Source of the DNA: Patescibacteria group bacterium | GTDB lineage: Bacteria > Patescibacteriota > Minisyncoccia > JAHIHE01 > JAGLIN01 | Assembly: GCA_029210775.1 (NCBI GenBank) | Contig: JARGGI010000002.1 | Span: 76,478 to 140,477 of the forward strand | DNA: 64,000 nt | Reading direction: 5' to 3' | In this document: one piece after another, positions 1-64,000 of the stretch | Numbering within the stretch: the stretch's first letter is position 1 | How the letters are laid out: each line of letters opens with the position of its first letter | Made by a program: the position numbers and the translations under genes | Notes under the pieces: model-generated | The model's input: the letters and a program-made list of their open reading frames with translations, nothing else | What the model was told of the DNA's origin: nothing | Databases searched by the model: none

Positions 1-978
1 ACTTTTTTCTTGTTCTCTTCCAGTTTTTGCACTTTATTAAGTTTATCTAACATTTTAATACGGCTTTGCACAGCGCTGGCTTTAGTTGCTTTATATCTAA
101 AACGTTCAATGAATTCATTTTGTTTTCCTAAATATTTTTCCTGTCGTTTATATTCTTCTGACTTCCTTTGTTCCCGTTCACTTCTCTCTTCAAGATATGA
201 AGAATAATTGCAGAAATATTTTTCAAGTCCTCCTCGTTGCAGTTCGAATGTTTTATTACAAATCAAATCAAGAAATCTCTTGTCATGAGAAATAGCAAGA
301 ATTGCTCCATTCCAATTTAACAAAAACTTTTCTAACCAATCAATTGTATCCAAATCTAGGTGGTTTGTTGGTTCATCTAATATTAAAATATTTGGTTTTT
401 GTAAAACAATTTTAGCAAGAGCTAATCTAGTTTTTTCTCCTCCAGAAAGAGAGCTCACTTTTCGCTTCCACTCACTTTCAGGAAAGTTAAATTTTCCCAA
501 TACTTCTTCTGCATATTCTTCATATTCATATCCTCTTCTATTTTCAAAGTCATGCACGACTTCACCATATTCGTTGATTCTTTCATCTATATCCGAACTC
601 TTTGTATCTGACATTAAATTTTCTAGCTCCCTCTTGCGAACAATCGACTTATAAATTTTTTCATCAGCAGAAATCATTTCTTCTGAGATTGTATTATCTA
701 ATGAGTTCCAATGTGTTTCTTGAGGCAAATAACCAATAATAAGATTCTTATTATTTTGAACATCTCCGCTCTCAATTTCTTCCTGCTTCATAATAATTTT
801 TACCAGAGTGCTTTTTCCCATTCCGTTCGCACCAACAATAGCAATCCGGTCAGTGCTATTCACCACCAAATCAATTCCAGAAAAAAGCAATTCCGTTCCA
901 AATTTTTTTGAAACCTTGCTCAAAATTACCAGAGAACCCTCAATTGGTTTGCTTTTCATTATAATATTATTTTTTAAC
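1..978 (-). CDS. ABC-F family ATPase (EttA/Uup-like), N-terminal part; 3' end lies beyond window start
   Basis: Minus-strand ORF not in the provided track because it runs off the window. ATG at 978 (rc). Translation MLKNNIIMKSKPIEGS... contains Walker A GANGMGKST, ABC signature LSGGEKTRLALAKI, Walker B ILILDEPTNHLD, and an inter-domain linker rich in E/R/K typical of ABC-F proteins. Confidence 0.75.
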
Positions 979-1091
979 ATATATTTGAATTTATTAATTC
1001 TAACTTATTTTATAAAATACTAAGCACTATTATCATTGCAAGTAATCCTGCAGGACGAAGTAACAATCCCAAAATTAAGTTCCTTACGCGT

Positions 1092-1137
1092 AGTCATGAG
1101 ATTGCTTCGTTCGTTGCAATTCCCTCGCAATGACACC
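1092..1137. repeat. GC-rich palindromic MITE-like unit (family A: GATTGCTTCG...CTCGCAATGACA)
   Basis: agtcatgagattgcttcgttcgttgcaattccctcgcaatgacacc. Same core as units at 30441-30480, 41133-41164 and 51207-51238. Intergenic, GC-rich island in AT-rich DNA. Confidence 0.6.
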
Positions 1138-1408
1138 ATTTTTCAAATCAAAAAACCTGCTAAACAGAATATTGTTTTATTGTTATTTCGCTAATATTTT
1201 ACAAATGATTTGCGAAATAAATGCAATAAAAAAACAATCCACTTATCTTACAGGCTTTACTTCAAACATAACAACACAGCCAAAAATTCGACTTGTGTAG
1301 ATATTATTTGATTTTAGGGAAAAATTGTTCATACATTTACTTAAAGTATTCATAGTTTATCATTTTTTTTATAAATGTCAAACTATTCACAATAATTTTA
1401 CATTTTTT

Positions 1409-3301
1409 CTATTCCACCACTTGCAAGTCCCAAAACTTTTTATATAATCCTTTTTTCTTTTTAATCAATTTTTGGTGATTGCCTTCCTCGATGATCTCTC
1501 CGCCATCAATCACATAAATCTGGTCAGCTTTGCGGGCGGTGGTCATTCTGTGAGTAATTATTATAATTGTTTTTTCTTTTTTTAATTTTTTTAAAATATC
1601 CACAATCTTTGCCTCATGCTCAGCATCAAGCTGATTTGTTCCTTCATCAAAAATGATAATCGATCGATTTTGAATCAAAACCCTTGCAATTGAAAGAAGT
1701 TGTAATTGTCCACCTGAAAACTGCACATCATCTCCAATAATTGCATCAAGCTTTTTGGGTAATTTTTCAATTTCATTTTTTAAATCTAAAACTTCAAAAA
1801 TTTTCCAAATTTTTTCATCTATATCTTTTTCAAATTCACCGAAAGAAATATTTTCACGAATAGAAAAACTTTCCAACATAAATGGTTCTTGCGGAATTAT
1901 GCTTATATATTTTTTTACATATTTTGGCTCAATGTTTATCAACTTATTATTTCCAATCAGAATGTTTCCTCTTTTTGGATCATAATTTCTCGTTATCAAA
2001 TTTACCAATGTTGTCTTACCACTTCCATTTCTACCAACTATCGCCGTAATTTCTCCTTTTTTAAATTTAATACCAATCTTCTTTAAAACTATTGGCATTT
2101 TTCCACCTTTCTTTGAAAGAATTTGCTTCCACTCAGACAAATCTCCAAACTCCCAGACAAATGAAGATTTTTTCTGAAGATTTTCTTCTTTCCTGACGAT
2201 ACTTTTTATATACTCACGCTCTTCTTTATAAAAATTAGGATAACTAAAATCAATATTTTCAAATAAAATATCACCATATACTGGATAATTTATATTTTTG
2301 ATTTTATCCAATTTTAGCCTTGGCTTCAAATTCATGAAAAATTCTAGTTTATGAAACTTAATTAAGATGCTATTTAAATCAGGAATGACTGAAGAAATAT
2401 CTCGAAATACTCCTTGTAAAAGTGAGATATATAAAATCAGCATTATAAAACTACCAATAGTTATATTTCCATTTGTAACCTGAAAACCTGCAAAAAGAGC
2501 TGTGAATATATAGGCAAAATTTTGAGCCAATGACTCTAATATTGAATATTTTCCATATATTTCCTCTTCCTTTTTCTCAAGATTATACCTGGTTTCTCGA
2601 AGTCCCCAATATTTTTTCATTACAAAATTGTCACTATCTATGTTCGTAATATTCTGAAGTTCATAAAAAATTAAATTCTGTAATTCCCAAAATCGTGACA
2701 GCTTCCTTTCTTTGACAACATTTAACATAATATCTTTTTTTGTTCTACTGTTAATTATAATAATTTGAACCACACCTGAAAAAAGCAAAACAATAAATAT
2801 ACTTGGGCTGAAATAGGCAACAATTGGCAAAATTCCAAACACTGCAACCGTGATATTTATTTGACTAGAAGCAAAACTCAAAAGTCTTCCTACTAAATAT
2901 GTAACATCTATAGAACTGTTCACTATTCTTCTATTGCGTGGATTTTTCATAAATCCAGCATCAAATTTTTCAATACAATTATACAATTCTTTTTCAAGTT
3001 TTACTGAACAATTATAATCAATTTTTTTATTATATACACTCGAAATTGATGCAAATATTTTCTCTAACAAATTCACAATAACTGAAAGAAAAACTATCAA
3101 TACAAAAATAAATTCAGGACTAGAAGAAAAAACACCAAAGAAATCGCTATATTTATTTTCCAACTGATCAACTTGAAGCTTACTGAAATATGGAATCAGA
3201 AGCACGAGTCCTGATTGAATAACTCCAATAACCAAAAAAATCACAAAAAGAATTTTGTTTTGTGAGATTATTTTGGAGATAAGTTTATATTGTTGAGTCA
3301 T
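1409..3301 (-). CDS. ABC transporter, fused permease/ATP-binding protein (exporter type)
   Basis: 630 aa. N-terminal 6-TM domain. C-terminal Walker A GRNGSGKTTLVNL, signature FSGGQLQLLSIARVL, Walker B IIIFDEGTNQLD. Confidence 0.8.
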   Translation of the reverse strand: MTQQYKLISKIISQNKILFVIFLVIGVIQSGLVLLIPYFSKLQVDQLENKYSDFFGVFSSSPEFIFVLIVFLSVIVNLLEKIFASISSVYNKKIDYNCSVKLEKELYNCIEKFDAGFMKNPRNRRIVNSSIDVTYLVGRLLSFASSQINITVAVFGILPIVAYFSPSIFIVLLFSGVVQIIIINSRTKKDIMLNVVKERKLSRFWELQNLIFYELQNITNIDSDNFVMKKYWGLRETRYNLEKKEEEIYGKYSILESLAQNFAYIFTALFAGFQVTNGNITIGSFIMLILYISLLQGVFRDISSVIPDLNSILIKFHKLEFFMNLKPRLKLDKIKNINYPVYGDILFENIDFSYPNFYKEEREYIKSIVRKEENLQKKSSFVWEFGDLSEWKQILSKKGGKMPIVLKKIGIKFKKGEITAIVGRNGSGKTTLVNLITRNYDPKRGNILIGNNKLINIEPKYVKKYISIIPQEPFMLESFSIRENISFGEFEKDIDEKIWKIFEVLDLKNEIEKLPKKLDAIIGDDVQFSGGQLQLLSIARVLIQNRSIIIFDEGTNQLDAEHEAKIVDILKKLKKEKTIIIITHRMTTARKADQIYVIDGGEIIEEGNHQKLIKKKKGLYKKFWDLQVVE

Positions 3302-3329
3302 TAATAATTAATTTCATTTTTAAACTTTC

Positions 3330-3827
3330 CTATTCAACTTCCGCAACCAATGGATCTCTTCCTAAATCAATTTCTTCTTTGTCATTAAATCCATCATTAT
3401 CAGTGTCAGGATTTTCAGGATTAGTTCCTGCTTTTTTTTCATCAGCGTCTCCAAGTCCATCACTATCTAAATCAAGTTGTCCTGGTCCAAGTGGATCGTA
3501 ACCGCCTTCAACTTCTTGTCCATCAAAATAACCATCACCATCTGTGTCAGATTCAAGTGGATTTGTTTTCCAATTTCTAATTTCTATAAAATCAGTTAAT
3601 CCATCTCCATCTGTGTCAGCATTGTTTATATCAGTTCCAAATTCCTTTTCTTCACTATCAAGTAGGCCATCTTTGTCTGTATCAATATTTTTTACTTCTT
3701 CTTTTTTTTCTACTTTTGGAACAGCATTATCTTTTATATCTTCAATTTTCTTAATTGAACAACCCGAAAAAGAAAAAACTACCAACAACAAAAATGATAA
3801 TATCGCAATTTTTTTATAATTTTTCAT
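3330..3827 (-). CDS. lipoprotein with thrombospondin type-3-like Ca-binding repeats
   Basis: Signal peptide plus lipobox (LLVVFSFSGCS). Repeated DTDGDG / DxDxDGxxD motifs (DTDKDGLLDSEE, DTDGDGLTDF, DTDGDGYFDGQE, DSDGLGDADE, DTDNDGFNDKEE) and a GYDPLGPG segment. Confidence 0.6.
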   Translation of the reverse strand: MKNYKKIAILSFLLLVVFSFSGCSIKKIEDIKDNAVPKVEKKEEVKNIDTDKDGLLDSEEKEFGTDINNADTDGDGLTDFIEIRNWKTNPLESDTDGDGYFDGQEVEGGYDPLGPGQLDLDSDGLGDADEKKAGTNPENPDTDNDGFNDKEEIDLGRDPLVAEVE

Positions 3828-3875
3828 GTTTTTAATTAATCAATTATTATCTTATTATATCACAAAAACTTAAAT

Positions 3876-4871
3876 CTAATTATCCTCAAAATGCTTCATC
3901 CAATCTTTTTTGTAATTTATATTAAACTGTTTATAAAACTTCACTTCACTCACCTGCGCACACCATTCGTCACCGAACATAAAAATTGATCTTTTGATAT
4001 CAGAAAAGTATTGATAATTCGTTAAAGGATTACATTTTGTGCTTAACAAAGCGTAGTTTAGTGAATTTATAAGAAATCCTCCGTCATGCCTAAAATTTTT
4101 CAAATGCTCTGATTCATGGACTAAAAGAGATGCAAAATAAATTTTATCCTCAAGAGAATCAAAAGGTTTAGAAAAAACTGGATCAATTTCAATATAATCT
4201 TCTGGCATATGCGCCATCGCAAGAACGGGCTTCATACTTCTTTGAGAGAAATAGAATTGATTTGTATTGTTTACAATTTTTTCATATGCCTTTGGATCAA
4301 CGATTCGAAGAAAATGAAGTGTTTCTGAAATATTTTCCATTCCCTGAGATGATCCTTGTGTGCCTTGTATAATTTTTTCCGCTTTAATATCAATTTTTTT
4401 CTCATTACTATAGTCTAAAATTTTCTGATGCGTAAAAACATCAATAAAACTGTTAAGCAATGTAAAAATTATAATTATGTTTATTGTAAAAAATATTATA
4501 AATGCCTTTTGAAAATCTCGCTCTCCTTGGATTATAAATTCAAGAAAATTAATTTCTTTTTCAATTATTTTTTGCCTTCTTTCAAAAGTTAATTTATTTT
4601 TTTTTGATAGATAATAAATAAAAAAACGAATTGGCAAATATATCAAAACGAAACTTAGTGCAAAAACTCCAACTATACTTGGAAAAAGTCCGAAATCAAA
4701 AATGAAAGAAAGTAAAAATGAAGAAAATTTATAAAACACTATTGTAAAAAAAAACACGAAAAAATAAATAAAGAGTTCAAAAATAAACTCCCTGAAATTT
4801 TCTTTTTTAAGTTTCAAAATTTTTTGCCAAATTATTGCAAAAATAAAAATGAGTATTAAATCACCGATCAT
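3876..4871 (-). CDS. polytopic membrane protein with HEXXH motif (putative novel Zn-metallopeptidase)
   Basis: 331 aa. Several N-terminal TM helices. C-terminal soluble region with LLVHESEHLKNFRHDGG (HExxH). No recognisable family beyond the motif. Confidence 0.4.
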   Translation of the reverse strand: MIGDLILIFIFAIIWQKILKLKKENFREFIFELFIYFFVFFFTIVFYKFSSFLLSFIFDFGLFPSIVGVFALSFVLIYLPIRFFIYYLSKKNKLTFERRQKIIEKEINFLEFIIQGERDFQKAFIIFFTINIIIIFTLLNSFIDVFTHQKILDYSNEKKIDIKAEKIIQGTQGSSQGMENISETLHFLRIVDPKAYEKIVNNTNQFYFSQRSMKPVLAMAHMPEDYIEIDPVFSKPFDSLEDKIYFASLLVHESEHLKNFRHDGGFLINSLNYALLSTKCNPLTNYQYFSDIKRSIFMFGDEWCAQVSEVKFYKQFNINYKKDWMKHFEDN

Positions 4872-4873
4872 AT

Positions 4874-5827
4874 TTATTCTTCATTAAAAATTTCATTATA
4901 ATTTTCTTCATCAACTATTTTTATTTCATTTTTCAAATTAATATAATTTCCTGATGGATATTTATCTCCTAGAGATTTTGAAAGAGGATTATAGCCATTT
5001 TTTATTTCATCAAAATCAGTATATCCATCAAAATCAGTATCGGGGTTATTTTTATCTGTATTTATCGTCATTTCTACAAGATCAGACAAGCCATCATTGT
5101 CACTGTCTTCCTTTCTGAGCTTTATCTCAGTCGCTTCTTCAACTATATTAGAAGTCTTATTGTTACTCTCTGTGACTAAACTGGATTCATCTTTTTTTTC
5201 AACAACATAATCGGTACAATTAGCCGTCTGTAGAAATTCCAATGCCCTTTGATTATCATATTTCCTAGGACTATTTACGATTAAAAAAACGATTGAGCCA
5301 TCGACCTCTCCACATCTTAAAGTTCCAACCAACCCCTCTACCTTTTTCTCTAAAAGTTTATACGACTCTGTTTCAATCATAGAATAATAAGCCTCTTGGT
5401 TTCCAAGAATAATTGTCTCAAAACTTTTCTCATTATAATTATCATCAATATATCTTTCAAGAAAATCATAATCTAAATTTTCACCTGTTGTAGATCCATA
5501 ATTTTTTATCATATATTTACTTTCAAATCCCGTTGGCATATGCAAAATTGAAATATCGTTGCCACTTTTTTCATCTTTGATTTCAACCGTTTCAAGTGTT
5601 ATACCATATATAATTTCTTTAGTTGCCTTCTTCAGGTTATAGTCACTATCTGGAAATTCCCAATTGCCAATTTTTTGAGCGTCCTCAAGAGATATTGTTT
5701 TTTCTGCTTGGATAGCTATTAGAAAAACAGAACTTCCAAATAAAACAACAAACAAGAATGAACCAACTATTACTATTTTATTAATTATCTTTTGATTGCT
5801 ATTTTGTATTTCTTTAAATTGATCCAT
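4874..5827 (-). CDS. secreted/anchored protein with C-terminal TSP3-like module
   Basis: 317 aa. N-terminal signal-anchor (IVIVGSFLFVVLFGSSVFLIAI). C-terminus DSDNDGLSDLVE...NPDTDFDGYTDFDEIKNGYNPLSKSLG shares the module found in 3330..3827 and 8599..9405. Confidence 0.5.
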   Translation of the reverse strand: MDQFKEIQNSNQKIINKIVIVGSFLFVVLFGSSVFLIAIQAEKTISLEDAQKIGNWEFPDSDYNLKKATKEIIYGITLETVEIKDEKSGNDISILHMPTGFESKYMIKNYGSTTGENLDYDFLERYIDDNYNEKSFETIILGNQEAYYSMIETESYKLLEKKVEGLVGTLRCGEVDGSIVFLIVNSPRKYDNQRALEFLQTANCTDYVVEKKDESSLVTESNNKTSNIVEEATEIKLRKEDSDNDGLSDLVEMTINTDKNNPDTDFDGYTDFDEIKNGYNPLSKSLGDKYPSGNYINLKNEIKIVDEENYNEIFNEE

Positions 5828-5846
5828 ATCTTTATTGCTGAAGAAA

Positions 5847-7439
5847 TTAAATACCTAAAAATATAAGAACTACACCTACTATAATAGCCCACAATTTTGG
5901 ATGACTTTTTATTTTTTTGTTCTCAAGTTCCAAATAACTCAAAGAAACTTTTTGTCCGATTCCTCTAAAAAACCATCCCTGGGCAATTACTTGCTGACCA
6001 ATCAATTTGTTAATTTTTGTCAGTGCGAAAAAGAAATCACCAAGTTTTCCAAGCTTTGAATTATAATCTAAAAAAACCAAACCGCCGTTATCCTGAAACA
6101 TTAAGTCTTCGCTCAAAGCTGCACCTGCTTGTCCCCTTCCAATTATTTTTCCATCAAGCAAAATTCTTTTCCCTCTAATAGGAGAATTATAGATATCAGC
6201 CATCTGCTCTCTAATTGTTGTTTTCTCGGCGATGTTATTTGGAAACATATATAACGCTTTAATTATAAATGCCAAACCTAAAAATATGAACAGAATCTTC
6301 ATAGATCCTCCTGTTAATAATACTGCAGATAATCCAAACAAGATTGCAAAATGAGGAAGAAAAAACACGAAAACCCCTAATAAAAATCCATGATACAATT
6401 TTTCTTTATCTATCGTCATATTATTTATAGCTGCTCTGATGTTAAACATATTTTCCTTTCCAATAGATTTAGCAACTTCTCCAAGTCTTTCAATTCTCTT
6501 TCCGGTCAACGGATGAGTTGATCCTAACTCCAAAACAAATGCCCATGGACTCACAAAATCAAACGCCATAGTCTTGTTAATTGTCTCATTTGTGTCGGAC
6601 GACTTTAATGCCAAACCAAGTCCTTTGGCAGATTTTACATCCAAAATTCCCAGAGCTCTTGTGCTTTCCATGAGTCTTCCAGACTTTTTGTCATCTTCCT
6701 TTGCAACTATACCATAGGCAATTTTGATTAACGCAGTTGAAAGTTTATTTGGATCGCTAATATTTTTTGCTGCAAATTCATCAGCATAATATTCTCTAAC
6801 TCGAGATAAATATAAAATCACATAACTTCCAATGAAATAAAAAACATAGGATAGTAATCCGATATACACAAGCACTTGACCTTTTTTGTTCCTTCTTATT
6901 TGTTTTGATTTTGTAAAAATTACATACAATTCATATAAAATTTGCAAAAGAGTGCTTGCAATTGTCATAATTACAAAATCATAGTGGACAATATGACCAA
7001 TTTCATGAGCCAGTACCGCTTCCACTTCATCTTTTTCAAGATATGTAAAAAGACCCTTTGTAAAAACAAGTCTTGCATTTGATGGCAGTGAACCATATGT
7101 AAAAGCAGTAGGATTGTCATCATCAATAATTCCGATTTTTTTGGGAGATTTAACATTATTTTTTTGACAAATCGTTTTCAAAAAACTCGCCGTTTCTGGA
7201 TAAAGAGAATGTATATCTTCAATGGAATAAAATTTGATCTTATAAAAAAATCTCATCATAAAATCAGTAATCATCGGACCGATAATCCACATCAAGAAAT
7301 TAAAAACAATTGTCGCACCAATTAAAAAAGGAGCATTAATACTGCCCAATAAATAAGCTGCCGAAGCTAAAATTGTAAAAACGAATCCAGAGAGAATACC
7401 AAGTGTGACCAAACTTGCAAATTTTAGATTTTTAATCAT
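5847..7439 (-). CDS. M48 family (HtpX/Ste24-like) Zn-metalloprotease with ~210-aa C-terminal membrane/soluble extension
   Basis: HEXXH in VLAHEIGHIVHYDF, third-ligand motif REYYADEFAAK, and THPLTGKRIERL. It then continues with extra TM helices, a ~120-aa soluble segment and a terminal TM helix. Confidence 0.7.
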   Translation of the reverse strand: MIKNLKFASLVTLGILSGFVFTILASAAYLLGSINAPFLIGATIVFNFLMWIIGPMITDFMMRFFYKIKFYSIEDIHSLYPETASFLKTICQKNNVKSPKKIGIIDDDNPTAFTYGSLPSNARLVFTKGLFTYLEKDEVEAVLAHEIGHIVHYDFVIMTIASTLLQILYELYVIFTKSKQIRRNKKGQVLVYIGLLSYVFYFIGSYVILYLSRVREYYADEFAAKNISDPNKLSTALIKIAYGIVAKEDDKKSGRLMESTRALGILDVKSAKGLGLALKSSDTNETINKTMAFDFVSPWAFVLELGSTHPLTGKRIERLGEVAKSIGKENMFNIRAAINNMTIDKEKLYHGFLLGVFVFFLPHFAILFGLSAVLLTGGSMKILFIFLGLAFIIKALYMFPNNIAEKTTIREQMADIYNSPIRGKRILLDGKIIGRGQAGAALSEDLMFQDNGGLVFLDYNSKLGKLGDFFFALTKINKLIGQQVIAQGWFFRGIGQKVSLSYLELENKKIKSHPKLWAIIVGVVLIFLGI

Positions 7440-7466
7440 GGGTTTTGATTAGTTTTTAGTGAATCT

Positions 7467-7496
7467 CCCTGTGGCTCCGAGGCGGAGACCACAGGG
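7467..7496 (-). promoter_or_regulatory. GC-rich 13-bp-stem hairpin between the two M48 genes (terminator or leader element)
   Basis: ccctgtgg-ctccg-agg-cggag-a-ccacaggg. A nearly perfect extended stem in a 240-nt unusually GC-rich spacer, about 25 nt upstream of the ATG of 5847..7439. No U-tract follows. Confidence 0.4.
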
Positions 7497-7678
7497 CGTC
7501 AAGTTGTAATTCAAAGCTCGAAGAGTTTTAACTGCTTGGCGTCTTCTTTTCTGCCTTGCTTCTCTATGTATTTCTCAATGACTGCTTTGTTGCCTCTGCC
7601 ACTTACTGTCTTAAATTAAAAAACATATATCAGCTAAATATGTATTATTTTTTTATATTTTAATAATCATTATAAAAT

Positions 7679-8569
7679 TTATCTTTTAGTTTCCATCCCC
7701 ATTAGAGCACTTATCCTTTCTTCCATCGGTGGATGAGTCATAAACATTTTATTTACTTTCTTTCCTTTAAATGGATTGGCAATGTAAAGATGAGCGGTAG
7801 CGCGGTTGGCGACTTCTAATTTTTCCGAGTCTCCGGAAATTTTTTGAAGGGCACTTGCAAGTCCATCTGGATAACGAGTTAAAAGCGCGCCGTCAGCGTC
7901 GGCTAAAAATTCTCTTTTGCGAGAAATCGCCAGCTGGATTAGCATCGCAAAAAGAGGGGCTAAAATGGAAAGTAAAATCGCGACAATTACTATCCAACCT
8001 CCCCCTCCTTTATTATCTCTATTTCCTCCTCCAAACCACAGAGAATGCCTGAAAAAGTCAGCCAAAAGCGCAACCATTCCAACCAAAACAACAACCACAG
8101 TCGCCAGTAAAATATCCCGGTTTCCAATATGCGAAAGCTCGTGAGCGATAACTCCTTCCAATTCACTGCGATCCAATTTTTGCAGAAGTCCACTCGTCAC
8201 TGCCACCACGGCATGCTCCGGATCTCTTCCTGTGGCAAAAGCGTTCGGCGCGGTGTCATCTATAATATAAATTTTAGGAAGCGGAAGTCCTGCTGTGATA
8301 CACAAATTTTCCACAAGACGATAAAGTTCTTTATTGTCATTAAATTCAACGAGCTTTGCCTTGCTCATCGCAAGAACCAATTTATCAGAATACCAATAGC
8401 TTCCAACACTCATCAAAATACTAAAAAATACAGCGAACCATAAAATCGTGCTTGACCCCATCGCCTGAGAAAAAACCCAGCCTACTGTAATTACAAAGAC
8501 TAAAAACACTGACATTAAAATGTAAGTATTGCGAGTATTTCTGTCTGATTGGGTGTATAAAGTTGGCAT
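7679..8569 (-). CDS. htpX: protease HtpX (M48 peptidase)
   Basis: 296 aa. Two N-terminal TM helices, HEXXH (VIAHELSHIGNRD), EFLADADGA, C-terminal MTHPPMEERISAL. Canonical HtpX layout. Confidence 0.85.
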   Translation of the reverse strand: MPTLYTQSDRNTRNTYILMSVFLVFVITVGWVFSQAMGSSTILWFAVFFSILMSVGSYWYSDKLVLAMSKAKLVEFNDNKELYRLVENLCITAGLPLPKIYIIDDTAPNAFATGRDPEHAVVAVTSGLLQKLDRSELEGVIAHELSHIGNRDILLATVVVVLVGMVALLADFFRHSLWFGGGNRDNKGGGGWIVIVAILLSILAPLFAMLIQLAISRKREFLADADGALLTRYPDGLASALQKISGDSEKLEVANRATAHLYIANPFKGKKVNKMFMTHPPMEERISALMGMETKR

Positions 8570-8598
8570 ACAAACTGAAATTAAAAATTAAATTATTA

Positions 8599-9405
8599 TT
8601 ATAACTTCCCTTCCCCAAGAGGATTATAACCATTTTTTACCTCATCACCATCTGAATATCCGTCTCCATCTGTATCTGTTTTATTTGGGTCTGTTTTATA
8701 TATGGATGTTTCTTCATAATCCGAGAGTCCATCATTGTCAGCATTCTGAGATTTATCAGTTATGTTATTATTACAAATTTGATTTAATTTTTCATCTATA
8801 ATGTTTTTGCATAATTCTCTATTTTGTCCTATGAATGCTGTTTCATAATAAATGATATCCTTGCAAGCTTGCTGAATATTTTCAGGTTTTAGATTTGAGC
8901 AATCATCAGGATTCCTATATACTAAAAAAATATTTTTCAAACAATTTGTAAAATCACTACCTTCTGAAAACTGACATTTTTCATTTCTCTTTGCTGCAAT
9001 TCTTTGTACGGTTGGATCTGCACATTCAATTATCATTTTTTGATCTCCAATTTCACCACAAACACTACTATCGCCTTTTATAAAGGCCACAGAAGAAACG
9101 CAATCACTGTGATCGCTTCTTCTTTTGCATAGATTGGAATAATTTGTATTATTTATTGCTGCCTCAAGATAGAATTCTAATTGCGAAGAAGTAAATTCCG
9201 GATGAATGTTTTTCAGCTCTTGTAAAATTTCATCAATATCTTCATTATAATCATCTTCTATCGTTAAATTTTTTTTATTTACTAATTTTTCATTTTCATT
9301 ATTTACCAAGCTATCTTTTTTAAAAATAAGCACAAAAACTAAGGCAGATAGTAAAATTAATACTATACATCCTAAAATTATAATTTTTCTTTTTTTGTTT
9401 AACAT
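8599..9405 (-). CDS. secreted Cys-rich protein with C-terminal TSP3-like module
   Basis: 268 aa. Signal-anchor. About 14 Cys in the mature part. C-terminus NADNDGLSDYEE...DTDGDGYSDGDEVKNGYNPLGEGKL. Confidence 0.5.
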   Translation of the reverse strand: MLNKKRKIIILGCIVLILLSALVFVLIFKKDSLVNNENEKLVNKKNLTIEDDYNEDIDEILQELKNIHPEFTSSQLEFYLEAAINNTNYSNLCKRRSDHSDCVSSVAFIKGDSSVCGEIGDQKMIIECADPTVQRIAAKRNEKCQFSEGSDFTNCLKNIFLVYRNPDDCSNLKPENIQQACKDIIYYETAFIGQNRELCKNIIDEKLNQICNNNITDKSQNADNDGLSDYEETSIYKTDPNKTDTDGDGYSDGDEVKNGYNPLGEGKL

Positions 9406-9414
9406 AAATTTAGA

Positions 9415-11379
9415 CTATTTCCAACATCTAAAAGTCGCAGTCGTGTGATTTGTTCTTAAATACCAATTTTGAAGATTAGCAGGATCCTGACCTAATCTAC
9501 AATTATATCCACCAACACCACCGCAAGGTCGCATTTCTTGAACAACTACATATGGTCCAGGCATTCCTATAGTATAACCCCTACCACAACAATTGCATCC
9601 ATCTTTTCCACAGCCAACAAGTTCACAACAAGCATATCCAGTTCTTGCGACACTTGTAGAATCACAAGCAGAAGAGGTTCCTCCAACTGGAGTTGGTGGC
9701 AAAGCAGTGCAAGCCTCCCAACCTGAACAACACTGATTACAGTTTTGTGTTCCAGCAACTGGAACCCCAGTACAATGCGCAGGCATTCCATCAAAAAATG
9801 TATCTTCACAATCTCTAATTCCAAAAGGAGCAGGAGCATTATAATCACAAACCTCCAATCCATTTACAATTCCGTCACCACAAAAAGTCGGGACTGTATT
9901 CAAATTACAATCAAATCTTGCCCAACTTCCATCTCCTAAAGGATCATTAAACCCAAAAAGAACCATGCCAGTATTAATAATAGTCCATGCAACAAAAACA
10001 ACAACAAATCCAAAGACAATTTTGTTCATATATTGTTTTGCAGATAGAAGCAAATTTGAATCTCCACCAGTTTTAACGTGAATAAATCCCGCAACAATAA
10101 TAGACAAAATTGTTATAAGAATAATCAATTCCATCAAAAAATTAATAACATTACTTGCTAAAACAACACTATGACAAATATTGCAAGACTCTGTCTCATT
10201 CCAAACAGTATCAAGATTATCAGTTATTCTTCCACAAGGAACCAATCCTCCTGAATTATCAAAAAGAGAAGTACAATCTAACGGATCGGGATTACATTTA
10301 CAATAAGAACAGCCTAATCCTCCACAAAAAGTAGCATCCGTTCCATCACATTGTTCATTACCATCATTTGCAGGACCACCCAGTCCAATATCATTTGGAA
10401 TTTGAGCAATATTATCACCACAATAAGTATTGCATGTGCAATCTGTATCACACCCATATCCCAAACATGCATTATTATCTATTCCATCACACTGTTCATT
10501 ACCGTCATTTGCAGGTCCGCCCGTTCCGGCATCATTAGGAGCTTGGATAACATCATCTCCACAAAAAGAAGGTGGAGCACACATCAATTCAATGTCGGGA
10601 TAATCCATATATTGGTTCCATTTTTGAGAAACAGACAAAAATCCGTTTGGATTATATAATTTTGTATTAGGTTCTGAAACTTCACAATCATCATATTCTG
10701 TGCAAGAAGCATCCACTTGAGTACATGTATTTCCAAAAATAGCTGCTGTCCAATTATAATAAGAAAGAATGGAAGGCAAGGGAGAAGGAGAAGAAGCACA
10801 AAGACAAGAATCTGAAACTCCCACAACACAAACATCACTAGAGGTTAATGGAAAAATATAAGAAGAGGTTCTTTGCCCATTCGTATCAGTTCTTATTTTG
10901 CATACACCAGATCCTCCACCAAGATCTATAGGTTCGAAATTTATTTCATAAGTTGTTCCCGCAACCAAAGACACAAAGCCATTTAGTACTAAAATATTAT
11001 TTCCAACAACACCACCTGCCCAATTATCAACTTCTAGGTCAATCGTATTTATAACCCAATTATTTGAACTAATATAAACATTAACTTTATTTCTTGAAGT
11101 AAAACAACTATTATCGCTTAGGTTGATATTAATTTTATTAATCAACATATCAGCTGCAGGAGTAAACTTAAAAAAAGATGTTACGGGATCTCCACTAGCA
11201 TCAAATCCAACTAGATCCAAGTTATTATCAGCTCCTCCATCTCCTTGTTGCATTAAATTATAATCAACACATTGAGCCGAAACATCATTAGTCGACAAAA
11301 CAAAAAAAGACACCAAAAAAACAAAAAGAAATGAAAATGAAATTCTTGTTATTTTTTTTGCAATATCTTTTGTGATCAT
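9415..11379 (-). CDS. large Cys-rich surface protein with tandem CGD..NDGNEQCDG repeats (Myxococcus-type Cys-rich repeat-like) and an internal 2-TM hairpin
   Basis: Track ORF is 9415..11463. The start was chosen at the Met that begins the signal peptide MITKDIAKKITRISFSFLFVFLVSFFVLSTNDVSA (ATG at 11379). Two tandem ~45-aa repeats (CGDDVIQAPNDAGTGGPANDGNEQCDGIDNNAC... and CGDNIAQIPNDIGLGGPANDGNEQCDGTDATFC...) and a third degenerate copy (FCGDGIVNGLEVCDY). Two hydrophobic helices (FLMELIILITILSIIVAGFIHV and IVFGFVVVFVAWTIINTGMVLFGF) are separated by a K-rich loop in the middle of the protein. Confidence 0.6.
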   Translation of the reverse strand: MITKDIAKKITRISFSFLFVFLVSFFVLSTNDVSAQCVDYNLMQQGDGGADNNLDLVGFDASGDPVTSFFKFTPAADMLINKININLSDNSCFTSRNKVNVYISSNNWVINTIDLEVDNWAGGVVGNNILVLNGFVSLVAGTTYEINFEPIDLGGGSGVCKIRTDTNGQRTSSYIFPLTSSDVCVVGVSDSCLCASSPSPLPSILSYYNWTAAIFGNTCTQVDASCTEYDDCEVSEPNTKLYNPNGFLSVSQKWNQYMDYPDIELMCAPPSFCGDDVIQAPNDAGTGGPANDGNEQCDGIDNNACLGYGCDTDCTCNTYCGDNIAQIPNDIGLGGPANDGNEQCDGTDATFCGGLGCSYCKCNPDPLDCTSLFDNSGGLVPCGRITDNLDTVWNETESCNICHSVVLASNVINFLMELIILITILSIIVAGFIHVKTGGDSNLLLSAKQYMNKIVFGFVVVFVAWTIINTGMVLFGFNDPLGDGSWARFDCNLNTVPTFCGDGIVNGLEVCDYNAPAPFGIRDCEDTFFDGMPAHCTGVPVAGTQNCNQCCSGWEACTALPPTPVGGTSSACDSTSVARTGYACCELVGCGKDGCNCCGRGYTIGMPGPYVVVQEMRPCGGVGGYNCRLGQDPANLQNWYLRTNHTTATFRCWK

Positions 11380-11555
11380 TTTTGTATTATAAATTTTATA
11401 TGACAGTTTTGCGCGCATAGTTACGGGATTGCCACGGTCATGTCTCCCTCTTAATAACAGCAATATGTCATATTTTACTAAACTCTAAAACTTTTTGGCA
11501 CTTCTTTTTCTTTCGGCAACGAAACGAAAGCGAAAAAGCTCCAAATTTATTCAAT

Positions 11556-12176
11556 TTACCCAACAAACTCCTTTACTTTTTTTCGCAATTCCTTTTTTAT
11601 CTTATCCCAATCCGCACTTTCAAGCATCAATGGCATTGGATCTTGCTCTGCGTCCTGAAAATAAATCAAGCTTTTCAGAATATGCAATTGACTGTATTTT
11701 ATCTCTTTGTATTTTTTATCAAAAAAAGATAAAATCTCTTTCAAAGAATATTTTTTAAGCAGAAAATATAAATCTATAAAATCCTTCTTGCTTCCTCTGC
11801 TTGAAATTGCGTCTATCTTCATGCAAGCAATATCTTGGGCACTTGCTAATTTTAAATTCTTGCCGTATTTGATTAAAGGAAACAGCATTTTATATTTATA
11901 TCCCAAAAAGCTGATTTTAACTCCGTTTATGCTTGCGTTTAAAGTTCTTTTTTCTTCGGAGTAAACTTTCAATTTCCCTATTTGCGTTAAAATGGTTTTT
12001 AATTCTTTCGTGAAAAAATCATTTTTTGAGAATAAATCAAGATCAATTGATTTTCTATGTCCCAATTGCAACGCCAAAGCAGTCCCGCCGGCCAAATAGA
12101 AATCTTTAATTATTTCTATTTTGTCTAACGATTCCAAAACGCACTTTGTTTTTGTATTGATGACTTTTTCGTACAT
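11556..12176 (-). CDS. nucleotidyltransferase, AbiEii/AbiGii toxin family-like (short form)
   Basis: 206 aa. N-terminal LAGGTALALQLGHRKSIDLDLF fits the Pol-beta NTase motif hG[GS]x9-13DhD and the GGTAL...RxSxDLDF pattern typical of AbiEii-family proteins. Confidence 0.55.
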   Translation of the reverse strand: MYEKVINTKTKCVLESLDKIEIIKDFYLAGGTALALQLGHRKSIDLDLFSKNDFFTKELKTILTQIGKLKVYSEEKRTLNASINGVKISFLGYKYKMLFPLIKYGKNLKLASAQDIACMKIDAISSRGSKKDFIDLYFLLKKYSLKEILSFFDKKYKEIKYSQLHILKSLIYFQDAEQDPMPLMLESADWDKIKKELRKKVKEFVG

Positions 12177-12415
12177 TTTTTATTAACTGACAAGTTAAAT
12201 ATAAGCTCCCAAAAATTAGCGTTTTTTTTATCGGGATAATTAATTTTCAAAGCCGCTTCTTTTATTTTTTCATACGGATAACGTTTCTTTAAAATATCAT
12301 AATCCTTCTTATCTCCAAACAACAAAACCCGCTTTATAATAAAATCAGCGTTCTCTTTATAGTCAAGATTTTCAAAATCAACATCCCAAAACAAATGTTT
12401 ATCTATTTTAGCCAT
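12125..12415 (-). CDS. small protein overlapping the AbiEii-like gene by 52 nt (putative cognate partner/antitoxin)
   Basis: 96 aa (MAKIDKHLFWDVDFENLDYKENADFIIKRVLLFGDKKDYDILKKRY...). The overlap implies translational coupling. The function call is inference from gene context. Confidence 0.35.
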   Translation of the reverse strand: MAKIDKHLFWDVDFENLDYKENADFIIKRVLLFGDKKDYDILKKRYPYEKIKEAALKINYPDKKNANFWELIFNLSVNKKCTKKSSIQKQSAFWNR

Positions 12416-12444
12416 ATTATAAATTATTTTATTTCAGACGCGTC

Positions 12445-13008
12445 CTAAAACTCCACTTTCAGAGTCTCTTTTTCTTTCGGCTCTTCAATCTCAAAAAATT
12501 CTCTTTTTTTAATATTTAAAATCCCAGCGACAATACTATCGGGAAAAACAAGAATCTTCGTGTTGAGATCGCGCACATTGCCATTGTAAAATCTTCTTGA
12601 CGCCTGAATTTTATTTTCCGTATCAGAAAGCTCTCTTTGCAGTTCAAGAAAATTCTCGTTGGCTTTTAACTGCGGATAATTCTCACTAACCGCGAACAAG
12701 CTTTTCAAAGCTCCAGAAAGCATATTTTCCGCTCCTGCTTTTGCCTCAGGATTTTGAGTATTCATTGCGTTTGCTCTTGCCTTTGTCACTTTTTCAAAAA
12801 GCTCTCTTTCATGAGTTGCATAACCTTTCACAGTATTGATGAGGTTTGGGATTAAGTCATATCTTCTTTTAAGCTGCACATCAATGTCGCTCCATGCTTC
12901 ATTTGTTCGAACTTGCAATCTAACAAGAGCGTTGTATATCATCACAAACCACAATACTACTGCCACAATGATGACCAAAAGCACGATTAAAATTAAATTT
13001 GTTTCCAT
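12445..13008 (-). CDS. lemA: LemA family protein
   Basis: N-terminal TM helix followed by MIYNALVRLQVRTNEAWSDIDVQLKRRYDLIPNLINTVKGYATHERELFEKVTKARA, the conserved LemA core. Confidence 0.8.
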   Translation of the reverse strand: METNLILIVLLVIIVAVVLWFVMIYNALVRLQVRTNEAWSDIDVQLKRRYDLIPNLINTVKGYATHERELFEKVTKARANAMNTQNPEAKAGAENMLSGALKSLFAVSENYPQLKANENFLELQRELSDTENKIQASRRFYNGNVRDLNTKILVFPDSIVAGILNIKKREFFEIEEPKEKETLKVEF

Positions 13009-13203
13009 ATGTTTTTCCTTTCTTTTTATTAATTAATTTTGATTATTCATAACTATTTAATAATATCCATTTTATAGAATAATATCATAAATTTATTATT
13101 TTATCAAAAAAAGTTATAAATATTAATCAAGGCCTTAAGAGACAGTTAGAATTATTAAGAGCCTCAGCAAGTTCTTTTTAATAGGACTTACAAATATAAT
13201 AAA

Positions 13204-13234
13204 AAAGACAGTCCTTATAAAAAGGACTGTCTTT
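13204..13234 (-). terminator. rho-independent terminator of groES-groEL
   Basis: aaagacagtcctt-ataaaa-aggactgtcttt inverted repeat directly downstream of the groEL stop. On the minus-strand RNA it is followed by UUUUUUAUUAUAUUU. Confidence 0.7.
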
Positions 13235-13257
13235 GGTTTAATGTTATAAATTAAAAA

Positions 13258-14943
<1,686 letters not shown>

Positions 14944-14950
14944 TTAATTA

Positions 14951-14985
14951 GATTGTCATTCTAAAACGAGTTCGGAATGACAATC
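14951..14985. repeat. minimal palindromic MITE-like unit in groES-groEL spacer
   Basis: gattgtcattc-taaaacgagttcg-gaatgacaatc: perfect 11-bp inverted termini TTGTCATTC/GAATGACAA, the same termini as the other dispersed elements. Confidence 0.6.
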
Positions 14986-15002
14986 TTATTTTTTGTTTAT
15001 TG

Positions 15003-15293
15003 TTATTCAACAACTGCCATTATATCTTCTTCAGAAACTACTAAATATTCTTTGTCATCAAGTTTAATCTCTGTTGGACTATATTTTGAAAATAATACAG
15101 TATCACCAACTTTTACATCAACCTTACTTCTACTTCCGTCTTTGTTGATTTTTCCTGAACCAACAGCAAGAACTTTTGCTTGCTCCGGTTTTTCTTTATC
15201 AACTGTATCAGGAATAATAATCCCGCTTTTGGTCACTTCTTCTTTTGAAGCAGCCTCTAAAATAATTTTATTTCCAAGAGGTCTTAGTTTCAT
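15003..15293 (-). CDS. groS: co-chaperonin GroES (Cpn10)
   Basis: 96 aa. MKLRPLGNKIILEAAS...AKVLAVGSGK...; lies immediately upstream of groEL. Confidence 0.95.
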   Translation of the reverse strand: MKLRPLGNKIILEAASKEEVTKSGIIIPDTVDKEKPEQAKVLAVGSGKINKDGSRSKVDVKVGDTVLFSKYSPTEIKLDDKEYLVVSEEDIMAVVE

Positions 15294-15364
15294 AAACTTA
15301 CCCTTTCTTTTTACTTGCGCCTTATGAATTGCATAACAAGTAAATTATTAAATTTATTAATTTA

Positions 15365-15391
15365 TTAGCACTCTGACTTATTGAGTGCTAA
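15365..15391 (-). promoter_or_regulatory. CIRCE element (HrcA operator) upstream of groES
   Basis: TTAGCACTC-tgacttatt-GAGTGCTAA. A perfect match to the CIRCE consensus TTAGCACTC-N9-GAGTGCTAA, 72 nt upstream of the groES ATG. Confidence 0.9.
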
Positions 15392-15395
15392 TAAT

Positions 15396-15423
15396 ATTAT
15401 ATTCGTTTAATAAAAAGTGTCAA
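15396..15423 (-). promoter_or_regulatory. sigma70-type promoter of groESL
   Basis: Minus strand reads TTGACA-(16 nt)-TATAAT (rc of tgtcaa at 15418-15423 and attata at 15396-15401). The predicted start falls inside CIRCE, the classic arrangement. Confidence 0.6.
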
Positions 15424-15470
15424 GAGAAAACTTTTAATAAAATACAAATATTTTTTCATATTAATTTGAA

Positions 15471-15502
15471 ATAAAAAAAGAGTGTAATAGAATTACTCTC
15501 TA
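15471..15502 (-). terminator. rho-independent terminator of the 15542..16612 gene
   Basis: Minus RNA: AGAGAGUAA-UUCUA-UUACACUCU followed by UUUUUUUAUUUC. Confidence 0.55.
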
Positions 15503-15541
15503 AATTTGATAGAACATTTTTGACGATACTATTATTCCTGA

Positions 15542-16612
15542 TTATACATTTAATCCCGAATCTTTTTGACTGGCAAATTCAAAAATTCCCAATTCTTTCA
15601 TTTTTTGATTAAACTCTGGAATGATGTGACTTTCATGCGAATCAGGATGAAATTCAAGCTGTTCGTTACTAATCGTGATTCGTCCACCCTTTTTCATATT
15701 AAGAGGATCTTTTTTTATTCTGTTTGTTTGAATTTCTGACATTTTCTTTTCAAAATAATCCCCCATTTTTCCAGATAAAGTAAATTCAAAAATTTTAGCA
15801 ATTAAAGAAAGCACCTTGCTTCTCTTGATGCTTCTCAATCCTTCAATTTCTGAAAATTCATAATTTTCAAGATATTTTTTCATCCACTCGTTTGCTTTTT
15901 GAAATTCTAAAAATAATTTTCTATCTTTATCACTATTATAAATGCTCAAAATGTGATAATAGAGCTGTGCTGTATAAAGACTTTCAAATGGAATTCGGAG
16001 AGACTTATCAGTAATATAATGATTCAGACATATCATATCTTCGGTTTTATTTTTATGTCTTCTAACTCTCAAGAGAGACGTTAAGAGAGTAAAAAATGTT
16101 CGAACAGTCCATATTTTCCCCTTTTTTGCAACAATCATCAAATCTACATCCGAATCTTTTCTGGGATTTCCAAGGGAAAAAGACCCACTTCCCATAACCA
16201 ACTTTGCAAATGGCACGATTTGCATAATCCAAAATATCTTCTTCGATTTTTTCCATTTACTATCCCAAATTTTTTTTCGATTTAATCTCTGCTCAACAAT
16301 TTCATCTCGTCCTTTTAAAAAATAAAACCCAAAGTTCTGATCTAAATTATTTTTTAGATATTCGCTGATATTCAATAATTCAATAACTTCTGAGAAAGAT
16401 TCACTTGTATAAGGAAGTGATAATGACCGTAACAATTTCGTATTTAAATTCATATGCATATTATTTTGGTATTGCTTCGACGATTTCTCCTTACAATGAC
16501 AATCCTTAATCAAATAAAAAAAAATCTCAAAGCTAGTGAGAGGATAATTCAAAATATCATAATAAACAACGGTCGCGAGGATTTGTTTTTCTAAGATTGT
16601 TGAAGTTGACAT
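15542..16612 (-). CDS. stand-alone Pol-beta-superfamily nucleotidyltransferase-domain protein (unknown function)
   Basis: 356 aa. Central LVMGSGSFSLGNPRKDSDVDLMIV fits GSx9-11[DS]DxDh. About 140-aa N-terminal and 190-aa C-terminal regions with no recognisable motifs. Monocistronic: own terminator, separated from groES by a promoter. Confidence 0.45.
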   Translation of the reverse strand: MSTSTILEKQILATVVYYDILNYPLTSFEIFFYLIKDCHCKEKSSKQYQNNMHMNLNTKLLRSLSLPYTSESFSEVIELLNISEYLKNNLDQNFGFYFLKGRDEIVEQRLNRKKIWDSKWKKSKKIFWIMQIVPFAKLVMGSGSFSLGNPRKDSDVDLMIVAKKGKIWTVRTFFTLLTSLLRVRRHKNKTEDMICLNHYITDKSLRIPFESLYTAQLYYHILSIYNSDKDRKLFLEFQKANEWMKKYLENYEFSEIEGLRSIKRSKVLSLIAKIFEFTLSGKMGDYFEKKMSEIQTNRIKKDPLNMKKGGRITISNEQLEFHPDSHESHIIPEFNQKMKELGIFEFASQKDSGLNV

Positions 16613-16757
16613 ATTTTTGATTATTTGATAGGATAAGCCGTTAATTTTTTGTAAAAATTTACAAGACAGACTGCTTTAAAAAAAGCAATTTGCAAATTAA
16701 AAATTTGACTAATAAACAAATGGAAGAACAAGGTAAATGCTCTAAATAACATTTGAA

Positions 16758-17030
16758 GTGATAGCTGGAATAATATTTATTCTTTTGGGAATAATAGGAA
16801 TAATTGTTCTTTTAAATGTAGCAATAGCGAGGGTCATATTTTTCGAAAAACTTAAAGGAAAAGAGTTTTATTATAGTATGGTTTTTCTATTTGTCCTAAT
16901 TTCAATATTTGGGACATGTCTTGTGATTGCCGAATTAACAGGAGGATTGCTAGAAGAAATGAGTGCGTTTGATAGAAGCTATATGCCACCAGAGGATTCA
17001 CCATCGATAATTAAAAATAATCAATATTGA
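16758..17030 (+). CDS. small 2-TM membrane protein (hypothetical)
   Basis: 90 aa with two hydrophobic helices. No motif recognised. Confidence 0.3.
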   Translation: MIAGIIFILLGIIGIIVLLNVAIARVIFFEKLKGKEFYYSMVFLFVLISIFGTCLVIAELTGGLLEEMSAFDRSYMPPEDSPSIIKNNQY

Positions 17031-17046
17031 AAACAACCTTTGCTAT

Positions 17047-17250
17047 ATGGCCACAACACCATATAATGATGTTAATTTAGTAGATCAACATTATTATAGG
17101 ATCCCAATTGAAAAAATTGAGGATTTTAACAGTATGAAAATTGGAACCATTGTCATTAACGACAATGGCGTTCTAAAGCCATTTAAACTTAATTATAGAA
17201 TTAATCCCTGCCCCTTTCATTTTTTTAAGGGGTTTATTTTTTTATTCTAA
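17047..17250 (+). CDS. small hypothetical protein
   Basis: 67-aa ORF. No motif. May be spurious. Confidence 0.2.
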   Translation: MATTPYNDVNLVDQHYYRIPIEKIEDFNSMKIGTIVINDNGVLKPFKLNYRINPCPFHFFKGFIFLF

Positions 17251-17321
17251 AATAATTCCCAAAACTAAATTCAGGATTTCCACGGACTAATCGCCCTCAC
17301 AATGACAAAATATAACAAAAT

Positions 17322-20129
17322 CTAAATAACCTCTTTCAAATACTTCCCTGTCCAACTTTCTTTAACTTTTATAACTTGCTTAGGTGTGCCTTCGGCAACA
17401 ATTTGTCCACCCTTGTCCCCTCCTTCAGGACCAAGATCAATAATCCAATCAGCACATTTTACCACTTCAAGATTATGTTCAATAACAAGAACTGTATTTC
17501 CTCTGTCAACTAATTTATTCAAAACTCCAAGAAGTTTTCTTGTGTCTTCAAAGTGAAGTCCTACAGTTGGTTCATCAAGAATATACAAGGTCTTTCCTTC
17601 TTTTACTGGTCTCGCCAATTCTGTGGAAAGCTTGATTCTTTGAGCTTCTCCCCCAGAAAGAGTTGTAGCGCTTTGCCCCAATCTCATATAACCAAGTCCC
17701 ACATCATTCAGAACTGACAATTTGCTATATAAAACAGGGATATCTTTGAAAAAGCCTAAAGCTTGTTTTATAGACATATCCAAAACTTCTGAAATTTTAA
17801 TCCCTTTATATTCCACTTCCAAAGTTTCGCTGTTATATCTTTTACCCTGACACTGTTCACACTCAACATAAACATCAGGTAGGAAATACATTTCAATTTT
17901 TGTCACTCCGTCACCCTTACAATTTTCACATCTTCCACCCTTCACATTAAAACTGAAATGTCCTGCTTTGTATTTTCTACTTTTTGATTCATTTGTTGCA
18001 GCAAATAAATCTCTAATATGAGTGAAAATTCCAGTATATGTCGCGGGATTACTTCTCGGAGTTCTTCCTATCGGAGACTGATCAATACTTATTATTTTGC
18101 TTATTTTTCTGTCACCAATTATGGCTTCATATTTTCCTGGCTCACTTTGAGCTCTGTGAAGTTTTTTAAGTAAGGCTTTTGAAAGAATATCATTTATGAG
18201 TGTAGATTTTCCACTGCCTGAAACTCCTGTCACACATACAAATTTGCCAAGAGGAATTTTAACATCAATATTTTTCAAATTATTTTCGCTGGCACCTTTT
18301 ATGGTTATCTCATAACCATTTCCCTTTCTTTGTTTTTTTGGAATTTCAATTTTTCTTCTTCCAGAAAGATAGCAACCTGTAATGCATTCAACTTTCATAA
18401 TTTGGCTCAGAGTTCCTTGTGCAACAACCTCTCCACCAGATTCTCCTGACTTTGGACCAATATCAATAATCCAATCAGCGTTTCGAATGAAAAAATCATC
18501 ATGTTCAACTACTAAAACTGAATTACCAAGATCTCTGAGTTTTTTCATTGCATCAAGCAATTTATTATTATCTTTTCTGTGAAGACCTATTGACGGCTCA
18601 TCTAAAACATAAAGAATTCCGCGCAATTTTGAGCTTAGCTGAGTTGCAAGTTTTATCCTTCTTGCTTCTCCGGCTGAAAGAGTTTCAGAAGATCTTGAAA
18701 GAGAAAGATATTCAAGTCCAATATCTTCAAGAAGCTTGAGTCTTTTTATAATTTCTTCAATTATCTGTTTTGATTTTTCCTGATGAGACTTAAGCAGTTT
18801 TTGAAAAAATGCAATCTCTTCAGAAATGGTCATTTTGTTTATATCACTAATTGATTTTCCATTAATTTTTACAGCAAGAGCATCCTTATTAAGCCTGTCT
18901 CCAAAACAACTTGGGCAAAGCTTTTTTGTCATATATTTCTCCAGCTCATTTCTTATATATTCAGAATTTGTTTCATAATATTTTTGCTCAAGAATTTTGA
19001 CAGCTCCAAGAAAAACATCTCCTTTAAAATTCTCTGCTTTTTTAGGTCCATAATAAACTATTTCTAAATCTTTTTTACTCATTTTTTCAACTGGGATGTT
19101 TATGTTAACATTATATTTTTTATTAATATATTTCAAAACTGCAACATATTCATCCCATTTATTCAATAAATTAGCCCAAGGCCTAATTGCTCCCTCTAAA
19201 AGAGTTAAAGATTTATTAGGAATAATAAGATCAAAATCTATCTCAAGCTTAACACCAAGACCAGTACAATTATTGCAAGCGCCATAGGGACTATTAAATG
19301 AAAAAAGTTTAGGTTCTATGCCAGAAAAAGTGGTTTTACAATTTTTACAATAGAGATGATTTGAAAAGAAAAATTCTTTATTTTCATCTTCCTGCAAAGA
19401 AAAATAGTTTATCACAACAAAACCAGAAGAAAGATTTATAGCCGTTTCCACGGAATCTAAAATGCTTTCATAACTTACTTTGTTTTCAGAAAAAGAAAAC
19501 CTATCCACAACAATATCAATATCGTGAGGCTTGTCTTCTTGAATATCATCTTTTAACGCTTCTTTTATTAATTTTATTTCACCATCAATCCTAATTCTTT
19601 GATATCCAGATTTATCGTATTTTTTAATCAAAGAATAGCAATTAGTAATTTCTTTTTGCAAAACTGGGGCCATAATTATAACACGAGAATCCTTGGGAAA
19701 ATCATTTATAATATCCACTATTTTTCCAGAACTTTGTTTGCTCAACTCTCCGTCACATTTTGTACAATGTGCTTCTCCAACAGATGAAAAAAATATTCTC
19801 AAATAGTTATAAATTTCAGTCATTGTTCCAACAGTTGAACGAGGAGTTTTGGCAGCGCTCTTATCGTCAATCGAAATCGCTGGAGACAAACCTTCAATTT
19901 GATCTACGTCTGGTTTGCTCATAAAATTCATAAACTGCTTCGGATAGTTTGAAATGTTCTCTAAATATCTTCTCTGCCCTTCGGCATAAATTGTATCAAA
20001 AGCAAGCGATGATTTTCCAGAACCAGAAGGACCAGTTATAACCACTAATTTTTCTCTTGGTATGTCTATATTGACATTCTTCAAATTATGAACTCGAGCT
20101 CCTCTTATGATTATTTTTTCTTTTGTCAT
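17322..20129 (-). CDS. uvrA: excinuclease ABC subunit A
   Basis: 935 aa. [55 protein letters not shown]. Two ABC ATPase modules and Zn-finger CxxC pairs. Confidence 0.97.
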
Positions 20130-20471
20130 ATTTTGTTTGATAAATAAACTGTCTAAAATTGTATCACAATTTCAGAATAAATCAAGGGGGAGCGGTATTA
20201 AGTATAAAATACTAATACATTTATTTAATTATAAAATTATGATAGAATGAGAATATCAGAAGCTATACACTTCTACTATTCCGACTGAAGCAGATGTAAA
20301 ATGAAAAAATCTATAAGCATAAAGTACTCATATATATAAATGTATTATAAGACGCGCTTTATCCACTAACAAATTTCTTAACTCCTGTCTTCATTCAAAA
20401 TGATAAATTCAAACACATAATTACTAAATATAAATAACTATAATCTTTTTAAACAAATTAAAAATAAAACC

Positions 20472-20825
20472 ATGATTAAAAAACTTATAATCCACATTCT
20501 AACAAATTCAATCGCAATTTATATAGCAGTTGAATTAGTTCCAGGCATTTCATTTTCTGAAAAAGACAATCTTGTCCCTTTCCTAACAGCTGGGTTTTTA
20601 TTAGGTTTAATAAACTTTTTTGTAAAACCTATACTGAAACTTATTTCAGCGCCAATAATATTTTTTACATTTGGTCTCTTTACAATTGCAATAAATATTG
20701 CTATGCTTCTTTTATTGGATTATTTCGTTCAAGAATTGATAATAGAAGGCTTATCGGCAGCATTTTGGGGTATGATTGTAATCAGCGCTGTTAACATCTT
20801 TATTGGAACCTTTTCGGAAAAATAA
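20472..20825 (+). CDS. 4-TM membrane protein of the 'phage holin 4_2 / DUF360' family
   Basis: 117 aa. MIKKLIIHILTNSIAIYIAVELVPGISF...LLGLINFFVKPILKLISAPIIFFTFGLF matches the pattern of that family (LLINAVALWVAALLVPGI...). Confidence 0.5.
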   Translation: MIKKLIIHILTNSIAIYIAVELVPGISFSEKDNLVPFLTAGFLLGLINFFVKPILKLISAPIIFFTFGLFTIAINIAMLLLLDYFVQELIIEGLSAAFWGMIVISAVNIFIGTFSEK

Positions 20826-20860
20826 ACAATATAAAGCTAATTTTAAACAATAATACATAT

Positions 20861-21079
20861 ATGGATAAAATACTTGGCACAATTCAAATAGTTATATCAG
20901 TACTTCTTATTCTCTCAATTCTTCTTCAAAACAGAGGAGCAGGACTTAGTGAAACTTTTGGTGGTGGCGGAAATGTATATCAAACAAAAAGAGGATTTGA
21001 TAAATTTCTCTTTATTTCAACAGTAATCCTTGCTATATTGTTTTTAGGAACAGCCTTTTACAGTTTAATACAAAGTTAA
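20861..21079 (+). CDS. secG: preprotein translocase subunit SecG
   Basis: 72 aa. TM1, then LLQNRGAGLSETFGGGG, then second TM. The SecG hallmark layout. Confidence 0.65.
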   Translation: MDKILGTIQIVISVLLILSILLQNRGAGLSETFGGGGNVYQTKRGFDKFLFISTVILAILFLGTAFYSLIQS

Positions 21080-21221
21080 TCAAGACCAAAGAAAAAGTCC
21101 TTGTCTTGTGTTAAAACATAAAAATTAATAGAAAACTATAAAAGAAAAAAAAGGATTAGTAAAAAAAATAGGTAAAGTTTTTCGTGTATTAAGCAAAAAA
21201 GAGAAAGCTTTTGTTTATTTT

Positions 21222-22835
21222 TTGTTGTTCTTAATTGTTATTAATAGCACTTATTTAGGTTTTTCTCATTACATAAAAAACACTCAGGAAGTCCCAAGGA
21301 TAGGTGGTGAATATATAGAAGGAATGGTGGGACAGCCAAGATTTATTAATCCTGTTCTATCTCAAACAAATGATATTGACTCGGATCTTTCGTCAATTAT
21401 ATACTCAAGCCTCCTAAGACTTGATTCAAAAGGAAATTTAGTTAATGATTTAGCCGAAAACTATGAAATATCAGAAAATAAATTGGAGTATATCTTTCGC
21501 ATCAAAGAAAATGTAAAATGGCATGATGGAGAAAAATTCACAGTAGATGATATTATATACACAATTCAAGTAATACAAAATCCAGAATATGGCAGTGTTC
21601 TCAGAGCAAATTGGACAGGAATAAGAACAGAAAAAATAGATGATTACACAATAAAGTTTATTTTAAAAAACGCATATTCTCCTTTTTTAAACAACCTTAC
21701 ATTTGGAATATTGCCTAAACATTTATGGGAACTTATAAAAATAAATAATTTCCTTAATGCTGAATATAATCTAAGACCAATAGGAATGGGTCCATATAAA
21801 TTCAGCCAATTTGCAAAAGAAAAAGATGGTAAAATTAGTTTTATTGAATTTATTATAAACGATGAATACTATTCTCAAAAACCACATTTAGAAAAATTAG
21901 TATTCAGATTTTTTCAAAAAGAAGAAGATGCGATATCAGCTTTCAATCGAAAAGAGATAAAAGGAATAAACTATCTTTCTCCAAAAAATAAAGAAAAAAT
22001 AGCTGATTATGAAAATTCAATCATATACCAACTTCAAATTCCGCGATACTTTGCAATCTTTTTTAATCAAACAAAGAACATAGCACTTTCGGATAAAAAG
22101 GTACGACTGGCCCTTGCTCATGCTATTGATAAAAATAAACTAATAGAAAAAATTCTAAAAGGTGAAGGCAGTCCATCAAACTCTCCAATTCCGTCACAAC
22201 TGTTAGGACATAACCCCGATATAAAAACTTATGACTACGCAATAGAACACGCTCAAAATACACTTGACGCAGCAGAATGGATTGATTCTGATAAAGATGG
22301 AATAAGAGAGAAAGAAAATGTTAAAATTGAATTCACCATTGTAACTTACGATCAGCCAGAGCTTTTGGAAATTGCAAAAATGATTCAAAAAATGTGGAAA
22401 GAAATCGGTGTTAGTGTTGAAATCAAAAATGTTCAAACAAATGATCTCCGAGATAATTATATAAAACCTCGCGAATATGAAGCTCTTCTTTTCGCAGAAA
22501 TTCTCAATTACGACCCAGACCCATTTGCTTTTTGGCATTCTTCTCAAAAAAAAGAAACTGGATTAAACCTTTCTTTATATGACAATTCGGAGGTAGATAC
22601 TCTTTTGGAAGAAACAAGATCCGAAACAGATAAAGAAATAAAAGCAGAAAAATACAGAAAATTCCAGGAACTTGTCATTGAGGACATTCCAGCAATTTTC
22701 TTATACAGCCCTAAATATTTATATTTACACAGCAAATCAATTCAAGGCACAGAACTTGAAAACATTATAATTCCTTCAGACAGATTCAATGGAATTGAAA
22801 ATTGGTATATGAAAACAAAGAGGGTTTGGAAATAA
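21222..22835 (+). CDS. ABC transporter substrate-binding protein, family 5 (peptide/nickel type)
   Basis: 537 aa. The track start is a TTG. The frame is open upstream (…KKIGKVFRVLSKKEKAFVYFLLFLIV…), so the true start and signal peptide probably lie 30-60 nt upstream. The body has the family-5 SBP pattern (RIGGEYIEGMVGQPRFINPVLSQTNDID...). Confidence 0.7.
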   Translation: MLFLIVINSTYLGFSHYIKNTQEVPRIGGEYIEGMVGQPRFINPVLSQTNDIDSDLSSIIYSSLLRLDSKGNLVNDLAENYEISENKLEYIFRIKENVKWHDGEKFTVDDIIYTIQVIQNPEYGSVLRANWTGIRTEKIDDYTIKFILKNAYSPFLNNLTFGILPKHLWELIKINNFLNAEYNLRPIGMGPYKFSQFAKEKDGKISFIEFIINDEYYSQKPHLEKLVFRFFQKEEDAISAFNRKEIKGINYLSPKNKEKIADYENSIIYQLQIPRYFAIFFNQTKNIALSDKKVRLALAHAIDKNKLIEKILKGEGSPSNSPIPSQLLGHNPDIKTYDYAIEHAQNTLDAAEWIDSDKDGIREKENVKIEFTIVTYDQPELLEIAKMIQKMWKEIGVSVEIKNVQTNDLRDNYIKPREYEALLFAEILNYDPDPFAFWHSSQKKETGLNLSLYDNSEVDTLLEETRSETDKEIKAEKYRKFQELVIEDIPAIFLYSPKYLYLHSKSIQGTELENIIIPSDRFNGIENWYMKTKRVWK

Positions 22836-22865
22836 ATTAGCTTTTTAGGTTTTTTATTATATTCT

Positions 22866-22960
22866 GTCATTGTAAGGAGGCTGAACGAGCAAAGTGAAAG
22901 AAATGCCGACCAAATAATCCCAAAATTAATTTTAAGTAATTATTATTATCTCCAATTAGT
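22866..22960. repeat. composite MITE-like repeat region
   Basis: tgtcattgtaaggaggc...aataatcccaaaattaa shares the TTGTCATTGTAAG start with 42836 and the AATCCCAAAATTAA block with 1062-1077. Followed by cctgcctaccgaaagacaagcc, related to 27975-27998. Confidence 0.45.
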
Positions 22961-23102
22961 TCAGCGTCTCCGACCTGCCTACCGAAAGACAAGCCTAAAC
23001 TAGATATTTCTTAAAATTATTTTTTAAAATTTTGATTGTTGTTTATAAAAAAATAGAAAAAAAGAACTCTAAAAAATAAGAGTTCATGTTTCAATTTTTG
23101 TT

Positions 23103-23363
23103 TTATCGTATAACCATTCTTTCTCCAATGGCATAATTATCGTATATAGCTGAATCATCTGGCTCAAACGAGAAGACAATTATTACTTCTGAACCCTTTT
23201 TCCCTTCTTTTCTTAGTGGCAATACCAGTGTTCCTTTTATAGATTCAGGATCTTCAATTCTTGGCGAAAATACTATGTATTTACCTTTATCCACAAGTTT
23301 TGCTGGCTTCGGTTTGCCAAGTAATCTCTGATCTCCTATTCCAGCACCAACTAACATATACAT
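23103..23363 (-). CDS. hypothetical protein
   Basis: 86 aa. No recognisable motif. Confidence 0.3.
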   Translation of the reverse strand: MYMLVGAGIGDQRLLGKPKPAKLVDKGKYIVFSPRIEDPESIKGTLVLPLRKEGKKGSEVIIVFSFEPDDSAIYDNYAIGERMVIR

Positions 23364-23826
23364 AAGTAGCGCATTCCAGCAACAATAGAAGAAAATACAC
23401 TTCCTTCAGTAAAAAATTTCACTGTTGCTATACCATAAGGACTGTTCCGAATATTAAACCTATTAATATACCTCTATCTTTCAACCTAATTTCCCTCCAA
23501 ATCTGTATTTTTTATTAATCACCTTATCTTATAAAGCAATTTAGTTTTATTGAAACTAATTCAAAACTATTACAATTAAAAAATATGTCAACACGTTGTT
23601 CGTCATCTCCATGAAGGCGGAGATTCAGATAAAATGTCATTAGGCATTATTTAAAAATAAAAACTTTAAAAATAAATTTAGTGATAATTTTCACGATAGA
23701 TTGTCATAATGATATTCTAAAATAGTGATACTTCACTTGGATTCCCGCCAGAGTTTATACTTGAATTAATTTCAGTGCGGGAATAATAAATTATTTACCA
23801 ACTAAACAATTTAGCAGTATAATTTT

Positions 23827-25074
23827 ATGTCAAAACTCAATTTAAACCTCACTTATTCCGCCATAGATTTATCTTCTCCCGAATTTGTAGAAAAGATTGA
23901 GAAAATAAAAAACACTCCCACACCAAAATTCGCGCAATATACCGCTGATTTGAAAAAATTAAAAGTGTTGAGAGAAAAATATCAAGATAAAAAAAATATT
24001 ATTGTGGAAGGAAATGGCGGGGCGATTTCAAATTTTCGAGGAATTTATAGCGCACTTGGAGAAATATATGACAAAAATGTGTATTTACTGGATACTGAAG
24101 ATCCGGCTTATATTCAAGAATTAAAAAAGAAATGTTCTCCTGAAAATACTCTCGTTATTTTAACGAGTAAATCAGGAACAAGGATTCAAGTTTTGGCAAA
24201 TTATTTCGCTTTTCAGAATTATCCAATTTTAATTATCACCGAAGATAATGACGGTGCGTTGAATCAAATTCGAAAAGCAAAAAATCTTGATGTTTCTTTT
24301 TATCCTAAAACTGATATAACTGACAGATACACAGGTCTTACAGAATCAGCCCTTACCACATCTGAGATTGTTGAAATTGATACTGAAAAAATGATTGAAG
24401 GAGGAAAAGATATGTATGCTTTGTGCAATATAAATTCAGACTTAAAAAACAATATAGCACTTCAAATCGCCTTGACTCTTGACAAACTTGAAAAAATAGG
24501 ATATACTGAACTGTTCTTATCAATCTATTCAAAAAAACTATTCGGTTTTTATAATCTCATTGTCCAGCTCTATCACGAAAGTGTTTGTAAAAAAGAAGTT
24601 GGACAAACAATTTATGGCGGTGAAGCGCCAGAAAACCAGCATCATACTCTGCAACGACTTATTTCTGGAAGAAAAAACTCGCTGGGATTTTTTATTACTG
24701 TCAAAAATTTTTCCAAAAATTCATTGAATAGACGCGAGCCCTTGCTTACACCAGAAACGATAGAAATTCCTGACGATTTGAAAAATATTAAGTGTAGAAA
24801 TATAACTTTGGAAACTTTAAACAATCTTTCTTTGCAAGATATAATCAAAGCCGAGTTCCAAGGAACCTGGCAAGATGTTGTTGATAATAATATCCCAGCC
24901 ATTCATCTTGAACTCACCGAACTTTCGCCATATTCAATTGGACAATTTATGGCCTTCTTTCATTATTTCACTTTCTACTCCGCCCTACTGCGTGGAGTCA
25001 ACCCCTGCGACCAACCGGGGGTAGAGAAGAGTAAAGAAAATATTTTTGGGATTGTGGAAGAAATTAGGAGATAA
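23827..25074 (+). CDS. glucose-6-phosphate isomerase-like protein (short bacterial/archaeal PGI type, SIS domains)
   Basis: 415 aa. IIVEGNGGAISNF resembles PGI signature 1. CDQPGVEKSKE resembles PGI signature 2 ([DN]-Q-x-G-V-E-x2-K). Confidence 0.5.
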   Translation: MSKLNLNLTYSAIDLSSPEFVEKIEKIKNTPTPKFAQYTADLKKLKVLREKYQDKKNIIVEGNGGAISNFRGIYSALGEIYDKNVYLLDTEDPAYIQELKKKCSPENTLVILTSKSGTRIQVLANYFAFQNYPILIITEDNDGALNQIRKAKNLDVSFYPKTDITDRYTGLTESALTTSEIVEIDTEKMIEGGKDMYALCNINSDLKNNIALQIALTLDKLEKIGYTELFLSIYSKKLFGFYNLIVQLYHESVCKKEVGQTIYGGEAPENQHHTLQRLISGRKNSLGFFITVKNFSKNSLNRREPLLTPETIEIPDDLKNIKCRNITLETLNNLSLQDIIKAEFQGTWQDVVDNNIPAIHLELTELSPYSIGQFMAFFHYFTFYSALLRGVNPCDQPGVEKSKENIFGIVEEIRR

Positions 25075-25739
25075 TAAAATAAATATAGTTTATCTTTATT
25101 TATTCGCCATGCATTGTTATCTTCTTGAAATTAGACAATAAATAACAAAACCTGTCAAACATAAAATTATCTTTGTTAGTTATTTCTTGTTCTATTATTT
25201 TAAACATATTTATTTCTGAAGTATTAAGTAAAATTTTTAGTTTTTTTAACAATAACTTCAGATAATTTTGTGTTACCAAAACTTCATTTTGACATTTAAT
25301 TTTGCCCTTTTCTTTAGAAACATTAATTTCTAATTTTTGTTCACAATTAATCAAAAAACATTCTTTCTTAATTGACAATGTTTCTTTTATACATATGATG
25401 ATGTTTATAATTTTTTCAATATCTACCACCCTTTGAGTGTCTGATAATTGATATTCTAATAATTCATCTATTATTTCTAAAATTTCCCTCCCGATTTTAA
25501 TGCTTTTTTATTCTCTTTGAGAAACTACTAATATTCTTGCATGTTTATAGAATCAGTCAATAAACATTGCCTGTTATTCTGAACTTGATTCAGAATCTGT
25601 CCTATTAATAAGTTTTGATTCGATATATTTCACAAGATTTGGCGTATCAGATGAAAGATAATAAAATAAATTTAGGATGACAAATAATTTGTTATGAGTT
25701 ACAAATTATAAGTTGCAAGTTATTTTTATAAATTAATCA

Positions 25740-25823
25740 GGGGGTGTGGCGGAATTGGCAGACGCACTGGCTTCAGGTGTCAGTGATAGCAATATCGTGG
25801 GAGTTCGACTCTCCCCATCCCCA
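25740..25823 (+). tRNA. tRNA-Leu (anticodon CAG), class II with long variable arm
   Basis: Folded by hand. Acceptor GGGGGTG/CATCCCC (one G-U pair), U8, 3-bp D stem GCG/CGC with 11-nt loop, anticodon stem CTGGC/GTCAG with loop TTCAGGT (anticodon CAG, G37), variable stem GATA/TATC, T arm GGGAG-TTCGACT-CTCCC, discriminator A. CCA is not encoded. Confidence 0.8.
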
Positions 25824-25984
25824 CAATTTAAATGCGGGACAGACTCAATATTCAAATCGCTATGAGAGCAATCCCTTGGAAGCTCAAGCTCTCTCTATCA
25901 CAAATTTAAAGTTTATAAATCAAAAGTTTTATGACTTTTATTTATAACTTTTAATTAATTCATTAAATTAAATAAAATAAAAAA

Positions 25985-27772
25985 ATGATACAAAAAAAAG
26001 AAACAACAACACAACAAGAAAGACATTCAATACACTATCAAAGACCAATGACACAGCAAAGAAAAACATCACCACACTCCTTTGGAGCGAACACTCAACA
26101 AACAAAGACAAAAAAACTTCGTATAATACCACTTGGCGGATTAGAAGAAGTTGGAAGAAATATGACTCTTTTTGAATATGACAGAGATATTATTATTGTC
26201 GATATGGGACTTCAATTTCCAGAAGAAGATATGCCTGGAATAGATTATATAATTCCCAATACAAATTATCTCAAAGGAAAAGAAAAAAACATCAGAGGAG
26301 TTTTTATAACTCACGGACATATGGATCACATCGGAGCAATTCCTCATCTTATGCCAAAACTTGGTAACCCTCCAATGTTCACAGCTGTGCTTACTGCTGG
26401 GATAATCGAGAAAAAACAAGAAGACTATCCGAATGTAAGTTCATTAAACATAACTGTTGTAAACTTTGAAAGCAAGATTAATCTTGGAAATTTCAAGGTT
26501 GAATTCTTTCATGTGAATCATAATATTCCAGATGTTTTGGGTCTTGCGATTTATACACCTGAAGGACTTGTGATTCACACAGGAGATTTCAAATTTGACC
26601 ATAGCCCGACAACAGATAAGCCTGCGGACATTGGAAGGATTGCGAGACTCGGTTCACAAAATGTTTTAGCCTTAATGTCAGATAGCACTGGAGCTGAAAA
26701 TCCTGGATACTCAGTAAGCGAACATGAGATTCAAAAAACTCTTGACCATATACTTTCAAAAGCTAAAGGGAGAGTTATTGTCGCAACATTTTCATCGCTC
26801 ATCAGCAGAATTCAACAAATCATCACCATTTCCGAAAAATATGATAGAAAAGTTGCTATTGATGGTTATAGTATGAAAACAAATATTGAAATTGCCAATA
26901 AGTTAGGATATCTAAAATTTAAGAGAGGAACAATTATAAGACCAGAACAAATGAAAAACTATCCCAATGACAAAGTTTCTCTTATGTGCACCGGAGCACA
27001 AGGAGAAGGAAAAGCAGTTCTGATGAGAATCGTCAATAAGGAACACAGACATATTCAAATTAAAAAAGATGACACTGTTATATTTTCATCCTCTGTTGTG
27101 CCTGGAAATGAAAGAACAGTTCAAAACCTAAAAGATCAACTATACAGACAAGGAGCAAGTGTCGTACACTATAAAATGATGGATGTACATGCTGGAGGAC
27201 ATGCTCAAATTGAAGATTTAAAAATGATGATAAACCTAATTAAACCTAAATTCTTTATACCAATTCATGGAAACTATTATATGCTTAGGCTCCATGCAAA
27301 TATTGCAGAAAATTTAGGAATTCCTACTTCAAACACCATAGTTGCTTGTAATGGCAATGCGATTGAAATGACAAAAAATAGTGCCATAATCACAAAAGAA
27401 AAAATACCTTCAAATTATGTTATGGTTGACGGACTTGGAGTTGGCGATGTAGGAAATGTTGTTATTAGAGATCGCCAACAAATGAGCGAGGATGGAATGT
27501 TTACAATTGTTATTATCGTTGACAGTAAAACAGGAAAGATTATCGGCTCTCCAGATATCATTTCTCGAGGATTCATTTATATGAAAGGTTCCACAGAATT
27601 AATAAATGAAACGAAAACAAAAGTCATTGAAATTGTGAATAAGAAAGCATCAGCAGAACATAATTCTAATTGGGCTTATATAAAAGACAATGTCCGAGAT
27701 CAAATTGGACAATTTCTATTTAATAAAACTCAAAGAAGACCAATGGTTCTGCCAGTTGTGATTGAGGTGTAA
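25985..27772 (+). CDS. rnj: ribonuclease J (metallo-beta-lactamase/beta-CASP) with ~45-aa Q/T-rich N-terminal extension
   Basis: KLRIIPLGGLEEVGRNMT, HGHMDHIGAIPHL, and beta-CASP and C-terminal domains present. 595 aa. Confidence 0.85.
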   Translation: MIQKKETTTQQERHSIHYQRPMTQQRKTSPHSFGANTQQTKTKKLRIIPLGGLEEVGRNMTLFEYDRDIIIVDMGLQFPEEDMPGIDYIIPNTNYLKGKEKNIRGVFITHGHMDHIGAIPHLMPKLGNPPMFTAVLTAGIIEKKQEDYPNVSSLNITVVNFESKINLGNFKVEFFHVNHNIPDVLGLAIYTPEGLVIHTGDFKFDHSPTTDKPADIGRIARLGSQNVLALMSDSTGAENPGYSVSEHEIQKTLDHILSKAKGRVIVATFSSLISRIQQIITISEKYDRKVAIDGYSMKTNIEIANKLGYLKFKRGTIIRPEQMKNYPNDKVSLMCTGAQGEGKAVLMRIVNKEHRHIQIKKDDTVIFSSSVVPGNERTVQNLKDQLYRQGASVVHYKMMDVHAGGHAQIEDLKMMINLIKPKFFIPIHGNYYMLRLHANIAENLGIPTSNTIVACNGNAIEMTKNSAIITKEKIPSNYVMVDGLGVGDVGNVVIRDRQQMSEDGMFTIVIIVDSKTGKIIGSPDIISRGFIYMKGSTELINETKTKVIEIVNKKASAEHNSNWAYIKDNVRDQIGQFLFNKTQRRPMVLPVVIEV

Positions 27773-27864
27773 AACACAAAAACATATATGGATTTAAATA
27801 TGTTGAGATTGTAAAATCTTGTTTTAATATTTATATATTTAGGATGTCATAAAATTTGTTTGTT

Positions 27865-27896
27865 GGCTCCACTTTCCATAGTGGAGCCTTTTGTGA
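27865..27896 (+). terminator. rho-independent terminator after rnj
   Basis: ggctccact-ttccat-agtggagcc followed by ttttgtgatttc. Confidence 0.65.
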
Positions 27897-27962
27897 TTTC
27901 AAAAATTTGACAGAATTTTTATTCTAAGCTATTTTATAATTATGAGTAGAAAAAATATAACA

Positions 27963-28010
27963 TCAATTGTCATTCTGAACCTGCCTACCGGACAGGCAGG
28001 CTTGTCGAAA
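27963..28010. repeat. MITE-like module (TTGTCATTCTGAACCTGCCTACCGGACAGGCAGGCTTGTCGAA)
   Basis: Near-identical in inverse orientation to the internal module of the 46457-46587 element (ttcgacaagcctgtctgccgacaggcaggctcagggtgacaa). Confidence 0.6.
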
Positions 28011-28082
28011 AATTGGTGGAGCCAAAATAGCATTTAGGCTGTTTTAGCGTTTTCTTATATTTTAGAATAATTGAGCAAATTC

Positions 28083-28106
28083 AAAACAGTCTAAAGGCTG
28101 TTTTTT
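28083..28106 (+). promoter_or_regulatory. terminator-like hairpin 18 nt upstream of the zinc-ribbon gene start (possible attenuator); a second similar hairpin lies at 28024-28045
   Basis: aaaacag-tctaaagg-ctgtttt plus T-run. The upstream twin is aaaatagc-atttag-gctgtttt. Both lie between a MITE module and the SD (GGAGG at 28112-28116). Confidence 0.4.
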
Positions 28107-28124
28107 AGTATGGAGGAAAGAAGA

Positions 28125-28490
28125 ATGAAACAATCTATAGTAATGTCCCTTGAAAATAATCAATGTTTTTGCCCTTATTGCGATTTAGGAATTGTAATTA
28201 ATAAACAAAAATTCTATACATGTCCAAAATGCAAAAATAAACTTGAAAAAATATTAATCAAGAAGGGAACTGAAAAATATTTTCTACTAAAATTTAGCTC
28301 CAGACAAGATATTTTTTGTCTAGATCATAGATGTGGTTCAAGACTTGAAACACACAAAAATGGAGTGATATCTGAAGGAATATATTTTATTTGTATAAAA
28401 TGCAAAAAAAAATATAAAAAAACAAAATATATAGATATGTCTGGCAAAAGTGATAATTATTTTAAACTGAATAAAATTAAGGGGATTTAA
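28125..28490 (+). CDS. double zinc-ribbon protein (hypothetical)
   Basis: Start moved from the track's 28110 to the ATG at 28125, which has GGAGG 8 nt upstream. CPYC...CPKC and CLDHRC...CIKC motifs. Confidence 0.5.
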   Translation: MKQSIVMSLENNQCFCPYCDLGIVINKQKFYTCPKCKNKLEKILIKKGTEKYFLLKFSSRQDIFCLDHRCGSRLETHKNGVISEGIYFICIKCKKKYKKTKYIDMSGKSDNYFKLNKIKGI

Positions 28491-28567
28491 ACAAAATCCC
28501 CTTCCCTATTTAAAATTGATAAAGTTTTAATATAAAGCTATAATAAATTATAAATAATAACACAACT

Positions 28568-29554
28568 ATGAATACAAAACAAAGAATTTTCAGCGCAATT
28601 CAGCCTTCGGGAGAATTGCATATCGGCAACTATCTTGGAGCTCTAAAAAATTTTGTTGAACTTCAAGATAAATATGACTGTTTTTTCTTTATCGCTGATT
28701 ATCACTCAATTTCAGGAGAATATGACCCTCAAAAAAAGAAGAAGCAGATTATGGACTTGACTCTTAATTTTTTGGCAATTGGTCTTGATCCTGAAAAATG
28801 CACAATTACTGTGCAATCTCAAGTTCCAGAGCATACGGAACTGACATGGATTTTCAACACAATCACGCCAATTTCGGAATTACAAAGAATGACACAGTTT
28901 AAAGACAAATCTCAGGATCAGGAAAAAAATATCAATATGGGCTTGTTTGATTATCCCGTTCTGCAAGCGGCGGACATTTTAATGTATAAAGCTTATGGCG
29001 TTCCAGTTGGACAGGATCAAATTCAACACATTGAACTTACCAGAAAAATTGCTCGCTTTTTCAATAATAAGTTTGGCAAAACTTTTCCTGAACCGAAAGA
29101 TATTATTACTGAAACTCCAAAAATTATGAGCCTAATTGATCCAACCAAGAAAATGAGCAAATCCCACGGACCGAAGTCCTATGTCGGGATTAATGACGAG
29201 CCGGAAATTATAAAGCAGAAAATGAAAAAAGCTGTGACGGATATTGGCACGACTGGAAAAATGACGCCAGCTACGGAGAATTTATTTTTGTTATTAAAAA
29301 TTCTGGGCAAGCCGGAACATTATAAAGAGTTTCTAGTTCAGCATAAAAAAGGGATTATAAAATACGGGCAACTTAAAGAAGCCTTAGCCGATGACATAAT
29401 TAATTATTTTACCCCATTCCGAGCCAAGCGAAAAGAATTGGAATCCAAACCGGAATATGTCAAAGAAGTTTTAGCTATCGGCGCCGACCATGCGCGTAAA
29501 ATAGCCAGAGAAACTATGCGAGAAGTGAAAGAAAAAATTGGGTTGGTTTTGTAA
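28568..29554 (+). CDS. trpS: tryptophan--tRNA ligase
   Basis: 328 aa. QPSGELHIGNYLGAL (HIGH) and KMSKS present. The size fits TrpRS rather than TyrRS. Confidence 0.85.
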   Translation: MNTKQRIFSAIQPSGELHIGNYLGALKNFVELQDKYDCFFFIADYHSISGEYDPQKKKKQIMDLTLNFLAIGLDPEKCTITVQSQVPEHTELTWIFNTITPISELQRMTQFKDKSQDQEKNINMGLFDYPVLQAADILMYKAYGVPVGQDQIQHIELTRKIARFFNNKFGKTFPEPKDIITETPKIMSLIDPTKKMSKSHGPKSYVGINDEPEIIKQKMKKAVTDIGTTGKMTPATENLFLLLKILGKPEHYKEFLVQHKKGIIKYGQLKEALADDIINYFTPFRAKRKELESKPEYVKEVLAIGADHARKIARETMREVKEKIGLVL

Positions 29555-29727
29555 TAGAAAAACTACTATCTTCAGTCTTCTATCTATAGCCTATTGTAAT
29601 TTCAAAAGAAAATTATTTTAAACAAACAGTTGGAATAAATATCTTGGTTCATGTCAAAAACATTGAGCTATCCAGTAGAAAGTTGTAGTAACTAAGTAAT
29701 GATAATAAAAATAGGGCTTTGTGAATG

Positions 29728-29943
29728 TTAATCATCCATCAGCCCTAATAGTTGATTCCAGTGTTTGAAAGGTATCTCTGGAAATATTTTTTCTATCTTG
29801 CATCCAGGATTACTGGAATAACACGATTTTCCTGTACAAGAATATCCACATAGAGTTAGTATAATATCAGGAACCCTACTTTTAACAAGAAGTCCAGATC
29901 CAAAAACATGTATAGTTCCATCTTCCGTTAGAAATAACGCCAT
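29728..29943 (-). CDS. small Cys-containing protein (hypothetical)
   Basis: 71 aa. MALFLTEDGTIHVFGSG...LCGYSCTGKSCYSSNPGCK. Confidence 0.3.
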   Translation of the reverse strand: MALFLTEDGTIHVFGSGLLVKSRVPDIILTLCGYSCTGKSCYSSNPGCKIEKIFPEIPFKHWNQLLGLMDD

Positions 29944-29977
29944 TTATTCTCCTCCTCTGTTTTTGTTTTTACTATTT

Positions 29978-30247
29978 TTATTTATCAGCCCCATTTAAAA
30001 ATTCAGAGCAACCTTCCTCGCATTGCATTGAACAAATCGCACATATGCTTTCAACAGTAGGATGACAATCTACTATCACAACACCTTCCGATTCCGACCC
30101 TTTTATAAAATTTCCGCTCATATTTTTTCCACCTTTTCTAATAATTTTTATTTTCGTTTTAAGGCAAAATTTTTTATTGCCCATAAAAAAATAACCTCTT
30201 ATCGAGGTTATCTTTTTATAAACAATAAATGTAAAATAGAAAAGCAA
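29978..30247 (-). CDS. small Cys-rich protein (hypothetical); true start probably internal (ATG at 30121 or 30184)
   Basis: C-terminal MSGNFIKGSESEGVVIVDCHPTVESICAICSMQCEEGCSEF. The N-terminal part of the track ORF is low-complexity. Confidence 0.3.
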   Translation of the reverse strand: MLFYFTFIVYKKITSIRGYFFMGNKKFCLKTKIKIIRKGGKNMSGNFIKGSESEGVVIVDCHPTVESICAICSMQCEEGCSEFLNGADK

Positions 30248-30381
30248 GGGGTGAGAAATCCAGTATTATTTTTTCTAAACATTACTGACATTGCCTACTT
30301 TTAAAATTTATTACTCCTGTTTGTTATTATCCTACAAATTAAGATTACCGTCAAGACCAGTTATCCACAGATAGTGCGTTC

Positions 30382-30480
30382 TGTTATTGCGAATCCGCAG
30401 GCGAAGCAATCCCATGACTATGCGCAAAGAATTCAGTTACGGGATTGCTTCAGTCGTTGCGACTCCTTCGCAATGACAAT
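30382..30480. repeat. MITE-like inverted pair (family A)
   Basis: tgttattgcgaatccgcaggcgaagcaatccc ... gggattgcttcagtcgttgcgactccttcgcaatgacaat: two units in opposite orientation forming a ~100-bp long-range palindrome. Confidence 0.6.
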
Positions 30481-30494
30481 TCATAATTCTCTGT

Positions 30495-31481
30495 CTATCT
30501 CTTATACTTATCTTTTATTCGTATAGTATCATTAGGATGCGGAGTTGAATATTCTTGAAGTATTGTATTTTCCAATGCTAAAATTGTGTGTGGTGTACAA
30601 GGCTCAATTCTAATTGTCTTATTTTCTTTTATATTAACTTCTTTATCATCAAATTTAATTATCACCTCTCCAGAAGTTATATGCATTGTTTCATCCTTTT
30701 TTTCGTGTTTATGATGAGATGTTCCTTCATTTTTCATCAAATACAATTCTTTCGTTAAATATTTATCAGTTAATACAATAATTTTTTCATAACCCCATGG
30801 CTTATCTTCTTTGTTTAAATATTCCTCATTTACTCTTTGTAAATCCTTTATTGAATCAACTGATTGCCAAAAAACACCCTCCTTGTAATAATTCATCAAT
30901 CCAGATTTTGCAATTTCTGGAAAAGACAGTTCTTCGACAGAACCTTCTTTGTGTTTAGAAAAAATAGGTTTAATGTCTTTTGATATAATATATATTCCCG
31001 CATTAAGATAATGATCAAGTTTTGGCTTTTCTTTAAATCCGATAATTTTATTTCCCGATAATTCTGCTATACCATAAGGAGAAATGAGAGGTGTAATATA
31101 CATCAGCATCTTATTTTTATGTTGACTTATCATTTCTTTAATATTCACATCGCAAACTACATCGCCATTTCTAATTACATAATCATCGCTCTCAAAATTA
31201 TCAAGCAAATTATTAATAGCATATAAAGTTCCTTTGGGCTCATCTTCAATTAAATAATTAATTTCAACGCCATTCCATTTTTTTCCAAATCTTTCTTGAA
31301 TTTTTTCGTGCAGATATCCGCAAAGCAAAACTACCTGATTTATACCAGCATATTTAAGTTGTAAGATCTGCTTGTCTAAAATTGTATAATCTTTTTTAAT
31401 CTCCAAAAGCGGCTTGGGAATGCGATCAGTCAAAGGCCTCAGCCTCTTTCCAAATCCTCCGCATAAAATTGCTCCGATCAT
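30495..31481 (-). CDS. sugar-1-phosphate nucleotidyltransferase with C-terminal cupin domain (ManC/GMP-PMI-like architecture)
   Basis: N-terminal MIGAILCGGFGKRLRPLTDRIPKPLLEI (NTP_transferase G-loop). C-terminal EKPWGYEKIIVL...HHKHEKKDETMHITSGEVII is cupin-like. Confidence 0.7.
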   Translation of the reverse strand: MIGAILCGGFGKRLRPLTDRIPKPLLEIKKDYTILDKQILQLKYAGINQVVLLCGYLHEKIQERFGKKWNGVEINYLIEDEPKGTLYAINNLLDNFESDDYVIRNGDVVCDVNIKEMISQHKNKMLMYITPLISPYGIAELSGNKIIGFKEKPKLDHYLNAGIYIISKDIKPIFSKHKEGSVEELSFPEIAKSGLMNYYKEGVFWQSVDSIKDLQRVNEEYLNKEDKPWGYEKIIVLTDKYLTKELYLMKNEGTSHHKHEKKDETMHITSGEVIIKFDDKEVNIKENKTIRIEPCTPHTILALENTILQEYSTPHPNDTIRIKDKYKR

Positions 31482-31700
31482 AATAGTTTTGTTAGTTTTT
31501 AATTATCTATAAATATAAATTTAAAATATCAGATTATGGCAAGCAAGTCAATGATTTGACAAAATTAATTATTTAATTTATAATCCATTGTTATTTAGTT
31601 TAGCTTCAGAGAAGAATATAAGTGATGGGCTTTTATTTCTATCTATATCAAACTAAATGATAATATACTTAATTGGTTTAATGATTTAATTATTATAAAA

Positions 31701-33884
31701 ATGTCAGAAGGACTATCAGTTGTCATACCGACTTACAACAAGAAAAAAAGGATTCATCGTAAAAAGGTCTGTATTATTATACCGACATATAACGAAAAAG
31801 AAAATATTACTAAATTAATAGATGCTCTTTTAGATGTGTTTAAAGACATTAAAAATTTCGAGATGAGTATTTTAGTGGTTGATGACAATTCTCCTGACGG
31901 AACAGGAAAAATAGTTAAGAAATATTCTATTAGCCCCCCCCATTGTCAAATTCATTTATTGAGCGGAAAAAAAGAAGGTCTGGGAAAAGCTTATATTCGC
32001 GGATTTAATTATGCTATTAAAAAACTCAAAGCTGATTTTGTTTTTGAAATGGATGCTGATTTTTCTCATAATCCATCAGACATTCCAAGATTTTTGGAAG
32101 CCGTAGAAAATGGATATGATTTTGTTATCGGCTCAAGATATGTTGAAGGAGGATCTATTCCTAATAATTGGGGAATAGTCAGAAAACTAAATAGCAAAGT
32201 TGGAAATATTTTTGCCCGCTTTATTGCTGGATTGTATCCTATTAAGGATTGCACCGCTGGCTATCGTTGTATCTCTGCAAAGATTATAAAAAAAATAGAT
32301 TTAGAAAATCTAAATGCGACTGGATATTCTTTTTCAATGAATTTCCTTTATGAAGCTATCCGAATTAAGGCAAAAGTTAAAGAAATTCCAGTAGATTTTA
32401 TTGATCGTAAATTTGGCGAATCAAAAATTGGTTTTAGCGATATAAAAGAATTTATAATAAATTCTTTTATATTGCGTTTAAAAAAATCACAAAAGATATT
32501 ATTACTTATTATAACAAGCATATTTTTAGAATGCTTGTTATTTAGCATTGGAACTATTGGCTTAGAACAAATTAATTTTTCTAAACTACTAATAGATTTT
32601 TATATAGCTATCTCGCTTTTAATGTCTGTCCAATGTCTGATGAATCTCTATATGACTTTGTATATTTGGGAAACACCGGAGAGAATGGAAAGAAATAAAT
32701 CTCCTAAGAAATTTTTAAAACCTAAAAAATCATTTTCTATTTTGCTTCCAGCTCGCAATGAGGAACAAGTAATTGGCAATACAATTCAGGGACTTTATAA
32801 TATAAATTATCCTAAAAACCTGATGGAAATTATTGTTATTTGCGAAAAAACAGATACTGGGACAATTCATCAAATAAGACAAAAAATGAATCAGATAAAT
32901 GATGATATTATTAAATTAGTTATTTTTGATGATAAGCCAATTAACAAACCTCACGGATTAAATAAAGGACTTGCGATAGCTAAAAATGAAGTAATTACAA
33001 TTTATGATGCCGAAGATGAAGTAAACCCTGATATTTTTAATGTTATTAATACAGTTATGGCTCAGAACAAAAATGTCGGAATAATACAAAGTGGAGTTCA
33101 GCTAATGAATTACAGCTCAAAGTGGTTTTCTTCTCATAATGTTCTAGAATATTACTTCTGGTTCAAGTCAAGATTGCATTTTCACGCTGATGTTGGAATG
33201 GTGCCATTAGGCGGTAATTCCGTGTTTTTTAAACATAAAATATTAAAGGAAATTAATGGCTGGGATGAAAATTGTTTGACGGAAGATGCTGACATTGGAA
33301 TTCGTTTAAGCACCAAAGGAATAAAGACGATGGTTATTTATGATGATTTATACGCGACAAGAGAAGAAGCGCCTGATACTATAAAATCATTTATAAAACA
33401 GCGCACCCGCTGGGTTCAGGGTTTTCTGCAAGTTTTTCTAAAATTTGACTGGCTACAATATCCAAAATTATCTCAAAAGCTTTTAGCTGTTTATATCTTG
33501 CTTATTCCTTTTTTACAAGCCATAATGATACTAATGCTTCCAGTATCATTGTTTATGATGTTCAAATTTAAATTACCGATTTTATCAACCATAATTCTTA
33601 TTTTGCCAGTATATTTATTGTTTATTCAACTAACTATTAGCTTGATAGGATTATATGAATTTATTAAAATATACAAATTGCGTTTTAATTATTTAACTTT
33701 TTTGGTTTTTGTTATTACATTCTTTCCTTATCAATGGATGTTGGGAATTTCGGCATTAAGAGGATTATTAAGACAAATTGTTGGAAAAAATAATTGGGAA
33801 AAAACAAAACATTTGGGAGCTCATAGAAATATTTATTCTTCAGAGAAAACTATATTAGAAAAAACTTATGAAACTGCAAATTAA
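31701..33884 (+). CDS. tandem family-2 glycosyltransferase fusion: GtrB/DPM1-like domain + processive beta-glycan synthase-like domain + C-terminal TM helices
   Basis: Domain 1: VCIIIPTYNEKENI...VVDDNSPDGT...EMDADFSHNP (polyprenyl-phosphate hexose synthase type). Domain 2: SILLPARNEEQVI, IYDAEDE, TEDADIG (TED), QRTRW (QxxRW), then 4-5 TM helices. Confidence 0.75.
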   Translation: MSEGLSVVIPTYNKKKRIHRKKVCIIIPTYNEKENITKLIDALLDVFKDIKNFEMSILVVDDNSPDGTGKIVKKYSISPPHCQIHLLSGKKEGLGKAYIRGFNYAIKKLKADFVFEMDADFSHNPSDIPRFLEAVENGYDFVIGSRYVEGGSIPNNWGIVRKLNSKVGNIFARFIAGLYPIKDCTAGYRCISAKIIKKIDLENLNATGYSFSMNFLYEAIRIKAKVKEIPVDFIDRKFGESKIGFSDIKEFIINSFILRLKKSQKILLLIITSIFLECLLFSIGTIGLEQINFSKLLIDFYIAISLLMSVQCLMNLYMTLYIWETPERMERNKSPKKFLKPKKSFSILLPARNEEQVIGNTIQGLYNINYPKNLMEIIVICEKTDTGTIHQIRQKMNQINDDIIKLVIFDDKPINKPHGLNKGLAIAKNEVITIYDAEDEVNPDIFNVINTVMAQNKNVGIIQSGVQLMNYSSKWFSSHNVLEYYFWFKSRLHFHADVGMVPLGGNSVFFKHKILKEINGWDENCLTEDADIGIRLSTKGIKTMVIYDDLYATREEAPDTIKSFIKQRTRWVQGFLQVFLKFDWLQYPKLSQKLLAVYILLIPFLQAIMILMLPVSLFMMFKFKLPILSTIILILPVYLLFIQLTISLIGLYEFIKIYKLRFNYLTFLVFVITFFPYQWMLGISALRGLLRQIVGKNNWEKTKHLGAHRNIYSSEKTILEKTYETAN

Positions 33885-36489
33885 ACTAATCTTAAACAAC
33901 ATAAAAAACTTTATTATAAAAAGAAAGGAGTTTTTTGTTATTGTTATTTTATTGTTAATTTCAGGAATAGCTCACGGATATAATATGTTTAACTTTCCTT
34001 ACTACGCAAATGATGAAGGAACATATATGTCTCAAGCATGGGCAGTATTAAATCAAGGAACACTATCGCATTATACTTACTGGTATGACCATTCTCCTGC
34101 AGGATGGTTATTGATTGCTTTATGGACCAAACTAACAGGCGGGTTTTTTACTTTTGGCATATCAATAAATTCAGGCAGAGTTTTAATGCTGGTTTTGCAT
34201 TTGTTTTCAACTTTTTTTCTTTTTAAGATAGCCAAGAAAATGACTGGAAGTATATATGCCGGGTTTTTTTCTGCTTTGATTTTTGCCTTGTCTCCATTGG
34301 GAATTTATTTTCAAAGAAGAGTGCTACTTGATAATATTATGGTGTTTTGGCTTTTAATGTCACTACATTTAATTCTTTGTTTTAAGAAGAGATTATTAAT
34401 AATAGTTTTCAGCGCTATAACTTTTGCTTTATCAGTATTATCAAAAGAAAGTGGGATTTTTTTCTTGCCAGTAATGTTATATTTGGTTTTTATTCAAACT
34501 GATAAACAACACAAGCGATTAGGGCTTATTCTTTGGATTGTTTTATTCGGATTAATTTGTTCCTCATATCCTCTCTATGCCTTTTTAAAAGGAGAACTAT
34601 TTCCGATGGGTTCAATATTTGACTCAGGCGGAGAACATGTAAGTTTAATTGAAACTTTAATTTGGCAAGCTACAAGAGAAGGGGAAATGATTTTAGATTT
34701 GCCAAGACGATGGCTTAATGCTGATATACTTACGATTCTCTTAGGAATTATAACTATTTTTATAAACCTTTTAATAGGAATAAAGAAAAAATATTACATG
34801 ATTACTGCCTTATTGTCACTTTCTTATATTTTTTATTTAATAAGAGGAGGATTAGTATTAGAATTTTACATTATTGGTCTTATTCCATTTCTTGCTTTAA
34901 ATGTAGGATCGTTTGTTTATTTTTTAATAGGGAAAATAAACAATGTTAAATTAAGATATTTTCTTGTTTTGTTTTTGTCTTTGTTTTTTTCTTGTTATTT
35001 AATAAATGAGGGTAAAAGCATTAAAAGCTCTTTGACAGAAGAAGATAATTTATATCTATCAAACCAAACTATAAGTCAAATAGAAGCATTAAATTGGTCA
35101 AAAGCAAATATTACGAACGATAGAATGATAGTTATTGATAATTATTGTTATATAGACCTAAAAGATAGCTATGCAACCACTATTCCTTATAAAAAAGCTC
35201 ATTGGTATTGGAAGGTAGCAAAAGATCCCGAAATTAGAGATTCGTTTTTGAAAAATAACTGGCAAAACATTGATTATATCCTTTCAACTCCACAGATGGA
35301 AAATGATCTTAAAACTATGGATTCTAAACTTTTACAAGAGTCTTTTAGTTATTCAAGACCAATAAAAAAGTTTTGGTCAAATGGCTGGGGAGTAAATGTT
35401 TGGAAAATATATAATCCAAAACAAATCCTTGAAGAATCTTGGCAAAGCTACAAAACCCATTTTATAACTTCTGAAAATAAAATAACTGATCCTTACAATA
35501 ATAATTCCACCACATCCGAAGGGCAATCTTACGCTATGTTGCGAGCGGTTTGGATGGACGATAAAGAAACTTTTGACAATGTTCTTGGCTGGACAAATGA
35601 AAATCTAAAATTAACAAATAGCAATCTCTTTGCTTGGTCATGGATTCAAGATGATGATGGCAAATGGGGAATAAGAGACGAAGGCACAGCAACAGACGCT
35701 GATCAAGATATTGCCTTAGCGTTATTATTTGCTTACAAAAAATGGGATAATGCCACATATTTAGAACAAGCTAAAAAAATAATAAGCGACATTTGGGATT
35801 ACGAAGTTGTAGAAATTCAAAAAAAACATTATTTAACCGCTGGCAATTGGACATCAACAAAAAAAGATATTGTTATAAATCCTTCTTATTTAGCTCCTTA
35901 CGCTTATCGCATATTCGCGGAAATTGATCCTTCGCATAATTGGATGGAGTTAGTGAACACTTCTTACGATATTTTATATAACAGTTCCGAATCCTTATTG
36001 GGATATAATAAAAGCATTGGACTACCGCCGAATTGGTGCGCTATAAATCCCGATGAAGAAATAATATCCGCCGAGCACCTTGGAGATTTTTCGCGGGATT
36101 ATTCTTATGACGCAATTAGAACGCCATGGAGAATTGCTCTTGATTATCAATGGAATAAAGAACCACGCGCTAAAAAATATTTAGAATCCTTAGAATTTTT
36201 AAATAAAGAATGGCTGGAAAAGAAAAAAATATCAGCTTCTTATAGTCACGATGGCGAGCATTGGGAAAATTATGAATCAACTGCGTCTTATGGAACTAAT
36301 TTAGGATACTTTATTATTACTAATCCCGAAACAGCTCAAGAAATTTACGAAGAGAAAATATTAGGAAAATATTTTGAAGATGAAGAAAAAAGCTATTGGA
36401 ACGATCCGAAAAATTATTATGAACAGAACTGGGGATGGTTCGGAACGGCATTATACGCTGACAAATTGCCAAATCTTTGGAATCAATAA
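33868..36489 (+). CDS. fusion of a polytopic GT-C-like membrane domain (ArnT/PMT-like) with a C-terminal glycoside hydrolase family 8 domain
   Basis: 873 aa. ~11 TM helices in the first ~390 aa, with YYANDEGTYMSQAW in the first loop. The C-terminal domain carries ATDADQDIALALLFAYKKW, which matches the GH8 signature A-[ST]-D-[AG]-D-x2-[IM]-A-x-[SA]-[LIVM]-[LIVMG]-x-A-x3-[FW] at every position. Start overlaps the upstream gene by 17 nt. Confidence 0.7.
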   Translation: MKLQIKLILNNIKNFIIKRKEFFVIVILLLISGIAHGYNMFNFPYYANDEGTYMSQAWAVLNQGTLSHYTYWYDHSPAGWLLIALWTKLTGGFFTFGISINSGRVLMLVLHLFSTFFLFKIAKKMTGSIYAGFFSALIFALSPLGIYFQRRVLLDNIMVFWLLMSLHLILCFKKRLLIIVFSAITFALSVLSKESGIFFLPVMLYLVFIQTDKQHKRLGLILWIVLFGLICSSYPLYAFLKGELFPMGSIFDSGGEHVSLIETLIWQATREGEMILDLPRRWLNADILTILLGIITIFINLLIGIKKKYYMITALLSLSYIFYLIRGGLVLEFYIIGLIPFLALNVGSFVYFLIGKINNVKLRYFLVLFLSLFFSCYLINEGKSIKSSLTEEDNLYLSNQTISQIEALNWSKANITNDRMIVIDNYCYIDLKDSYATTIPYKKAHWYWKVAKDPEIRDSFLKNNWQNIDYILSTPQMENDLKTMDSKLLQESFSYSRPIKKFWSNGWGVNVWKIYNPKQILEESWQSYKTHFITSENKITDPYNNNSTTSEGQSYAMLRAVWMDDKETFDNVLGWTNENLKLTNSNLFAWSWIQDDDGKWGIRDEGTATDADQDIALALLFAYKKWDNATYLEQAKKIISDIWDYEVVEIQKKHYLTAGNWTSTKKDIVINPSYLAPYAYRIFAEIDPSHNWMELVNTSYDILYNSSESLLGYNKSIGLPPNWCAINPDEEIISAEHLGDFSRDYSYDAIRTPWRIALDYQWNKEPRAKKYLESLEFLNKEWLEKKKISASYSHDGEHWENYESTASYGTNLGYFIITNPETAQEIYEEKILGKYFEDEEKSYWNDPKNYYEQNWGWFGTALYADKLPNLWNQ

Positions 36490-36926
36490 AAATAAGCATT
36501 ATGAATCAACAAACATTGAGATTTACAAAATTTTGTATAGTTGGAGGAAGTGGAGTAATAGTTAATCTGGGACTTCTGTTTGTTCTTGTTGAATATTTTT
36601 ATTTAGGTGAAAATTTAGCATGGTTAATCGCAATACTGGCGTCAATACTTAATAATTTTCTATGGAACAATGCTTTCACTTACAATGATCGCAGATCTAA
36701 TTCTCACAATGAAACTATGCGAAGAATTGTTTATTATTATCTAATATCTTTAGGTGTTATGCTGTTTAATTTTGCAATTTATAAAATAGGAATATCTTGG
36801 GGTTTTTATTATATTTTGTCTGCCTTTATGGGAATATTTTTTTCCACTTTCTTAAATTTTGCGTTAATAAATAAATTGGTTTGGAATAATAGTTTGACAA
36901 AAGTTCAAATAAAAAATAGAACATAG
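36477..36926 (+). CDS. GtrA family membrane protein (polyprenyl-phosphate-sugar flippase-associated)
   Basis: 149 aa, 4 TM. FTKFCIVGGSGVIVNLGLLFVL...ILNNFLWNNAFTYND typical of GtrA. Overlaps the upstream gene by 13 nt. Confidence 0.7.
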   Translation: MESIKISIMNQQTLRFTKFCIVGGSGVIVNLGLLFVLVEYFYLGENLAWLIAILASILNNFLWNNAFTYNDRRSNSHNETMRRIVYYYLISLGVMLFNFAIYKIGISWGFYYILSAFMGIFFSTFLNFALINKLVWNNSLTKVQIKNRT

Positions 36927-36986
36927 AAAGATTAAAAAAAATAATACAGAAAAACACTTTTTGTATTAACACAATTAAACAAAAAA

Positions 36987-37016
36987 AATGATTTCTATTT
37001 AGGAATCATTTTTTTG
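36987..37016 (+). terminator. terminator after the GT2/GT-C/GtrA operon (possibly bidirectional with the convergent pmm gene)
   Basis: aatgatt-tctatttagg-aatcatt followed by ttttt. Confidence 0.5.
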
Positions 37017-37121
37017 TTGTTAATTTAATTCTCATAACTTAAATTGATAATAAAATATACTTTTAAATCTCAGATTATATTTATTAATCAACTTTTCTAT
37101 GGTTTTTTGTTTTTTCTAAAC

Positions 37122-38486
37122 CTACTTCTTAATAAACTCCGCCACTTCCTTCACTTTTTTCTCCATCAACTCCTTCGTCTTCGCTTCCAAATTTAATCTA
37201 ATCAAAGGCTCTGTATTTGACCCGCGCAAATTGAACCACAAATCGGAATATTCAACAGTTACGCCATCTAATTTATTTATCTCGCCGTCGCTAAATTTTT
37301 CCTCCGCTTCTTTTAATTTTTTCGCTACATTGGCCACTTTAAAATTTATCTCGCCCGAATGAAAATACTTTTTATATGACTGAACGATTTCAGAAAATGC
37401 CATATTTTTCCCAGAAAGAAACTCCAAAAATTTCGCCATTAAAATTACCGGCATTTCAAAAGTGCCGTAAGGTTTCTTATAAAAATAGTGCCCCGAAGAT
37501 TCTCCTCCAAAAATCGCCTCATTTTTTATCATTATTTCTTTGATCAAAGAATGTCCAACCGGCGTAACAATTGATTTTCCGCCCATCTCCTCAATCATAT
37601 CTTTGGTAATTCTTCCCGGCCTAATGTCATAAGCAACGGTCGCTCCTGAATTTTCAGCAAGCTCTATTTGCGCCATAATACCGCGCAATATTTCTTGCCT
37701 TAAAGAATTACCATTTTCGTCAACAAAAAAATACCGATCGGCATCGCCGTCTATTGCAACGCCAAAATCAGCTTTATTTTCAATGACTTTTTGCCTTAAC
37801 AGTTCAAGATTTTCTTCTTTAAGAGGATCCGCCTCGTGAGAAGGAAAATTTCCATCAAGTTTAAAATTAATTTTTATTAATTCCGCCGGAACTTTTTTAA
37901 AAAATTCTTCCATATCAAGAGCCCCCATAGAATTTGCCGCGTCAACAACTATTTTGAATTTTTTTATTTTTGTAATATCTATATCAGCCAGTTGATTGCT
38001 GACAAGTTCCTGTAAAATATTTTCTTTTTTAATAATTTCTCCCTCTTCTTTCCTTGCTCTAAAATCATTTTCTAAAATGATATTTTTAATTTCCATAATT
38101 CCCGTATCTTTGCTAATTGGCAATGAATTATTTTTTACCATTTTAAAACCATTATACTCTTTTGGATTATGAGATGCTGAAACCTGAATTCCTCCATCAT
38201 ATTTATAAAATCCGACAGCAAAATAAAATGTAGGCGTACTAACCAAACCAACATCAACCACATTTAAACCACTCTCAATTAATCCTCTAATTAGCTCTTT
38301 CTTTAAAGTTGGAGAAGAAAGGCGCATATCAGATCCAATAACAATATTTTTTGCTTTGGGATTATCTCTTAAAATAAAAGTTGCATATCCCCTGCCTAAA
38401 TTATAAGCAAACTCTTCATTAAGTTGAGTTGGATAAATTCCCCGAATATCATATGCTTTAAAAATTGATTCATTTATTTTATTCAT
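37122..38486 (-). CDS. phosphomannomutase/phosphoglucomutase
   Basis: 454 aa. FKAYDIRGIYP and active-site SASHNPKEYNGFK. Confidence 0.85.
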   Translation of the reverse strand: MNKINESIFKAYDIRGIYPTQLNEEFAYNLGRGYATFILRDNPKAKNIVIGSDMRLSSPTLKKELIRGLIESGLNVVDVGLVSTPTFYFAVGFYKYDGGIQVSASHNPKEYNGFKMVKNNSLPISKDTGIMEIKNIILENDFRARKEEGEIIKKENILQELVSNQLADIDITKIKKFKIVVDAANSMGALDMEEFFKKVPAELIKINFKLDGNFPSHEADPLKEENLELLRQKVIENKADFGVAIDGDADRYFFVDENGNSLRQEILRGIMAQIELAENSGATVAYDIRPGRITKDMIEEMGGKSIVTPVGHSLIKEIMIKNEAIFGGESSGHYFYKKPYGTFEMPVILMAKFLEFLSGKNMAFSEIVQSYKKYFHSGEINFKVANVAKKLKEAEEKFSDGEINKLDGVTVEYSDLWFNLRGSNTEPLIRLNLEAKTKELMEKKVKEVAEFIKK

Positions 38487-38489
38487 AAA

Positions 38490-39116
38490 TTAATCTCTTA
38501 AATTATTTATAATACCCTCAAGCTTATTTAAATCCTGAATTATATAATTCGTAAGTTCTGATTTTGTTTCTGTGTGTCCTCCTTGTGCTCTTATCATTTT
38601 CATTGCTATAACATTTGGTAATCTTTTTTTTACATCATCAATGGCTTTCGCTTTATCTTCTATAAAAACTATACTTCCATTATATTTTTTTTGAATTTCT
38701 TCCATATCATCAGCTTTATTTCTTGAAGTAATTATAATTTCACTAAAATATTTTGAAATTCCAGAATTTTCAATCTTTGTTTTTTGAAATTCAGTAGTTC
38801 CAAAAGATAATAGAATAAGTTTCTCTTTTTTAAAACTTGAAACAAAATCAAAAAAATCCCGATAAACGAATTCGTTTGATTTATTGATTATAAAATCAAT
38901 CTTTTTATTTATCTCTTCCTTATTAAAATTTTTTAAACTGTAAATTAAATCTACAAAAATATCTTTATCAAAATCACCTATTTTTTTCTTACACTGTCTA
39001 TAAACATCCCAAAATTGTTCTTCATTAAAACCCTCTATAAGAAATATTTTTAGAAATTCCTGCATTAATCCATATGTATTAAAAATTGTATCATCAAAAT
39101 CTAAAACTATTTTCAT
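38490..39116 (-). CDS. HAD-superfamily hydrolase-like protein (paralog 1)
   Basis: MKIVLDFDDTIFNT (DxDxT motif I). 208 aa. Tandem paralog of the next gene. Confidence 0.5.
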   Translation of the reverse strand: MKIVLDFDDTIFNTYGLMQEFLKIFLIEGFNEEQFWDVYRQCKKKIGDFDKDIFVDLIYSLKNFNKEEINKKIDFIINKSNEFVYRDFFDFVSSFKKEKLILLSFGTTEFQKTKIENSGISKYFSEIIITSRNKADDMEEIQKKYNGSIVFIEDKAKAIDDVKKRLPNVIAMKMIRAQGGHTETKSELTNYIIQDLNKLEGIINNLRD

Positions 39117-39751
39117 TATTTTTCTTTCGTTGTTAATTTTTTAATTATTTTTTCTGCTTGTGACAAATTTTTCACTACAAAATTTGTTTTCTCTGACTTT
39201 ATTATAGAATAGACCCCCCTTAGTCTTTCAATTTTTATCGTCACTATCCCTGTTAACAATTTTTCTGCTTGATCAATTTCAGAAGCCTTGTCATCTATAA
39301 AAAACAATCTTTCTATTGAATATTTTCTATAAATTGATTCCAGCTTTTCCATCTTATTATCGGTTATATATATCTTATCAAAAAAATTATTTACTTTTGA
39401 ATTTTTAATTTTCTTCTTTTGAAGAGATGTTAATCCAAATGAAAGAAGAATTAGGTCTTTTTTATTGAAATTATTAAAAAATTTATAAAAATCAGGATAG
39501 ATAAAATTTTCAGAATTTTTCAATAACGACGCGATTTCTGCTGTGACTCCCATTTTATTATCAAAATCAAGATTTATAAGCAAATCAATAATTTCTTTTT
39601 GATTAAAATCTGATTTTTTTTCTTTTGCTTTTTTGTAAATTTCTTTAAATTCAGCAGATTTATATCCAGCTTTCTTTAAGTTATTCAAAAGCGTTTGGGT
39701 TAGTTTATATGTATCAAAAATTGTATCATCAAACCCTATGACTATTTTCAT
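39116..39751 (-). CDS. HAD-superfamily hydrolase-like protein (paralog 2)
   Basis: MKIVIGFDDTIFDT. 211 aa. Collinear similarity to 38490..39116 along the whole length. Confidence 0.5.
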   Translation of the reverse strand: MKIVIGFDDTIFDTYKLTQTLLNNLKKAGYKSAEFKEIYKKAKEKKSDFNQKEIIDLLINLDFDNKMGVTAEIASLLKNSENFIYPDFYKFFNNFNKKDLILLSFGLTSLQKKKIKNSKVNNFFDKIYITDNKMEKLESIYRKYSIERLFFIDDKASEIDQAEKLLTGIVTIKIERLRGVYSIIKSEKTNFVVKNLSQAEKIIKKLTTKEK

Positions 39752-39760
39752 TGTTTTTTC

Positions 39761-40960
39761 TTAGTTTTTAGTTAAATCTGATTTAATTATATCTCCTGGT
39801 AATGTCCATACGTTGGGACTTATTTTTACTCCTGGATAAAATGAAGTATGAATCCCAGTTTTTACATTATCACCGATCACAACACCAAGTTTTTGTCTCC
39901 CAGAATCAATTAAATTTTCATTTAATTTAGATTTTATACTTTTCCAATCGTGACGTAAATTAGCCGTAATCGTCCCCGCTCCCAAATTACAATTATCACC
40001 AATGACAGAATCTCCGACATAAGAAAGATGTGCGACATTCGTGTTATCGCCAATAATAGAATTTTTTATTTCCACCGCTTGACCAATATGAGAATTATTT
40101 CCGATAACCGTAAAAGCACGTAAATAACAATTCGGACCGATTACGCAATTCTCACCAATCATCACAGGTCCTTCTAAGTAGCTTCCTGATTTAATAATTG
40201 TGTTTTTCCCAATAATAATTTTTCCCTTTAAAATTGCTCCCTTTTCAATGTTGGTTTTCTTATTTATTTTAGATTTTATTCTATTTAGAATAAATTCATT
40301 TGCTTCTATAATATTCCACGGATATGAAATGGGAAGCCAATAATCTTCCACTTGAACAATATTAATTTTTTCCTTTTTTGCCATCAAATTATATGCATCT
40401 GTTAGCTCATATTCCCCTCTTTCAGATATACTTATTTCATCAAGAACATTAAAAATATTTTTTGAAAAAACAAAACAACCAATATTTACTAAATCTGAAA
40501 CAAATTTTTTTGGTTTTTCAACTACTTCACAAAAAAAATTATTTTTTGTCTTTAAAACTCCAAAACATTCAGGATTATTAACTTTCTGAGCAAGTATCGC
40601 ATTTTTATGCTTTAATAAGTTTTTTATATCTTTTCTACTATAAAGATCATCCCCAAACATTAAAATAAAATTGCTTTTAATAAACTTTTTAACTAACTTC
40701 AAGGCATCTGCGTTTCCTAATTGCTCATTTTGAATTATATAGTTAATTTTAATTTTTCCAAACTTATTTCCTAAAAAGTTTTCAATCATATCAGCTTTAT
40801 ATCCAACTACAATAAACACTTCATCTACAAAACTTTCTAGTTGCTTCAGGCTATGTTCAATAATGGTTTTGTTCGCCACTTTCAAAAGAGGCTTTGGTTT
40901 GGTTAAAGTTAAAGGATATGTCCTAGTTGACTTTCCAGCTGCTAAAATTACTGCTTGCAT
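39761..40960 (-). CDS. sugar-1-phosphate nucleotidyltransferase with C-terminal left-handed beta-helix (hexapeptide) domain (GlmU/archaeal-type)
   Basis: MQAVILAAGKSTRTYPLTLTKPKPLL. C-terminal hexapeptide repeats (IGKNTIIKSGSYLEGPVMIGENCVIGPNCYLRAFTVIGNNSHIG...). Confidence 0.75.
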   Translation of the reverse strand: MQAVILAAGKSTRTYPLTLTKPKPLLKVANKTIIEHSLKQLESFVDEVFIVVGYKADMIENFLGNKFGKIKINYIIQNEQLGNADALKLVKKFIKSNFILMFGDDLYSRKDIKNLLKHKNAILAQKVNNPECFGVLKTKNNFFCEVVEKPKKFVSDLVNIGCFVFSKNIFNVLDEISISERGEYELTDAYNLMAKKEKINIVQVEDYWLPISYPWNIIEANEFILNRIKSKINKKTNIEKGAILKGKIIIGKNTIIKSGSYLEGPVMIGENCVIGPNCYLRAFTVIGNNSHIGQAVEIKNSIIGDNTNVAHLSYVGDSVIGDNCNLGAGTITANLRHDWKSIKSKLNENLIDSGRQKLGVVIGDNVKTGIHTSFYPGVKISPNVWTLPGDIIKSDLTKN

Positions 40961-41040
40961 ATAAAAAAATTAATAATAATTTAGAATGACAAATTAAGAT
41001 GATAAAATTATTCTAATTATTGTGGCTACTAACCTTCTTT

Positions 41041-41165
41041 GTTATTACGAAAAGCATCAGCAACAAAGCAATCTCTTGCTTTCGTTCTATCGATAAAATG
41101 TAAAATAACTTTTGATTTGTTTTTATAGCTCTGAGATTGCTTCGCTGATGCTCGCAATGACAGAT
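41041..41165. repeat. MITE-like inverted pair (family A)
   Basis: gttattacgaaaagcatcagcaacaaagcaatctc ... gagattgcttcgctgatgctcgcaatgacag. Confidence 0.5.
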
Positions 41166-41220
41166 TTTTAGGATAAACGTTTTTTAGAATAACTGAGTAA
41201 TTACTAATTGTTTTGCATTT

Positions 41221-42294
41221 TTATTTTCCAATAATTACTTCCTGCGTCGGATATGGAATTTTTATCCCCTCTTTTTTAAATCTTCTATAAATTTCTTCAT
41301 TAATTTTTGTTTTTACGGAAAATTTCTTCTTAGGACTATCAACCCAAACTATTACCAAAAATTCTAATCCATAATCTCCTAATTCAGTAAAATATACGGA
41401 AGGCTCTGGTTTTTTTTCAACCCCTTCAATGTTCTCTGCAACAGCAAGAAGAGTTTCTTTAACTTTATCAATATCAGAACCATAGGCAACTTTTACTGTC
41501 ACCTTTTCTTTAATTTTTGATGCAGGTTGATTATAATTTATAATTTTGGAACTGGCAATAATATTATTTGGGATTACAACGACAGTTTCATCAAAAGTTT
41601 TTATTCTTGTTGATCTTATCCCAATTTCAAGAACATCTCCAATTTCTCCACTTTCAATCTGAACTCTATCTCCCACTCTAAAAGGCTTGTCAAAATAAAT
41701 TGAAATTCCACCAAACAAATGCGAGATTGTATCCTGAGCTGCAAAGGCAATTACAAATCCTGCAATTCCAGCTGAAGCTAAAAGCGGAGTAATATCTATA
41801 TTCCACATTTTAAGCAAAAACATTATGCCTGCAAAAAAGATAATTATATTACTTAATTTTTGAAATAGAGGCATAAGTTCGTCATCTAGTGTGGATTTTG
41901 TTTTTTCAGCAAATTTAAATCCGAGTTCAGAAATTATCACATTTACAAGCTTTGATATTGCATAAATCCAAATTAAAATCGCAATGGATTTGATTATTAG
42001 AGAAAAATCATCAGAATATCTTGTAAGAATACCAATGTAATTAAATGCTTGATAAACACCCAAGAGAACGACTGAGTAGAAAATTGGCATATTTAATATT
42101 TTCATAATTTTGTCATCTGTATCATTCTTTGTTTTTACTGTCAAAAACTTAAATACCTTGTTAAATAGAAAATTTGTAATTTGAGCAAGAATGAAAAAGA
42201 CAATCAAGATTATCAAAGCAACAACATATGAAGCAATGTTTATTCCTGTATACATACCTAATGTTTGGTTTAATTGTGCGAAATAGTCAATCAT
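41221..42294 (-). CDS. mechanosensitive ion channel, MscS family
   Basis: 357 aa. TM helices, then AAQDTISHLFGGISIYFDKPFRVGDRVQIESGEIGDVLEIGIRSTRIKTFDETVVVIPNNII. Confidence 0.8.
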   Translation of the reverse strand: MIDYFAQLNQTLGMYTGINIASYVVALIILIVFFILAQITNFLFNKVFKFLTVKTKNDTDDKIMKILNMPIFYSVVLLGVYQAFNYIGILTRYSDDFSLIIKSIAILIWIYAISKLVNVIISELGFKFAEKTKSTLDDELMPLFQKLSNIIIFFAGIMFLLKMWNIDITPLLASAGIAGFVIAFAAQDTISHLFGGISIYFDKPFRVGDRVQIESGEIGDVLEIGIRSTRIKTFDETVVVIPNNIIASSKIINYNQPASKIKEKVTVKVAYGSDIDKVKETLLAVAENIEGVEKKPEPSVYFTELGDYGLEFLVIVWVDSPKKKFSVKTKINEEIYRRFKKEGIKIPYPTQEVIIGK

Positions 42295-42431
42295 AGTTAT
42301 TTGTTAATTTTTATGCTTTTATTATAGCAGAAATTCAAGATTTTAAAAGAGTAAACTTATTATATTTATGATTATTGACATAAAAATCAGTTTTGGTAAT
42401 CTTATAATCAGCATTACAAGGAGAGATTGAA

Positions 42432-42695
42432 TTGAAAAGAAAAATAAAAAAAATTAAAACTATATTCCTGGTGTTACTCATAATCACAGCAATATTGTTT
42501 TTTTGGATAAATAATGACTCTTTCTTGAAACCTAAGCACCAAGAAAATAATAATGCAGACGAACCAAAATTTGAAGCTGTATTTGCAGTTATAGGATTGC
42601 TTGCAGTTGCATATCTTGTTCTTGGTAATAGAAGTGATGAAAAAAATGATAAAGAAATATATCAAAAAGATCCAAATAACAAAGGACATGGATAA
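42432..42695 (+). CDS. small membrane protein (hypothetical)
   Basis: 87 aa. One or two TM helices. A minus-strand ORF overlaps it. Weak. Confidence 0.25.
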   Translation: MKRKIKKIKTIFLVLLIITAILFFWINNDSFLKPKHQENNNADEPKFEAVFAVIGLLAVAYLVLGNRSDEKNDKEIYQKDPNNKGHG

Positions 42696-42835
42696 AATTC
42701 TATGTCTTGTTTTTTTAGATAAAAACTAAAAATAAATCTCAATATTATATTATATTTTTCCTTCTTTTACATTTTTACTTTATTGTTGACCTAAATATAA
42801 TTATAAAGTAAGCTTTAAAAGGACATAAGATATAA

Positions 42836-42900
42836 ATTGTCATTGTAAGCGAAGCGTGGCAATCCTATAATTAATATCCTTACACATAGTTTTAGTGTTG
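42836..42900. repeat. MITE-like unit (TTGTCATTGTAAGCGAAGCGTGGCAATCC)
   Basis: Closest to the presumed family-A consensus. Followed by a degenerate partner (gtgttgcttcataactta). Confidence 0.55.
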
Positions 42901-42962
42901 CTTCATAACTTACTCCTGACAAAAATATTTCTCAATATAAATAACCACTTAATACTAATTTT

Positions 42963-44033
42963 ATGGGATTTTCTGTAGGAATAGTAGGACTGCCTAATGT
43001 CGGCAAATCAACACTATTCAAAACTCTAACAAAAAAAGAGATTGATATATCAAATTATCCATTTTGCACAATCGACCCAAATGTTGGGATTGTGAAAGTT
43101 CCCGACGAAAGATTGCAAATATTGTCTGAATTTTCAAAAAGTAAAAAGATAATACCAACGGCTATTGAATTTGTTGATATTGCTGGACTAGTTAAAGACG
43201 CACATAAGGGCGAGGGACTTGGAAATAAATTTCTTTCAAATATTCGAGAAGTGGATATGATAGTTCATATTATACGCGGTTTTGAAGATAGTAATATCAC
43301 TCACGTTAGTGGAAAAACAGATCCAAAAAATGACATGGAAATAATTAATCTTGAGCTCATTCTCGCTGATCTAGAAACAATTAACAAAGGATTAGAAAAA
43401 ATAAAAAGAGATGTCAGAGCAGGAAAAAAAGAAGCAATTGAACTTCAAAGCGTACTTGAAAAATATAGACTGGCGCTTGAAAATGAAAAATTTGCAAATA
43501 TTGTTGAATTAAACAGGAACGAAAGAAAAATTATCAAGGGACTTCAACTTCTAACAAATAAGCCAGTTTTTTTTATTGTGAACGTCAATGAAAACCAAAA
43601 AATAGATAAAGAAAAAATCTTACCTGAAATTGAAAACAAAATTTTTATTCCCATTAAATTTGAACTAGACCTATCAGAACTTTCCCCTGAAGAAGTTCAA
43701 GAATTTAAAGCAGAAACAAAATTAGATGAAAATATTTCCAGCTTAGATGACCTAATAACCAAATGTTACAATTTACTTGGATTAATAACATTTTTAACAA
43801 CAGGTGAAGACGAAACTCGCGCCTGGACAGTCAAAAAAAATTCCACCGCTCCTGAGGCCGGTCGTGCTATTCACGGTGATTTTGAAGAAAAGTTTATCCG
43901 CGCCTCTGTCATTAATTGGCAAAAATTATTAGATTCTGGCTCTTGGCAAAACGCTGTTGAAAAAGGGCTTCTCCGAACCGAGGGCAAAGAATATATTGTC
44001 CAAGATGGAGATGTAATTGAATATAAAATATAG
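42963..44033 (+). CDS. ychF: ribosome-binding ATPase YchF (Obg-family GTPase, C-terminal TGS domain)
   Basis: MGFSVGIVGLPNVGKSTLF...; NKxD region; C-terminal TGS domain. 356 aa. Confidence 0.9.
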   Translation: MGFSVGIVGLPNVGKSTLFKTLTKKEIDISNYPFCTIDPNVGIVKVPDERLQILSEFSKSKKIIPTAIEFVDIAGLVKDAHKGEGLGNKFLSNIREVDMIVHIIRGFEDSNITHVSGKTDPKNDMEIINLELILADLETINKGLEKIKRDVRAGKKEAIELQSVLEKYRLALENEKFANIVELNRNERKIIKGLQLLTNKPVFFIVNVNENQKIDKEKILPEIENKIFIPIKFELDLSELSPEEVQEFKAETKLDENISSLDDLITKCYNLLGLITFLTTGEDETRAWTVKKNSTAPEAGRAIHGDFEEKFIRASVINWQKLLDSGSWQNAVEKGLLRTEGKEYIVQDGDVIEYKI

Positions 44034-44035
44034 AC

Positions 44036-44082
44036 ATGTATAACTTTTTTCACGGCCGTGAGAAAAGTTATACATTTTTTAG
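44036..44082 (+). terminator. rho-independent terminator after ychF
   Basis: atgtataactttt-ttcacggccgtgag-aaaagttatacat followed by tttttt (13-bp stem plus inner GC clamp). Confidence 0.75.
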
Positions 44083-44772
44083 AGTGAAGTTGTTGATTTG
44101 TTATATTGTCATATTTAGATAATATTTCAAAAGATACAACAAAAAATTTCGACCATAAACATATATGATCATAAATGTTATATAGGGTTTTATTTGTAAG
44201 ATTTAAGAATCCTTTATTATGCTATCACTTGCACAAGATGAAAAAAATATTTTTTTTCGCTAAAAATAGCTATTTATAAAAAATGTTTTAAAAATTATTT
44301 TCTCTTATGATTTTATGTTAGCATATTAATATAAACCTCCTTCTCTGTGATAATTATGTGATAAGATATATAGTTGTTTAATTAGATAGATTATATATAT
44401 CACCATGGATTATAAGTATATTACTATGTTTAAAAAAAAATTAAAAGATATGATATTATTTGTTTTGAAGATACCCAACGTTTTGCAGGGCATCCTCGTT
44501 AAATCTGCAAACCATCCCAGGAGAAAATTCCAATATTCTAATAAAGTTAATCAACTGTCCAAATAGAACATTTCTAAATAATTTAAAAGAGGACATTTCT
44601 ATTTCACCTTTACACATAAACCTCCTTCCCTTGCCAAGAACAAAACATTATGATAATATAAAAACACTTAAAGATATATGGTGTATACATAGATTATACA
44701 TCCAAAGGTCCATATATATCTGTGTTTTTTGTGTCAAATTAAACAAATTTAATTAATATAACGAAATAATAA

Positions 44773-45591
44773 ATGAAAAATTACGAAATACTTTATATTT
44801 TGCCCTCAACAATGACAGGCAAGGAAATAAAATCAAATTTTTTGGAAATTGAAAAAGAGGTTGAAAATTTAGGAGGAAAAAAACTTGAAACTTTACTTGA
44901 TCACCCTTTCTTATTAAAGACAGAAATTTCAAAAGAAGAAGATTCAGAAGAGTTAAAAGGACTACCAGTTATAAAAAGGAAATTGGCATATGTCATAAAA
45001 AAAAATCGTTTTGGGTTTTATTGTCTTTTTAATTTTTCTGCGGAAGAAAAAAGCATAAAAGAAATTGACAACTATTTAAGAATGAATAATAATATCTTAA
45101 GATATATAATGTTGCAAATAGATCCAATGAATGCTGAAAACCTAAAACAACTTCAAAAGCTTTTTGCAAGAAAAAAAGCTGAACAAGATAAAAATGAAGG
45201 AAAGAAGGATAATGTTCAAGAAGCAAGAAGAACAACGCGCGAAGAAAGGGTTATAAAAGTTTCAGAGGAGAAAAAAAGAGTTGAAGATCCTAAAGCAGAA
45301 ACATTAACGAAATCTAAAGAAACAAAAAAAGAAATAATTGAAGAAAAAGAAGTTAAAACCAAAGAACTTAAAGTTAAAGAAGAAATGGCAATTTCGAAAA
45401 TTAAACCTCCAATGAAAATTGAAGAAAAAGTTGAGAAAAAGAAAGAAGAACCAAAGGAAGTTGTTAAAGAAAAAGAAACCAAAAAAGAAAAAGTTGAATC
45501 TAAAGACAAGACTTTAGATAAGAAAAAGAAAGTAAGACTTGAGGATCTGGAAGAAAAACTTGATGAAATTCTTGAAGATACAATGCTTTAA
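44773..45591 (+). CDS. rpsF: 30S ribosomal protein S6 with ~150-aa K/E-rich C-terminal extension
   Basis: MKNYEILYILPSTM...LGGKKLE...LAYVIKKNRFGFYCLFNF fits the S6 fold consensus. The tail is low-complexity KEEK repeats. First gene of the rpsF-ssb-rpsR arrangement. Confidence 0.8.
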   Translation: MKNYEILYILPSTMTGKEIKSNFLEIEKEVENLGGKKLETLLDHPFLLKTEISKEEDSEELKGLPVIKRKLAYVIKKNRFGFYCLFNFSAEEKSIKEIDNYLRMNNNILRYIMLQIDPMNAENLKQLQKLFARKKAEQDKNEGKKDNVQEARRTTREERVIKVSEEKKRVEDPKAETLTKSKETKKEIIEEKEVKTKELKVKEEMAISKIKPPMKIEEKVEKKKEEPKEVVKEKETKKEKVESKDKTLDKKKKVRLEDLEEKLDEILEDTML

Positions 45592-45626
45592 GCTTATTTA
45601 AATAATTTAAATGATAACTTAAAAAT

Positions 45627-46097
45627 ATGAATTTCAATAAAACAATAATAGTTGGTAGAATAACAAAAGATCCCGAAACAAGGACTACCCCAAATGGCCA
45701 AACAGTTGCTTCAATTGGAGTCGCTACTAACAGAGTATGGAACACAAATGGCGGAGAGAGACAAGAAAAAGTTGAATACCATAGTATTGTTGCATGGGGA
45801 AAACTTGCTGAAATATGCGGTCAATATCTTTCAAAAGGACAGTTAGTTTTATTTGAAGGAAGATTAGAAACAAGAACTTGGGAAGGACAAGACGGAGTAA
45901 AGAGATCTAAGACTGAAATTATTGCTGAAAATATGCAAATGGGACCAAGAACAAAGTCTCAAGGAGAAGAATCATTCCAACAAAATGAAGAAAGATCAAA
46001 TAAAGACAATGTAGATCAAAAACAAACCAAAGAACAATCTGAAGTTAAAAGTTCATCCGATGACGAAGAAATAAAAATAGAAGATATCCCCTTCTAA
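45627..46097 (+). CDS. ssb: single-stranded DNA-binding protein
   Basis: MNFNKTIIVGRITKDPETRTTPNGQTVASIGVATNRVW. Acidic C-terminal tail ending DDEEIKIEDIPF. Confidence 0.9.
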   Translation: MNFNKTIIVGRITKDPETRTTPNGQTVASIGVATNRVWNTNGGERQEKVEYHSIVAWGKLAEICGQYLSKGQLVLFEGRLETRTWEGQDGVKRSKTEIIAENMQMGPRTKSQGEESFQQNEERSNKDNVDQKQTKEQSEVKSSSDDEEIKIEDIPF

Positions 46098-46127
46098 AAA
46101 TGATAAATAATATAATAAAATCACACT

Positions 46128-46352
46128 ATGAATCAAAATATTATACAACCAAAGAAACAGTGTCTTTTCTGCATTGAAAAGGAGAGAAATGTGGACTATA
46201 AAGACCCTCAAACACTAAGAAGATTTGTAAGTCAACGTGCCAAAGTTTTACAACCCAAAAGAACTGGTGCTTGCACAAAACATCAAAGACATGTTGCAAA
46301 CGCAATCAAAAGAGCGAGATTTATGGGATTACTTCCTTATGTTTCAAAATAA
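46128..46352 (+). CDS. rpsR: 30S ribosomal protein S18
   Basis: 74 aa. CLFCIEKERNVDYKDPQTLRRFVSQRAKVLQPKRTGACTKHQRHVANAIKRARFMGLLPY. Confidence 0.9.
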   Translation: MNQNIIQPKKQCLFCIEKERNVDYKDPQTLRRFVSQRAKVLQPKRTGACTKHQRHVANAIKRARFMGLLPYVSK

Positions 46353-46368
46353 CAATAATTCAAATCAA

Positions 46369-46405
46369 AAAAATATACCAATTCAAAGATTGGTATATTT
46401 TTTAT
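46369..46405 (+). terminator. rho-independent terminator after rpsR
   Basis: aaatatacca-attcaaaga-ttggtatattt followed by ttttt. Confidence 0.65.
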
Positions 46406-46456
46406 TCTAAAATAATTTAATACAAGCACTAGACTGGCTTATTTGATTTTCTTTAA

Positions 46457-46587
46457 ATTACGAAATAACTAAATTTGTCATAGTGAGCTTGTCGAACTAT
46501 GATAAATTTGATGCATTTTCCACTATTCGACAAGCCTGTCTGCCGACAGGCAGGCTCAGGGTGACAAGTATATTGAATTTCGTAATT
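46457..46587. mobile_element. MITE-like element, family B copy 1 (131 bp, 11-bp perfect TIRs AATTACGAAAT/ATTTCGTAATT)
   Basis: About 95% identical to the copy at 58981-59092, apart from a 20-bp internal insertion (cctgtctgccgacaggcagg) that is itself a module seen at 27963-28010. Confidence 0.7.
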
Positions 46588-46601
46588 TAAGGTAATTTTA
46601 A

Positions 46602-47633
46602 TTATCCTTGTGCAATCTCAATTTTAACTGATTCTTTAATTTTCTTGATAATTTCCTCTGTTATTTTTGGATTTTCTTTTAAAAATTTTCTACTTGCTTC
46701 ATATCCCTGTCCAAGTTTATGTTCTCCATAATTATACCAAGCACCACCCTTTTTTATTATTTCATATTTGACTCCAGTATTTAAAACATCTCCATAATAA
46801 GCAATTCCTTCATTATACATAATATCAAATTCAGTAGTTTTAAACGGCGCAGCAATTTTATTTTTCGCAATTTTTGCCTTTACCCTATTTCCTATTATAT
46901 TTTCACCTTGTTTAATTTGCGCAGATTTTCTAACTTCAATTCTGACAGATGAATAAAATTTAAGAGCATTCCCACCTGTAGTTGTTTCGGGATTTCCGAA
47001 CACAACCCCAATTTTCATTCTTATTTGATTGATAAAAATCACAGTTACATTTGATTTGTGAACGATTCCAGCAAGTTTTCGAAGAGCTTGACTCATAAGC
47101 CTTGCCTGAAGACCCATATGAGAAGCTCCCATTTCTCCTTCAATCTCGGCTCTTGGCGTGAGAGCTGCAACAGAATCAATTACAACCAAATCAACCGCAC
47201 TAGACCTAACAAGAGCTTCAACAATTTCTAAAGCCTGTTCCCCGCTATCTGGCTGTGAAATTATTAAATCATTTATTTTTACTCCAATTTTTTTGGCATA
47301 TTCAGGATCAAGCGCATGCTCAGCATCAATAAAAGCAGCGGTTCCTTTCATTTTCTGTAACTCTGAAACCACATGCAAAGACAAGGTTGTTTTCCCACTT
47401 GATTCTGGACCATAAATCTCCAATATTCTTCCTTTTGGAATTCCTCCTCCAAGAGCAATATCAAGCGATATTGATCCTGTTGGAATAAATTCAATATCCA
47501 TTGCTCTTGCTTCTCCAAGTTTCATTATTGACCCTTCACCGAATCTACTTTTAATGTCGTCTAACGCCTCTTTTACTAATTTTTCTTTTTCTGTTTTTTC
47601 TGTATTATCCTTTTTTGTATCTTCTTTTGTCAT
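46602..47633 (-). CDS. recA: recombinase RecA
   Basis: 343 aa. [33 protein letters not shown]-terminal domain present. Confidence 0.95.
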
Positions 47634-47685
47634 AATTTTATTCTAATAAATTAATTAACTTTTTCTAACATATTGAAACCATGCT

Positions 47686-48483
47686 CTATGGTCCTATAAA
47701 TTCAATATTTTCTATTGAATCTAAACTCTCTTCTATCGCAATATCTTTTTGCTCTTCTTCTGTTTTATTTATGTTAGTTGGGACAGATTCAAATGTTTTT
47801 TTATAAATTATATTCCTAATTCTTGTGTCAGATTTATTAAATCTATTCACGGCCTCAATATTAAGAATATTATTTCCAGGTTTTAACAAAATTATCTCAC
47901 TAAAATATCCTTCAGAATCAACAAAAACATCCTCACCGTTTATTTTTATGACTGCTTCTTTTTCTGTTTGTCCGGCAACTTCAATTTCCGATGTCTCTGA
48001 TATCATATCTTCAACTGGACTTGAAATAAAAAGATATGGCACTGAATTAAAAGAACTTATCTGATACCATAAATAATAACCAATTATAAGTAAAAAAAAT
48101 AAGCTGAAGAAAACAGTTAATATCTTTGGAGTTATTATTACATACTTAGAAATAAACAAATCTTTCTTTTTCTTTTTCTTTTTTGGATTCTTCTTATTTT
48201 CAATTTTGTTTCCAATTGCTCTTTCTGTGCCATATAATCTTGCCATTTTTTCTGGATCAAATCCAACATACTTAGAATAGCTTTTGACAAAACCCTTAAC
48301 ATAAACATCTGGAGGAAGTTTGTTATAATTATTCTCTTCAAGATCTTCAATGTAGCTGATTCTTATCTTTAACTTTTCGCTAATTTGTTTGATAGAAATC
48401 CCCATTTCTTCCCTTTTCTTTTTTAGATATTCACCAACAGTAATATTACTATATATTTTTTTAGTTTTAAATCTAGTCAGCAT
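47686..48483 (-). CDS. RodZ-like protein (N-terminal XRE-type HTH, TM helix, C-terminal domain)
   Basis: ITVGEYLKKKREEMGISIKQISEKLKIRISYIEDLEENNYNKLPPDVYVKGFVKSYSKYVG is the typical RodZ N-terminus. K-rich linker. One TM helix. Confidence 0.5.
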   Translation of the reverse strand: MLTRFKTKKIYSNITVGEYLKKKREEMGISIKQISEKLKIRISYIEDLEENNYNKLPPDVYVKGFVKSYSKYVGFDPEKMARLYGTERAIGNKIENKKNPKKKKKKKDLFISKYVIITPKILTVFFSLFFLLIIGYYLWYQISSFNSVPYLFISSPVEDMISETSEIEVAGQTEKEAVIKINGEDVFVDSEGYFSEIILLKPGNNILNIEAVNRFNKSDTRIRNIIYKKTFESVPTNINKTEEEQKDIAIEESLDSIENIEFIGP

Positions 48484-48513
48484 ATTTATTCAAAATTATA
48501 TTTTTATTGACTA

Positions 48514-50826
48514 TTATTCAGATTCCTCATCTTCAAATTCTTCATACTCATCTTCTTCCACCGTAACATAAACTTCTCTAGGCTTTGCTCCATTTGTAGG
48601 ACCAATAATCCCTTTATCTTCCATCAAATCAAGTAATCGAGCAGCGCGTGCATACCCAATACTAAGTCTTCGTTGAAGAAGCGAAGCAGAAGCCTTTTCT
48701 GCCTTTTTTACAAGTTCAACCGCTTCATCAAATTTATCATCATCAACATCACTTGAATCAGATGATGAATCAAATAGAGTTTTTCTGGTTTCTGTTATTT
48801 CTTCGTTATATTCTACTTCTTCTTCCTTTTGACCTTTCAAAAATTCTACCACTTCTTTCACTTCTTCTTCGGAAATAAAAACTCCTTGAATTCTTTTTGG
48901 TTTATTTGAATCACTAGATAGATAAAGCATATCTCCGCTTCCAAGAAGTTTTTCTGCCCCAGACATATCAAGGATTGTTCTTGAATCGATCTGACTTGCA
49001 ACTTGAAAGGCAATTCTATTAGTTATGTTTGCTTTGATAAGTCCTGTTATAACTTCAACTGATGGCCTCTGAGTTGAAAGAACTAAATGAATTCCTACAG
49101 CCCTTGCCATCTGAGACAGTCTTACAATTGCAGCCTCAACTTCCCTGCCATGCGTCGCCATAAGATCAGCTAATTCATCAATAACAACTACAATATAGGG
49201 CAATAGGTCTCTCTGCTTATATTTTGTTCTTACGGCATTATTATAAGATTCAATATTTCTACAACCAAGATCGCTCAAAGTTTCATATCTTTTTTCCATT
49301 TCGGTAGTTGCCCATTTTAAAGAATTAACCGCTTTTTCAGGATCAGTAATAACTGGAGTTAGAAGATGAGGTATTTCATTATAAGGAGTAAGTTCAACTC
49401 TTTTTGGATCCACCATAATAAATTTAAGCATTTCAGGAGAATTTTGAAAAAGAAGACCTACTATTAAAGTATTTATGCAAACTGTTTTTCCACTTCCCGT
49501 TGAACCAGCAATCATAAGATGGGGCATTTTATCAAGATTAGCCAGAATCGCATTCCCTGCAACATCTCTACCCAAAACAATACTTAAATCCGATTTTTTA
49601 GTTTTAAACTCAGAAGAATTTATTATATTTTTTAACCTTACCATAGCAACAGATTGATTTGGAAGTTCCATGCCAATCCATGATCTTCCAGGAATTGGTG
49701 CTTCCATTCTCAATGATCTTGCCGCTAAAGCAAGTGCTAAATCATTTTGAAGTGAAGTTATCCTACTTAACTTAATTCCTTCTGCCGGTTTTAGAGTGTA
49801 TTGAGTAACAGTTGGACCAACATTTACCTCTCCCATCGTCACCTCAATACCGAAATTTAAAAGTGTTCTTTTTATAATATTTGAATTAGCTTTAATATCT
49901 CCACTTGTTGGCTCGCTGTCTTTTCCTTCCAATAAACCAAGGGGTGGAATTTCCCAATTTTTTATTGTTTTTATAGGTTTATTCAAATCATTCTCAAAAT
50001 TATTTTCTTCATCACTTATATTATCATCTTCAATGTCTTTATTTTTATCATATTCCTCATTGTCCATATCATCCTCATCCCCAATTGACTTAACAGAAAA
50101 TTCAGGCTTTTTCCTATTCTTCTTAATTCGATTTGTAAGAGAAAAAAGCATTCCTTTCTTTTTTTCTTTCTCTTCTTTTTCTTCTTCTTTTCTTACTGAC
50201 ATATTAATTTTAATGTCTTCTTCATCTTCTTCTTTATTATATTCCTTATTATCATCCTCTTTCTGAACTAAATCTTCCTTATTTTTTGTAATCCTTATTT
50301 TACCTAATAAATCCACAAAAGAAACATTGAGTGTTAAAAGCAAAGAAATTAAAAAAAGCGCAAAAATAATAACTAGCGCTCCCCACTTTCCAATTAGACT
50401 CACCAATAACCAAGCAATAGTTGCTCCGATAATTCCACCATTGCCACCAGCTTTTGCAATTTCAAACATATTTTCAGGAATAATAAAAATATGCATAAAA
50501 GAAAGCACAGAAAAAATCATAATTACCATTCCTAAAAAAGAAGTTCTACTTTCAACAATATCTTCAGATTTAATCGTTTTTAATCCCCACAAAACTAAAG
50601 CAAATGGGACTAAAAGAAAACCCCATCCAAATAATAATTTTACAATTTTGCTTAAATTTATTCCAAAACCACCTGCTAAATTCATAAAACTTAATATGCT
50701 TATCAAAGCTAAAACAAAAAGAAATATGCCGAGTACATCTTTTTTTATCTCAGCACTTATTTCAATTTCTGGAAATGTAAATTTTGAACCGTCATATCCT
50801 CTTTTTTTTCTTCTTTTTCTCGTCAT
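48514..50826 (-). CDS. ftsK: DNA translocase FtsK/SpoIIIE
   Basis: 770 aa. N-terminal TM helices, acidic low-complexity linker, Walker A GSTGSGKTVCINT, C-terminal gamma domain LLQRRLSIGYARAARLLDLMEDKGIIGP. Confidence 0.9.
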   Translation of the reverse strand: MTRKRRKKRGYDGSKFTFPEIEISAEIKKDVLGIFLFVLALISILSFMNLAGGFGINLSKIVKLLFGWGFLLVPFALVLWGLKTIKSEDIVESRTSFLGMVIMIFSVLSFMHIFIIPENMFEIAKAGGNGGIIGATIAWLLVSLIGKWGALVIIFALFLISLLLTLNVSFVDLLGKIRITKNKEDLVQKEDDNKEYNKEEDEEDIKINMSVRKEEEKEEKEKKKGMLFSLTNRIKKNRKKPEFSVKSIGDEDDMDNEEYDKNKDIEDDNISDEENNFENDLNKPIKTIKNWEIPPLGLLEGKDSEPTSGDIKANSNIIKRTLLNFGIEVTMGEVNVGPTVTQYTLKPAEGIKLSRITSLQNDLALALAARSLRMEAPIPGRSWIGMELPNQSVAMVRLKNIINSSEFKTKKSDLSIVLGRDVAGNAILANLDKMPHLMIAGSTGSGKTVCINTLIVGLLFQNSPEMLKFIMVDPKRVELTPYNEIPHLLTPVITDPEKAVNSLKWATTEMEKRYETLSDLGCRNIESYNNAVRTKYKQRDLLPYIVVVIDELADLMATHGREVEAAIVRLSQMARAVGIHLVLSTQRPSVEVITGLIKANITNRIAFQVASQIDSRTILDMSGAEKLLGSGDMLYLSSDSNKPKRIQGVFISEEEVKEVVEFLKGQKEEEVEYNEEITETRKTLFDSSSDSSDVDDDKFDEAVELVKKAEKASASLLQRRLSIGYARAARLLDLMEDKGIIGPTNGAKPREVYVTVEEDEYEEFEDEESE

Positions 50827-50859
50827 ATATTAGTTTCTCTTAACTTATTTACTATATCA

Positions 50860-51147
50860 TTATAGCTTAAAAAAGCTTCTGAGGCAAAAAAATGTATTAG
50901 TCCAACACATTCTGGACAATAAATTATTATTTATCATATAGTCTATGGGGGATGTTAAATTTAAACTCCAGTGGTATCTTTTCGTATTATACCATATTAA
51001 CCTGTTCACCAGTTTATGATTGAATTCGTTTGTATCTTGCAGTAATGATTTATTTAAATCAACATTTTTTTCTTGAGTGGTTTGGCTGTATTTTTCAATA
51101 TGTTCGTTTCTGTATAGCCGTCTATCGTAATTCCAATAGTGAGTCAC
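50860..51147 (-). pseudogene. remnant of an IS3/IS481-type transposase (C-terminal part of DDE integrase core only)
   Basis: LVNRLIWYNTKRYHWSLNLTSPIDYM matches the conserved YNxxRxHxSLxxxTPxE end of rve-type integrase cores. There is no upstream catalytic region. The N-terminal part of the ORF overlaps MITE sequence. Confidence 0.5.
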
Positions 51148-51285
51148 CTTTTTTCTTTTACTTTGAATTACGAAACGATATATTATTACTTTACGAATTT
51201 AATTTCGGGATTGCCATGCTTCGCTCGCAATGACAGGGAAAAAACATTGTCGTTGCGAGAATGAACGACGAAGCAATCTCGAGTC
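51125..51285. repeat. composite repeat: family-B fragment (gaattacgaaac...) + family-A inverted pair
   Basis: gggattgccatgcttcgctcgcaatgacaggg (51207-51238) and its inverted partner ttgtcgttgcgagaatgaacgacgaagcaatctc (51247-51280). Preceded by a degenerate family-B end. Confidence 0.55.
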
Positions 51286-51417
51286 TAAAAATTAGGCTTA
51301 ATAGTAAATATATGTAAAATTAATCAATTTTATAAATGCAATTAATATCTCGAAAGACATAAAATAAATGACCCGATAATGGGCCATCTATTATATTTAA
51401 ATTTTTATAATCTCATT

Positions 51418-54400
51418 TCACTCTTTTCGATCAATATTTCTGAAATATCCCGTTCCGGAAGGAATCAATCTTCCAATAATAACATTTTCTTTTAATCCTC
51501 TGAGTTTGTCTTCTTTTCCAGTAGTTGCTGCTCCTATAAGAACTCGGGCAGTTTCTTGGAATGAAGCAGATGACAAAAAGCTTTCTGTAGTAAGAGATGC
51601 TTTCGTAATTCCTAATAGCAATTGTTCGGCAGTTGCTGAATCTTTAATAGTATCAGTTATTTCTTTATTTTCTTTGTTTTCATTTTCAATAATTTCATTA
51701 GCCTCAAGGAGTTGAGCTTTTTCAACAATATCACCTATCAAGAGGTTCGTATTTCCAGGATTTTTAATTTTTACCCTTGAAAGCATTTGCCTAATTATAA
51801 TTTCAATATGCTTATCATCTATTCCTTCTCCTTGAGAAGTATAAACTTGCTGCACTTCTTTTGTGATATATTTTTGAATTTCTTCAATGCCTTTCAAATT
51901 AAACAGCTCGTGAATATCAACATGTCCTTCTACTATCTGTTGTCCGGCAAGTATAAGTTCATCTTTCTTGACTAAAATTGAAGTATCCTTGTCAATTACA
52001 TAACTTTTAACATCTTCCACCTTTTCGTTTTCAGCAATCTCTTCTGCTGTCGGCTTGAATTTAATATGAATAATTCTTGAATCTTGTGTTTCTTCAATCT
52101 CTTGAACTTTTCCATCAACCTCCGAAATTAATGCCTTGCCTTTTGGAAGCCTTGCTTCAAATATTTCTTCAACACGAGGAAGACCTTGAGTAATATCTTT
52201 TCCAGCAACACCTCCGCTATGGAATGTTCTCATAGTAAGCTGAGTTCCTGGCTCTCCAATAGCTTGTGCTGTAACAATTCCTACAGCCTGACCAATTTCC
52301 ACCAATTTATTTTTTCCAAGATCATATCCATAACATTTCTGACACACTCCTCTTTTGGCCTTGCATTTTATAATACTTCTAATCCAAATTCTCTCTATTC
52401 CTTCTTTTTCAATCTTTTCTGCATCAATTTTACTTATCTGCTGTCCAGCTTTTACAATAACATTTTTACTCTTAGAGCTCTTTATATCTTTAAGAGCTGT
52501 TCTTCCTCTCAATCTCATCGATACAGTTCTACCAATATCTAAATGTTCACTTGCAATAACCTCTGTTCCTTCTGTATCATGACAATCTATCTCATGAATA
52601 ATTACATCTTGAGCAACATCAACAAGTCTTCTAGTTAAATAGCCTGCTGTCGAAGTTCTAAGAGCAGTATCTGCCATTCCTTTTCTTGTTCCATGAGTAG
52701 AAATGAAATATTCCAATACATTAAAACCTTCTTTAAAACTACTCTTAATTGGAAGTTCAATTGTTTCTCCAGATGGATTTACAACCAAACCCTTCATACC
52801 ACCCATCTGAGTTATAACAGCCCAATTACTTCTTGCTCCTGAGTTAATCATATATGCTACTGGACTTTCTTCTCCAATGGTCTTAGGAATTTCCTGAGAA
52901 ATTTTGTCTTTAATTTCGTTCCAAACTTCAATTGATTTTATTCTTCTTTCATTCTCTGTAAGCAATCCTTCATCATATTGTTCTCTGATTTCATCAATTT
53001 TTTTATCCCCTTCTTTAAAAAGTTTTTTCTTTATATTCGGAATTTTTACATCATCCATTCCCCAGCTTAATCCAGATTTAGTTGCATATTTAAATCCAAG
53101 AGATTTTATGCTATCAATCAATAATACCGTTTTTTCTTCTCCAATTTTTTCCAACGAATTTGCAATAAGAGTTTTCAGAGCACTTGAATCCATAACCTCG
53201 TTCATAAACATAAGTTCTTCTGGCAAAGACTGATTGAAAATTATACGTCCTACGGAAGTTTTAATAAGAGACTCCTTTTTATTGTTTGAATTTTTTCTTG
53301 AAGAATTTTTCCATGAATTATTTTTCAGTTTGATTTCTGACCGAAGATTGATTAAACCAAGCTCATAAGAAACTACTGCTTCTTCAAAAGAATTAAAAGC
53401 TTTTCCCTCGCCCTTTTCACCAGGCAAAATCTTTGTCATATAATAGCAACCCAAAACTATATCCTGAGAAGGAACCACAATCGGTTCTCCCGTTGCTGGC
53501 TTTAGCAAGTTTTTTGAAGAAAGCATAATTTCTTGTGACTCTCGCTGTGCTTCTTTTGTAAGAGGAAGATGAACTGCCATTTGATCTCCATCAAAATCCG
53601 CATTAAAAGCCTTACAAACCATAGGATGAATTTGAATTGCTTTTCCTTCAATCAATACTGGATAGAAGGCTTGAATACCAAGACGATGTAAAGTAGGAGC
53701 ACGATTTAAAAGCACCGCCTTGTTTTGAATCACTTCTTCTAAAATATCCCATACTTCTGTAATTCCTTGCTCAATTAATTTGTTCGCACTTCTCACATTA
53801 TACGCAAAATCTCTTTCAATAAGCTCCTTCATTACGAAAGGCTTAAAAAGCTCCAAGGCCATTTTCTTTGGAAGTCCACATTGACTGAGTTTCAATGTCG
53901 GTCCAATTATAATTACTGAACGAGCAGAATAATCAACACGCTTTCCTAAAAGATTTTGTCTAAATCTCCCCTGTTTTCCTTTAAGCATGTCTGCAAGAGA
54001 TCTTAATTGTCTTCTTTTTCCAGTGGCTGCCATTGTTGCCTGCCCTCTTCTGGCAGAATTATCAATTAAGGCGTCAACTGCTTCTTGAAGCATTCTTTTT
54101 TCGTTTCTTGAGATAACTTCAGGCGCTCCAAGCTCTATAAGTTTCTTTAGACGATTATTTCTATTTATAACTCTTCTATACAAATCATTTAAATCAGAAG
54201 TTGCAAACCTCCCACCATCCAACTGAACCATTGGTCTAAGATCTGGTGGAATAACTGGAATAACAGTTAAACACATCCAATCAGGTTTTATATTCGCTTT
54301 CACAAAACCCTGAACAAGACGCAATCTTTTCATCATTTTTTTTCTTTGAGCAGATGTTTTTGGAAGTTGATTTATTTCTTTTTCAAGTCTTTGAGCTAAT

Positions 54401-55101
54401 TTTTTCAAATCGATATTTTGCAAAACTTGTTTAATTGCCTGAGTTCCAATATCCGCCTTAAAAACTGAAGCATATTTCAAAGAAAGATTTCTATATTCAA
54501 TTTCAGAAATAACCTTAAGTCTTTTGATACTTTTTAATTCTTCCTTTGCCTTGTCTCTTGCCTCTTTAATTTCATTAATTTGAGGAATAGTTAGCTTTTC
54601 TTTTCCACTTTTTACTTTTGATTTATATTCAGCTTCAATTTGATCAAAAATCACTTTTCTTTCTTCTTCGTTAACATCTATTATCAAATAACTTGCAAAA
54701 TAAATAACTCTCTCCAGCTCCTGAATAGACATATTAAGTATTAATCCAACGCTTGAAGGGACGCCTCTTAAAAACCAAACATGAGATATTGGTACGGCCA
54801 ATTTTATGTGTCCCATTCTATCTCTTCTTACTATAGATTTTGTAACCTCTACACCACACTTGTCACAAACAATTCCTTTATATCTTATCCTTTTATATTT
54901 TCCACAATAACATTCCCAATCTTTTGTTGGCCCAAATATTTTTTCACAAAATAGCCCATCTTTTTCAGGTCTTTGCGTTCTATAATTTATTGTTTCTGGT
55001 TTCAAAACTTCCCCAAATGACCAATCCAAAATATTTTCAGGGCTAGCAATAGTGAGTTTTACGGCTTCAAAATCTTCAACTTTTGTACCTATATTTGACA
55101 T
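51418..55101 (-). CDS. rpoC: DNA-directed RNA polymerase subunit beta'
   Basis: 1227 aa. Zn-binding CYCGKYKRIRYKGIVCDKCG, NADFDGDQM catalytic motif. Confidence 0.97.
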   Translation of the reverse strand: MSNIGTKVEDFEAVKLTIASPENILDWSFGEVLKPETINYRTQRPEKDGLFCEKIFGPTKDWECYCGKYKRIRYKGIVCDKCGVEVTKSIVRRDRMGHIKLAVPISHVWFLRGVPSSVGLILNMSIQELERVIYFASYLIIDVNEEERKVIFDQIEAEYKSKVKSGKEKLTIPQINEIKEARDKAKEELKSIKRLKVISEIEYRNLSLKYASVFKADIGTQAIKQVLQNIDLKKLAQRLEKEINQLPKTSAQRKKMMKRLRLVQGFVKANIKPDWMCLTVIPVIPPDLRPMVQLDGGRFATSDLNDLYRRVINRNNRLKKLIELGAPEVISRNEKRMLQEAVDALIDNSARRGQATMAATGKRRQLRSLADMLKGKQGRFRQNLLGKRVDYSARSVIIIGPTLKLSQCGLPKKMALELFKPFVMKELIERDFAYNVRSANKLIEQGITEVWDILEEVIQNKAVLLNRAPTLHRLGIQAFYPVLIEGKAIQIHPMVCKAFNADFDGDQMAVHLPLTKEAQRESQEIMLSSKNLLKPATGEPIVVPSQDIVLGCYYMTKILPGEKGEGKAFNSFEEAVVSYELGLINLRSEIKLKNNSWKNSSRKNSNNKKESLIKTSVGRIIFNQSLPEELMFMNEVMDSSALKTLIANSLEKIGEEKTVLLIDSIKSLGFKYATKSGLSWGMDDVKIPNIKKKLFKEGDKKIDEIREQYDEGLLTENERRIKSIEVWNEIKDKISQEIPKTIGEESPVAYMINSGARSNWAVITQMGGMKGLVVNPSGETIELPIKSSFKEGFNVLEYFISTHGTRKGMADTALRTSTAGYLTRRLVDVAQDVIIHEIDCHDTEGTEVIASEHLDIGRTVSMRLRGRTALKDIKSSKSKNVIVKAGQQISKIDAEKIEKEGIERIWIRSIIKCKAKRGVCQKCYGYDLGKNKLVEIGQAVGIVTAQAIGEPGTQLTMRTFHSGGVAGKDITQGLPRVEEIFEARLPKGKALISEVDGKVQEIEETQDSRIIHIKFKPTAEEIAENEKVEDVKSYVIDKDTSILVKKDELILAGQQIVEGHVDIHELFNLKGIEEIQKYITKEVQQVYTSQGEGIDDKHIEIIIRQMLSRVKIKNPGNTNLLIGDIVEKAQLLEANEIIENENKENKEITDTIKDSATAEQLLLGITKASLTTESFLSSASFQETARVLIGAATTGKEDKLRGLKENVIIGRLIPSGTGYFRNIDRKE

Positions 55102-55157
55102 ATATTTAGAACTTAATGTTTATAACAAATGAAAAAATTTATCTTGGTTTTTTATTT

Positions 55158-58100
55158 TTACTCTATCGCCGTTTTTTCTTCTTTTTCTTGTTTATTTTCT
55201 CTATCTTCATCATTCTCATTTTCTTCTTTTTCTTCTTTTTGCTTTGCCCCAACAAGTTCTACATTCAAACTAAGAGCCTTTAATTCATTAACTAAAACAT
55301 GAAATGAAGCAGGTATATGAGGGCTTTTTATAGATTCACCTTTAATAATTGATTCATATGCTTTTGATCTTCCTAATACATCATCTGATTTGATGGTCAA
55401 CACTTCTTGCAAAGTATTTGCAGCTCCATGCCCCTCAAGCGCCCAAACTTCCATCTCTCCAAATCTCTGACCTCCAAATTGAGCTTTTCCTCCGAGTGGT
55501 TGCTGTGTTATCAGAGAGTAAGGACCAATTGAACGCATATGAATCTTGTCTTCAACAAGATGATTTAATTTCAATATATATGTAATTCCAACAGTTGATT
55601 TATTATCAAATTTTTTACCAGTTTTTCCATCAAAAAGTTGAACCTTACCATCTTCAGGAAGTCCAGCTTTTTTTAGTTCTTCTTTTATCTGCTGTTCTGT
55701 AACACCAGCAAGTGACTGACAAGCAACTTTATATCCTAATTTACTTGCCGCCCAACCAAGATGAGTTTCAAGAATTTGCCCTATATTCATACGAGATGCA
55801 ACTCCAAGAGGATTCAAAATTATATCAACTGTAGATCCATCCTCAAGATATGGCATATCTTCCATTGGAAGAATTGTCGAAATAACACCTTTATTTCCAT
55901 GTCTTCCAGCTAATTTATCTCCTACTTGAATTTTTCGAAGTTGTGCAACACTCACTTGAATTTTCTTTATCACTCCACTGGAAAGTTTATCTCCTTGCTC
56001 TCTTGAAAAAATCTTAACATCTACAACCTTTCCCTGTTCCCCATGTTGCAAATATAAAGAAGTGTCTTTCACATCTCTTGCTTTTTCACCAAAAATAGAC
56101 CGCAATAATCTTTCTTCTGCAGTTAAATCACTCTCTCCTTTTGGAGTAATTTTTCCAACCAAAATGTCACCAGATCTTACTTCTGCTCCAATTCTAATAA
56201 TTCCATCTTCATCTAAATCTTTGAGTTTTTCTTCTCCAACATTAGGAATGTCTCTAGTTATAACTTCTGGACCAAGCTTTGTGTCACGAACATCAATTGA
56301 AAAATCCTCAATATGAATTGAACTAAACCTATCATCTTCAACAACCCTTTGAGAAAGTATTATAGCATCTTCAAAATTACATCCTCCCCAAGACATAAAA
56401 GCTACTTTTAAATTTTGACCAAGGGCAATTTCTCCATTTTCAGTTCCAGAGCCATCAGCAAGAAGGTCTCCTTTCTTTATTTTTTGTCCCTTTCTAACTC
56501 TTGGGTATTGAGTCATACATGTTGCTGCATTTGATCTGACAAAATTATATAAATCATAATTTTCAACTTTGGAGTCAGAATTTTTAATTTTTATATGAGA
56601 TCCATCAACTTCAATTACTTCTCCATCTTTTTGTGCAAGCACAACATGACCAGAATCAATTGCAGTTCTTTTTTCAAGTCCAGTTCCAATTATAGGAGAC
56701 TGAGATGAAATACAAGTAACTGCTTGTCGTTGCATGTTCGAACCCATCAAAGCTCTATGCGCATCGTCATGTTCAAGAAAAGGAATCAGAGATGTTGCAA
56801 CACTAATAGCTTGATTTGAAGAAATATCCATAAAATTAACCTTCTCCGCTTCAGTAATTCCAGGATTTCCCTTAATTCTTGCTTGAATTTCTTTTTGCAC
56901 AAACTTCTTGCTATTATCATCATATGGAACACTAGCATGAGCAATAATAGATTCTTCTTCTTGTGTAGCGTCTAAATATATTATTTCATCTGTTACTTTT
57001 CCATTTTTAACTTTTATGTACGGTGTTTCCAAAAATCCATAATCATTAATTTTTCCATAAAGAGCAAGATGACCAACCAAACCGATATTCGGTCCTTCTG
57101 GAGTTTGAATTGGACAAACTCTTCCATAATGACTACGGTGCACATCACGAACTTCAAATCCAGCCCTTTCCCTTGTAAGTCCGCCAGGACCCATTGCAGA
57201 AAGTCGTCTTTTATGTTCAAGTTCAGCGAGTGGATTTACTTGATCCATAAATTGACATAATTGAGAAGACATAAAAAATTCTCTAATCACTGCAATAAGA
57301 GGTCTAGTATTTATAAGCTGAGAAGGCGTGACAGTGTTTATATCAAGAGTACTCATTCTGTCTTTTATATTTCTTTCAACTCTCATAAAGCCAAGTCTAA
57401 ATCTTTCCTGAACAAGTTCTCCAACTGTTCTAACTCTTCTATTTCCAAGATGATCAATATCATCTCCCTTAGCATTTAAAGTATTGTTAAGTCTTATTAT
57501 TTCCTTAATTGTTAAAACCAAATCACTTAATTGAAATACTCTATTTAAAACAGTATCTTCCAAATTAGCATCAAGTCTTTGGTTTATCTTATGTCTTCCA
57601 ACTTTTCCAAGATCATATCTGTCAAATTTAAAAAACATTCCTTCAATTAGTTGCCTAGCATTATCAGCAGTTGCAAGATCTCCTGGCCTTATTCTTTTAT
57701 AAACTTCAATAAATCCTTCGCCTTGTGTTTTTGCAACATCTTTTTTTATAGTTTCTTTTATAAATTTTATATTTCCAGTATCACTGTCTGAAAAAAGCTC
57801 TAATATTTTTTCATCTGATCCAAGTCCGAAAGCTCTCAAAAGAGAAGTAACGGCTACTTTTCGCTTTTTATCTATTTTAACAAAAATAGCACCGCTTGCT
57901 TCTGTTTCAACTTCAAGCCATGCTCCTCTGGTTGGAATTAATTTTGCTCCAAAATATCTTTTATCTTCTTTTTCAGAAGAAACACTAAAAAATATTCCAG
58001 GAGATTTAATAAGTTGACTTACAACAACTCTCTCAACACCATTAATAATAAAAGTTCCACGATCTGTCATCAAGGGGAACTCTCCAAAATAAATTTCTTG

Positions 58101-58430
58101 CTCTTTTTTAATTTTATCTTTTTCACTTGCAAGTTTCACTTTACATCGAAGTGGCGCCTCAAAAGATAAATTTTTCTTTTTTGAAGTTTCCTCATTATAT
58201 TTTGGAGTATCAAGATAATAATCAATAAAATCAAGACTTATGTCTTTATTAAAACTAATAATAGGAGAAACCTCTTCCAACAACTCTTTCAAGCCCTTTT
58301 CGATAAACCATTTATAAGATGTAATTTGAGCTTCTATGAGATAGGGCGGAGCCATTGGTTCTCCCGTCTCATGAAAATATTTTCTGCTTGTTTTTAGATT
58401 TGTCTTTTCTTTTGTTGTTGGCATAGACAT
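55158..58430 (-). CDS. rpoB: DNA-directed RNA polymerase subunit beta
   Basis: 1090 aa. Conserved rif-region and C-terminal motifs (GGQRFGEMEVWALEG). Directly upstream of rpoC. Confidence 0.97.
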   Translation of the reverse strand: MSMPTTKEKTNLKTSRKYFHETGEPMAPPYLIEAQITSYKWFIEKGLKELLEEVSPIISFNKDISLDFIDYYLDTPKYNEETSKKKNLSFEAPLRCKVKLASEKDKIKKEQEIYFGEFPLMTDRGTFIINGVERVVVSQLIKSPGIFFSVSSEKEDKRYFGAKLIPTRGAWLEVETEASGAIFVKIDKKRKVAVTSLLRAFGLGSDEKILELFSDSDTGNIKFIKETIKKDVAKTQGEGFIEVYKRIRPGDLATADNARQLIEGMFFKFDRYDLGKVGRHKINQRLDANLEDTVLNRVFQLSDLVLTIKEIIRLNNTLNAKGDDIDHLGNRRVRTVGELVQERFRLGFMRVERNIKDRMSTLDINTVTPSQLINTRPLIAVIREFFMSSQLCQFMDQVNPLAELEHKRRLSAMGPGGLTRERAGFEVRDVHRSHYGRVCPIQTPEGPNIGLVGHLALYGKINDYGFLETPYIKVKNGKVTDEIIYLDATQEEESIIAHASVPYDDNSKKFVQKEIQARIKGNPGITEAEKVNFMDISSNQAISVATSLIPFLEHDDAHRALMGSNMQRQAVTCISSQSPIIGTGLEKRTAIDSGHVVLAQKDGEVIEVDGSHIKIKNSDSKVENYDLYNFVRSNAATCMTQYPRVRKGQKIKKGDLLADGSGTENGEIALGQNLKVAFMSWGGCNFEDAIILSQRVVEDDRFSSIHIEDFSIDVRDTKLGPEVITRDIPNVGEEKLKDLDEDGIIRIGAEVRSGDILVGKITPKGESDLTAEERLLRSIFGEKARDVKDTSLYLQHGEQGKVVDVKIFSREQGDKLSSGVIKKIQVSVAQLRKIQVGDKLAGRHGNKGVISTILPMEDMPYLEDGSTVDIILNPLGVASRMNIGQILETHLGWAASKLGYKVACQSLAGVTEQQIKEELKKAGLPEDGKVQLFDGKTGKKFDNKSTVGITYILKLNHLVEDKIHMRSIGPYSLITQQPLGGKAQFGGQRFGEMEVWALEGHGAANTLQEVLTIKSDDVLGRSKAYESIIKGESIKSPHIPASFHVLVNELKALSLNVELVGAKQKEEKEENENDEDRENKQEKEEKTAIE

Positions 58431-58980
58431 ATATTAAAAAAATAAACTTGTTAATAAATTATATAAAAAATTAAATAAAAAATTGAAATTTAATTTCAAA
58501 GACACAAAAACAAGCCTAAACAGCAAACACTGCAGGCATAAAATACATCCTTTCTTATTTGATGATTGTTTGAATCATAAATTGAATTGTTGACTTGAAT
58601 ACCAAGTAATTTTTATTATATACAATATAAAAATATTGTCAAGGAAAATGTGGCTCTACACTAATAACTGTGGTGGATAACTAAAGAAGTGGTAGAATTA
58701 TATTGATAAATTAACAATTCACACCGCTCCTATCAAAAATGATATTATAAAACTGTTTTTAGATGTCAATCCTGGGTGACGACAGTAAGAGTCAAGAGAT
58801 CCCTCTTAATCATGTTAAATCTTATCAAATATCAATTCCCAGATAAGAGCGATTTAACAAGGATGCTTTGTATCTTGTAGGATGTCTGTTTGGCTTTACG
58901 CATTTGCGTATAAAGATGCCCCACAAGATGCAGGGCATTCTCAAAACAACTTTAGACTATAAAAAAACAACCTTGCCTTG

Positions 58981-59092
58981 AATTATGAAATAGCTAAATT
59001 TGTTATAGTGAGCTTGTCGAACTATGATAAATTTGATGCATTTTCTACCCTTCGACAAGCTCAGGGTGACAAATATATTGAATTTCGTAATT
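58981..59092. mobile_element. MITE-like element, family B copy 2 (112 bp; TIRs AATTATGAAAT/ATTTCGTAATT)
   Basis: Collinear with 46457-46587 but lacks its 20-bp insert. Immediately followed by another palindromic unit cttgtcatatttcgtttcgctacgaccggaatgacag (59101-59137). Confidence 0.7.
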
Positions 59093-59263
59093 CAAAGAAC
59101 CTTGTCATATTTCGTTTCGCTACGACCGGAATGACAGTTATAAATTATTATTTTCTTTAATATAAAACTACATAACTAAAGTCATGTTAGCTTTTGCTCC
59201 ACTTCTATACTTCAACCACCACACATTTTGACAAAGAGCTGTAATTTAAACAAGACAAGCAAT

Positions 59264-61069
59264 CTATCTTTCATTAAGCTTTTTGATCGACAGATTATGT
59301 GCTTCTATATAATGAGTTACAAATTTTTTCCAGTCAGCCGAAAAGGCAACTTTTCTTGCCTGAATTTTATTATCAATTCTTTTTTTCTTTGAAAATAGTG
59401 TATATTTATATAGAATATCAATAAAACCTTCGATCATTTTTCCTTTTTCTTGATTTTCTATATCAAGGATATATACGCCTGGCAAGTTTTTGTCATTTAA
59501 CTCGTCATAGAAATATTTTCCAAATCCTGATAAATTACTGGTCAGCGATGCAACTCCTAAGGCTGCTGTCTCAAGGGGTGTATAACCCCATGGCTCATAA
59601 TATGAAGGAAAAACACCAAGATGACATGCTTGGATGCTTTGATAATAGTCAAGATCGCCAAGTCCATCAGCACCAGTTAAATATATTGGATAGAAAATAA
59701 CCTTGACTCTATCCTCTTCTCGATTTTCCAAACCTGCTTCCTTAAAAGCTTTCAAAATTGAATCGTCTTGTGGATTGGATATATTATGTGTTGAAAGTGG
59801 AGCTGATCCATTTTTAGATTTTAACCTCTGAAGCTTTCTTTTCATATCAAGAATAAAACCTTCTTCAAAAATAGATTTCTCATTAATTTTTTCTTCAGAG
59901 GAAATCGCATAAAGTAAATTTTCTTTAATATCGTCCTCCTCTTCTTCTAATAAATCTTTGAGATCCCTAAATGCCTCTCTTGCTTCAATGATATCTGGAT
60001 TTATGCCAGATGTTTCTGTCGGAACCCAAAAAAATGTAATCACTGTTTTTTTGCTATTATTCTTTTTCATTTTTTCGTTCAGCTTAGATAATGAGTCTAT
60101 AAAGATATCTAGACCCTTATTATGAAATTCATATCTACTTGCTGTAAAGAAAAATAGAGTATTTTCAAGATTGATTTTATAGTATGGGAAGAAATAATAC
60201 AAAACAAATTGTCTTAATTTGTTCCTATATTTTTTATGTTTTAATGCAGTTTCTTCAAAGCTCGGAAATTTTGTCATATCAAGACCATTTGGTAAGATTA
60301 TGTCAACTTCCTTACCAAGCATATATTTTGCTTCCATTGCCGTAATTTGACTTACTGTAGTAAATACATTAGCTTGTTCAGCAGATATTTTTTCCATATT
60401 GTGTTTTGCTTGAACCCCATATTTATATGCTTGTTCAGCTGGATTAATTTTATCTATTTGAGAATATAAATCTTCTCCATGACCAACGATTGTTCTTCCA
60501 AGAGTAGTTGCATGAGTCGTAAATACTGTGGAAATTTTTAAATTACTTTTCTTCAAATATAAAATTGTCGCTCCACAAAGCCATTCATGCGCTTGAACAA
60601 CAATACTTCTATCATGATGAACTTCTTTCATTTTTTCAATCATAATCCCAACGGCCCAACTCCAAACAACAGGTTCGTCAAATCCATAAGAACTGCCCAA
60701 CGAATCTAGTCCAAATCTTTCCCACATTTCCTTTTTGATATCATTAACTTCTGGCCAAAAATCCTTAAAATCAAGAAGAATAACCTTTGGCTCTCCTTCG
60801 ACAAGCCATGATCCGAAATGACAAACTATCCCTATTTCTTTTAATTCACTATAAATTGTTTTATATAGTTCTGGAATCGGTTCTTCTTTAAATACAAGTC
60901 TACTTTTGTCAGTAAAATAAGGACCAACAAGACAATATCCATTTTTATAATGTTTTTGCATATATCTTGCTTTTGAACTGAGAACTGTAAAAATTCCCCC
61001 AACCTTATTACAAGTCTCCCATGAAACTTCAAAAAGCATATCCGCTTTTGTTTTTGTGTTTTCTTTCAT
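59264..61069 (-). CDS. glycogen synthase, eukaryotic-type (GT3-like)
   Basis: N-terminus LFEVSWETCNKVGGIFTVLSSKARYM...YCLVGPYF is nearly collinear with the eukaryotic glycogen synthase N-terminus LFEVAWEVANKVGGIYTV...GPY. 601 aa. Confidence 0.7.
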   Translation of the reverse strand: MKENTKTKADMLFEVSWETCNKVGGIFTVLSSKARYMQKHYKNGYCLVGPYFTDKSRLVFKEEPIPELYKTIYSELKEIGIVCHFGSWLVEGEPKVILLDFKDFWPEVNDIKKEMWERFGLDSLGSSYGFDEPVVWSWAVGIMIEKMKEVHHDRSIVVQAHEWLCGATILYLKKSNLKISTVFTTHATTLGRTIVGHGEDLYSQIDKINPAEQAYKYGVQAKHNMEKISAEQANVFTTVSQITAMEAKYMLGKEVDIILPNGLDMTKFPSFEETALKHKKYRNKLRQFVLYYFFPYYKINLENTLFFFTASRYEFHNKGLDIFIDSLSKLNEKMKKNNSKKTVITFFWVPTETSGINPDIIEAREAFRDLKDLLEEEEDDIKENLLYAISSEEKINEKSIFEEGFILDMKRKLQRLKSKNGSAPLSTHNISNPQDDSILKAFKEAGLENREEDRVKVIFYPIYLTGADGLGDLDYYQSIQACHLGVFPSYYEPWGYTPLETAALGVASLTSNLSGFGKYFYDELNDKNLPGVYILDIENQEKGKMIEGFIDILYKYTLFSKKKRIDNKIQARKVAFSADWKKFVTHYIEAHNLSIKKLNER

Positions 61070-61087
61070 TTTTTTTATTATTTTTGT

Positions 61088-61756
61088 TTATTTTTTTCCT
61101 TCTATTATCCTTTGAGTTATTTTTAATTCAGAATTATCCGAATTTTCTTCTATTCCTTGATTCAAAATCTCCAATGCACGATCTTTTTCACCCCTTTCTT
61201 CAAGCATTAAAGCATAATTATTATAAGAAGAAATAAGAATTGGATTAATCTCTATGGCTTTCTTAAAATAATATTCAGCTTGATCATAATCTTTTAAAAT
61301 CCAATAAATATTTCCAATACTATTATATGCAGAGCTATTATTTTTATCAAGAGCTATTATTCTTGTATAATTTCTTATTGCGTCATTATAGTTTTTTAGA
61401 CGATAATTCGTGATTGCAAGTTCAGTTAGATAATTTAAGTCATTTGGTTCAGACTCTAACGCTTTTTCAAAATATAACAAGGCTGCGGAATAATTTTTTT
61501 TGTCAAAAGATTCAATTCCTGATTTATAATTTACTTCAGAAGTAATGTTTCTTTTTTCTACATATTTTTTACCAGTTTGAGAACTTTCATTTTTAGAATA
61601 AATATTATCATAAAAACCATAAATCTTTGGCATTAAAAAAACAAAAGAAACGACCGAAAGAATTATAAAAGCAAATAATCCAAATAAAATAAAGTCTCTT
61701 TCATATTTTTCAAGATAGGAATTTTTTTTAAATTTTTTTTGTTTCATTTTTATCAT
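61088..61756 (-). CDS. TPR-repeat protein with N-terminal TM anchor
   Basis: Repeated A-L-x-YF-K-A-L-E / N-x-G-N-IY 34-residue pattern. N-terminal hydrophobic helix. Confidence 0.65.
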   Translation of the reverse strand: MIKMKQKKFKKNSYLEKYERDFILFGLFAFIILSVVSFVFLMPKIYGFYDNIYSKNESSQTGKKYVEKRNITSEVNYKSGIESFDKKNYSAALLYFEKALESEPNDLNYLTELAITNYRLKNYNDAIRNYTRIIALDKNNSSAYNSIGNIYWILKDYDQAEYYFKKAIEINPILISSYNNYALMLEERGEKDRALEILNQGIEENSDNSELKITQRIIEGKK

Positions 61757-61788
61757 AATTATAATTTTATTTTTGTTAGATATAAAAT

Positions 61789-62175
61789 TTATTTTTTATT
61801 AAAAAACTTATCAATCTTTTTTATAATTTCCAATGGAGTACTTTTTGCCTTGATTACATAATCTACAATTCCAATATTTTTAGCTTCCTGAATATCTTCT
61901 TCATTTGAAAGATTTGAAGTAATAATCACTGGAGTAGATTTTATTTTCTCATCTTCTGACTTCCTAATTTCATCCAAAACCTCAAAACCATCCTTTTTTG
62001 GAAGAAGAATATCAAGTAAAACAAGATCTGGTTTTTCTTTTTTTATAATTTTTATTGCGACATCTCCGTTTTCTGCCGTTACAACCTGATATCCGCTAAG
62101 TTTTAATTTTATTTTATAAATATCCATTATAGCAGCTTCATCCTCAACTACTGCTATTTTTTTTATTTTATCCAT
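61789..62175 (-). CDS. stand-alone response regulator receiver (CheY-like) protein
   Basis: 128 aa. KIAVVEDEAAIMDIYKIKL...KPDLVLLDILLPKKDGFEVL...PVIITS...K: acidic pocket, phospho-acceptor Asp, T/S and K positions all present. Confidence 0.7.
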   Translation of the reverse strand: MDKIKKIAVVEDEAAIMDIYKIKLKLSGYQVVTAENGDVAIKIIKKEKPDLVLLDILLPKKDGFEVLDEIRKSEDEKIKSTPVIITSNLSNEEDIQEAKNIGIVDYVIKAKSTPLEIIKKIDKFFNKK

Positions 62176-62243
62176 TTTGATTAATATTATACTTTTGTTA
62201 ATTTAATTATAGCAAATACAAATTAAACCACAATAACCTAAAA

Positions 62244-63455
62244 TTATTTATATCTCAAAGCATCTAACGCATTTAATTTAGAAGCTCTTCTCGCAGGATA
62301 TAGGCCTGTCATAAATCCTACTATAGTAGAAAAAACAAGAATAATTATTATAAATTCTTTTGGAGTATAGAATAAATTAACCGCATCTCCGCCCAAAGAA
62401 CTTGCTAATTTGTTAATTCCAAAATTAAACAGTTTACCCCCCATAAAACCAATTAAAATTCCACTTATTCCTCCTAAGAAACCAATGATAACTGATTCAA
62501 CTAAAAATAGTTTCCAAATATCATCACGAGATGCTCCAAGAGCCTTCATAATTCCAATTTCTTGAATCCTCTCTAAAAGAGCGATGGTCATAGTATTAAA
62601 CATTCCTATTGCTGAAACAATCAAAGCTACCGCACCGAAAAGCGAAAGGATAATTTGCACGGCTTGGAAAATCTTATTAGCTTCATCAATAATATCTGAC
62701 AGGGCAGATACACTAAATCCCATTTCTATCATTTGATTTCGAACATTTTCCAATTCATCTTTATTTTTTACTTTGATTTTTATTGTAGAAAAATTTGGAA
62801 GATTTAAATGACTTACATCTGATGAGGGAACATATAAATATGAATTGTACTCATCTTTTATCACTCCAATAATTTCAAAATCACTCATCAGACTAACCTC
62901 CTCCTCTTCTTCAATGTTACCATCTGTTTTCTCTTTATCTTTTGATAAATATAATTTAATTGAAACTATTTTCCCAATTGCTTCTTCGCTTTCTAAAATA
63001 TTAAAAGATTTTAAAACAGCTGATGAAATTATAGCTTTGGTACTTTCTCCTGAATCAAACAGTTCTCCTTCATCTGCTTGTATTCCAGACAATTTAAAAA
63101 AGGAGGAGCTAACAGCATTTATCGTTGTTCCGCTACTCAGTTCGTCAATTTCAATTTGCGCAGGAATTGAAGTTATTGGACTTACTTCAGCAATTTCTGG
63201 AATTTCTTTTATCTTTTCCAAATTCTCATTATTCAATTCAATTATTGAAGATGACTCAGTATAAATATCCAGACTTAACAAGGCATCAGAAGTTGTGATT
63301 TGTTCCAATATAACTTTTTGTAATCCAAATCCGAAAGAGACAAGAAATAAAATTGTACCAATTCCAACTCCAATTCCAAGAATCGTCAAACTTGTTCTAA
63401 GTTTATTTGTTTTAAAAACTCTTGTTGACAATCGTAAAATGTCTAACGCTTGCAT
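62244..63455 (-). CDS. ABC transporter permease, FtsX/MacB family
   Basis: 403 aa. N-terminal TM, large periplasmic loop, 3 C-terminal TM helices. C-terminal GLYPARRASKLNALDALRYK. Confidence 0.8.
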   Translation of the reverse strand: MQALDILRLSTRVFKTNKLRTSLTILGIGVGIGTILFLVSFGFGLQKVILEQITTSDALLSLDIYTESSSIIELNNENLEKIKEIPEIAEVSPITSIPAQIEIDELSSGTTINAVSSSFFKLSGIQADEGELFDSGESTKAIISSAVLKSFNILESEEAIGKIVSIKLYLSKDKEKTDGNIEEEEEVSLMSDFEIIGVIKDEYNSYLYVPSSDVSHLNLPNFSTIKIKVKNKDELENVRNQMIEMGFSVSALSDIIDEANKIFQAVQIILSLFGAVALIVSAIGMFNTMTIALLERIQEIGIMKALGASRDDIWKLFLVESVIIGFLGGISGILIGFMGGKLFNFGINKLASSLGGDAVNLFYTPKEFIIIILVFSTIVGFMTGLYPARRASKLNALDALRYK

Positions 63456-63479
63456 GTGAATTATTTTATATTAATTTTT

Positions 63480-63971
63480 TCATTCAACTTTTGTTCCAAA
63501 CTTTACAAGCAAAATTATTTCCAAATCTCTAGATATTTTCCTTACAACTCTTTTATCAAGTCCTATCCCGCCTTTTTTAAAAGGAGAGTCTAATACCTTG
63601 CTAAATATTTCAGCTCCTATTTCATTTTTCAATCTCATGCCAACAAGATGTTCAAGTCTTCTTTTTTGTTGATCTTCCATTACTTTAATAAACGAACGAA
63701 TTAAATATTTTGTAATAAGTTTTGTTTTCAATCTCATTTCTTCCATATTTAATCTTGATGCAACTTCTTTCAAATCTCTCTGAAGAAGTTTTGCTCCTTC
63801 TATAATTTTTTCTGTTTCATAAGAATAACCAGAAGCAGTTCTTTCATCTAACCCCACTCCTCCTTTTTCAAATGATCTATCAAGCATCATTCTAAATTCA
63901 AATTTTGCAAGTTTTCCCATCATTCTCTTTCTGATAAATTCTTCTATCCTTTGAATCTGATCAATATTCAT
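63480..63971 (-). CDS. hypothetical protein with internal duplication (FEKGGVGLDERT... / FKKGGIGLDKRV...)
   Basis: 163 aa. Two F-x-KGG-[VI]-GLD-[EK]-R repeats about 100 aa apart. No family recognised. Confidence 0.35.
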   Translation of the reverse strand: MNIDQIQRIEEFIRKRMMGKLAKFEFRMMLDRSFEKGGVGLDERTASGYSYETEKIIEGAKLLQRDLKEVASRLNMEEMRLKTKLITKYLIRSFIKVMEDQQKRRLEHLVGMRLKNEIGAEIFSKVLDSPFKKGGIGLDKRVVRKISRDLEIILLVKFGTKVE

Positions 63972-64000
63972 TGAAGTTAATAAATATTCCGAAAGAACCT

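Follow-up and report, generated by a model that had tools for sequence, protein, structure and literature searches.

The 64-kb stretch of DNA analysed here (the window), from a tiny uncultured bacterium of the Patescibacteria, carries a run of closely packed genes in which proteins with the HExxH motif alternate with surface proteins, and the question raised by this locus is whether its members constitute one coordinated cell-surface module, as the initial annotation had suggested, or a neighbourhood held together in some other way. Verification of coordinates confirmed that the block (3330-11379) lies entirely on the minus strand and encodes two M48 proteases, namely HtpX and one with a C-terminal extension (hereafter M48-long), together with a polytopic protein bearing HESEH, a Cys-rich protein and three anchored proteins with TSP3 repeats. 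These are seven genes and not the eight consecutive ones previously counted, no credible small ORF being found in the 239-bp gap between the HtpX and M48-long genes, while all other intergenic spacings within the block are 2-48 bp. The block and its flanks are composed as follows.

1409-3301, minus strand: MsbA-like half-size ABC exporter, 630 aa (Pfam ABC_membrane and ABC_tran)
3330-3827, minus strand: small probable lipoprotein with five TSP3 repeats (Ca-binding type), 165 aa (TSP3_bac 77.7 bits)
3876-4871, minus strand: 4-TM protein with a C-terminal zincin-like domain predicted to be extracytoplasmic (HESEH 252-256, E302, C280/C304)
4874-5827, minus strand: N-terminally anchored protein with C-terminal TSP3 repeats, 317 aa (TSP3_bac 30.1 bits)
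5847-7439, minus strand: archaeal-type HtpX/M48 protease (residues 1-325) followed by two TM segments, an OB-fold and a terminal TM segment (~326-530) (Peptidase_M48 108.6 bits)
7440-7678, minus strand: intergenic gap of 239 bp, probable boundary of two transcription units
7679-8569, minus strand: HtpX-type M48 zinc metalloprotease, 296 aa (Peptidase_M48 118 bits)
8599-9405, minus strand: N-terminally anchored protein with a Cys-spaced region (11 Cys) and C-terminal TSP3 repeats, 268 aa (TSP3_bac 50 bits)
9415-11379, minus strand: Cys-rich surface protein, 654 aa from ATG (signal peptide, Cys-rich ectodomains, pilin-like hairpin)
11556-12415, minus strand: AbiEii and DUF6922 pair (Pfam, 64 bits each)
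12445-13008, minus strand: LemA-family membrane protein, upstream end of the conserved backbone (NCBIfam MamQ (LemA-family), 88 bits)
13258-14922: groEL, preceding the LemA gene
15003-15293: groES, likewise preceding it

Since all HExxH ORFs and all TSP3-motif ORFs of the window fall within these ~8 kb, their clustering is not chance scatter. The block probably comprises two transcription units. Some 28 nt before the start codon of M48-long, the gap holds a GC-rich hairpin (7467-7496) with a fold z-score of -2.7 and in single copy within the window; it has no Rfam match, is not conserved in locus L003 and is absent from the other loci compared. A strong terminator (13204-13234) follows groEL.

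In related Paceibacteria a collinear backbone was revealed, running groES-groEL-lemA-pilin-like gene-HtpX-M48/OB-TSP3 lipoprotein-ABC exporter. Locus L007 is collinear from the gene upstream of groES to the exporter (identity of 80% for HtpX, 55% for M48-long, 53% for TSP3a and 54% for the ABC protein), and L003 from groES through the TSP3 lipoprotein; LemA orthologs carrying PF04011 are 76-77% identical in both, and HtpX orthologs in related loci 79-93%. Downstream, the conserved backbone closes with the ABC exporter, a generic MsbA-like protein under every NCBIfam cut-off; in L007 and L018 its orthologs (54-66% identity) come after that of the TSP3 lipoprotein. The AbiEii and DUF6922 pair, an insertion standing outside the backbone, separates lemA from the pilin-like gene, which adjoin each other without it in L003 and L007. 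The term "island" originally applied to the block does not hold in the mobile-element sense, because there is no tRNA, housekeeping genes flank the block on both sides and relatives share the collinear backbone. The locus is a core-chromosome neighbourhood specific to one lineage of Paceibacteria (Patescibacteria/CPR), assembled largely from familiar components, and not a fixed system of a new kind. Its description as no standard operon is half true, given that lemA and htpX are adjacent and co-regulated outside CPR, in S. pneumoniae (SPD_1138/1139; PMC8546594). A LemA gene belongs to the neighbourhood of the block as well, although here, in distinction to the Firmicutes pairs, LemA and HtpX are parted by surface-protein genes and the AbiE insertion.

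The order of genes is conserved in several relatives, but a fixed composition is not found. The genes in between vary among genomes, the backbone of L007 has no HEXXH gene, the HEXXH gene of L015 has TSP3 neighbours and no M48 genes, and in L005, L006 and L023-L026 the HEXXH gene is located elsewhere, with neither an M48 nor a TSP3 neighbour. M48-long stands alone among unrelated neighbours in the distant genomes L008-L010, and TSP3 ORFs are found neither there nor elsewhere in the window. The most persistent link in the neighbourhood is that between the HEXXH gene and TSP3 proteins: a same-strand TSP3-motif ORF lies within 2.4 kb of the HEXXH gene in 10 of ~19 distinct loci, the distant L032 among them, the exceptions including L005, L006/L016, L023-L026 and L029, where this link was not found.

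Conserved order may of course mean synteny by descent only, with streamlined relatives retaining the arrangement without any functional tie and the HEXXH protein being just another lineage-specific membrane protein. This possibility, doubtful as we consider it, is favoured by the fact that the genomes sharing the gene order are mostly rather close kin (GroEL 77-87% identical, HtpX 79-93%), among which order can persist by descent alone, and it agrees with the variability of interleaved genes in every genome, with the solitary M48-long and relocated HEXXH genes just listed and with the 239-bp gap dividing the block. It does not readily account for retention of TSP3 neighbours by the HEXXH gene despite rearrangements that removed the M48 genes (L015), for the TSP3 protein (46.8 bits) abutting the zincin-like gene of the distant, ~24% identical relative in L032, for the recurrence of lemA-htpX adjacency in Firmicutes, or for confinement of every TSP3 and HExxH ORF of the window to 8 kb.

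The block indeed encodes three distinct HExxH proteins, with the motifs HELSH, HEIGH and HESEH, the last of them not detectably M48. Assignment of 7679-8569 to HtpX was confirmed (HELSH at residue 143; Peptidase_M48 score far above the Pfam gathering cut-off of 20.3 bits), its NCBIfam HtpX score of 334.5 bits lying under the cut-off of 355. M48-long carries HEIGH at residue 145 and likewise exceeds the Peptidase_M48 cut-off with residues 1-325; its best NCBIfam matches are HtpX models, none reaching the equivalog cut-off. Both proteins possess the invariant HExxH and downstream E..AD motifs and four hydrophobic segments, and both give weak M56 matches far under the Pfam cut-off. Classical HtpX lacks the extension of M48-long, estimated earlier at ~210 aa and found to comprise ~205 aa: the M48 domain stops near residue 321-325 and is followed by two TM segments, an OB-fold and a final TM segment. 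The extension is conserved, with invariant Gly, Trp and Asp residues in the alignment, and structural comparison of the AF2 model (pLDDT 87.6) matched its OB-fold to Stn1, the LysRS N-domain, CcmE and RPA (E from 6e-4). CPR and DPANN genomes encode >1,681 proteins with the full-length architecture, which is widespread in both CPR bacteria and DPANN archaea.

The active sites of HtpX-type proteases are described, from E. coli work, as lying at the cytoplasmic face, so that these enzymes are ill placed to mature the ectodomains encoded next to them. Of the three proteases, the HEXXH protein is the sole one predicted to expose its domain outside. A coordinated module for attachment or surface remodelling, in which three metalloproteases would mature or remodel adjacent adhesin-like proteins, is unlikely. 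Tight packing on the same strand, an arrangement that L001, L003 and L013 preserve, and the predicted anchored, extracytoplasmic nature of all non-protease members (the three TSP3 proteins and the Cys-rich one) speak in its favour. In the form proposed it is contradicted by the variable composition (L007 and L015), by the inward orientation described for HtpX-type sites, which would keep them from reaching the ectodomains, by the CPR/DPANN-wide occurrence of M48-long among unrelated neighbours, and by domain searches of the block proteins, where no adhesin domain other than TSP3 repeats was identified.

As to the TSP3 proteins themselves, their presence in threefold was correctly noted, all of them exceeding the TSP3_bac Pfam cut-off of 25 bits. 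The lipoprotein 3330-3827, whose gene accompanies that of the HEXXH protein more persistently across loci than any other, combines an N-terminal hydrophobic segment and an "LSFSGC" motif conserved in orthologs with a strongly acidic ectodomain. The protein 4874-5827, with a single N-terminal TM segment and an acidic ectodomain, is a variable interleaved gene product for which a single ortholog was seen, in L003 (34% identity); that of 8599-9405 in the same locus is 43% identical, and similar proteins combining TSP3 with Cys-spaced regions adjoin HEXXH relatives in L015 and L032. The TSP3 proteins share with Myxococcus CglD and MtsC/MtsD the Ca-binding-type repeats DxDxDGxxDxxE and export to an anchored position, but the likeness is confined to the repeats: the block proteins have 165-317 aa, fall far under the equivalog cut-offs and are accompanied by no gliding or cohesion machinery.

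The Cys-rich protein 9415-11379, reported at ~650 aa, contains about 44 Cys in 654 aa (45, or 6.6%, in the 682-aa ORF with TTG start), 25 and 19 of them in the predicted outside segments. Its N-terminal ectodomain is variable and holds two ~50-aa Cys-rich repeats, the C-terminal one is also Cys-rich, and conservation across loci is confined to a VirB2/T4SS-pilin-like TM hairpin at residues ~376-494. This hairpin spans nearly the whole PF18895 model, with T4SS_pilin scores for this protein and for three orthologs (18-23 bits) that stay below the cut-off of 26.6, and is matched by hhalign to bona fide small PF18895 pilins from related contigs with 96% probability (E 3e-9), a value that may be raised by TM-hairpin composition. 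VirB2-like pilins are widespread and important in CPR (bioRxiv 10.1101/2025.01.22.634366), and the gene always stands between lemA and htpX in related loci; by analogy with conjugative systems the protein might be a T4SS pilin-type subunit matured by the adjacent proteases. We regard this as improbable: despite the resemblance to PF18895 and TrbC (PF04956) proteins, the Pfam score remains under the gathering cut-off, the hairpin is set between two large Cys-rich ectodomains where pilins have about 100 aa in total, and the gene lies outside any pilin array, with no VirB4 or other T4SS gene within the window.

The remaining protease candidate, 3876-4871, was correctly described as an unclassified polytopic HEXXH protein, with four TM segments, HESEH at residue 252 and no Pfam or NCBIfam match. 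It is a member of a new, rare, Pfam-less family: 40 close homologs were found, every one from Patescibacteria, and 14 cluster representatives occur among 1.84 billion proteins. E253, H256, C280, E302 and C304 are invariant in the family alignment, including single-TM relatives of ~24% identity, and H252 is nearly so, Tyr replacing it in one homolog (YExxH). The AF2 model (pLDDT 77 overall, about 90 for residues 160-260) predicts a small domain with a three-strand sheet, the HExxH helix and further helices with the conserved Glu, as in minigluzincins, whose scaffold is described as the minimal one for M48/M56 catalytic domains (bioRxiv 10.1101/2020.07.07.192476). Top Foldseek matches were all zincin peptidases, minigluzincins (selecase, projannalysin, proabylysin) first, together with Wss1 and aspzincins, none being significant (E >= 0.18). 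In difference from these minimal zincins, the domain has no Pfam-family similarity, is mounted on four TM segments (one in distant relatives), bears a conserved Cys pair and is predicted to face outside, judging by positive-inside topology and this pair. Comparison with M48 revealed similarity neither in sequence nor in profile. BlaR1, also among the insignificant fold matches, is with MecR1 (M56) a polytopic, signal-transducing protein with a gluzincin domain, but that domain occupies a cytoplasmic loop and not the C-terminus, and the block encodes neither a penicillin-binding sensor domain nor a BlaI-like repressor. A zincin-derived pseudo-protease or a metal-binding sensor or receptor domain on four TM helices, consistent with the insignificant fold matches, the lack of a significant match to any peptidase family and the single YExxH homolog, is very improbable in view of family-wide conservation of the catalytic Glu, both His and the downstream Glu, the pattern expected of an active gluzincin-type site.

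The reading we prefer, with a probability of about 45%, is that of a membrane proteostasis backbone with interspersed surface proteins and an ecto-zincin whose targets are probably exported TSP3 proteins. Gene content, domain architectures, family distribution and synteny patterns are what the analysis shows, and what we infer is any functional coupling, along with the catalytic activity, the topology and the substrates. Downstream of groES-groEL, LemA, the HtpX-type M48 and the archaeal-type M48 would form a quality-control set for membrane proteins, clearing misassembled or surplus membrane-anchored products from the membrane or its cytoplasmic face. Fast-evolving anchored surface proteins are typical of such episymbionts, and the pilin-like Cys-rich hairpin protein and several TSP3 proteins would be scattered along the backbone as representatives of this class, with the TSP3 lipoprotein and the MsbA-like exporter at its closing end. 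The zincin-like 4-TM gene would be an extra one, accommodated within the backbone in some genomes only. Its product, as the sole protease of the three placed to cut exported domains, probably trims or sheds the anchored TSP3-type surface proteins that are its most persistent neighbours.

The initial annotation had described positions 3330-11379 as an island of eight consecutive genes, in which three HEXXH metalloproteases are interleaved with secreted calcium-binding and Cys-rich surface proteins. All of the listed open reading frames were found on the minus strand and with the same limits; the block, however, counts seven genes, the 239-bp gap between HtpX and the second M48 gene containing no credible ORF, and a hidden eighth gene sought there was not found.

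Genes of the block and neighbouring features
12445-13008: LemA, upstream of the block together with GroEL and GroES
11556-12415: AbiEii nucleotidyltransferase toxin and DUF6922 genes with a 52-nt overlap, between lemA and the pilin-like gene
9415-11379, minus strand: Cys-rich, pilin-like surface protein of 654 aa
8599-9405, minus strand: TSP3 protein
7679-8569, minus strand: HtpX
5847-7439, minus strand: second M48 protease with a C-terminal extension (M48-long)
4874-5827, minus strand: TSP3 protein
3876-4871, minus strand: polytopic HEXXH protein (motif HESEH)
3330-3827, minus strand: TSP3 lipoprotein
Downstream of the block: MsbA-like ABC exporter

The clustering itself is real, as only three ORFs of at least 80 aa bear an HExxH motif in the whole 64-kb window (HELSH at residue 143, HEIGH at 145 and HESEH at 252 of their products), and its three TSP3-motif ORFs all lie inside the same 8 kb. 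Searches with Pfam and NCBIfam models supported the assignment of the two M48 and the three TSP3 proteins, but 3876-4871 and 9415-11379 matched nothing above cut-off. Intergenic gaps amount to 2-48 bp with the sole exception of the 239 bp separating HtpX from M48-long, and because of this lone gap the block is probably divided into two transcription units, from 11379 to 7679 and from 7439 to 3330 (or to 1409). Automatic scanning found no intergenic terminator within the block; an AT-rich hairpin followed by a T-run directly 3′ of the HtpX stop codon is a weak, manually selected terminator candidate. The same gap contains a GC-rich hairpin with a 13-bp stem (7467-7496, minus strand; CCCTGTGGTCTCCG-CCT-CGGAGCCACAGGG) about 28 nt 5′ of the M48-long start codon, which sits in a genome of ~30% GC, occurs once in the window and appears in none of the fetched loci. 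It might be a 5′-UTR regulatory structure; assignment of the gap to a known RNA element was dropped, given no Rfam match, no conservation in the corresponding gap of L003 (a related locus) and the uniqueness of the hairpin.

The most unusual member of the block is the HEXXH protein. Only 40 homologs were retrieved by word-indexed search, all from Patescibacteria sources, and a profile search over 1.84 billion cluster representatives returned only 14 at E ≤ 1e-3. The protein itself is 100% identical to an NCBI entry labelled "Patescibacteria group bacterium", which identifies the source as a Paceibacteria-like MAG; its exact look-up in the contig index gave no entry. Hydropathy and charge bias predict four transmembrane (TM) helices, and because of K/R-rich loops at residues 20-28 and 90-118 the C-terminal domain is placed outside the cell, with which a conserved Cys pair and the K/R-rich N-termini of distant relatives concur. 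These relatives are 210-277 aa long and have just one TM helix, N-terminal to the same domain. E253, H256, C280, E302, C304, A305 and F312 are invariant in both architectures, while H252 is kept in all but one aligned sequence, distant relatives included. E302, a putative third zinc ligand, belongs to an invariant E-x-C-A motif in a predicted helix 46 residues past H256. Taken together, the conserved residues form an HExxH...E signature and probably a disulfide. Apart from this domain, MIGDL at the extreme N-terminus (given as window positions 3876-3890) is invariant through the four-TM family down to 35% identity; being unusual for the start of a TM helix, it suggests a functional N-terminal motif.

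AlphaFold modelling had been proposed initially to see whether HESEH sits in a metzincin/gluzincin-like fold, and the model (mean pLDDT 77, ~90 over residues 160-260) contains three short strands (205-229), the HExxH helix (240-259) and further helices. All top 19 Foldseek matches in PDB are zincin peptidases, among them selecase, Wss1, deuterolysin, jannalysin/abylysin, a Geobacter M48-like peptidase, PPEP, anthrax lethal factor and BlaR1, but they are not significant, with the best E only 0.18. Sequence and profile searches of the family against PDB chains gave no zincin match, and per-member Pfam scans gave no recurring family. M48/M56 catalytic domains have their minimal scaffold in the minigluzincins, according to a published description (bioRxiv 10.1101/2020.07.07.192476). 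Membership in M48 was rejected, with an hhalign probability of 1.5% between the family profile and the M48 alignment and no Pfam or NCBIfam match. The protein is taken to represent a new, rare zincin-like family, separate from M48 and very probably catalytic.

Both M48 assignments hold. HtpX scores 118.1 bits with Peptidase_M48 (Pfam cut-off 20.3), and its best NCBIfam model, NF003425, is matched at full length with 334.5 bits, narrowly missing the equivalog cut-off of 355; H143, E144, H147, E220, A223 and D224 are invariant in the M48 alignment, and the enzyme may carry out zinc-dependent proteolysis of membrane proteins. In some relatives a third M48/HtpX paralog, ~40% identical to HtpX, lies between the HEXXH gene and the TSP3 lipoprotein (L003 12202-13173; L022 1713-2648); it is missing from the window. 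M48-long reaches 108.6 bits with the same Pfam model and has invariant HExxH and E..AD columns, and it is HtpX-like according to NCBIfam while remaining far below every cut-off (best 119.6 bits vs 341). Its 210-aa extension, noted initially, does exist but is not specific to this locus. More than 1,681 proteins share the full-length architecture at E ≤ 1e-10 (the best 120 of them with 90-100% query coverage), originating from Patescibacteria and from archaeal bins such as Aenigmarchaeota; a homolog in L008 has a clearly archaeal gene context. The extension is strongly conserved and is confidently modelled (pLDDT 87.6): a pair of TM helices leads into a β-barrel, with one more TM helix at the end, and the barrel matches OB-folds (Stn1, LysRS N-domain, CcmE, RPA) with E from 6e-4. 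It thus constitutes an OB-fold module conserved throughout a CPR/DPANN-wide group, and M48-long falls into an M48 subfamily of its own, marked by this C-terminal 2TM-OB-TM extension. Identity of 45-47% over this architecture (window 5847-6497) between Patescibacteria and DPANN-type archaeal contigs (L008 and L010; the assignment rests on an Aenigmarchaeota label and on the genes around L008) suggests cross-domain sharing among episymbiont lineages. A subset of homologs, 696-708 aa long, has an extra C-terminal part of ~170 aa (L001 7876-9972; P0066, P0070-P0073, P0079).

As to the surface proteins, TSP3_bac scores of 77.7 (3330-3827, five repeats), 30.1 (4874-5827) and 50.0 bits (8599-9405), with a cut-off of 25, agree with the original assignment, and from the DxDxDGxxDxxE motif calcium binding is predicted. 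In the Cys-rich protein 9415-11379 a signal peptide precedes an acidic ectodomain of 365 aa with 25 Cys, and a two-TM hairpin separates this ectodomain from a C-terminal segment of 176 aa with 19 Cys. Two Cys-rich repeats of ~50 aa (CGD...NDGNEQCDG...) are directly visible in the ectodomain; their attribution to Myxococcus-type Cys-rich repeats was dropped, no Pfam or NCBIfam model matching. At orthologous positions only the hairpin (residues ~376-494) is conserved, L003 additionally keeping the C-terminal domain. In the test with PF18895/PF04956 its T4SS_pilin score is sub-threshold (19.6 bits, cut-off 26.6), as are those of three orthologs (18-23 bits), and hhalign matched the hairpin to bona fide small PF18895/TrbC proteins from related contigs at 96.1% probability and E 3.2e-9 over 66 columns, values that TM composition can inflate. 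VirB2-like pilins are widespread in CPR (bioRxiv 10.1101/2025.01.22.634366). VirB2/TrbC pilins are, however, small (~100 aa) and encoded near virB4 or in pilin arrays, whereas this protein is far larger and no T4SS genes including virB4 were found among the large ORFs of the window. The pilin-like hairpin is here an anchor of a large protein.

In the sense of a mobile element the "island" did not hold: no tRNA was found in window positions 1-20000, GC varies between 0.25 and 0.40 without a step at the boundary, the rest of the window encodes UvrA, RNase J, FtsK, RpoB/RpoC, glycogen synthase and other housekeeping proteins of this kind, and both L003 and L007 keep the backbone collinear. Only the AbiEii/DUF6922 pair behaves like an insertion in the surroundings of the block, because it is missing at the equivalent position in these two relatives; L005 likewise has an AbiEii gene in the vicinity of its HEXXH homolog. 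Further upstream, groES has a consensus promoter 5′ and groEL a strong terminator 3′ (13204-13234, a bidirectional one with a perfect 13-bp stem). Weak sub-threshold Rfam matches to sRNAs (rhtB, MCS4) at this site most likely reflect merely the terminator hairpin. A 356-aa ORF 5′ of groES (15542-16612), having no Pfam or NCBIfam match, occupies the same position in L007 and L015 with 47-75% identity.

Gene order in compared loci (identity of the HEXXH protein to that of the window)
L003 (57%): groES-groEL-lemA-pilin-like-TSP3c-like (as 8599-9405)-HtpX-M48-long-TSP3b-like (as 4874-5827)-HEXXH-unknown-third M48-TSP3 lipoprotein
L001 (80%): order kept for pilin-like, HtpX, M48-long, HEXXH and TSP3 lipoprotein genes, with other interleaved genes (TPR+TSP3, PD40+TSP3)
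L007 (HEXXH gene absent): collinear from the groES-upstream gene through the ABC exporter
L013 (76%): HtpX-HEXXH-TSP3 lipoprotein, without M48-long between
L015 (69%): TSP3/Cys-rich neighbours, M48 not found within 10 kb
L018 (62%): HEXXH-polytopic protein-TSP3 lipoprotein-ABC exporter
L006/L016, L023-L026 (60-62%): M48 and TSP3 not found nearby; Wzz/GT4/Wzy neighbours in L006
L005 (37%): M48 and TSP3 not found nearby
L008-L010 (HEXXH gene absent): distant M48-long homologs with unrelated neighbours

Comparison across related genomes, proposed initially as a check of linkage, revealed conserved order in several loci but varying membership, the HEXXH gene residing elsewhere or being absent in some. 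The main rival explanation is an inherited gene order without functional coupling of its members. A same-strand TSP3-motif ORF lies within 2.4 kb of the zincin-like gene in 10 of ~19 distinct loci (regex tally over all loci), while M48 occurs within 1.2 kb in only 4 of ~19, many loci ending early upstream. In L032 the gene directly before that of a single-TM relative (~24% identity) encodes an anchored TSP3 protein, scoring 46.8 bits, whose Cys-spaced region resembles that of 8599-9405; this is an independent recurrence of the pairing. The context of two other distant relatives is uninformative, L011 being too short and L033 ending on the upstream side. In L006 (9315-13347), from the ~62%-identity clade, the HEXXH gene stands between a Wzz-like gene and that of an anchored Cys-rich protein (weak MXAN_0125-family match), with GT4 and two Wzy_C genes beyond it. 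The setting there is one of surface polysaccharides, not of proteases.

The gene block is confirmed as an observation, and its interpretation as a coordinated cell-surface module is partly supported. The locus is a lineage-specific combination of gene kinds already known and one new, rare zincin-like family. For all block proteins we infer activity, substrates and coupling. In the best reading, a backbone of LemA, HtpX and the M48-OB protease beside GroES/GroEL would serve membrane proteostasis, lemA and htpX being adjacent and co-regulated in S. pneumoniae (PMC8546594); the anchored TSP3, Cys-rich and pilin-like proteins would be variable surface genes strewn along it, and the new ecto-zincin an accessory gene. 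As it is found most persistently beside TSP3 proteins, those exported would be its most plausible substrates or partners. A stronger proposal, which we regard as unlikely (roughly one chance in seven), is that the ecto-zincin family, in its four- or single-TM form, and anchored calcium-binding TSP3 proteins make up a dedicated, undescribed surface-protein processing pair in episymbiotic Patescibacteria, in this lineage physically integrated with the LemA/HtpX/M48-OB quality-control set. If true, such a pair could act, for example, in calcium-dependent shedding or maturation of attachment proteins.

In their life attached to other microbes, Patescibacteria rely on a cell surface whose envelope proteins are mostly uncharacterised. 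Without overturning current understanding, the locus offers a very rare family of zincin-like ectodomains, as yet unclassified, in which the catalytic signature is clear and a TSP3 partner recurs; an M48 plus OB-fold membrane protease common to CPR bacteria and DPANN archaea and annotated only as "M48/HtpX"; and a large Cys-rich surface protein that is anchored in the membrane by a VirB2-like hairpin.

Follow-up and report, generated by a model that had tools for sequence, protein, structure and literature searches.

Calcium-binding loops of the DxDxDG type occur in the type 3 (T3) repeats of thrombospondin and COMP and in the calcium domain of anthrax protective antigen (PA) and binary toxins (Pfam PF02412 and PF03495), and the PA and thrombospondin calcium sites were described as homologous binuclear sites by Rigden et al. 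(PMC3123361). A twin DxDxDG pair with 23-residue spacing is also present in the S. aureus surface protein Bap (EF-hand 2/3 of region B; PDB 7C7R/7C7U), where it lies inside a 2276-aa LPXTG-anchored protein as a switch controlling amyloid-like aggregation, and point mutations in these loops abolished calcium sensing (PMC7785521). In Myxococcus, CglD, a lipoprotein with DxDxDG repeats, has been described as an adhesin-type protein that depends on calcium (bioRxiv 10.1101/2023.10.19.562135); like MtsC and MtsD, it is a large multidomain protein. Bacterial repeats of this kind are catalogued as Pfam PF18884 (TSP3_bac), which is mentioned, in the literature found, in one preprint only, on giant Omnitrophota proteins.

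Here we compare these systems with a 64,000-nucleotide stretch of a Patescibacteria genome (the window), in which three proteins, referred to as A, B and C (Table 1), share an Asp-rich module of about 45 residues. The three open reading frames named in the original prediction are real, all lie on the minus strand and had been quoted correctly; a six-frame scan of the 64 kb found them to be the only ones combining DxDxDG with G-Y-[ND]-P-L. Each carries an N-terminal hydrophobic anchor or signal, and outside the module they are unrelated, as had been proposed (best pairwise BLASTP E-value 0.035). The sharing of the module is equally real, with PF18884 matches far beyond chance and above the curated gathering threshold of 25 bits in all three proteins (A, 30.1 bits, E=4 × 10−7; B, 50.0 bits, E=3 × 10−13; C, 77.7 bits, E=5 × 10−22). 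Protein A is identical to the NCBI entry ‘MAG: thrombospondin type 3 repeat-containing protein [Patescibacteria group bacterium]' (P0001), and precomputed PF18884 annotation is present on P0001, P0271 and P0385. The module is therefore a pair of known bacterial thrombospondin type 3 (TSP3) repeats, a very widespread and ordinary element that is already catalogued. The likeness of the Asp-rich part to TSP3/OmpA-type calcium-binding repeats had been noted correctly and corresponds exactly to PF18884; the accompanying idea of a C-terminal tag largely falls, as the module equals the known family PF18884 and is found mid-protein in most homologs.

The ligand pattern D-x-D-x-D-G-x-x-D-x-x-E recurs every 22–23 residues, and the 22-position PF18884 profile spans DxDxDGxxDxxE through G-x-[DN]-P-L, ‘KNGYNPL' included. 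Because residues 244–263 of B match profile positions 1–20 of 22, KNGYNPLG is the end of a repeat rather than an appended tail; it is distinctive, as first suggested, in that it marks a separate Y-type repeat subtype. By an alignment counted by hand, the A and B modules are 64% identical, only modestly above the 44–61% identity of the B module with arbitrary proteins of other organisms. The ligand columns do not vary in the alignments of 12 A-family and 26 B-family sequences; the residues found to be invariant are D241, D243, D245, G246 and E252 in A repeat 1; D263, D265, D267, G268, D271, D273, E274, G278 and P281 in A repeat 2; and D223, D225, G226, L227, D229 and E232 in B repeat 1. Furthermore, the signature DFDEI is specific to the A family and DGDEV to the B family, which argues for vertical inheritance of a constrained fold and not for a shuffled tag.

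Table 1. Coordinates of proteins A, B and C, their repeats and the neighbouring genes in the window.
Feature	Position	Strand	Description
ABC exporter	1409-3301		Adjacent to C; generic MsbA/HlyB-like half-transporter
Protein C, 165 aa	3330..3827	-	Small lipoprotein, almost wholly five TSP3_bac repeats; PF18884 in 5 stretches
C repeat block, aa 49-162	3342..3683	-	L-L-Y-L-L; repeat starts at nt 3683, 3617, 3548, 3473, 3407
C repeat 3, aa 94-118	3474..3548	-	DTDGDGYFDGQEVEGGYDPLGPGQL; Y-type, mid-protein; variant quoted in the original prediction
Orphan membrane protein, 331 aa	3876..4871	-	HESEH motif; between A and C; synteny
Protein A, 317 aa	4874..5827	-	N-terminal TM anchor/signal, alpha/beta ectodomain (aa 45-205), disordered linker, TSP3 pair, helical C-terminal tail
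A C-terminal extension, aa 284-317	4877..4978	-	KSLGDKY...YNEIFNEE; conserved helical hairpin after module
A repeat 2, aa 263-283	4979..5041	-	DTDFDGYTDFDEIKNGYNPLS; Y-type, block-closing; AF2 pLDDT 87-92
A repeat 1, aa 241-262	5042..5107	-	DSDNDGLSDLVEMTINTDKNNP; L-type TSP3_bac; PF18884 stretch 241-258
Long M48 metalloprotease, 530 aa	5847..7439	-	Directly upstream of A; PF01435 at 4.5e-31
HtpX-type M48 zinc metalloprotease, 296 aa	7679..8569	-	Directly downstream of B; PF01435 at 5e-34
Protein B, 268 aa	8599..9405	-	N-terminal TM anchor, Cys-rich all-alpha ectodomain, TSP3 pair at true C-terminus; AF2 pLDDT 87.9
B repeat 2 + cap, aa 244-268	8602..8676	-	DTDGDGYSDGDEVKNGYNPLGEGKL; Y-type; stop codon directly after
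B repeat 1, aa 221-243	8677..8745	-	NADNDGLSDYEETSIYKTDPNKT; L-type; PF18884 in 2 stretches
Cys-rich membrane protein, 682 aa	9415..11463	-	TTG start; upstream of B; conserved gene pair with B
LemA family protein	12445..13008	-	Head of cluster; PF04011 at 7e-62

The proposal that all three proteins end with the module holds for B only, in which five residues (GEGKL) follow NPL; the family strongly conserves a G-x-G-K-L ending as far as the stop codon. In A, the module is followed by 34 residues that are conserved throughout the 12-member family (with I302, Y310 and F314 invariant), form helices 292–305 and 307–314 in the AF2 model and are duplicated together with the module in P0002; with so conserved an extension behind it, the module is not terminal in A. 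The GGYDPLGPG variant of C belongs to the third of five repeats and is followed by 49 residues that include two more repeats, an LLYLL architecture shared by 29 of the 47 full-length members of the family, 45 of which also have a lipobox (FSGC in C). Beyond the repeats, the B family has 11 invariant or nearly invariant Cys (C93 only nearly so), and the N-terminal domain of the A model resembles PsbP/Mog1/DcrB/LpqN folds (Foldseek probability ~0.99).

The AF2 model of the B module has a loop-helix-loop-helix layout (pLDDT 91–96), with a loop and helix 229–235 in repeat 1 and helix 252–257 and a beta-bridge joining residues 260 and 267 in repeat 2. It superimposes on Bap (7c7u_A) over 45 columns with an rmsd of 0.9 Å, 47% identity and a probability of 1.00, a match that rests on a predicted model, in which AF2 places no ions. 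The best PDB sequence match of both C and the B module is the same Bap EF-hand 2/3 region (7c7r/7c7u; E=7 × 10−6 and 4 × 10−4), although the second repeat of Bap is not Y-type (DG-K ... N-Y-K-T-S-P-L) and the carriers are not otherwise homologous. Sub-threshold matches were obtained to PF03495 in B (19.5 bits) and to PF02412 in C (12.4 bits); the disulfide-bonded Cys of the animal T3 repeats is missing from the window modules, which also stand in another domain context. CglD, MtsC and MtsD, which belong to another phylum, are matched weakly in NCBIfam through the repeats (23–43 bits versus equivalog cut-offs of 350–800). No EF-hand Pfam family (canonical EF-hand, PF00036/PF13405) was found for A, B or C at E≤1, and calmodulin and lanmodulin gave weak matches only, in PDB and NCBIfam. 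By analogy with the described sites and from the modelled fold, the modules of A, B and C are predicted to bind calcium; the first ligand of B repeat 1, which is N and not D, counts against this reading.

We therefore consider it likely that the module, a TSP3_bac pair, is a self-contained extracytoplasmic calcium-binding mini-domain of about 45–50 residues and not a sorting or processing signal. Each repeat of 22–23 residues would consist of the acidic loop followed by a short helix, the first repeat being of L-type (DG-L ... G-T-D-P) and the second of Y-type (DTDGDG-Y-xDGxEVKN-G-Y-NP-L), and a short G-x-G-K-L strand may close the Y-type repeat by pairing back onto its G-Y residues. An N-terminal anchor or lipid would keep the carriers at the membrane, with the module facing outward, where free Ca2+ is available, and Ca2+ could lock the Asp/Glu loops into a rigid knob, by analogy with Bap, thrombospondin and PA. 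The unit is placed at either end of Patescibacteria ectodomains and, across many phyla, is multiplied into long arrays within giant surface proteins; we infer that it serves as a structural or spacer element that depends on calcium and probably has surface-adhesive properties.

The Y-type subtype, ‘DTDGDGYxDGxEVKNGYNPLGxGKL', is a distinct aromatic repeat that closes repeat blocks. In 216 of 218 Y-type repeats an aromatic residue at position 7 goes together with one in the tail, 189 of the 218 close their block, and 194 are preceded at 22–23 aa by an L-type repeat (spacing of 22 or 23 aa in 193 of the 194 L-to-Y pairs). Y-type repeats make up 27% of the repeats in small hits versus 2% in giant proteins. 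PF18884 as such is known; the descriptive gain is that the unit used by the window proteins and by many small Patescibacteria proteins can be defined as an L-type plus Y-type pair with a G-x-G-K-L cap.

At E≤10−3 the B module matches 30,216 representative clusters, the best 150 of which are all giant repeat proteins (up to 65 copies) and so not usable for judging C-terminal bias among small proteins. A profile scan of genome contigs with the A-family alignment returned TSP3 loci from many bacterial and archaeal phyla, mostly generic TSP3 matches with one full-length A homolog only (L049). The repeat block is C-terminal in 25 of 45 small Patescibacteria families and in 52 of 61 proteins of an independent sample, counts that derive from sequence-search matches in a sample biased by query similarity. 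The expectation of a C-terminal position thus stands for most small Patescibacteria surface proteins, which carry the capped unit at the membrane-distal end, and fails at the extreme C-terminus for two of the three window proteins. In P0054, P0085 and P0309 an identical capped module lies close to the N-terminus and precedes sortase, YkuD and rhodanese domains; elsewhere it is C-terminal, or internal in giant proteins. Some carriers have no other ectodomain and consist of a TM anchor and TSP3 pairs only (P0015 and P0029), so that some function must reside in the block itself.

Type I dockerins (PF00404) offer a parallel in logic, being built of two calcium-loop-plus-helix segments of about 22 residues that are often C-terminal on unrelated secreted proteins, and a module used in the same way would bring unrelated exoproteins together on one shared partner, for instance a scaffold protein, the cell wall or the surface of a host. 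We regard this as unlikely; it retains the partner-binding half of the tag function that had been proposed, the sorting and anchoring half of which largely fails. The carriers made of anchor and pairs only would fit a binding function, as would the co-occurrence of the module with cell-wall enzymes and OmpA_C domains and the adhesion-related bacterial TSP3 proteins already known (CglD, Bap and the NCBIfam MtsC/MtsD cohesion proteins). The dockerin loop is a 12-residue EF-hand, and the window module has DxDxDGxxDxxE spacing. Dockerin_1, however, gave no match even at E≤1, Pfam scans of 17 window proteins (7 of them at E≤1, the other 10 at E≤0.001) revealed no cohesin-like partner near the genes, and the N-proximal module looks like a stalk and not a tip.

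A purely structural role does not obviously explain why the block is C-terminal in most small carriers or why the G-x-G-K-L end is conserved. It is conceivable, if distinctly unlikely, that the Y-capped pair is a Patescibacteria-typical display or docking unit, placed at the membrane-distal C-terminus of numerous small anchored proteins for Ca2+-bridged contacts with the cell's own wall, a scaffold or a host, and that, within the LemA/M48 cluster, the all-TSP3 lipoprotein C and proteins A and B are extracytoplasmic partners of paired M48 membrane proteases. If that were so, these episymbiotic bacteria would possess an envelope module dependent on calcium that has not been described for them; a search for literature linking TSP3 repeats with Patescibacteria found none.

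The genes of A, B and C belong to a conserved LemA/M48-protease cluster, with LemA at its head in L001 and L089 as well. B homologs in L001, L086 and L087 have a homolog of the 682-aa Cys-rich protein upstream, and related Cys-rich proteins in L089 and L091 carry a T4SS_pilin domain (PF18895). The order of B followed by HtpX is conserved in L001, L089 and L091, the window HtpX scoring just below the curated NCBIfam cut-off (NF003425, E=5 × 10−100, 334.5 versus 355 bits), and homologs of the long M48 protease (58–62% identity) lie upstream of A homologs in L003, L005, L088 and L090. In relatives, the slot of the orphan 331-aa protein is filled by an HtpX-like M48 protease of 321–340 aa; the orphan HExxH protein itself gave no match in Pfam, NCBIfam, PDB, phmmer or related loci. 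This conservation is a property of the A, B and C gene families and not of TSP3 proteins generally. Nothing was found in the literature on a LemA–HtpX–TSP3 combination. As the envelope and host-attachment biology of Patescibacteria is little known, the LemA/T4SS-pilin-like/M48-protease/TSP3-protein cluster and the capped unit are usable leads, without forming a new category.

Gene order of this kind could mean that the module makes A, B and C substrates or inhibitors of the M48 proteases beside them, or their extracytoplasmic cofactors, a very improbable reading in our judgement. The orders HtpX–M48_535–A–HtpX-like–C and LemA–Cys-rich–TSP3 protein–HtpX recur over at least seven loci, and C lies 22–30 nt downstream of an M48 gene in six of six relatives, yet the link follows the A, B and C families and not the module: none of the other 81 TSP3 loci shows it, the A homolog at L049 has no M48 gene, and distant B homologs keep the Cys-rich neighbour and lose HtpX. 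Adjacency of genes, moreover, shows no physical interaction by itself. As the module's processing enzyme, too, M48 was rejected, the synteny being absent from those 81 loci.

Still less tenable is the sorting signal that the original prediction had read from a position at the extreme C-terminus, by which a processing enzyme dedicated to the module would recognise and perhaps cleave it in the manner of LPXTG/sortase, PEP-CTERM/exosortase or the T9SS C-terminal domain; we hold it to be highly improbable. The module is present on at least 25 unrelated families, most small Patescibacteria carriers have it C-terminally with a conserved ...NGYNP[LN]GxGKL end, and A, B and C have metalloprotease genes beside them. 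In the window, however, only one protein of the three ends with it, the capped module precedes large domains in the N-proximal cases and is internal in others, and at least 16 non-repeat residues follow 62 of the 218 Y-type repeats. The C-termini are hydrophilic (A, ...DEENYNEIFNEE; B, ...NPLGEGKL; C, ...DPLVAEVE), with neither a hydrophobic helix nor a basic cluster in any of the three and no sortase- or exosortase-type signature (motif, hydrophobic TM, basic cluster). No Pfam or NCBIfam sorting domain was matched, including that of T9SS (Por_Secre_tail), a beta-sandwich of about 80–100 aa that differs from the loop-helix-loop-helix module of 45–50 aa, whose confidently predicted ordered fold is identical to the internal calcium site of Bap. 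As for M48 genes as candidate co-occurring processing enzymes, none lies next to the TSP3 gene at 14 further Patescibacteria loci or at 67 from other phyla. Judging from its TM pattern and from E. coli HtpX, the 296-aa M48 protease would have its catalytic site on the cytoplasmic side, with the module outside. Substrates of type I secretion of the RTX kind carry GGxGxDxUx nonapeptide repeats and a secretion signal at the C-terminus and lack a signal peptide at the N-terminus; no RTX family was matched in Pfam or NCBIfam, and A, B and C have an N-terminal anchor, signal or lipobox; the ABC exporter next to C reaches NCBIfam E-values down to 1.6 × 10−64 but scores well below the curated whole-protein cut-offs.

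Chance similarity of low-complexity Asp-rich sequence, which compositional bias and an AT-rich genome might favour, can practically be dismissed, being refuted by Pfam E-values down to 5 × 10−22, ligand columns invariant within the A and B families and a confident AF2 fold that matches a crystal structure. A recent duplication or gene conversion between A and B was likewise rejected, as their family signatures are conserved across genomes; at the DNA level the two share one near-identical 23-nt stretch only, and their second repeats match at 48 of 63 nt.

The Asp-rich module common to three proteins of the window (A, B and C; table) is a pair of known bacterial thrombospondin type 3 (TSP3) calcium-binding repeats, and is already annotated as such. 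All three proteins scored above the Pfam cut-off of 25 bits for PF18884 (TSP3_bac), a 22-position repeat profile (A, 30.1 bits; B, 50.0 bits; C, 77.7 bits), which bears out the TSP3 likeness in the original prediction; the NCBI name of protein A is likewise 'thrombospondin type 3 repeat-containing protein'. Residues 244-263 of B (DTDGDGYSDGDEVKNGYNPL) align with profile positions 1-20, and the supposedly distinctive tail KNGYNPLG therefore belongs to the repeat itself. The ligand pattern D1-x-D3-x-D5-G6-x-x-D9-x-x-E12 was invariant for both repeats in the A family (n=12 sequences) and the B family (n=26; N instead of D at the first position of repeat 1 of B). The module is truly shared: a six-frame scan of the window (low GC, ~30%) found D-x-D-x-D-G together with G-Y-[ND]-P-L only in the ORFs of A, B and C, and BLASTP detected no relatedness among them outside the Asp-rich part.

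Features of the window (coordinates, strand) and gene orders at related loci
Feature	Coordinates	Strand	Remark
Protein C	3330-3827	-	ORF, 165 aa
Orphan HExxH membrane protein	3876-4871	-	331 aa; between A and C
Protein A	4874-5827	-	ORF, 317 aa
A-family ~34-aa helical hairpin (DKY...KVKKDIK.ID...Y..LF)	4877-4978	-	always after TSP3 pair
Protein B	8599-9405	-	ORF, 268 aa
Cys-rich membrane protein	9415-11463	-	682 aa; TTG start; upstream of B
DUF6922 + AbiEii (type IV toxin-antitoxin nucleotidyltransferase) pair	11556-12415	-	inserted between LemA and Cys-rich gene
LemA	12445-13008	-	
L001			LemA - Cys-rich - B - HtpX
L089			LemA - T4SS_pilin-domain protein - 521-aa TSP3 protein - HtpX - C
L003, L088, L090			HtpX - M48_535 - A - HtpX-like (321-340 aa) - C - MFS
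L091			Cys-rich - HtpX - HtpX-like - C
L005			M48_532 - A paralog - A

Two repeat subtypes were distinguished, an L-type (DG-L ... G-T-D-P) and a Y-type (DTDGDG-Y-xDGxEVKN-G-Y-NP-LGxGK), the aromatic position 7 of the latter going with the aromatic tail in 216 of 218 repeats. The Y-type follows an L-type by 22-23 residues in 194 of 218 cases and is the last repeat of its block in 189, which makes the L+Y pair, together with a short cap, the structural unit. After the Y-type, the C-terminus is reached in 127 cases; elsewhere the chain runs on for 16-45 residues (16 cases), continues into a different domain for more than 45 (46) or returns to an L-type repeat (29). The tail is thus distinctive as the mark of a repeat subtype that closes the block, not the protein.

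The module was said to end all three proteins, which is true of B, where GEGKL and then the stop codon come directly after NGYNPL, but not of A and C. Protein A continues for 34 residues, conserved in 12 of 12 family members and predicted to form two helices; in C the quoted GGYDPLGPG lies within the third of five repeats with 49 residues after it, the L-L-Y-L-L layout being found in 29 of 47 family members, whose own ending is GRDPLVAE. A long N-terminal hydrophobic helix (anchor or signal) is present in A and B, and a lipoprotein-type FSGC box in C. The ectodomain of A (aa 45-205), with two invariant cysteines (C172 and C204), is predicted to be an alpha/beta sandwich like PsbP, Mog1, DcrB and LpqN (Foldseek probability ~0.99, E ~2e-3), and that of B to be all-alpha and Cys-rich, with no significant PDB match. 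The A-family pair plus hairpin is duplicated in the database protein P0002 and also occurs on a different 384-aa protein adjoining an A homolog (L049, 4435-5589); the A paralog of L005 has its A-like region fused to an Abhydrolase_2 domain.

When the 48-residue B module was run without a profile in HMMER against 1.84 billion representatives, 30,216 clusters matched at E<=1e-3; the 150 best matches are giants of 481-6495 aa that hold between 7 and 65 copies internally. A one-genome-per-species scan gave loci in Verrucomicrobiota, Proteobacteria, Planctomycetota, Bacteroidota, Spirochaetia and several archaea. Broadly taken, the module is ubiquitous and mostly internal, contrary to its description as C-terminal. 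The Y-type makes up 27% of 797 repeats in small hits versus 2% of 5138 in giants; in other phyla it closes the block in 15 of 17 cases and is C-terminal in 0. When 234 small hits were clustered by their non-repeat parts into 45 families, the block lay within 15 residues of the C-terminus in 25, near the C-terminus in 4, near the N-terminus in 9 and internally in 7, and an independent sample from the C query had a C-terminal block in 52 of 61 (44 ending with the Y-type), both samples being biased by similarity to the queries. A preference of small Patescibacteria proteins for a C-terminal block seems genuine, but an extreme C-terminal position does not extend to A, C and the proteins with N-terminal or internal repeats, among them OmpA-family proteins and YkuD transpeptidases.

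By sequence, both C (E = 7e-6) and the B module (E = 4e-4) matched Staphylococcus aureus Bap (7C7R/7C7U) best in the PDB, over DYDKDGLLDRYE...DTDGDGKNDGDEV; this stretch corresponds to Bap EF-hand motifs 2 and 3 (residues 729-741 and 752-764), in which point mutations abolish calcium sensing by Bap (reviewed in PMC7785521). Modelled by AlphaFold2 from a 26-sequence alignment (mean pLDDT 87.9; 91-96 across the module), the module of B is predicted to consist of a loop, helix 229-235, a loop and helix 252-257, with a beta-bridge between residues 260 and 267, and Foldseek ranked 7c7u_A first for this module (45 columns, rmsd 0.9 A, 47% identity, probability 1.00), so that the predicted loop-helix fold matches the Bap calcium site. 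Pfam matches below threshold, to animal TSP_3 and the calcium domain of anthrax PA (PF03495), agree with a published interpretation of the DxDxDG sites of these families as homologous, binuclear sites for calcium (PMC3123361). We infer that A, B and C bind calcium. Quite probably, the two acidic loop-helix units would fold, locked by calcium, into a rigid knob outside the cytoplasm; this would act as a spacer or structural element and probably be adhesive too. In some small carriers (P0015 and P0029), which have a low-complexity head in the cytoplasm, one TM helix, a linker and otherwise TSP3 pairs only, the repeat block itself is the functional ectodomain.

A dockerin-like docking role is unlikely; Pfam and NCBIfam gave no match of A, B or C to a dockerin, a sorting domain, RTX or the T9SS C-terminal domain. 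The proposed common sorting or anchoring tag is highly improbable and was rejected, since the C-termini of A, B and C carry neither a hydrophobic segment nor a basic cluster, the module is the known TSP3_bac, and the same capped module (...NGYNPLIKAPNDKL or ...NGYNPNGPGKL) stands right after the N-terminal anchor in P0054, P0085 (rhodanese) and P0309 (sortase), ahead of large domains of 200-390 more residues. Exchange of the module as a cassette was also rejected: signatures specific to each family (A, DFDEI; B, DGDEV) are kept across genomes, so that the module is inherited vertically with its protein, and A and B DNA share one 23-nt near-identical stretch only. In Patescibacteria sortases, YkuD L,D-transpeptidases and a rhodanese protein (P0014, P0058, P0309, P0314; P0033, P0036, P0355; P0085), the N-terminal membrane anchor is separated from the catalytic domain by one to several TSP3 pairs, which suggests a calcium-binding stalk for wall-active enzymes.

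The genes belong to a conserved cluster (1409-13008, - strand) transcribed in the order LemA - DUF6922/AbiEii pair - Cys-rich protein - B - HtpX-type M48 protease (296 aa) - long M48 protease (530 aa) - A - orphan - C - ABC exporter, an order that recurs in other Patescibacteria loci (L001, L003, L005, L088-L091; table); in 6 of 6 relatives an M48 gene precedes C by 22-30 nt. An M48 gene was near TSP3 proteins in 0 of 14 other Patescibacteria loci and 0 of 67 loci of other phyla; M48 thus accompanies the A, B and C families, not TSP3 proteins generally, and a tag-plus-processing-enzyme system was rejected. In our reading, the arrangement is a conserved cluster of envelope genes, three families of which happen to bear TSP3 repeats. 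A LemA/HtpX/TSP3 association was not found in the literature; with TSP3 repeats already known, this cluster and the Y-type capping repeat are two modest descriptive additions. The catalytic site of E. coli HtpX is on the cytoplasmic side, and by analogy that of the window protease would be too.

The orphan protein, with at least four N-terminal hydrophobic helices and a HESEH motif near the C-terminus, matched nothing in Pfam, NCBIfam or PDB and showed no detectable likeness to the M48 ORFs; it fills exactly the slot of the HtpX-like M48 protease of relatives, whether as a replacement of non-orthologous origin or as a protease that has diverged extremely. The Cys-rich protein has two internal ~45-aa tandem repeats (...GGPANDGNEQCDG...), two TM helices at about aa 430-500 and a weak DUF4215 match only; related proteins in other loci carry PF18895 (T4SS_pilin). 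Its pairing with B is kept in L001, L086 and L087, adjoins PrgI-, TraC- and VirB4-like genes in L086, and is retained by distant B homologs without HtpX. A homologous DUF6922/AbiEii pair (AbiEii identity 43%) is inserted at a different point near the M48/A/C cluster of L003 (2591-3495). Elsewhere in the window are housekeeping genes (GroEL, UvrA, RNase J, a TyrRS/TrpRS-type synthetase), ORFs at 51418-58430 of about the size of RNA polymerase subunits, and a tRNA gene (25740-25823, +), the only Rfam match in the window.

Follow-up and report, generated by a model that had tools for sequence, protein, structure and literature searches.

A Patescibacteria operon that probably encodes a membrane machine making, decorating and cutting a cellulose-like surface sugar polymer

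Previous work has described the Bcs, Ccs and Csl systems as sharing one design, in which a synthase is combined with a non-homologous partner and a glucanase (PMC11022532, PMC9040799). CslA resembles BcsA and has 7 TM helices, a gating loop and PilZ elements (PMC11022532), and GlxA is a proven partner of a cellulose synthase (PMC11022532, PMC9040799). In surveys, the GH8 genes of CPR bacteria have been counted among the cellulases acting on environmental carbon (PMC12153355). We analysed a DNA stretch of 64,000 nucleotides from a Patescibacteria bacterium (the window), in which a QxxRW-type GT2 synthase is encoded next to a GT-C glycosyltransferase carrying a GH8 domain. A first-pass annotation had considered this architecture undescribed and, in agreement with this, we found no description of a synthase–GT-C–GH8 gene set in the searchable literature.

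The three-gene operon and its surroundings

The eight open reading frames of the first-pass annotation were all recovered, at exactly the coordinates listed below and with the domains and motifs assigned to them (ORF list, Pfam). The features are as follows.

30495..31481, minus strand: sugar-1-P nucleotidyltransferase with a cupin domain resembling the GMP/PMI C-terminus (NTP_transferase, 1e-30; Cupin_2)
31556..31584, plus strand: candidate operon promoter, TTGACA-17-TATAAT (12/12 against the sigma-70 consensus; in a 220-bp divergent intergenic region)
31701..33884, plus strand: gene 1, 727 aa, in which a polyprenyl-phosphate glycosyltransferase is fused through a TM hairpin to a small membrane GT2 synthase (Pfam, homologues, AF2)
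31758..32480, plus strand: DPMS/GtrB/ArnC-like GT2 domain, aa 20-260 (similarity to PDB 5mlz, motifs)
32490..32657, plus strand: two TM helices, aa 264-319, linking both cytoplasmic GT2 domains (AF2 helices 264-288 and 293-319; hydropathy)
32718..33884, plus strand: synthase module, aa 340-727 (motifs, NCBIfam, fold matches)
33868..36489, plus strand: gene 2, an 873-aa GT-C-GH8 fusion (Pfam, homologues, AF2)
33868..35016, plus strand: GT-C membrane domain, aa 1-383, PMT/ArnT-like, 11 TM helices, N-terminus in, C-terminus out
35017..35412, plus strand: extracytoplasmic alpha/beta domain, aa 384-515 (matches of GT-C-only proteins reach about residue 510)
35413..36489, plus strand: GH8 (alpha/alpha)6 domain, aa 516-873 (catalytic E551, D610/D612/D614, D748)
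36477..36926, plus strand: gene 3, a GtrA-family small membrane protein, putative polyprenyl-P-sugar flippase (Pfam PF04138)
37122..38486, minus strand: PMM/PGM-type phosphohexomutase (Pfam PGM_PMM I-IV)
38490..39751, minus strand: two tandem HAD-superfamily paralogues (Pfam; mutual identity 40%, E 1e-46)
39761..40960, minus strand: archaeal-type bifunctional GlmU-like sugar-1-P nucleotidyltransferase/acetyltransferase (NTP_transferase and Hexapep; TIGR03992)

The whole of 30495-40960 had been taken as one locus. Because the flanking nucleotide-sugar genes adjoin only 0-2 of 85 related loci, we restrict the functional unit to 31701-36926, i.e. three plus-strand genes with overlapping starts, as had been noted (17 nt between genes 1 and 2, 33868 versus 33884; 13 nt between genes 2 and 3, 36477 versus 36489). 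The candidate promoter is the sole 12/12 sigma-70 match within 30200-41400; since the total of promoter-like sites in that interval is not above shuffle expectation, its assignment to the operon is suggestive only. The nucleotidyltransferase–cupin gene had been correctly placed and assigned, except for its orientation: it is a minus-strand gene that diverges from the operon. In this genome its product may provide GDP-mannose, and genes of its type adjoin 1 of the 85 related loci. At the other end, 37122-40960 comprises four minus-strand genes, convergent to the operon as annotated (PMM/PGM, two HAD paralogues and an LbH-type nucleotidyltransferase; Pfam). The phosphohexomutase (neighbour in 2/85 loci) reached the curated cutoff of neither the PMM/PGM nor the archaeal GlmM model, and the HAD pair was a neighbour in 0/85. 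The last gene (1/85) passed the archaeal-type GlmU model (TIGR03992; 493.6 bits, cutoff 292.1) and therefore probably represents a housekeeping UDP-GlcNAc supply.

Gene 1 is the predicted tandem GT2 fusion, with a GtrB/DPM1-like first domain and a synthase as the second (Pfam, motifs, 5mlz match). Pfam matches were to Glycos_transf_2 (aa 24-199), Glyco_tranf_2_3 (aa 345-574, 1.4e-42), Glyco_trans_2_3 (aa 432-639) and, weakly, to Glyco_transf_21 (1.4e-4; about 1e-9 in actinobacterial relatives). Both GT2 domains are predicted to be cytoplasmic (AF2, hydropathy); the pTM of the AF2 model (0.62; pLDDT 86.6) means that it carries little information on their mutual arrangement. The first domain is organised as a polyprenyl-phosphate glycosyltransferase, with a GT-A domain containing DxD, TM helices thereafter and solved homologues; D61 and D118-x-D120 were invariant in the 30 homologues aligned. 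By sequence it matched the Dol-P-Man synthase of P. furiosus (PDB 5mlz) with an E-value of 2.6e-33, as compared with 5e-14 for ArnC and 6e-6 for GtrB, and 5mlz was also the top fold match (34% identity), with ArnC and GtrB next. Because of this proximity to Dol-P-Man synthase and of the adjoining nucleotidyltransferase–cupin gene, the sugar loaded by this domain is probably mannose, from GDP-mannose.

The processive-synthase motifs DAED, TED and QRTRW annotated in the second domain are located at aa 436-439, 527-529 and 567-571; D385, D436-A-E-D439, T527-E-D529 and Q567-R-T-R-W571 were invariant in 30/30 homologues. It goes with 2 + 3 long helices (AF2, hydropathy), the last three (590-694) at the C-terminus. 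Its cytosolic tail is conserved (P676...W699-x-K-T-x-H704...R709), and this C-terminal segment occupies the position of the BcsA gating loop. Its fold matched BcsA, hyaluronan synthases and CesA, and also the mannosyltransferase PcManGT (6yv7). PcManGT has been described as a non-processive enzyme of N-glycan biosynthesis, and QxxRW is also present in non-processive GT21 enzymes. The best NCBIfam match was PgaC_IcaA (TIGR03937; 122 bits, cutoff 422), which was covered over nearly the whole model, flanking TM helices included. PgaC and IcaA depend on a separate membrane partner (PgaD and IcaD). Scores with CelA (TIGR03030; 60 bits, cutoff 699), BcsA (NF008558; 46, cutoff 992) and NodC (TIGR04242; 36, cutoff 550) were likewise below the curated equivalog cutoffs. 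By these NCBIfam scores the synthase is not a BcsA orthologue and has a small, PgaC/IcaA-like architecture.

Gene 2 contains PMT_2 and Glyco_hydro_8 in a single ORF, in agreement with the annotated fusion of a GT-C membrane domain to GH8 (AF2 pLDDT 88.1, pTM 0.77). The PMT_2 match (aa 74-232, 1.5e-9) is above cutoff and places the membrane domain in the GT-C class. Its first outer loop bears D49-E50 and Y69TYWYDH75, and R150, R151, D155, K193 and R270 are conserved elsewhere, so that an acidic loop motif is combined with basic residues of the lipid-phosphate type; D49-E50, D74-H75, R150, D155, K193 and R270 were invariant in 24 GT-C sequences from three phyla. The best fold neighbour was yeast Pmt4, with ArnT and ALG12 among the top ones and the oligosaccharyltransferases AglB and STT3 also present. 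We did not assign the domain to PMT proper, because the PMT model PF02366 scored below cutoff (21.8 versus 22.7 bits), a MIR domain is absent and the GT-C profile matched no PDB sequence at E ≤ 10. The segment aa 384-515 is part of the GT-C family, being present in GT-C-only relatives. In keeping with the glycosylation and trimming outside the membrane proposed earlier, the active-site loop of the GT-C and the GH8 domain are both predicted to lie on the outer side (AF2, hydropathy). As for the acceptor of the GT-C, either a protein or a lipid is conceivable.

The GH8 domain was identified by Pfam (PF01270, aa 522-788, 3.3e-49), its (alpha/alpha)6 barrel and a PROSITE-like signature, ATDADQDIA, around D610/D612/D614. 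The catalytic set is intact, as E551, D610/D612/D614 and D748 align with E95, D152 and D278 of CelA (GH8a type), and aa 516-873 are predicted to form a β-1,4 hydrolase. Sequence similarity decreased from CelA (6e-28) to BcsZ-type enzymes (about 1e-20), chitosanase (4e-15) and xylanases (about 1e-10). The fold nearly superimposes on BcsZ (TM 0.86); the score with the BcsZ equivalog NF008305 was 136.2 bits (cutoff 299), and neither BcsB nor a PilZ-bearing BcsA was found in the window or its relatives. Thus, Pfam, motifs and fold all bear out the earlier GH8 and synthase-type GT2 assignments.

Gene 3 belongs to the GtrA family (PF04138; 75.6 bits, cutoff 26.1; 4.7e-21). It starts with TTG, with an ATG 8 codons downstream, and has three hydrophobic regions, the first of which (aa 16-45) could hold two helices. 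The GtrA/GtrB/GT-C triad is therefore present in one operon, as annotated (Pfam, ORFs); GtrA-like, GtrB-like and GT-C proteins also occur together in loci L001, L013, L037, L045, L051, L062, L090 and L091.

Conservation of the synthase–GT-C pair and its hydrolases

Identical gene products were present in NCBI, from a Patescibacteria MAG contig of 147,279 bp. In one close relative (L013, 74% identity) apparent frameshifts break up the synthase and GT-C genes, an observation that could suggest that the fusions themselves arose by misassembly or frameshift in a metagenome-assembled genome. This was refuted by the search for the same fusions in other genomes: each had more than 100 full-length homologues (42-89% identity), from independent assemblies that included complete chromosomes, and AF2 yielded confident single-chain models of both. 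We consider that there is virtually no chance of an artefact. The fusions are thus genuine, as had been claimed, but they represent one of several natural arrangements. The genes are separate in actinobacteria, and DPM-GtrA fusions, a triple DPM-GtrA-synthase fusion and lone synthases also occur.

Relatives of the GT-C(-GH8) protein are encoded in at least 584 species genomes. Among the 84 loci compared, which came from Patescibacteria, Chloroflexota and Actinomycetota, 73 had the synthase immediately upstream of the GT-C, and most of the exceptions were contig edges or tandem paralogues. This adjacency is close to obligate across the three phyla. When three distant GT2-GT2 homologues were followed reciprocally, the GT-C was downstream in all. 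GH8 accompanied the pair in 58 loci and was covalently fused to the GT-C in 48, a DPM-like gene was found within 6 kb in 38/84, and a GtrA gene in 11/84. A Microbacterium cluster comprises synthase, GT-C, DUF4397, GH8, sortase and DPM-GT2 as separate genes. Streptomyces loci, which were fetched separately, contain synthase, GT-C, DPM-GtrA and a GlxA-like gene, with the same synthase-to-GT-C order; their modules are 37%, 36% and 29% identical to those of the window, the synthase value being for the 423-aa orthologue over 408 aa. The Streptomyces copy is apparently a separate, uncharacterised operon.

All catalytic residues were kept in 38/62 GH8 copies across the family; the base Asp was replaced by Asn in 7/62 and the acid Glu lost in about 15/62, about a quarter being catalytically degenerate. 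Because of these degenerate copies and of the absence of GH8 from about 30% of loci, hydrolysis is not universally required. GH6 (the CslZ family) replaced or joined GH8 in 6 loci, and GH3 (fused or adjacent), GH5, GH44 and GH113 were also seen near the pair. GlxA orthologues (E about 1e-89 to PDB 4unm) were found in 7 loci, beside the pair in Saccharibacteria, Pseudonocardiaceae and Streptomyces. Some related clusters contain LysM domains and a sortase. The pairing of a synthase with GH8, proposed earlier as the logic of cellulose or poly-β-glycan synthesis, is upheld. Since non-homologous cellulase families and GlxA orthologues accompany the pair, its product is probably β-1,4-glucan-like; we are also open to a mannan- or GlcNAc-containing product, in view of GH113 (a mannanase family), LysM and the GH3 variants.

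Proposed mechanism and alternatives

We see an even chance that 31701-36926 encodes a monoderm bacterium's self-contained machine for an envelope glycan, and that this is a fourth system of the 'synthase–partner–glucanase' type. Its polymer would probably be β-1,4-glucan-like, and its partner a catalytically intact GT-C supplied with polyprenyl-phosphate-sugar. The small QxxRW synthase would polymerise a nucleotide-sugar into a β-linked chain, most likely β-1,4-glucan-like, and thread it across the membrane, with the GT-C as its obligatory membrane partner, like BcsB, CcsB and GlxA for BcsA, CcsA and CslA. The fused DPMS-like domain would load a hexose, probably mannose, onto polyprenyl phosphate, GtrA would flip the lipid-linked sugar to the outer face, and the GT-C would transfer it there onto the emerging polymer or the polymer's acceptor. 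The tethered GH8 would then cut β-1,4 bonds beside the exit site, either for chain trimming or release, as proposed for BcsZ, or for passage through the wall, as has been suggested for CslZ of Streptomyces. GH6, GH5, GH44, GH3 or a GlxA-type copper oxidase would take or supplement this extracellular role in other lineages. In this scheme, the side-chain glycosylation and trimming first suggested for the polymer are putative.

An alternative that we find unlikely, though not negligible, is that the DPMS-like domain makes a polyprenyl-P-hexose primer, which the synthase elongates and exports, the GT-C ligating the chain en bloc to peptidoglycan, protein or a lipid anchor and GH8 setting its length. 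The physical fusion of the primer-making domain to the synthase, the triple DPM-GtrA-synthase fusions, the presence of AglB and STT3 among the fold neighbours, and the sortase and LysM domains, suggestive of wall attachment, would agree with this. However, a separate donor pathway fits better with the many lineages that have a lone synthase or a DPM-GtrA fusion, GtrA implies a small lipid-linked sugar flipped independently of the synthase, and the top GT-C neighbours (Pmt4, ArnT, ALG12) move single sugars from monophosphate carriers.

It is decidedly improbable, in our opinion, that the GT2 is a non- or short-processive glycolipid glycosyltransferase making an anchor, extended by the GT-C with polyprenyl-P-mannose to a lipomannan-like macroamphiphile, with GH8 serving mainly in glycan binding or remodelling. 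Actinobacteria do make lipomannans with GT-C enzymes and polyprenyl-P-mannose; the weak to moderate Glyco_transf_21 matches, the minimal cellulose-synthase-like fold common to PcManGT and the many degenerate GH8 copies point the same way. Against this stand the five different β-glycanase families and the GlxA orthologues that recur beside the pair, the invariant D/DxD/TED/QxxRW residues with the gating-loop-like segment, and the retention of every catalytic residue in the majority of GH8 copies. We give very little credence to two unrelated functions, i.e. a PMT-like enzyme that O-mannosylates surface proteins and a nutritional cellulase/chitosanase acting on environmental or host polymers, the customary interpretation of CPR GH8 genes. 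Pmt4 as best fold neighbour and the counting of CPR GH8 genes as carbon-degrading cellulases (PMC12153355) would favour this reading, but it does not account for the GT-C-GH8 fusions or the adjoining synthase in three phyla; a hydrolase tethered near a synthase, sometimes as a dead copy, is hard to square with foraging, and the PMT and PDB results given above do not support it.

Returning to the synthase–partner–glucanase reading, we tentatively extend it as follows. In monoderm bacteria (Patescibacteria, Chloroflexota, Actinomycetota) the pair would define an ancient, hitherto unrecognised class of machinery for synthase-dependent envelope polysaccharides, with an active GT-C as the obligatory co-subunit that modifies or ligates nascent β-glucan at the membrane exit. 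In many CPR cells its product would be the chief surface polymer apart from peptidoglycan, and most CPR 'cellulases' (GH8, GH6, GH5, GH44 and GH3 beside the pair) would then be biosynthetic accessories and not carbon-degrading enzymes. The envelopes of CPR bacteria are almost unknown, and a module this widespread among species genomes is a strong candidate for producing a major surface polymer and for a role in host attachment. The 'cellulase' genes of these minimal bacteria may serve construction and not nutrition; if the GH8 hydrolases belong to a biosynthetic machine, metabolic inferences from CPR GH8 counts are biased. As the module is also present, apparently unstudied, in Streptomyces, which is genetically tractable, and in further cultured actinobacteria, the hypothesis is open to direct test.

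Comparison with known systems

Actinobacterial Ppm1/PMT and archaeal AglJ/AglD-AglR-AglS mannosylation also combine a DPMS-like enzyme with a PMT/ArnT-class GT-C, and the DPMS-GtrA fusions of relatives mirror archaeal DPMS architecture (5mlz), but the gene context of the window gives no sign of a protein acceptor. Three-component glycosylation (GtrA-GtrB-GtrC; CsbB/GtcA/YfhO; GacI/J/K/L) likewise has a polyprenyl-P-sugar GT2, GtrA and GT-C co-encoded, with the active-site loop outside (PMC11127046). In the window, by contrast, the GT-C is tied to a synthase gene and not to a Wzy- or ABC-dependent glycan, it bears a glycoside hydrolase, and the GT2 is nearest to Dol-P-Man synthase and not GtrB. 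If our reading is true, it would link synthase-dependent export to this lipid-linked glycosylation.

The poly-β-1,6-GlcNAc synthases PgaCD/IcaAD are the best curated match of the synthase module, but the window has neither a deacetylase nor a GH153/GH20 hydrolase, and the associated hydrolases are of β-1,4-specific families. BcsA-BcsB-BcsZ and CcsA-CcsB-CcsZ share with it the synthase, partner and endoglucanase and the D/DxD/TED/QxxRW motifs. The window differs from them in lacking a BcsB/CcsB homologue, a PilZ domain and outer-membrane parts, and in having its hydrolase fused to a partner that is itself a glycosyltransferase; if confirmed, an active GT-C would be a fourth kind of partner in the Bcs/Ccs/Csl design.

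The published Csl cluster contains no GT-C, DPM-like GT2 or GtrA (PMC9040799). The window locus cannot be assigned to CslA-GlxA-CslZ, since GlxA and GH6 are present only in relatives and not in the window itself, and since its GT2 is smaller and different (a PgaC-like module of about 400 aa). The Streptomyces CslA-GlxA-CslZ(-LpmP) system nevertheless resembles it in its monoderm host and in its combination of a GT2 synthase, a non-homologous membrane-anchored extracellular partner and a β-1,4-glucanase, and the relatives of the window locus carry GlxA orthologues and GH6 beside the pair.

Extent of the operon and reality of its fusions

The first-pass annotation had treated positions 30495–40960 as a single glycan-synthesis locus. 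All eight ORFs that it named were present with exact coordinates, every domain call was backed by Pfam, and the quoted motifs were found in the 727-aa product of gene 1 (DAED at aa 436–439, TED at 527–529, and QRTRW at 567–571). The nucleotidyltransferase-cupin ORF at 30495–31481 kept its coordinates but was reassigned to the minus strand, divergent from the plus-strand genes. A single conserved locus of this size was not borne out. The flanking nucleotide-sugar genes were neighbours in 0–2 of 85 related loci, and the LbH enzyme of the flank passed the archaeal-type GlmU model. We therefore reduced the 10.5-kb locus to a 5.2-kb operon of three plus-strand genes, which overlap by 17 nt and 13 nt:

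31556–31584 (+): candidate promoter, exact TTGACA-17-TATAAT, 5' of the three-gene operon
31701–33884 (+): gene 1, GT2-GT2 protein (DPMS-like GT2 and synthase), 727 aa
33868–36489 (+): gene 2, GT-C-GH8 protein, 873 aa
36477–36926 (+): gene 3, GtrA-family protein (Pfam)
3' of the operon, ahead of the convergent genes: AT-rich hairpin, read directly in the sequence

The window has a G+C content of ~30% and ordinary chromosomal gene content (rpoB/rpoC, groEL, uvrA, recA, ftsK, and one tRNA). Elsewhere in it, a 601-aa protein (59264–61069, minus strand) matched PF05693 Glycogen_syn (glycogen synthases of the eukaryote type) with an E-value of 3.9e-146, not a usual finding in a Patescibacteria genome of reduced size. 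The minus-strand region 3876–13008 encodes LemA, two M48 peptidases, two TSP3-repeat proteins, an AbiEii toxin, and a 682-aa protein for which Pfam gave no match. A holin-superfamily-IV protein (20472–20825) and an HTH_25 + Glucodextran_B protein (47686–48483) were also observed.

The two fusions were searched for in other genomes, as the first-pass annotation had proposed, and each had more than 100 full-length homologues (42–76% identity for GT-C-GH8, 40–89% for GT2-GT2). Sequences identical to both large proteins were found at NCBI on a 147,279-bp contig of a Patescibacteria group bacterium MAG. Many of these lay on the same contigs, complete chromosomes among them, which rules out an assembly artefact; we consider it practically out of the question that the fusions are spurious. 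Single-chain AF2 models were confident for both gene 2 (pLDDT 88.1, pTM 0.77) and gene 1 (pLDDT 86.6, pTM 0.62). In the nearest species-level relative (L013, 74% identical), the DPM domain is fused to the downstream GtrA, not to the synthase, and the synthase and GT-C genes are interrupted by apparent frameshifts.

Domains and membrane topology

Residues 20–260 of gene 1 were closest to the Pyrococcus Dol-P-Man synthase (5mlz, E 2.6e-33, 34% identity), which was also the top fold match, followed by ArnC and GtrB; D61 and D118-x-D120 were invariant. Two TM helices (aa 264–319) bring the chain back to the cytoplasm, where residues 340–727 form a second GT2 domain with invariant D/DxD/TED/QxxRW; three long helices come after it, and the tail is basic and conserved. 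The best curated match of this synthase module was PgaC/IcaA (122 bits over almost the full model, far under the cutoff), while the CelA, BcsA, and NodC models scored lower. The fold matches of the module were BcsA, hyaluronan synthases, and CesA, and also PcManGT, a non-processive mannosyltransferase. Orthology to BcsA, BcsZ, or PgaC was ruled out by the curated model cutoffs. As to a possible gating loop, phmmer placed the FNVTAK segment of BcsA on L681–R687 of gene 1 rather than on the conserved W699-x-K-T-x-H704. Near the start of gene 1, at its 5' end, an imperfect duplication (31720–31754 versus 31774–31808, 54-nt spacing, 74% identity) repeats the first beta-strand motif V-I-P-T-Y-N and yields an 18-aa N-terminal extension missing from homologues; residues 1–17 had a pLDDT below 50.

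The product of gene 2 has 11 TM helices, with its N-terminus inside and its C-terminus outside. The first outer loop of the GT-C domain carries D49-E50 and Y69TYWYDH75, which, together with R150, D155, K193, and R270, did not vary across 24 sequences drawn from three phyla. An extracytoplasmic alpha/beta domain (aa 384–515) is part of the GT-C family. The GT-C profile gave no sequence match to solved structures even at E≤10, and a fold search was therefore used instead. The predicted topology is coherent, with both GT2 domains inside and the GT-C active loop and GH8 outside.

Distribution, accessory enzymes and likely product

When one genome per species was scanned, at least 584 genomes proved to encode a relative of the GT-C protein. 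Using HMMs made from the window's own domains, we compared 84 distinct loci and found the synthase directly upstream of the GT-C gene in 73, the exceptions being mostly contig ends or tandem paralogues. In a reverse search, each of three distant gene 1 homologues had a GT-C gene downstream. Among long representatives of the GT-C family, no Rosetta-stone fusion of synthase and GT-C was found; the long forms were fusions with transposase, DnaJ, DUF4388, GH3, and LysM. Many classes of Patescibacteria have the pair, as do Chloroflexota and cultured members of the Actinomycetota (Mycobacterium sp., Microbacterium, Arthrobacter, Nocardioides, Frigoribacterium, Actinomadura, Pseudonocardiaceae, and, very widely, Streptomyces). 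Identity between the window and S. pristinaespiralis was 37% for the synthase, 36% for the GT-C, and 29% for the DPM domain. Several MAG records titled 'uncultured Gammaproteobacteria/Pseudomonadales/Bdellovibrionales' (L008, L014, L015, L018, L023, L025–L027, L037, L047, L065) share this gene order and encode proteins with 34–46% identity to the Patescibacteria protein; these titles are probably wrong.

The fusion state is fluid across lineages. Gene 1-type arrangements comprised DPM+synthase (as in the window), DPM+GtrA, DPM+GtrA+synthase, FHA+DPM+synthase, and the synthase alone, while GT-C and GH8 were fused in 48 of the 84 loci, GH8 was separate and downstream in 10, and 26 were without it. 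The FHA-GT2-GT2 proteins (P0223–P0231) hint at phospho-regulation. In Streptomyces the pair belongs to a four-gene operon distinct from the published cslA-glxA-cslZ cluster:

L090 9001–15643 and L091 9001–15567: 423-aa synthase, GT-C, DPM-GtrA fusion, GlxA-like oxidase

It is preceded by a Thioredox_DsbH (alpha/alpha)6-type protein. Locus L090 corresponds to 3,426,271–3,445,542 of S. pristinaespiralis CP011340. A single synthase cluster comprises 950 sequences.

The extracellular enzymes beside the pair vary by genome, with GH8 in 58 loci and GH6 in six; GH3, fused to GT-C or adjoining, GH5, GH44, and GH113 also accompany it. The families GH5, GH6, GH8, and GH44 include cellulases. Copper-radical oxidases, found in seven loci, matched PDB 4unm, GlxA of S. 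lividans, at ~1e-89, as against 1e-31 for fungal galactose oxidase. Experiments have established GlxA as the partner of CslA, the cellulose synthase of Streptomyces (PMC11022532). From these cellulase-containing families, the GlxA-CslA precedent, and the finding that the closest relatives of the GH8 domain of gene 2 are cellulases, we infer, with a slight leaning in its favour, a beta-1,4-glucan-like product. The GH113, LysM, and GH3 variants mean that it may instead contain mannan or GlcNAc. Among these variants are GT-C-GH3 proteins with GH3 in place of GH8 (P0375, L047, L060) and proteins with an appended LysM, a peptidoglycan/chitin-binding domain (GT-C-GH8-LysM in P0293, DnaJ-GT-C-LysM in P0381).

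Hydrolysis is not always needed: ~30% of loci have no GH8, and among 62 copies the acid Glu is missing in ~15 and the base is Asn in 7. Two loci (L028, L030) combine a fused GH8 copy without the catalytic Glu and a second, intact copy. This suggests that GH8 also serves in binding or as a scaffold, with binding and hydrolysis split between the copies. Tandem GT-C-GH8 paralogues or an additional GH8 protein were seen in L028, L030, and L021. In actinobacterial clusters (L073 7888–10513, L072 5965–8652), a DUF4397 protein and a sortase lie among GT-C, GH8, and DPM-like GT2 genes, and DUF4397 is fused to GT-C in Mycobacterium sp. URHB0044, suggesting a wall-anchored protein component.

Proposed mechanism and relation to known systems

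On the best-supported model our belief and doubt are about evenly balanced. The operon structure, the domains with their motifs, the topology, and the conservation are shown; that the synthase is processive, which sugars are used, what serves as the GT-C acceptor, and what GH8 does are inferred. A chain would be made and exported by the synthase, for which the GT-C protein would be an obligatory partner. The DPMS-like domain would load a hexose, probably mannose, onto polyprenyl phosphate, GtrA would flip the lipid-linked sugar, and GT-C would add the sugar on the outer side of the membrane. GH8 would make its cuts where the chain exits, and in doing so either trim the chain or open the wall.

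Other arrangements of the same parts appear less probable. A lipid-primed chain, with the GT-C protein acting as ligase, is unlikely. A lipoglycan pathway in which the GT2 is non-processive is, in our view, likewise unlikely. It would be quite surprising if the GT-C and the GH8 served two unrelated functions, O-mannosylation by the GT-C and foraging by the GH8 as a cellulase.

The first-pass observation was confirmed, and its interpretation held in part and was extended by comparative genomics: the domains and fusions stood, but not the extent of the locus, the flanks not being conserved neighbours. We found no description of the synthase-GT-C(-GH8) module in the searchable full-text literature, which leaves out most subscription journals, nor of the Streptomyces four-gene operon in the searchable literature. 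The Streptomyces accounts (PMC11022532, PMC9040799, Liman 2013) make no mention of a GT-C, GtrA, or polyprenyl component. Database names for the module proteins are generic ('glycosyl hydrolase family 8', 'glycosyltransferase family 39 protein', 'XagB'). The Actinoplanes gsf 'GtrA-dependent' cluster was rejected as the same system, its gene set being different, and Listeria PssZ is a GH126 enzyme, hence no GH8 precedent (PMC7479077).

What bacterial cellulose systems have in common is a core synthase together with a glucanase and a second partner that is not homologous between systems (PMC11022532), and the CslZ glucanase has been proposed to aid passage of the polymer through the wall (PMC9040799). 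The parts of the present system are familiar; what is unfamiliar is that a small synthase is coupled almost obligately to a GT-C predicted to be active, that GT-C is fused to hydrolases, and that the distribution is so broad. We tentatively raise the possibility of a distinct, ancient class of monoderm polysaccharide machinery, which would also recast CPR 'cellulases'. In its logic the system resembles a combination of the Bcs, Ccs, and Csl triads with three-component glycosylation. By each family's own criteria it does not belong to the BcsA, BcsZ, PgaC, PMT, or CslA families.

Follow-up and report, generated by a model that had tools for sequence, protein, structure and literature searches.

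A single protein of a Patescibacteria group bacterium, encoded at 33868..36489 (+) of the window (the whole stretch of 64,000 nucleotides that was analysed), carries three domains: a membrane domain of the GT-C type, a small linker and a complete GH8 domain. It is the product of the second gene of a three-gene operon, in which gene 1 encodes a polymer synthase fusion and gene 3 a GtrA-family protein. We give about even odds (a probability of roughly 0.5) to the reading in which the polymer of the synthase receives a side-chain sugar from the GT-C domain and is trimmed by the GH8 domain. Gene 2 would then encode a two-enzyme protein at the outer face of the cytoplasmic membrane, and the operon would make and tailor one surface or extracellular beta-glycan. 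Computational analysis established which domains are present, that the catalytic residues of the GT-C and GH8 domains are intact, how the operon is built and that synthase and GT-C genes stay linked, and it predicted the outside topology. Our searches of the full-text literature found no paper on a GT-C–GH8 fusion or on such an operon.

The genes are tightly packed. Gene 1 (31701..33884, +; 727 aa), which fuses two GT2 enzymes according to profile and PDB sequence searches, overlaps by 17 nt with gene 2 (873 aa, ATG start), and 11 nt separate the stop codon of gene 2 from the ATG of gene 3 (36501..36926, +). For the latter, the mechanical ORF begins at a TTG at position 36477, and the alternative ATG at 36501 was used. 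A promoter-like TTGACA-17-TATAAT element (31556..31584, +) lies in the 220-nt gap 5' of gene 1 and matches the consensus at 12/12 positions; it is a consensus match only, and the regional total of such sites is not above that of shuffled sequences. At the other side, between the convergent GtrA (+) and PMM (-) genes, an A-run, hairpin and U-run resembling a terminator (36978..37022, unstranded) has a folding energy of -14.2 kcal/mol (z -5.7; equally stable shuffles 0/200), and could mark the end of the operon and act in both directions. Candidate GDP-mannose supply genes (NTP_transferase + cupin, PMM/PGM) adjoin the operon, and the window encodes precursor genes of both the UDP-GlcNAc type and the mannose/glucose type.

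The GT-C domain occupies aa 1-382 of gene 2 (33868..35013, +). Hydropathy and the helices of a structural model both give 11 transmembrane helices with the N-terminus inside, in line with the approximate number given in the preliminary description of this DNA, whose GT-C and GH8 domain calls were also recovered by profile searches and, for the GT-C part, by fold matches. Pfam PMT_2 matched aa 74-232 (E 1.5e-9, 38.7 bits vs a cut-off of 26.1), whereas Pfam PMT (PF02366, the GT39 protein O-mannosyltransferases) missed its threshold (21.8 bits vs 22.7). NCBIfam gave no match for this half of the protein, and a PDB sequence search with aa 1-515 retrieved nothing even at E 10, so that a fold comparison was needed. 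An AlphaFold model of aa 1-518, built with truncated database proteins, was therefore compared with the PDB using Foldseek, and it matched exclusively GT-C enzymes down to E ~0.2 (AglB, STT3, ArnT, PglB, DPY19, Pmt4, AftB, AftD and ALG3), the best with E 3e-7 and a query TM-score of ~0.5. The top matches are oligosaccharyltransferases, which transfer whole glycans, and this counts against the addition of a side sugar; nevertheless, with TM-scores of only ~0.5, their ranking says little on the substrate.

The conservation of this domain is concentrated on its outer face. No stretch of the protein is better conserved than the first outer loop (mean identity 0.80). The loop contains an acidic pair, D49-E50 (34012..34017, +), placed where GT-C enzymes have their catalytic motif and kept in 118/118 aligned homologues. 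Among 120 homologues, there is little or no variation at D49, E50, R150, D155, N156, K193, E194 and H257, and these residues are all located at predicted outer loops or outer helix ends. Mean identity is 0.62-1.0 in the outer loops vs 0.20-0.55 in the cytoplasmic loops, where not one polar residue is invariant. Together, the 11 helices, the fold match and the acidic motif in the first extracytoplasmic loop, as predicted from sequence and model, assign the domain to the GT-C fold. GT-C enzymes use lipid-phosphate-linked sugar donors at the outer face of the membrane. By analogy, and given the DPMS-like synthase and the GtrA protein of the same operon, the donor is probably a polyprenyl-phosphate-linked sugar.

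Since the N-terminus lies inside, as does every short loop rich in Lys/Arg, aa 383-873 would be outside the cytoplasm, and the linker and GH8 domains are thus predicted to be outside the cell, as had been proposed for the latter. The linker, a small alpha/beta domain following the last helix (aa 383-519; 35014..35424, +) that is seen in the model and the homologues, is present in all homologues, GH8-less ones included, with Q404, W448, K449 and D453 near-invariant.

The GH8 domain is an (alpha/alpha)6 barrel (aa 520-873; 35425..36486, +) that matched Pfam Glyco_hydro_8 at aa 522-788 (E 3.3e-49). Its model gave target TM-scores of 0.79-0.86 against BcsZ, CelA and CMCax in Foldseek searches of the PDB, E. 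coli BcsZ being the best (0.86, rmsd 2.5). By sequence, the closest solved structure is C. thermocellum CelA (E 6e-28), and the nearest relatives are cellulases (100 bits), ahead of lichenase (68), chitosanase (58) and xylanases (41). The full family signature claimed earlier is borne out: ATDADQDIALALLFAYKKW, at aa 608-626 (35689..35745, +), fits the GH8 PROSITE pattern, which has no other match in any of the six reading frames of the window. It contains D610, equivalent to BcsZ D116. The catalytic Glu expected upstream of the signature is E551 (codon 35518..35520, +), which aligns with BcsZ E55 and CelA E95, is Glu in 116/120 homologues and would be the catalytic acid. The predicted catalytic base, D748 (36109..36111, +), is part of the motif YSYDAIR and aligns with BcsZ D243; of the 120 homologues, 69 have Asp at this position and 51 have Asn. 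Overall, E551, D610, Y674, D748 and R751 align with BcsZ E55, D116, Y182, D243 and R246, the active-site residues whose roles have been described (bioRxiv 10.64898/2026.08.24.745826).

From these alignments, the GH8 domain keeps every BcsZ active-site residue and a full hydrolytic set, and its predicted barrel, profile match, acid Glu, signature Asp and base Asp are those of the GH8 family. It can be described as BcsZ-like, yet it is not a BcsZ orthologue by the NCBI criterion, as it missed the cut-off of the NCBIfam equivalog NF008305 (136.2 bits vs 299). GH8 enzymes are inverting hydrolases that cut beta-1,4 bonds, and hydrolysis of a beta-1,4-glycan is predicted for this domain. Many relatives have Asn in place of the base or have lost the catalytic set altogether; therefore, hydrolysis is not a universally conserved role.

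The preliminary description had placed a QxxRW synthase next to gene 2, and gene 1 indeed contains QRTRW at aa 567. The C-terminal part (aa 339-690; 32715..33770, +) is a membrane-embedded processive GT2 synthase with additional DAED (aa 436) and TED (aa 527) motifs and about four C-terminal transmembrane helices by hydropathy, matching BcsA at E 7e-9 in the PDB sequence search. Its DxD, TED and QxxRW motifs and predicted channel-forming helices indicate a synthase-dependent exopolysaccharide system. In NCBIfam, the synthase matched PgaC_IcaA (2.3e-35) and CelA (8e-17), both far under the model cut-offs. A cellulose-like beta-1,4-glucan is our leading guess for the polymer; the better score against PgaC, a beta-1,6-GlcNAc synthase, than against cellulose synthase models counts against it.

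Two components had been overlooked, namely the DPMS-like N-terminal half of gene 1 and the downstream GtrA gene. The former (aa 20-284; 31758..32552, +) is a GT2 domain of the DPMS/GtrB/ArnC class, similar to polyprenyl-phosphate hexose synthases, with a Pfam Glycos_transf_2 match at aa 24-199 and PDB matches to 5mlz, the P. furiosus Dol-P-Man synthase (E 2.6e-33), ArnC (5e-14) and GtrB (6e-6). Two transmembrane helices, detected by hydropathy, lie between both GT2 domains (aa 266-320; 32496..32660, +), and this even number places both catalytic domains in the cytoplasm. Gene 3 encodes a four-helix protein of the GtrA family (Pfam GtrA_DPMS_TM, E 4.7e-21; helices by hydropathy), a putative flippase for a polyprenyl-phosphate sugar. 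Together, the DPMS-like domain and GtrA would supply and flip the lipid-linked donor that the GT-C domain needs.

The architecture of gene 2 recurs in over 100 independent full-length homologues with 42-77% identity, so the fusion is no assembly artefact. Related loci were collected by GT-C peptide patterns alone and are therefore unbiased as to the synthase. Of these loci, which belong to Patescibacteria, Chloroflexota and Actinomycetota, 77 have enough flanking sequence. The synthase gene immediately precedes the GT-C gene in 73 of the 77, frequently with the stop and start codons overlapping, and lies somewhere in the locus in 76. GH8 is fused, separately encoded or absent. A DPMS-like gene is found within 6 kb in only 39/77 loci and GtrA in only 10/77, suggesting that the donor pathway is often encoded elsewhere or not always needed. 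In Mycobacterium sp. URHB0044, synthase, GT-C and GH8 are three separate genes in the same order with overlaps of a few bases; Microbacterium has the same separate genes in the same order, and Arthrobacter also has separate genes. Fusions link the five modules (GT2N-synthase, GT2N-GtrA-synthase in locus L003, and GT-C-GH8), the DPMS-like domain being fused to the synthase N-terminus in the window and in at least 15 loci. The longer relatives include no single-chain fusion of synthase and GT-C; their extra parts are DUF4388, LysM, DUF4397 and a transposase, the last, on relative P0229, being taken as an assembly or gene-call artefact. A GH6 gene adjoins locus L003, and chitin-synthase-like GT2 and CE4 deacetylase genes adjoin locus L086. 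Relatives are publicly annotated as 'endo-1,4-beta-D-glucanase'.

In the favoured reading, the C-terminal GT2 domain of gene 1 would polymerise a cytoplasmic nucleotide sugar and extrude the chain via its own membrane channel, while the N-terminal half would put a hexose, probably mannose or glucose, on polyprenyl phosphate. GtrA would move this lipid-linked sugar to the outer leaflet, from where the GT-C domain would transfer it to the emerging polymer as a side branch. The GH8 domain, tethered beside the exit site, would cleave the backbone for length control, release or the clearing of stalled chains, a role modelled on that of BcsZ in cellulose synthesis. Synteny and fusions point to the synthase polymer as the acceptor of the GT-C domain, and we likewise infer the identity of the side-chain sugar. 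A broader claim, which we hold at somewhat less than even odds, is that the synthase and GT-C pair constitutes an unrecognised class of synthase-dependent polysaccharide machinery in Patescibacteria, Chloroflexota and Actinomycetota. In such a class, a GT-C enzyme using a lipid-phosphate sugar would be the obligate outer-face partner of the synthase, providing the first three-component glycosylation or GT-C anchoring of a synthase-made polymer, and GH8 would also serve as a polymer-holding module.

The ranking of AglB, STT3 and PglB as top structural matches of the GT-C part also admits the transfer of whole chains, although we consider it unlikely. The DPMS-like domain would prime polyprenyl phosphate, the synthase would extend and export the chain, an oligosaccharyltransferase- or ligase-like GT-C domain would move it to protein, cell wall or membrane lipid, and GH8 would set its length. 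Fusion of the DPMS-like domain to the synthase N-terminus, as might be expected of a priming enzyme, is consistent with this, as are the persistence of the GT-C/synthase coupling without a nearby DPMS-like gene and the replacement or trailing of GH8 by LysM or DUF4397 in some relatives, which hints at cell-wall contact. However, synthases of the BcsA type elongate a free chain at its non-reducing end, so that a lipid-anchored reducing end would have to cross the membrane. Moreover, GtrA-type flippases, one of which is encoded in the operon, go with lipid-linked single sugars, no WWDYG, the motif by which oligosaccharyltransferases bind peptides, was seen, and TM-scores of ~0.5 do not separate the GT-C subclasses.

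We give slightly less weight still to the idea that the two halves of gene 2 have separate targets. Under this idea, the GT-C domain would glycosylate proteins or another envelope glycan, as PMT- or GtrC-type enzymes do, and GH8 would degrade cellulose, chitosan or host polysaccharide outside the cell, either for feeding or for attachment, with the synthase only loosely related. The Pfam matches to the PMT and PMT_2 protein-mannosyltransferase families, the adjoining candidate GDP-mannose supply genes, the public endoglucanase annotation of relatives and the enrichment of Microgenomates and Chloroflexi on cellulose particles (PMC7031533) all speak for it. Nevertheless, the PMT match is under the Pfam cut-off, and the adjacency of synthase and GT-C in 73/77 loci of three phyla is unexpected for unrelated functions, as is the persistence of the synthase, GT-C, GH8 order as unfused genes in Actinomycetota. 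Besides, a membrane-tethered and frequently inactivated GH8 would be a poor feeding enzyme.

Neither a PilZ or similar c-di-GMP receptor nor a BcsB/PgaD-type co-subunit was seen in the window operon or the homologous loci examined, and the GT-C gene is the sole constant neighbour of the synthase gene. Accordingly, a non-catalytic GT-C domain could stand in for BcsB or PgaD as membrane anchor and synthase partner, holding GH8 at the channel exit. We regard this as improbable, as an anchor would not need invariant charged residues on the outer face at typical GT-C active-site positions, and the operon includes a dedicated donor pathway. Most improbable is the proposal of the preliminary description that a 'synthase-type' membrane domain and a hydrolase transglycosylate the polymer: both domains and the neighbouring synthase do exist, but GT-C is a fold of lipid-linked-donor transferases acting outside rather than of nucleotide-sugar processive synthases, the synthase being the neighbouring GT2 protein, and an inverting GH8 with acid and base both placed for hydrolysis forms no glycosyl-enzyme intermediate for transglycosylation. 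The functional link to the polymer of the adjacent synthase that it also proposed is retained, given the near-universal synteny in three phyla.

Among known systems, BcsA/BcsZ of E. coli and Komagataeibacter also has a processive QxxRW GT2 gene beside that of an extracytoplasmic GH8 endoglucanase, and BcsZ is the closest in fold and shares all its active-site residues with gene 2. In contrast, the window operon lacks BcsB, BcsC and PilZ, its GH8 domain shares a chain with a GT-C membrane enzyme whereas BcsZ is soluble and periplasmic, both GH8 and synthase are under the NCBIfam cut-offs for BcsZ and cellulose synthase, and the host is probably a monoderm, unlike the BcsA/BcsZ hosts.

A GT2 polyprenyl-phosphate sugar synthase, a GtrA-family flippase and a GT-C transferase are the components of three-component extracytoplasmic glycosylation (GtrA/GtrB/GtrC of Shigella and Salmonella O antigens; CsbB/GtcA/YfhO; PMC11127046). 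As judged from sequence and model, all three are encoded together in the window operon, with the difference that its donor synthase is fused to a polymer synthase and its GT-C to a polymer hydrolase. Known acceptors are Wzx/Wzy- or ABC-transporter-dependent glycans and teichoic acids, and three-component glycosylation is not known to act on any synthase-dependent polymer. By analogy, we infer that sugar is added to a glycan outside the cytoplasm after polymerisation, the acceptor being the polymer of the adjacent synthase. The operon thus seems to combine a synthase and hydrolase pair of the BcsA/BcsZ kind with three-component glycosylation.

The Pss system of Listeria monocytogenes (PssC synthase, PssZ hydrolase) is similar in belonging to a monoderm, in its beta-1,4 ManNAc backbone with alpha-1,6-Gal side chain, and in its membrane-bound, outward-facing (alpha/alpha)6 hydrolase. 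The E-to-Q mutant of PssZ keeps tight polymer binding (PMC13492145), which parallels the natural E551Q and D748N variants among gene 2 relatives. PssZ was ruled out as a GH8 analogue, the literature assigning it to GH126. In contrast to the window operon, no GT-C enzyme has been described for Pss, and Pss synthesis is stimulated by c-di-GMP (PMC13492145), while no c-di-GMP-binding domain was seen in the window operon.

Finally, polyprenyl-phosphate-mannose pathways (archaeal and eukaryotic DPMS + PMT; mycobacterial Ppm1 + GT-C) resemble the operon in that the N-terminal half of gene 1 is nearest to the P. furiosus Dol-P-Man synthase and the GT-C part matches PMT_2 and, below cut-off, PMT. Polyprenyl-phosphate mannose is likewise reported to serve GT-C enzymes in Actinomycetota, a phylum that has the module (PMC3485146). 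The differences are that the window GT-C has no sequence-level match to any solved GT-C, and that its partner is a polymer synthase rather than a lipoglycan or protein pathway.

If the GT-C domain acts on the synthase product, lipid-linked glycosylation at the outer face would be extended to synthase-dependent polymers. The occurrence of the genes in unfused form in culturable Microbacterium and Arthrobacter and in an environmental Mycobacterium means that ordinary genetics can test this idea. Should the new class of machinery be real, Patescibacteria 'endoglucanases' counted as cellulose degradation would be biosynthetic accessories. In metagenomic metabolic reconstructions, GH8 genes of the carrier lineages are poor evidence of cellulose degradation. 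The episymbiotic life of Patescibacteria depends on the cell surface, and since many of them keep this large operon despite their very small genomes, it likely builds an important part of that surface.

The gene under study (33868..36489, + strand) encodes an 873-aa protein in which Pfam recovers PMT_2 at aa 74-232 (E 1.5e-9, above the cut-off) and Glyco_hydro_8 at aa 522-788 (E 3.3e-49). Residues 608-626, ATDADQDIALALLFAYKKW, fit the GH8 signature, with no second match in the six-frame translation of the window. An identical protein from a Patescibacteria metagenome-assembled genome is already in public databases, and more than 100 full-length homologues (42-77% identity) share the two-domain architecture, showing that the fusion is real and recurrent rather than an assembly artefact and confirming the GT-C and GH8 pairing reported in the preliminary description. 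The homologues carry generic names ("glycosyl hydrolase family 8", "glycosyltransferase family 39 protein", "endo-1,4-beta-D-glucanase Y/ArnT-like glycosyltransferase").

The fusion gene occupies the middle of a three-gene operon, whose adjacent members are joined by a 17-nt overlap or an 11-nt gap. The 727-aa ORF upstream (31701..33884, + strand) is a single-chain fusion of two enzymes. Residues 20-284 resemble the dolichol-phosphate-mannose synthase of P. furiosus (E 2.6e-33; hereafter DPMS-like), with much weaker similarity to ArnC (5e-14) and GtrB (6e-6). Two transmembrane helices separate this GT2 domain from a membrane-embedded processive GT2 (aa 339-690; motifs DAED, TED and QRTRW), which bears out the adjacent QxxRW synthase described earlier. 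This synthase is related to BcsA (E 7e-9), and its scores against the PgaC and CelA models fall far under their cut-offs. Downstream, the ORF at 36501..36926 (+ strand) encodes a GtrA-family protein with four helices (E 4.7e-21). Three-component extracytoplasmic glycosylation of glycans relies on a synthase for polyprenyl-phosphate sugar, together with a flippase (GtrA) and a transferase (GT-C) (PMC11127046), and the operon carries exactly these components as its DPMS-like domain, GtrA and GT-C domain.

A perfect 12/12 consensus promoter, TTGACA-17-TATAAT (31556-31584), lies within the 220-nt gap 5' of the operon and was judged unusual enough to record, the total of promoter-like sites in the region not exceeding that of shuffles. 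The convergent GtrA and PMM genes are separated by a strong hairpin (36978-37022; -14.2 kcal/mol, z -5.7) with an A-run on one side and a U-run on the other, resembling a terminator that might work bidirectionally; a simple scan overlooks it because its stem is AT-rich. Sugar-precursor genes surround the operon (23827-25074, 30495-31481 and 37122-40960), encoding a glucose-6-phosphate isomerase, a cupin-tailed sugar-1-phosphate nucleotidyltransferase, a PMM/PGM, two HAD-family hydrolases and an archaeal-type bifunctional GlmU-like enzyme, a neighbourhood that the related loci examined do not share.

Peptide patterns applied to one genome per species retrieved at least 586 GT-C relatives, and six domains were mapped by tblastn onto 83 loci. 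A synthase gene stands directly 5' of the GT-C gene, often overlapping it, in 73 of the 77 loci with enough upstream sequence; counting any position in the locus raises this to 76. Forty-three loci have a fused GH8 and nine encode it separately 1-3 kb downstream, the remainder having none. In 39 loci a DPMS-like gene lies no more than 6 kb away, and in at least 15 it is fused to the synthase or next to it; the two-enzyme chain of the window recurs among these. GtrA occurs in ten loci. One locus (L003) has a triple fusion in the order DPMS-like-GtrA-synthase. The carriers span many Patescibacteria classes, Chloroflexota (Anaerolineae, Dehalococcoidia, Dictyobacter) and Actinomycetota, among them Mycobacterium, Microbacterium (with an extra DPMS-like gene downstream), Arthrobacter, Curtobacterium, Pseudonocardiaceae and Micromonosporaceae. 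In Mycobacterium sp. URHB0044 the order is unchanged but the genes, overlapping by only a few bases, are unfused: synthase (535 aa), GT-C (895 aa; PMT_2 plus DUF4397) and GH8 (387 aa). A profile search of 1.84 billion representatives gave 682 clusters at E <=1e-30, with GH8 in about half of the best 150. Together, the synteny, the separate-gene order and these clusters indicate that the window gene is the fused form of the second and third genes of an old, conserved module.

Variants of this module were also seen. Two loci (L018, 3413-8655; L026, 2957-8604) contain a tandem duplicate of the whole GT-C-GH8 gene behind one synthase gene, the first copy in L026 having a degenerate GH8. The GT-C core is combined with other accessory domains, such as DUF4397 in Mycobacterium (L071, 5965-8652), a C-terminal LysM after GH8 (protein P0137) and an N-terminal cytoplasmic DUF4388 (P0162 and P0163). 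As an exception, L086 (7001-12378) has its GT2 gene 3' and not 5' of GT-C-GH8; this GT2 is chitin-synthase-like, and the next gene encodes a CE4 polysaccharide deacetylase, which hints that the polymer of that lineage may be chitosan-like. In L003, a Glyco_hydro_6 gene (4346-5416) adjoins the synthase/GT-C-GH8 pair on the opposite strand; GH6 is a cellulase family.

The best-supported reading, with a probability of about 0.5, joins the synthase/hydrolase scheme with three-component glycosylation. The synthase would polymerise and export a beta-glycan, the DPMS-like domain and GtrA would bring a lipid-linked hexose to the outer leaflet, the GT-C domain would transfer this hexose onto the nascent chain, and the tethered GH8 would cleave the backbone as BcsZ does. 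Two fusions, one linking the donor and polymer synthases and the other the transferase and the polymer's hydrolase, lead us to argue that all five activities would meet at one site. The polymer as GT-C acceptor, its identity and that of the side-chain sugar are what we infer: a beta-1,4-glucan is favoured by the GH8 similarity and the GH6 neighbour in L003, and a hexosamine polymer is kept open by the PgaC-leaning synthase score and the chitin-synthase-like GT2 and CE4 neighbours in L086. A GT-C that behaves like an oligosaccharyltransferase and transfers or anchors the whole chain seems rather unlikely, and it is unlikely that the two halves of the fusion act on unrelated targets.

By sequence, aa 1-515 of the fusion protein match no solved structure. 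A model of aa 1-518 (pLDDT 77.6) matches GT-C enzymes only (AglB, STT3, ArnT, PglB, DPY19, Pmt4, Pmt1/2, AftB, AftD and ALG3; E 3e-7 to 7e-3, query TM-scores ~0.5). Hydropathy and model helices predict 11 transmembrane helices, which, with PMT_2, upholds the ~11-TM ArnT/PMT-like domain proposed earlier. The Lys/Arg-rich N-terminus and the short loops KKMTG, CFKKR, QTDKQHKR, KKKYYM and IGKINNVK fall on one side, cytoplasmic by the positive-inside rule, which places aa 43-98 (first outer loop), aa 241-286 (large loop) and everything beyond aa 382 outside, including, as had been anticipated, the GH8 domain. In an alignment of 120 homologues, the (near-)invariant residues (D49-E50, Y69-H75, R150, D155, N156, K193, E194, E243, H257, R270 and D286) all lie in predicted outer loops or outer helix ends, no invariant polar residue was found in cytoplasmic loops, and mean identity is 0.62-1.0 in outer against 0.20-0.55 in cytoplasmic loops, the first outer loop (0.80) exceeding the GH8 domain (0.59). 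This sequence pattern is the one expected of a working outer-face active site and not of a passive anchor, making a GT-C domain that serves as a non-catalytic scaffold very doubtful.

Among solved structures, the GH8 half is closest in sequence to CelA of C. thermocellum (E 6e-28) and BcsZ-type endoglucanases, followed by lichenase, chitosanases and xylanases. The full-length AlphaFold model (pLDDT 88.9) superposes best on E. coli BcsZ (target TM-score 0.86, rmsd 2.5 A), but with 136 bits against the NCBI cut-off of 299 the protein does not qualify as a BcsZ orthologue. Aligned with BcsZ from the K-12 genome, E551, D610, Y674, D748 (codon 36109-36111, + strand) and R751 correspond to E55, D116, Y182, D243 and R246, which a recent structural study of BcsZ identifies as the catalytic pair and -1 sugar ligands (bioRxiv 10.64898/2026.08.24.745826). 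All five being present, the concern that catalytic residues might be missing falls away, and the domain looks active in this copy. The transglycosylating role suggested in the preliminary description is highly improbable, as it conflicts with the inverting mechanism of GH8 enzymes. Of 120 close homologues, 51 have Asn at the position of the catalytic base and a few have Gln at that of the acid; several more distant Patescibacteria keep a fused GH8 with most catalytic residues gone, and in L028 a degenerate fused copy is followed by an intact stand-alone GH8 gene. These cases suggest that binding or guiding is probably a further role of the domain. A precedent is Listeria PssZ, a GH126 hydrolase of the same fold class, whose E72Q mutant keeps polymer binding (Kd 50 nM; PMC13492145).

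Neither the two domain families nor the BcsA/BcsZ and three-component logics are new, and databases already list the fusion under generic names. A literature search found no account of the pairing or of a GT-C-hydrolase fusion. That a synthase-dependent pathway is obligately paired with GT-C in three phyla, and that this GT-C is fused to the pathway's hydrolase, is apparently undescribed; a specialist on polysaccharides would find it moderately surprising. A study based on single-cell sorting found Microgenomates and Chloroflexi, among other taxa, enriched on fluorescent cellulose particles (PMC7031533); both carry the synthase/GT-C module, and a contribution of the surface-tethered GH8 domain to their particle binding is speculative. 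The module is testable in culturable Actinomycetota, and GH8 genes in these lineages should not be taken as degradative capacity.
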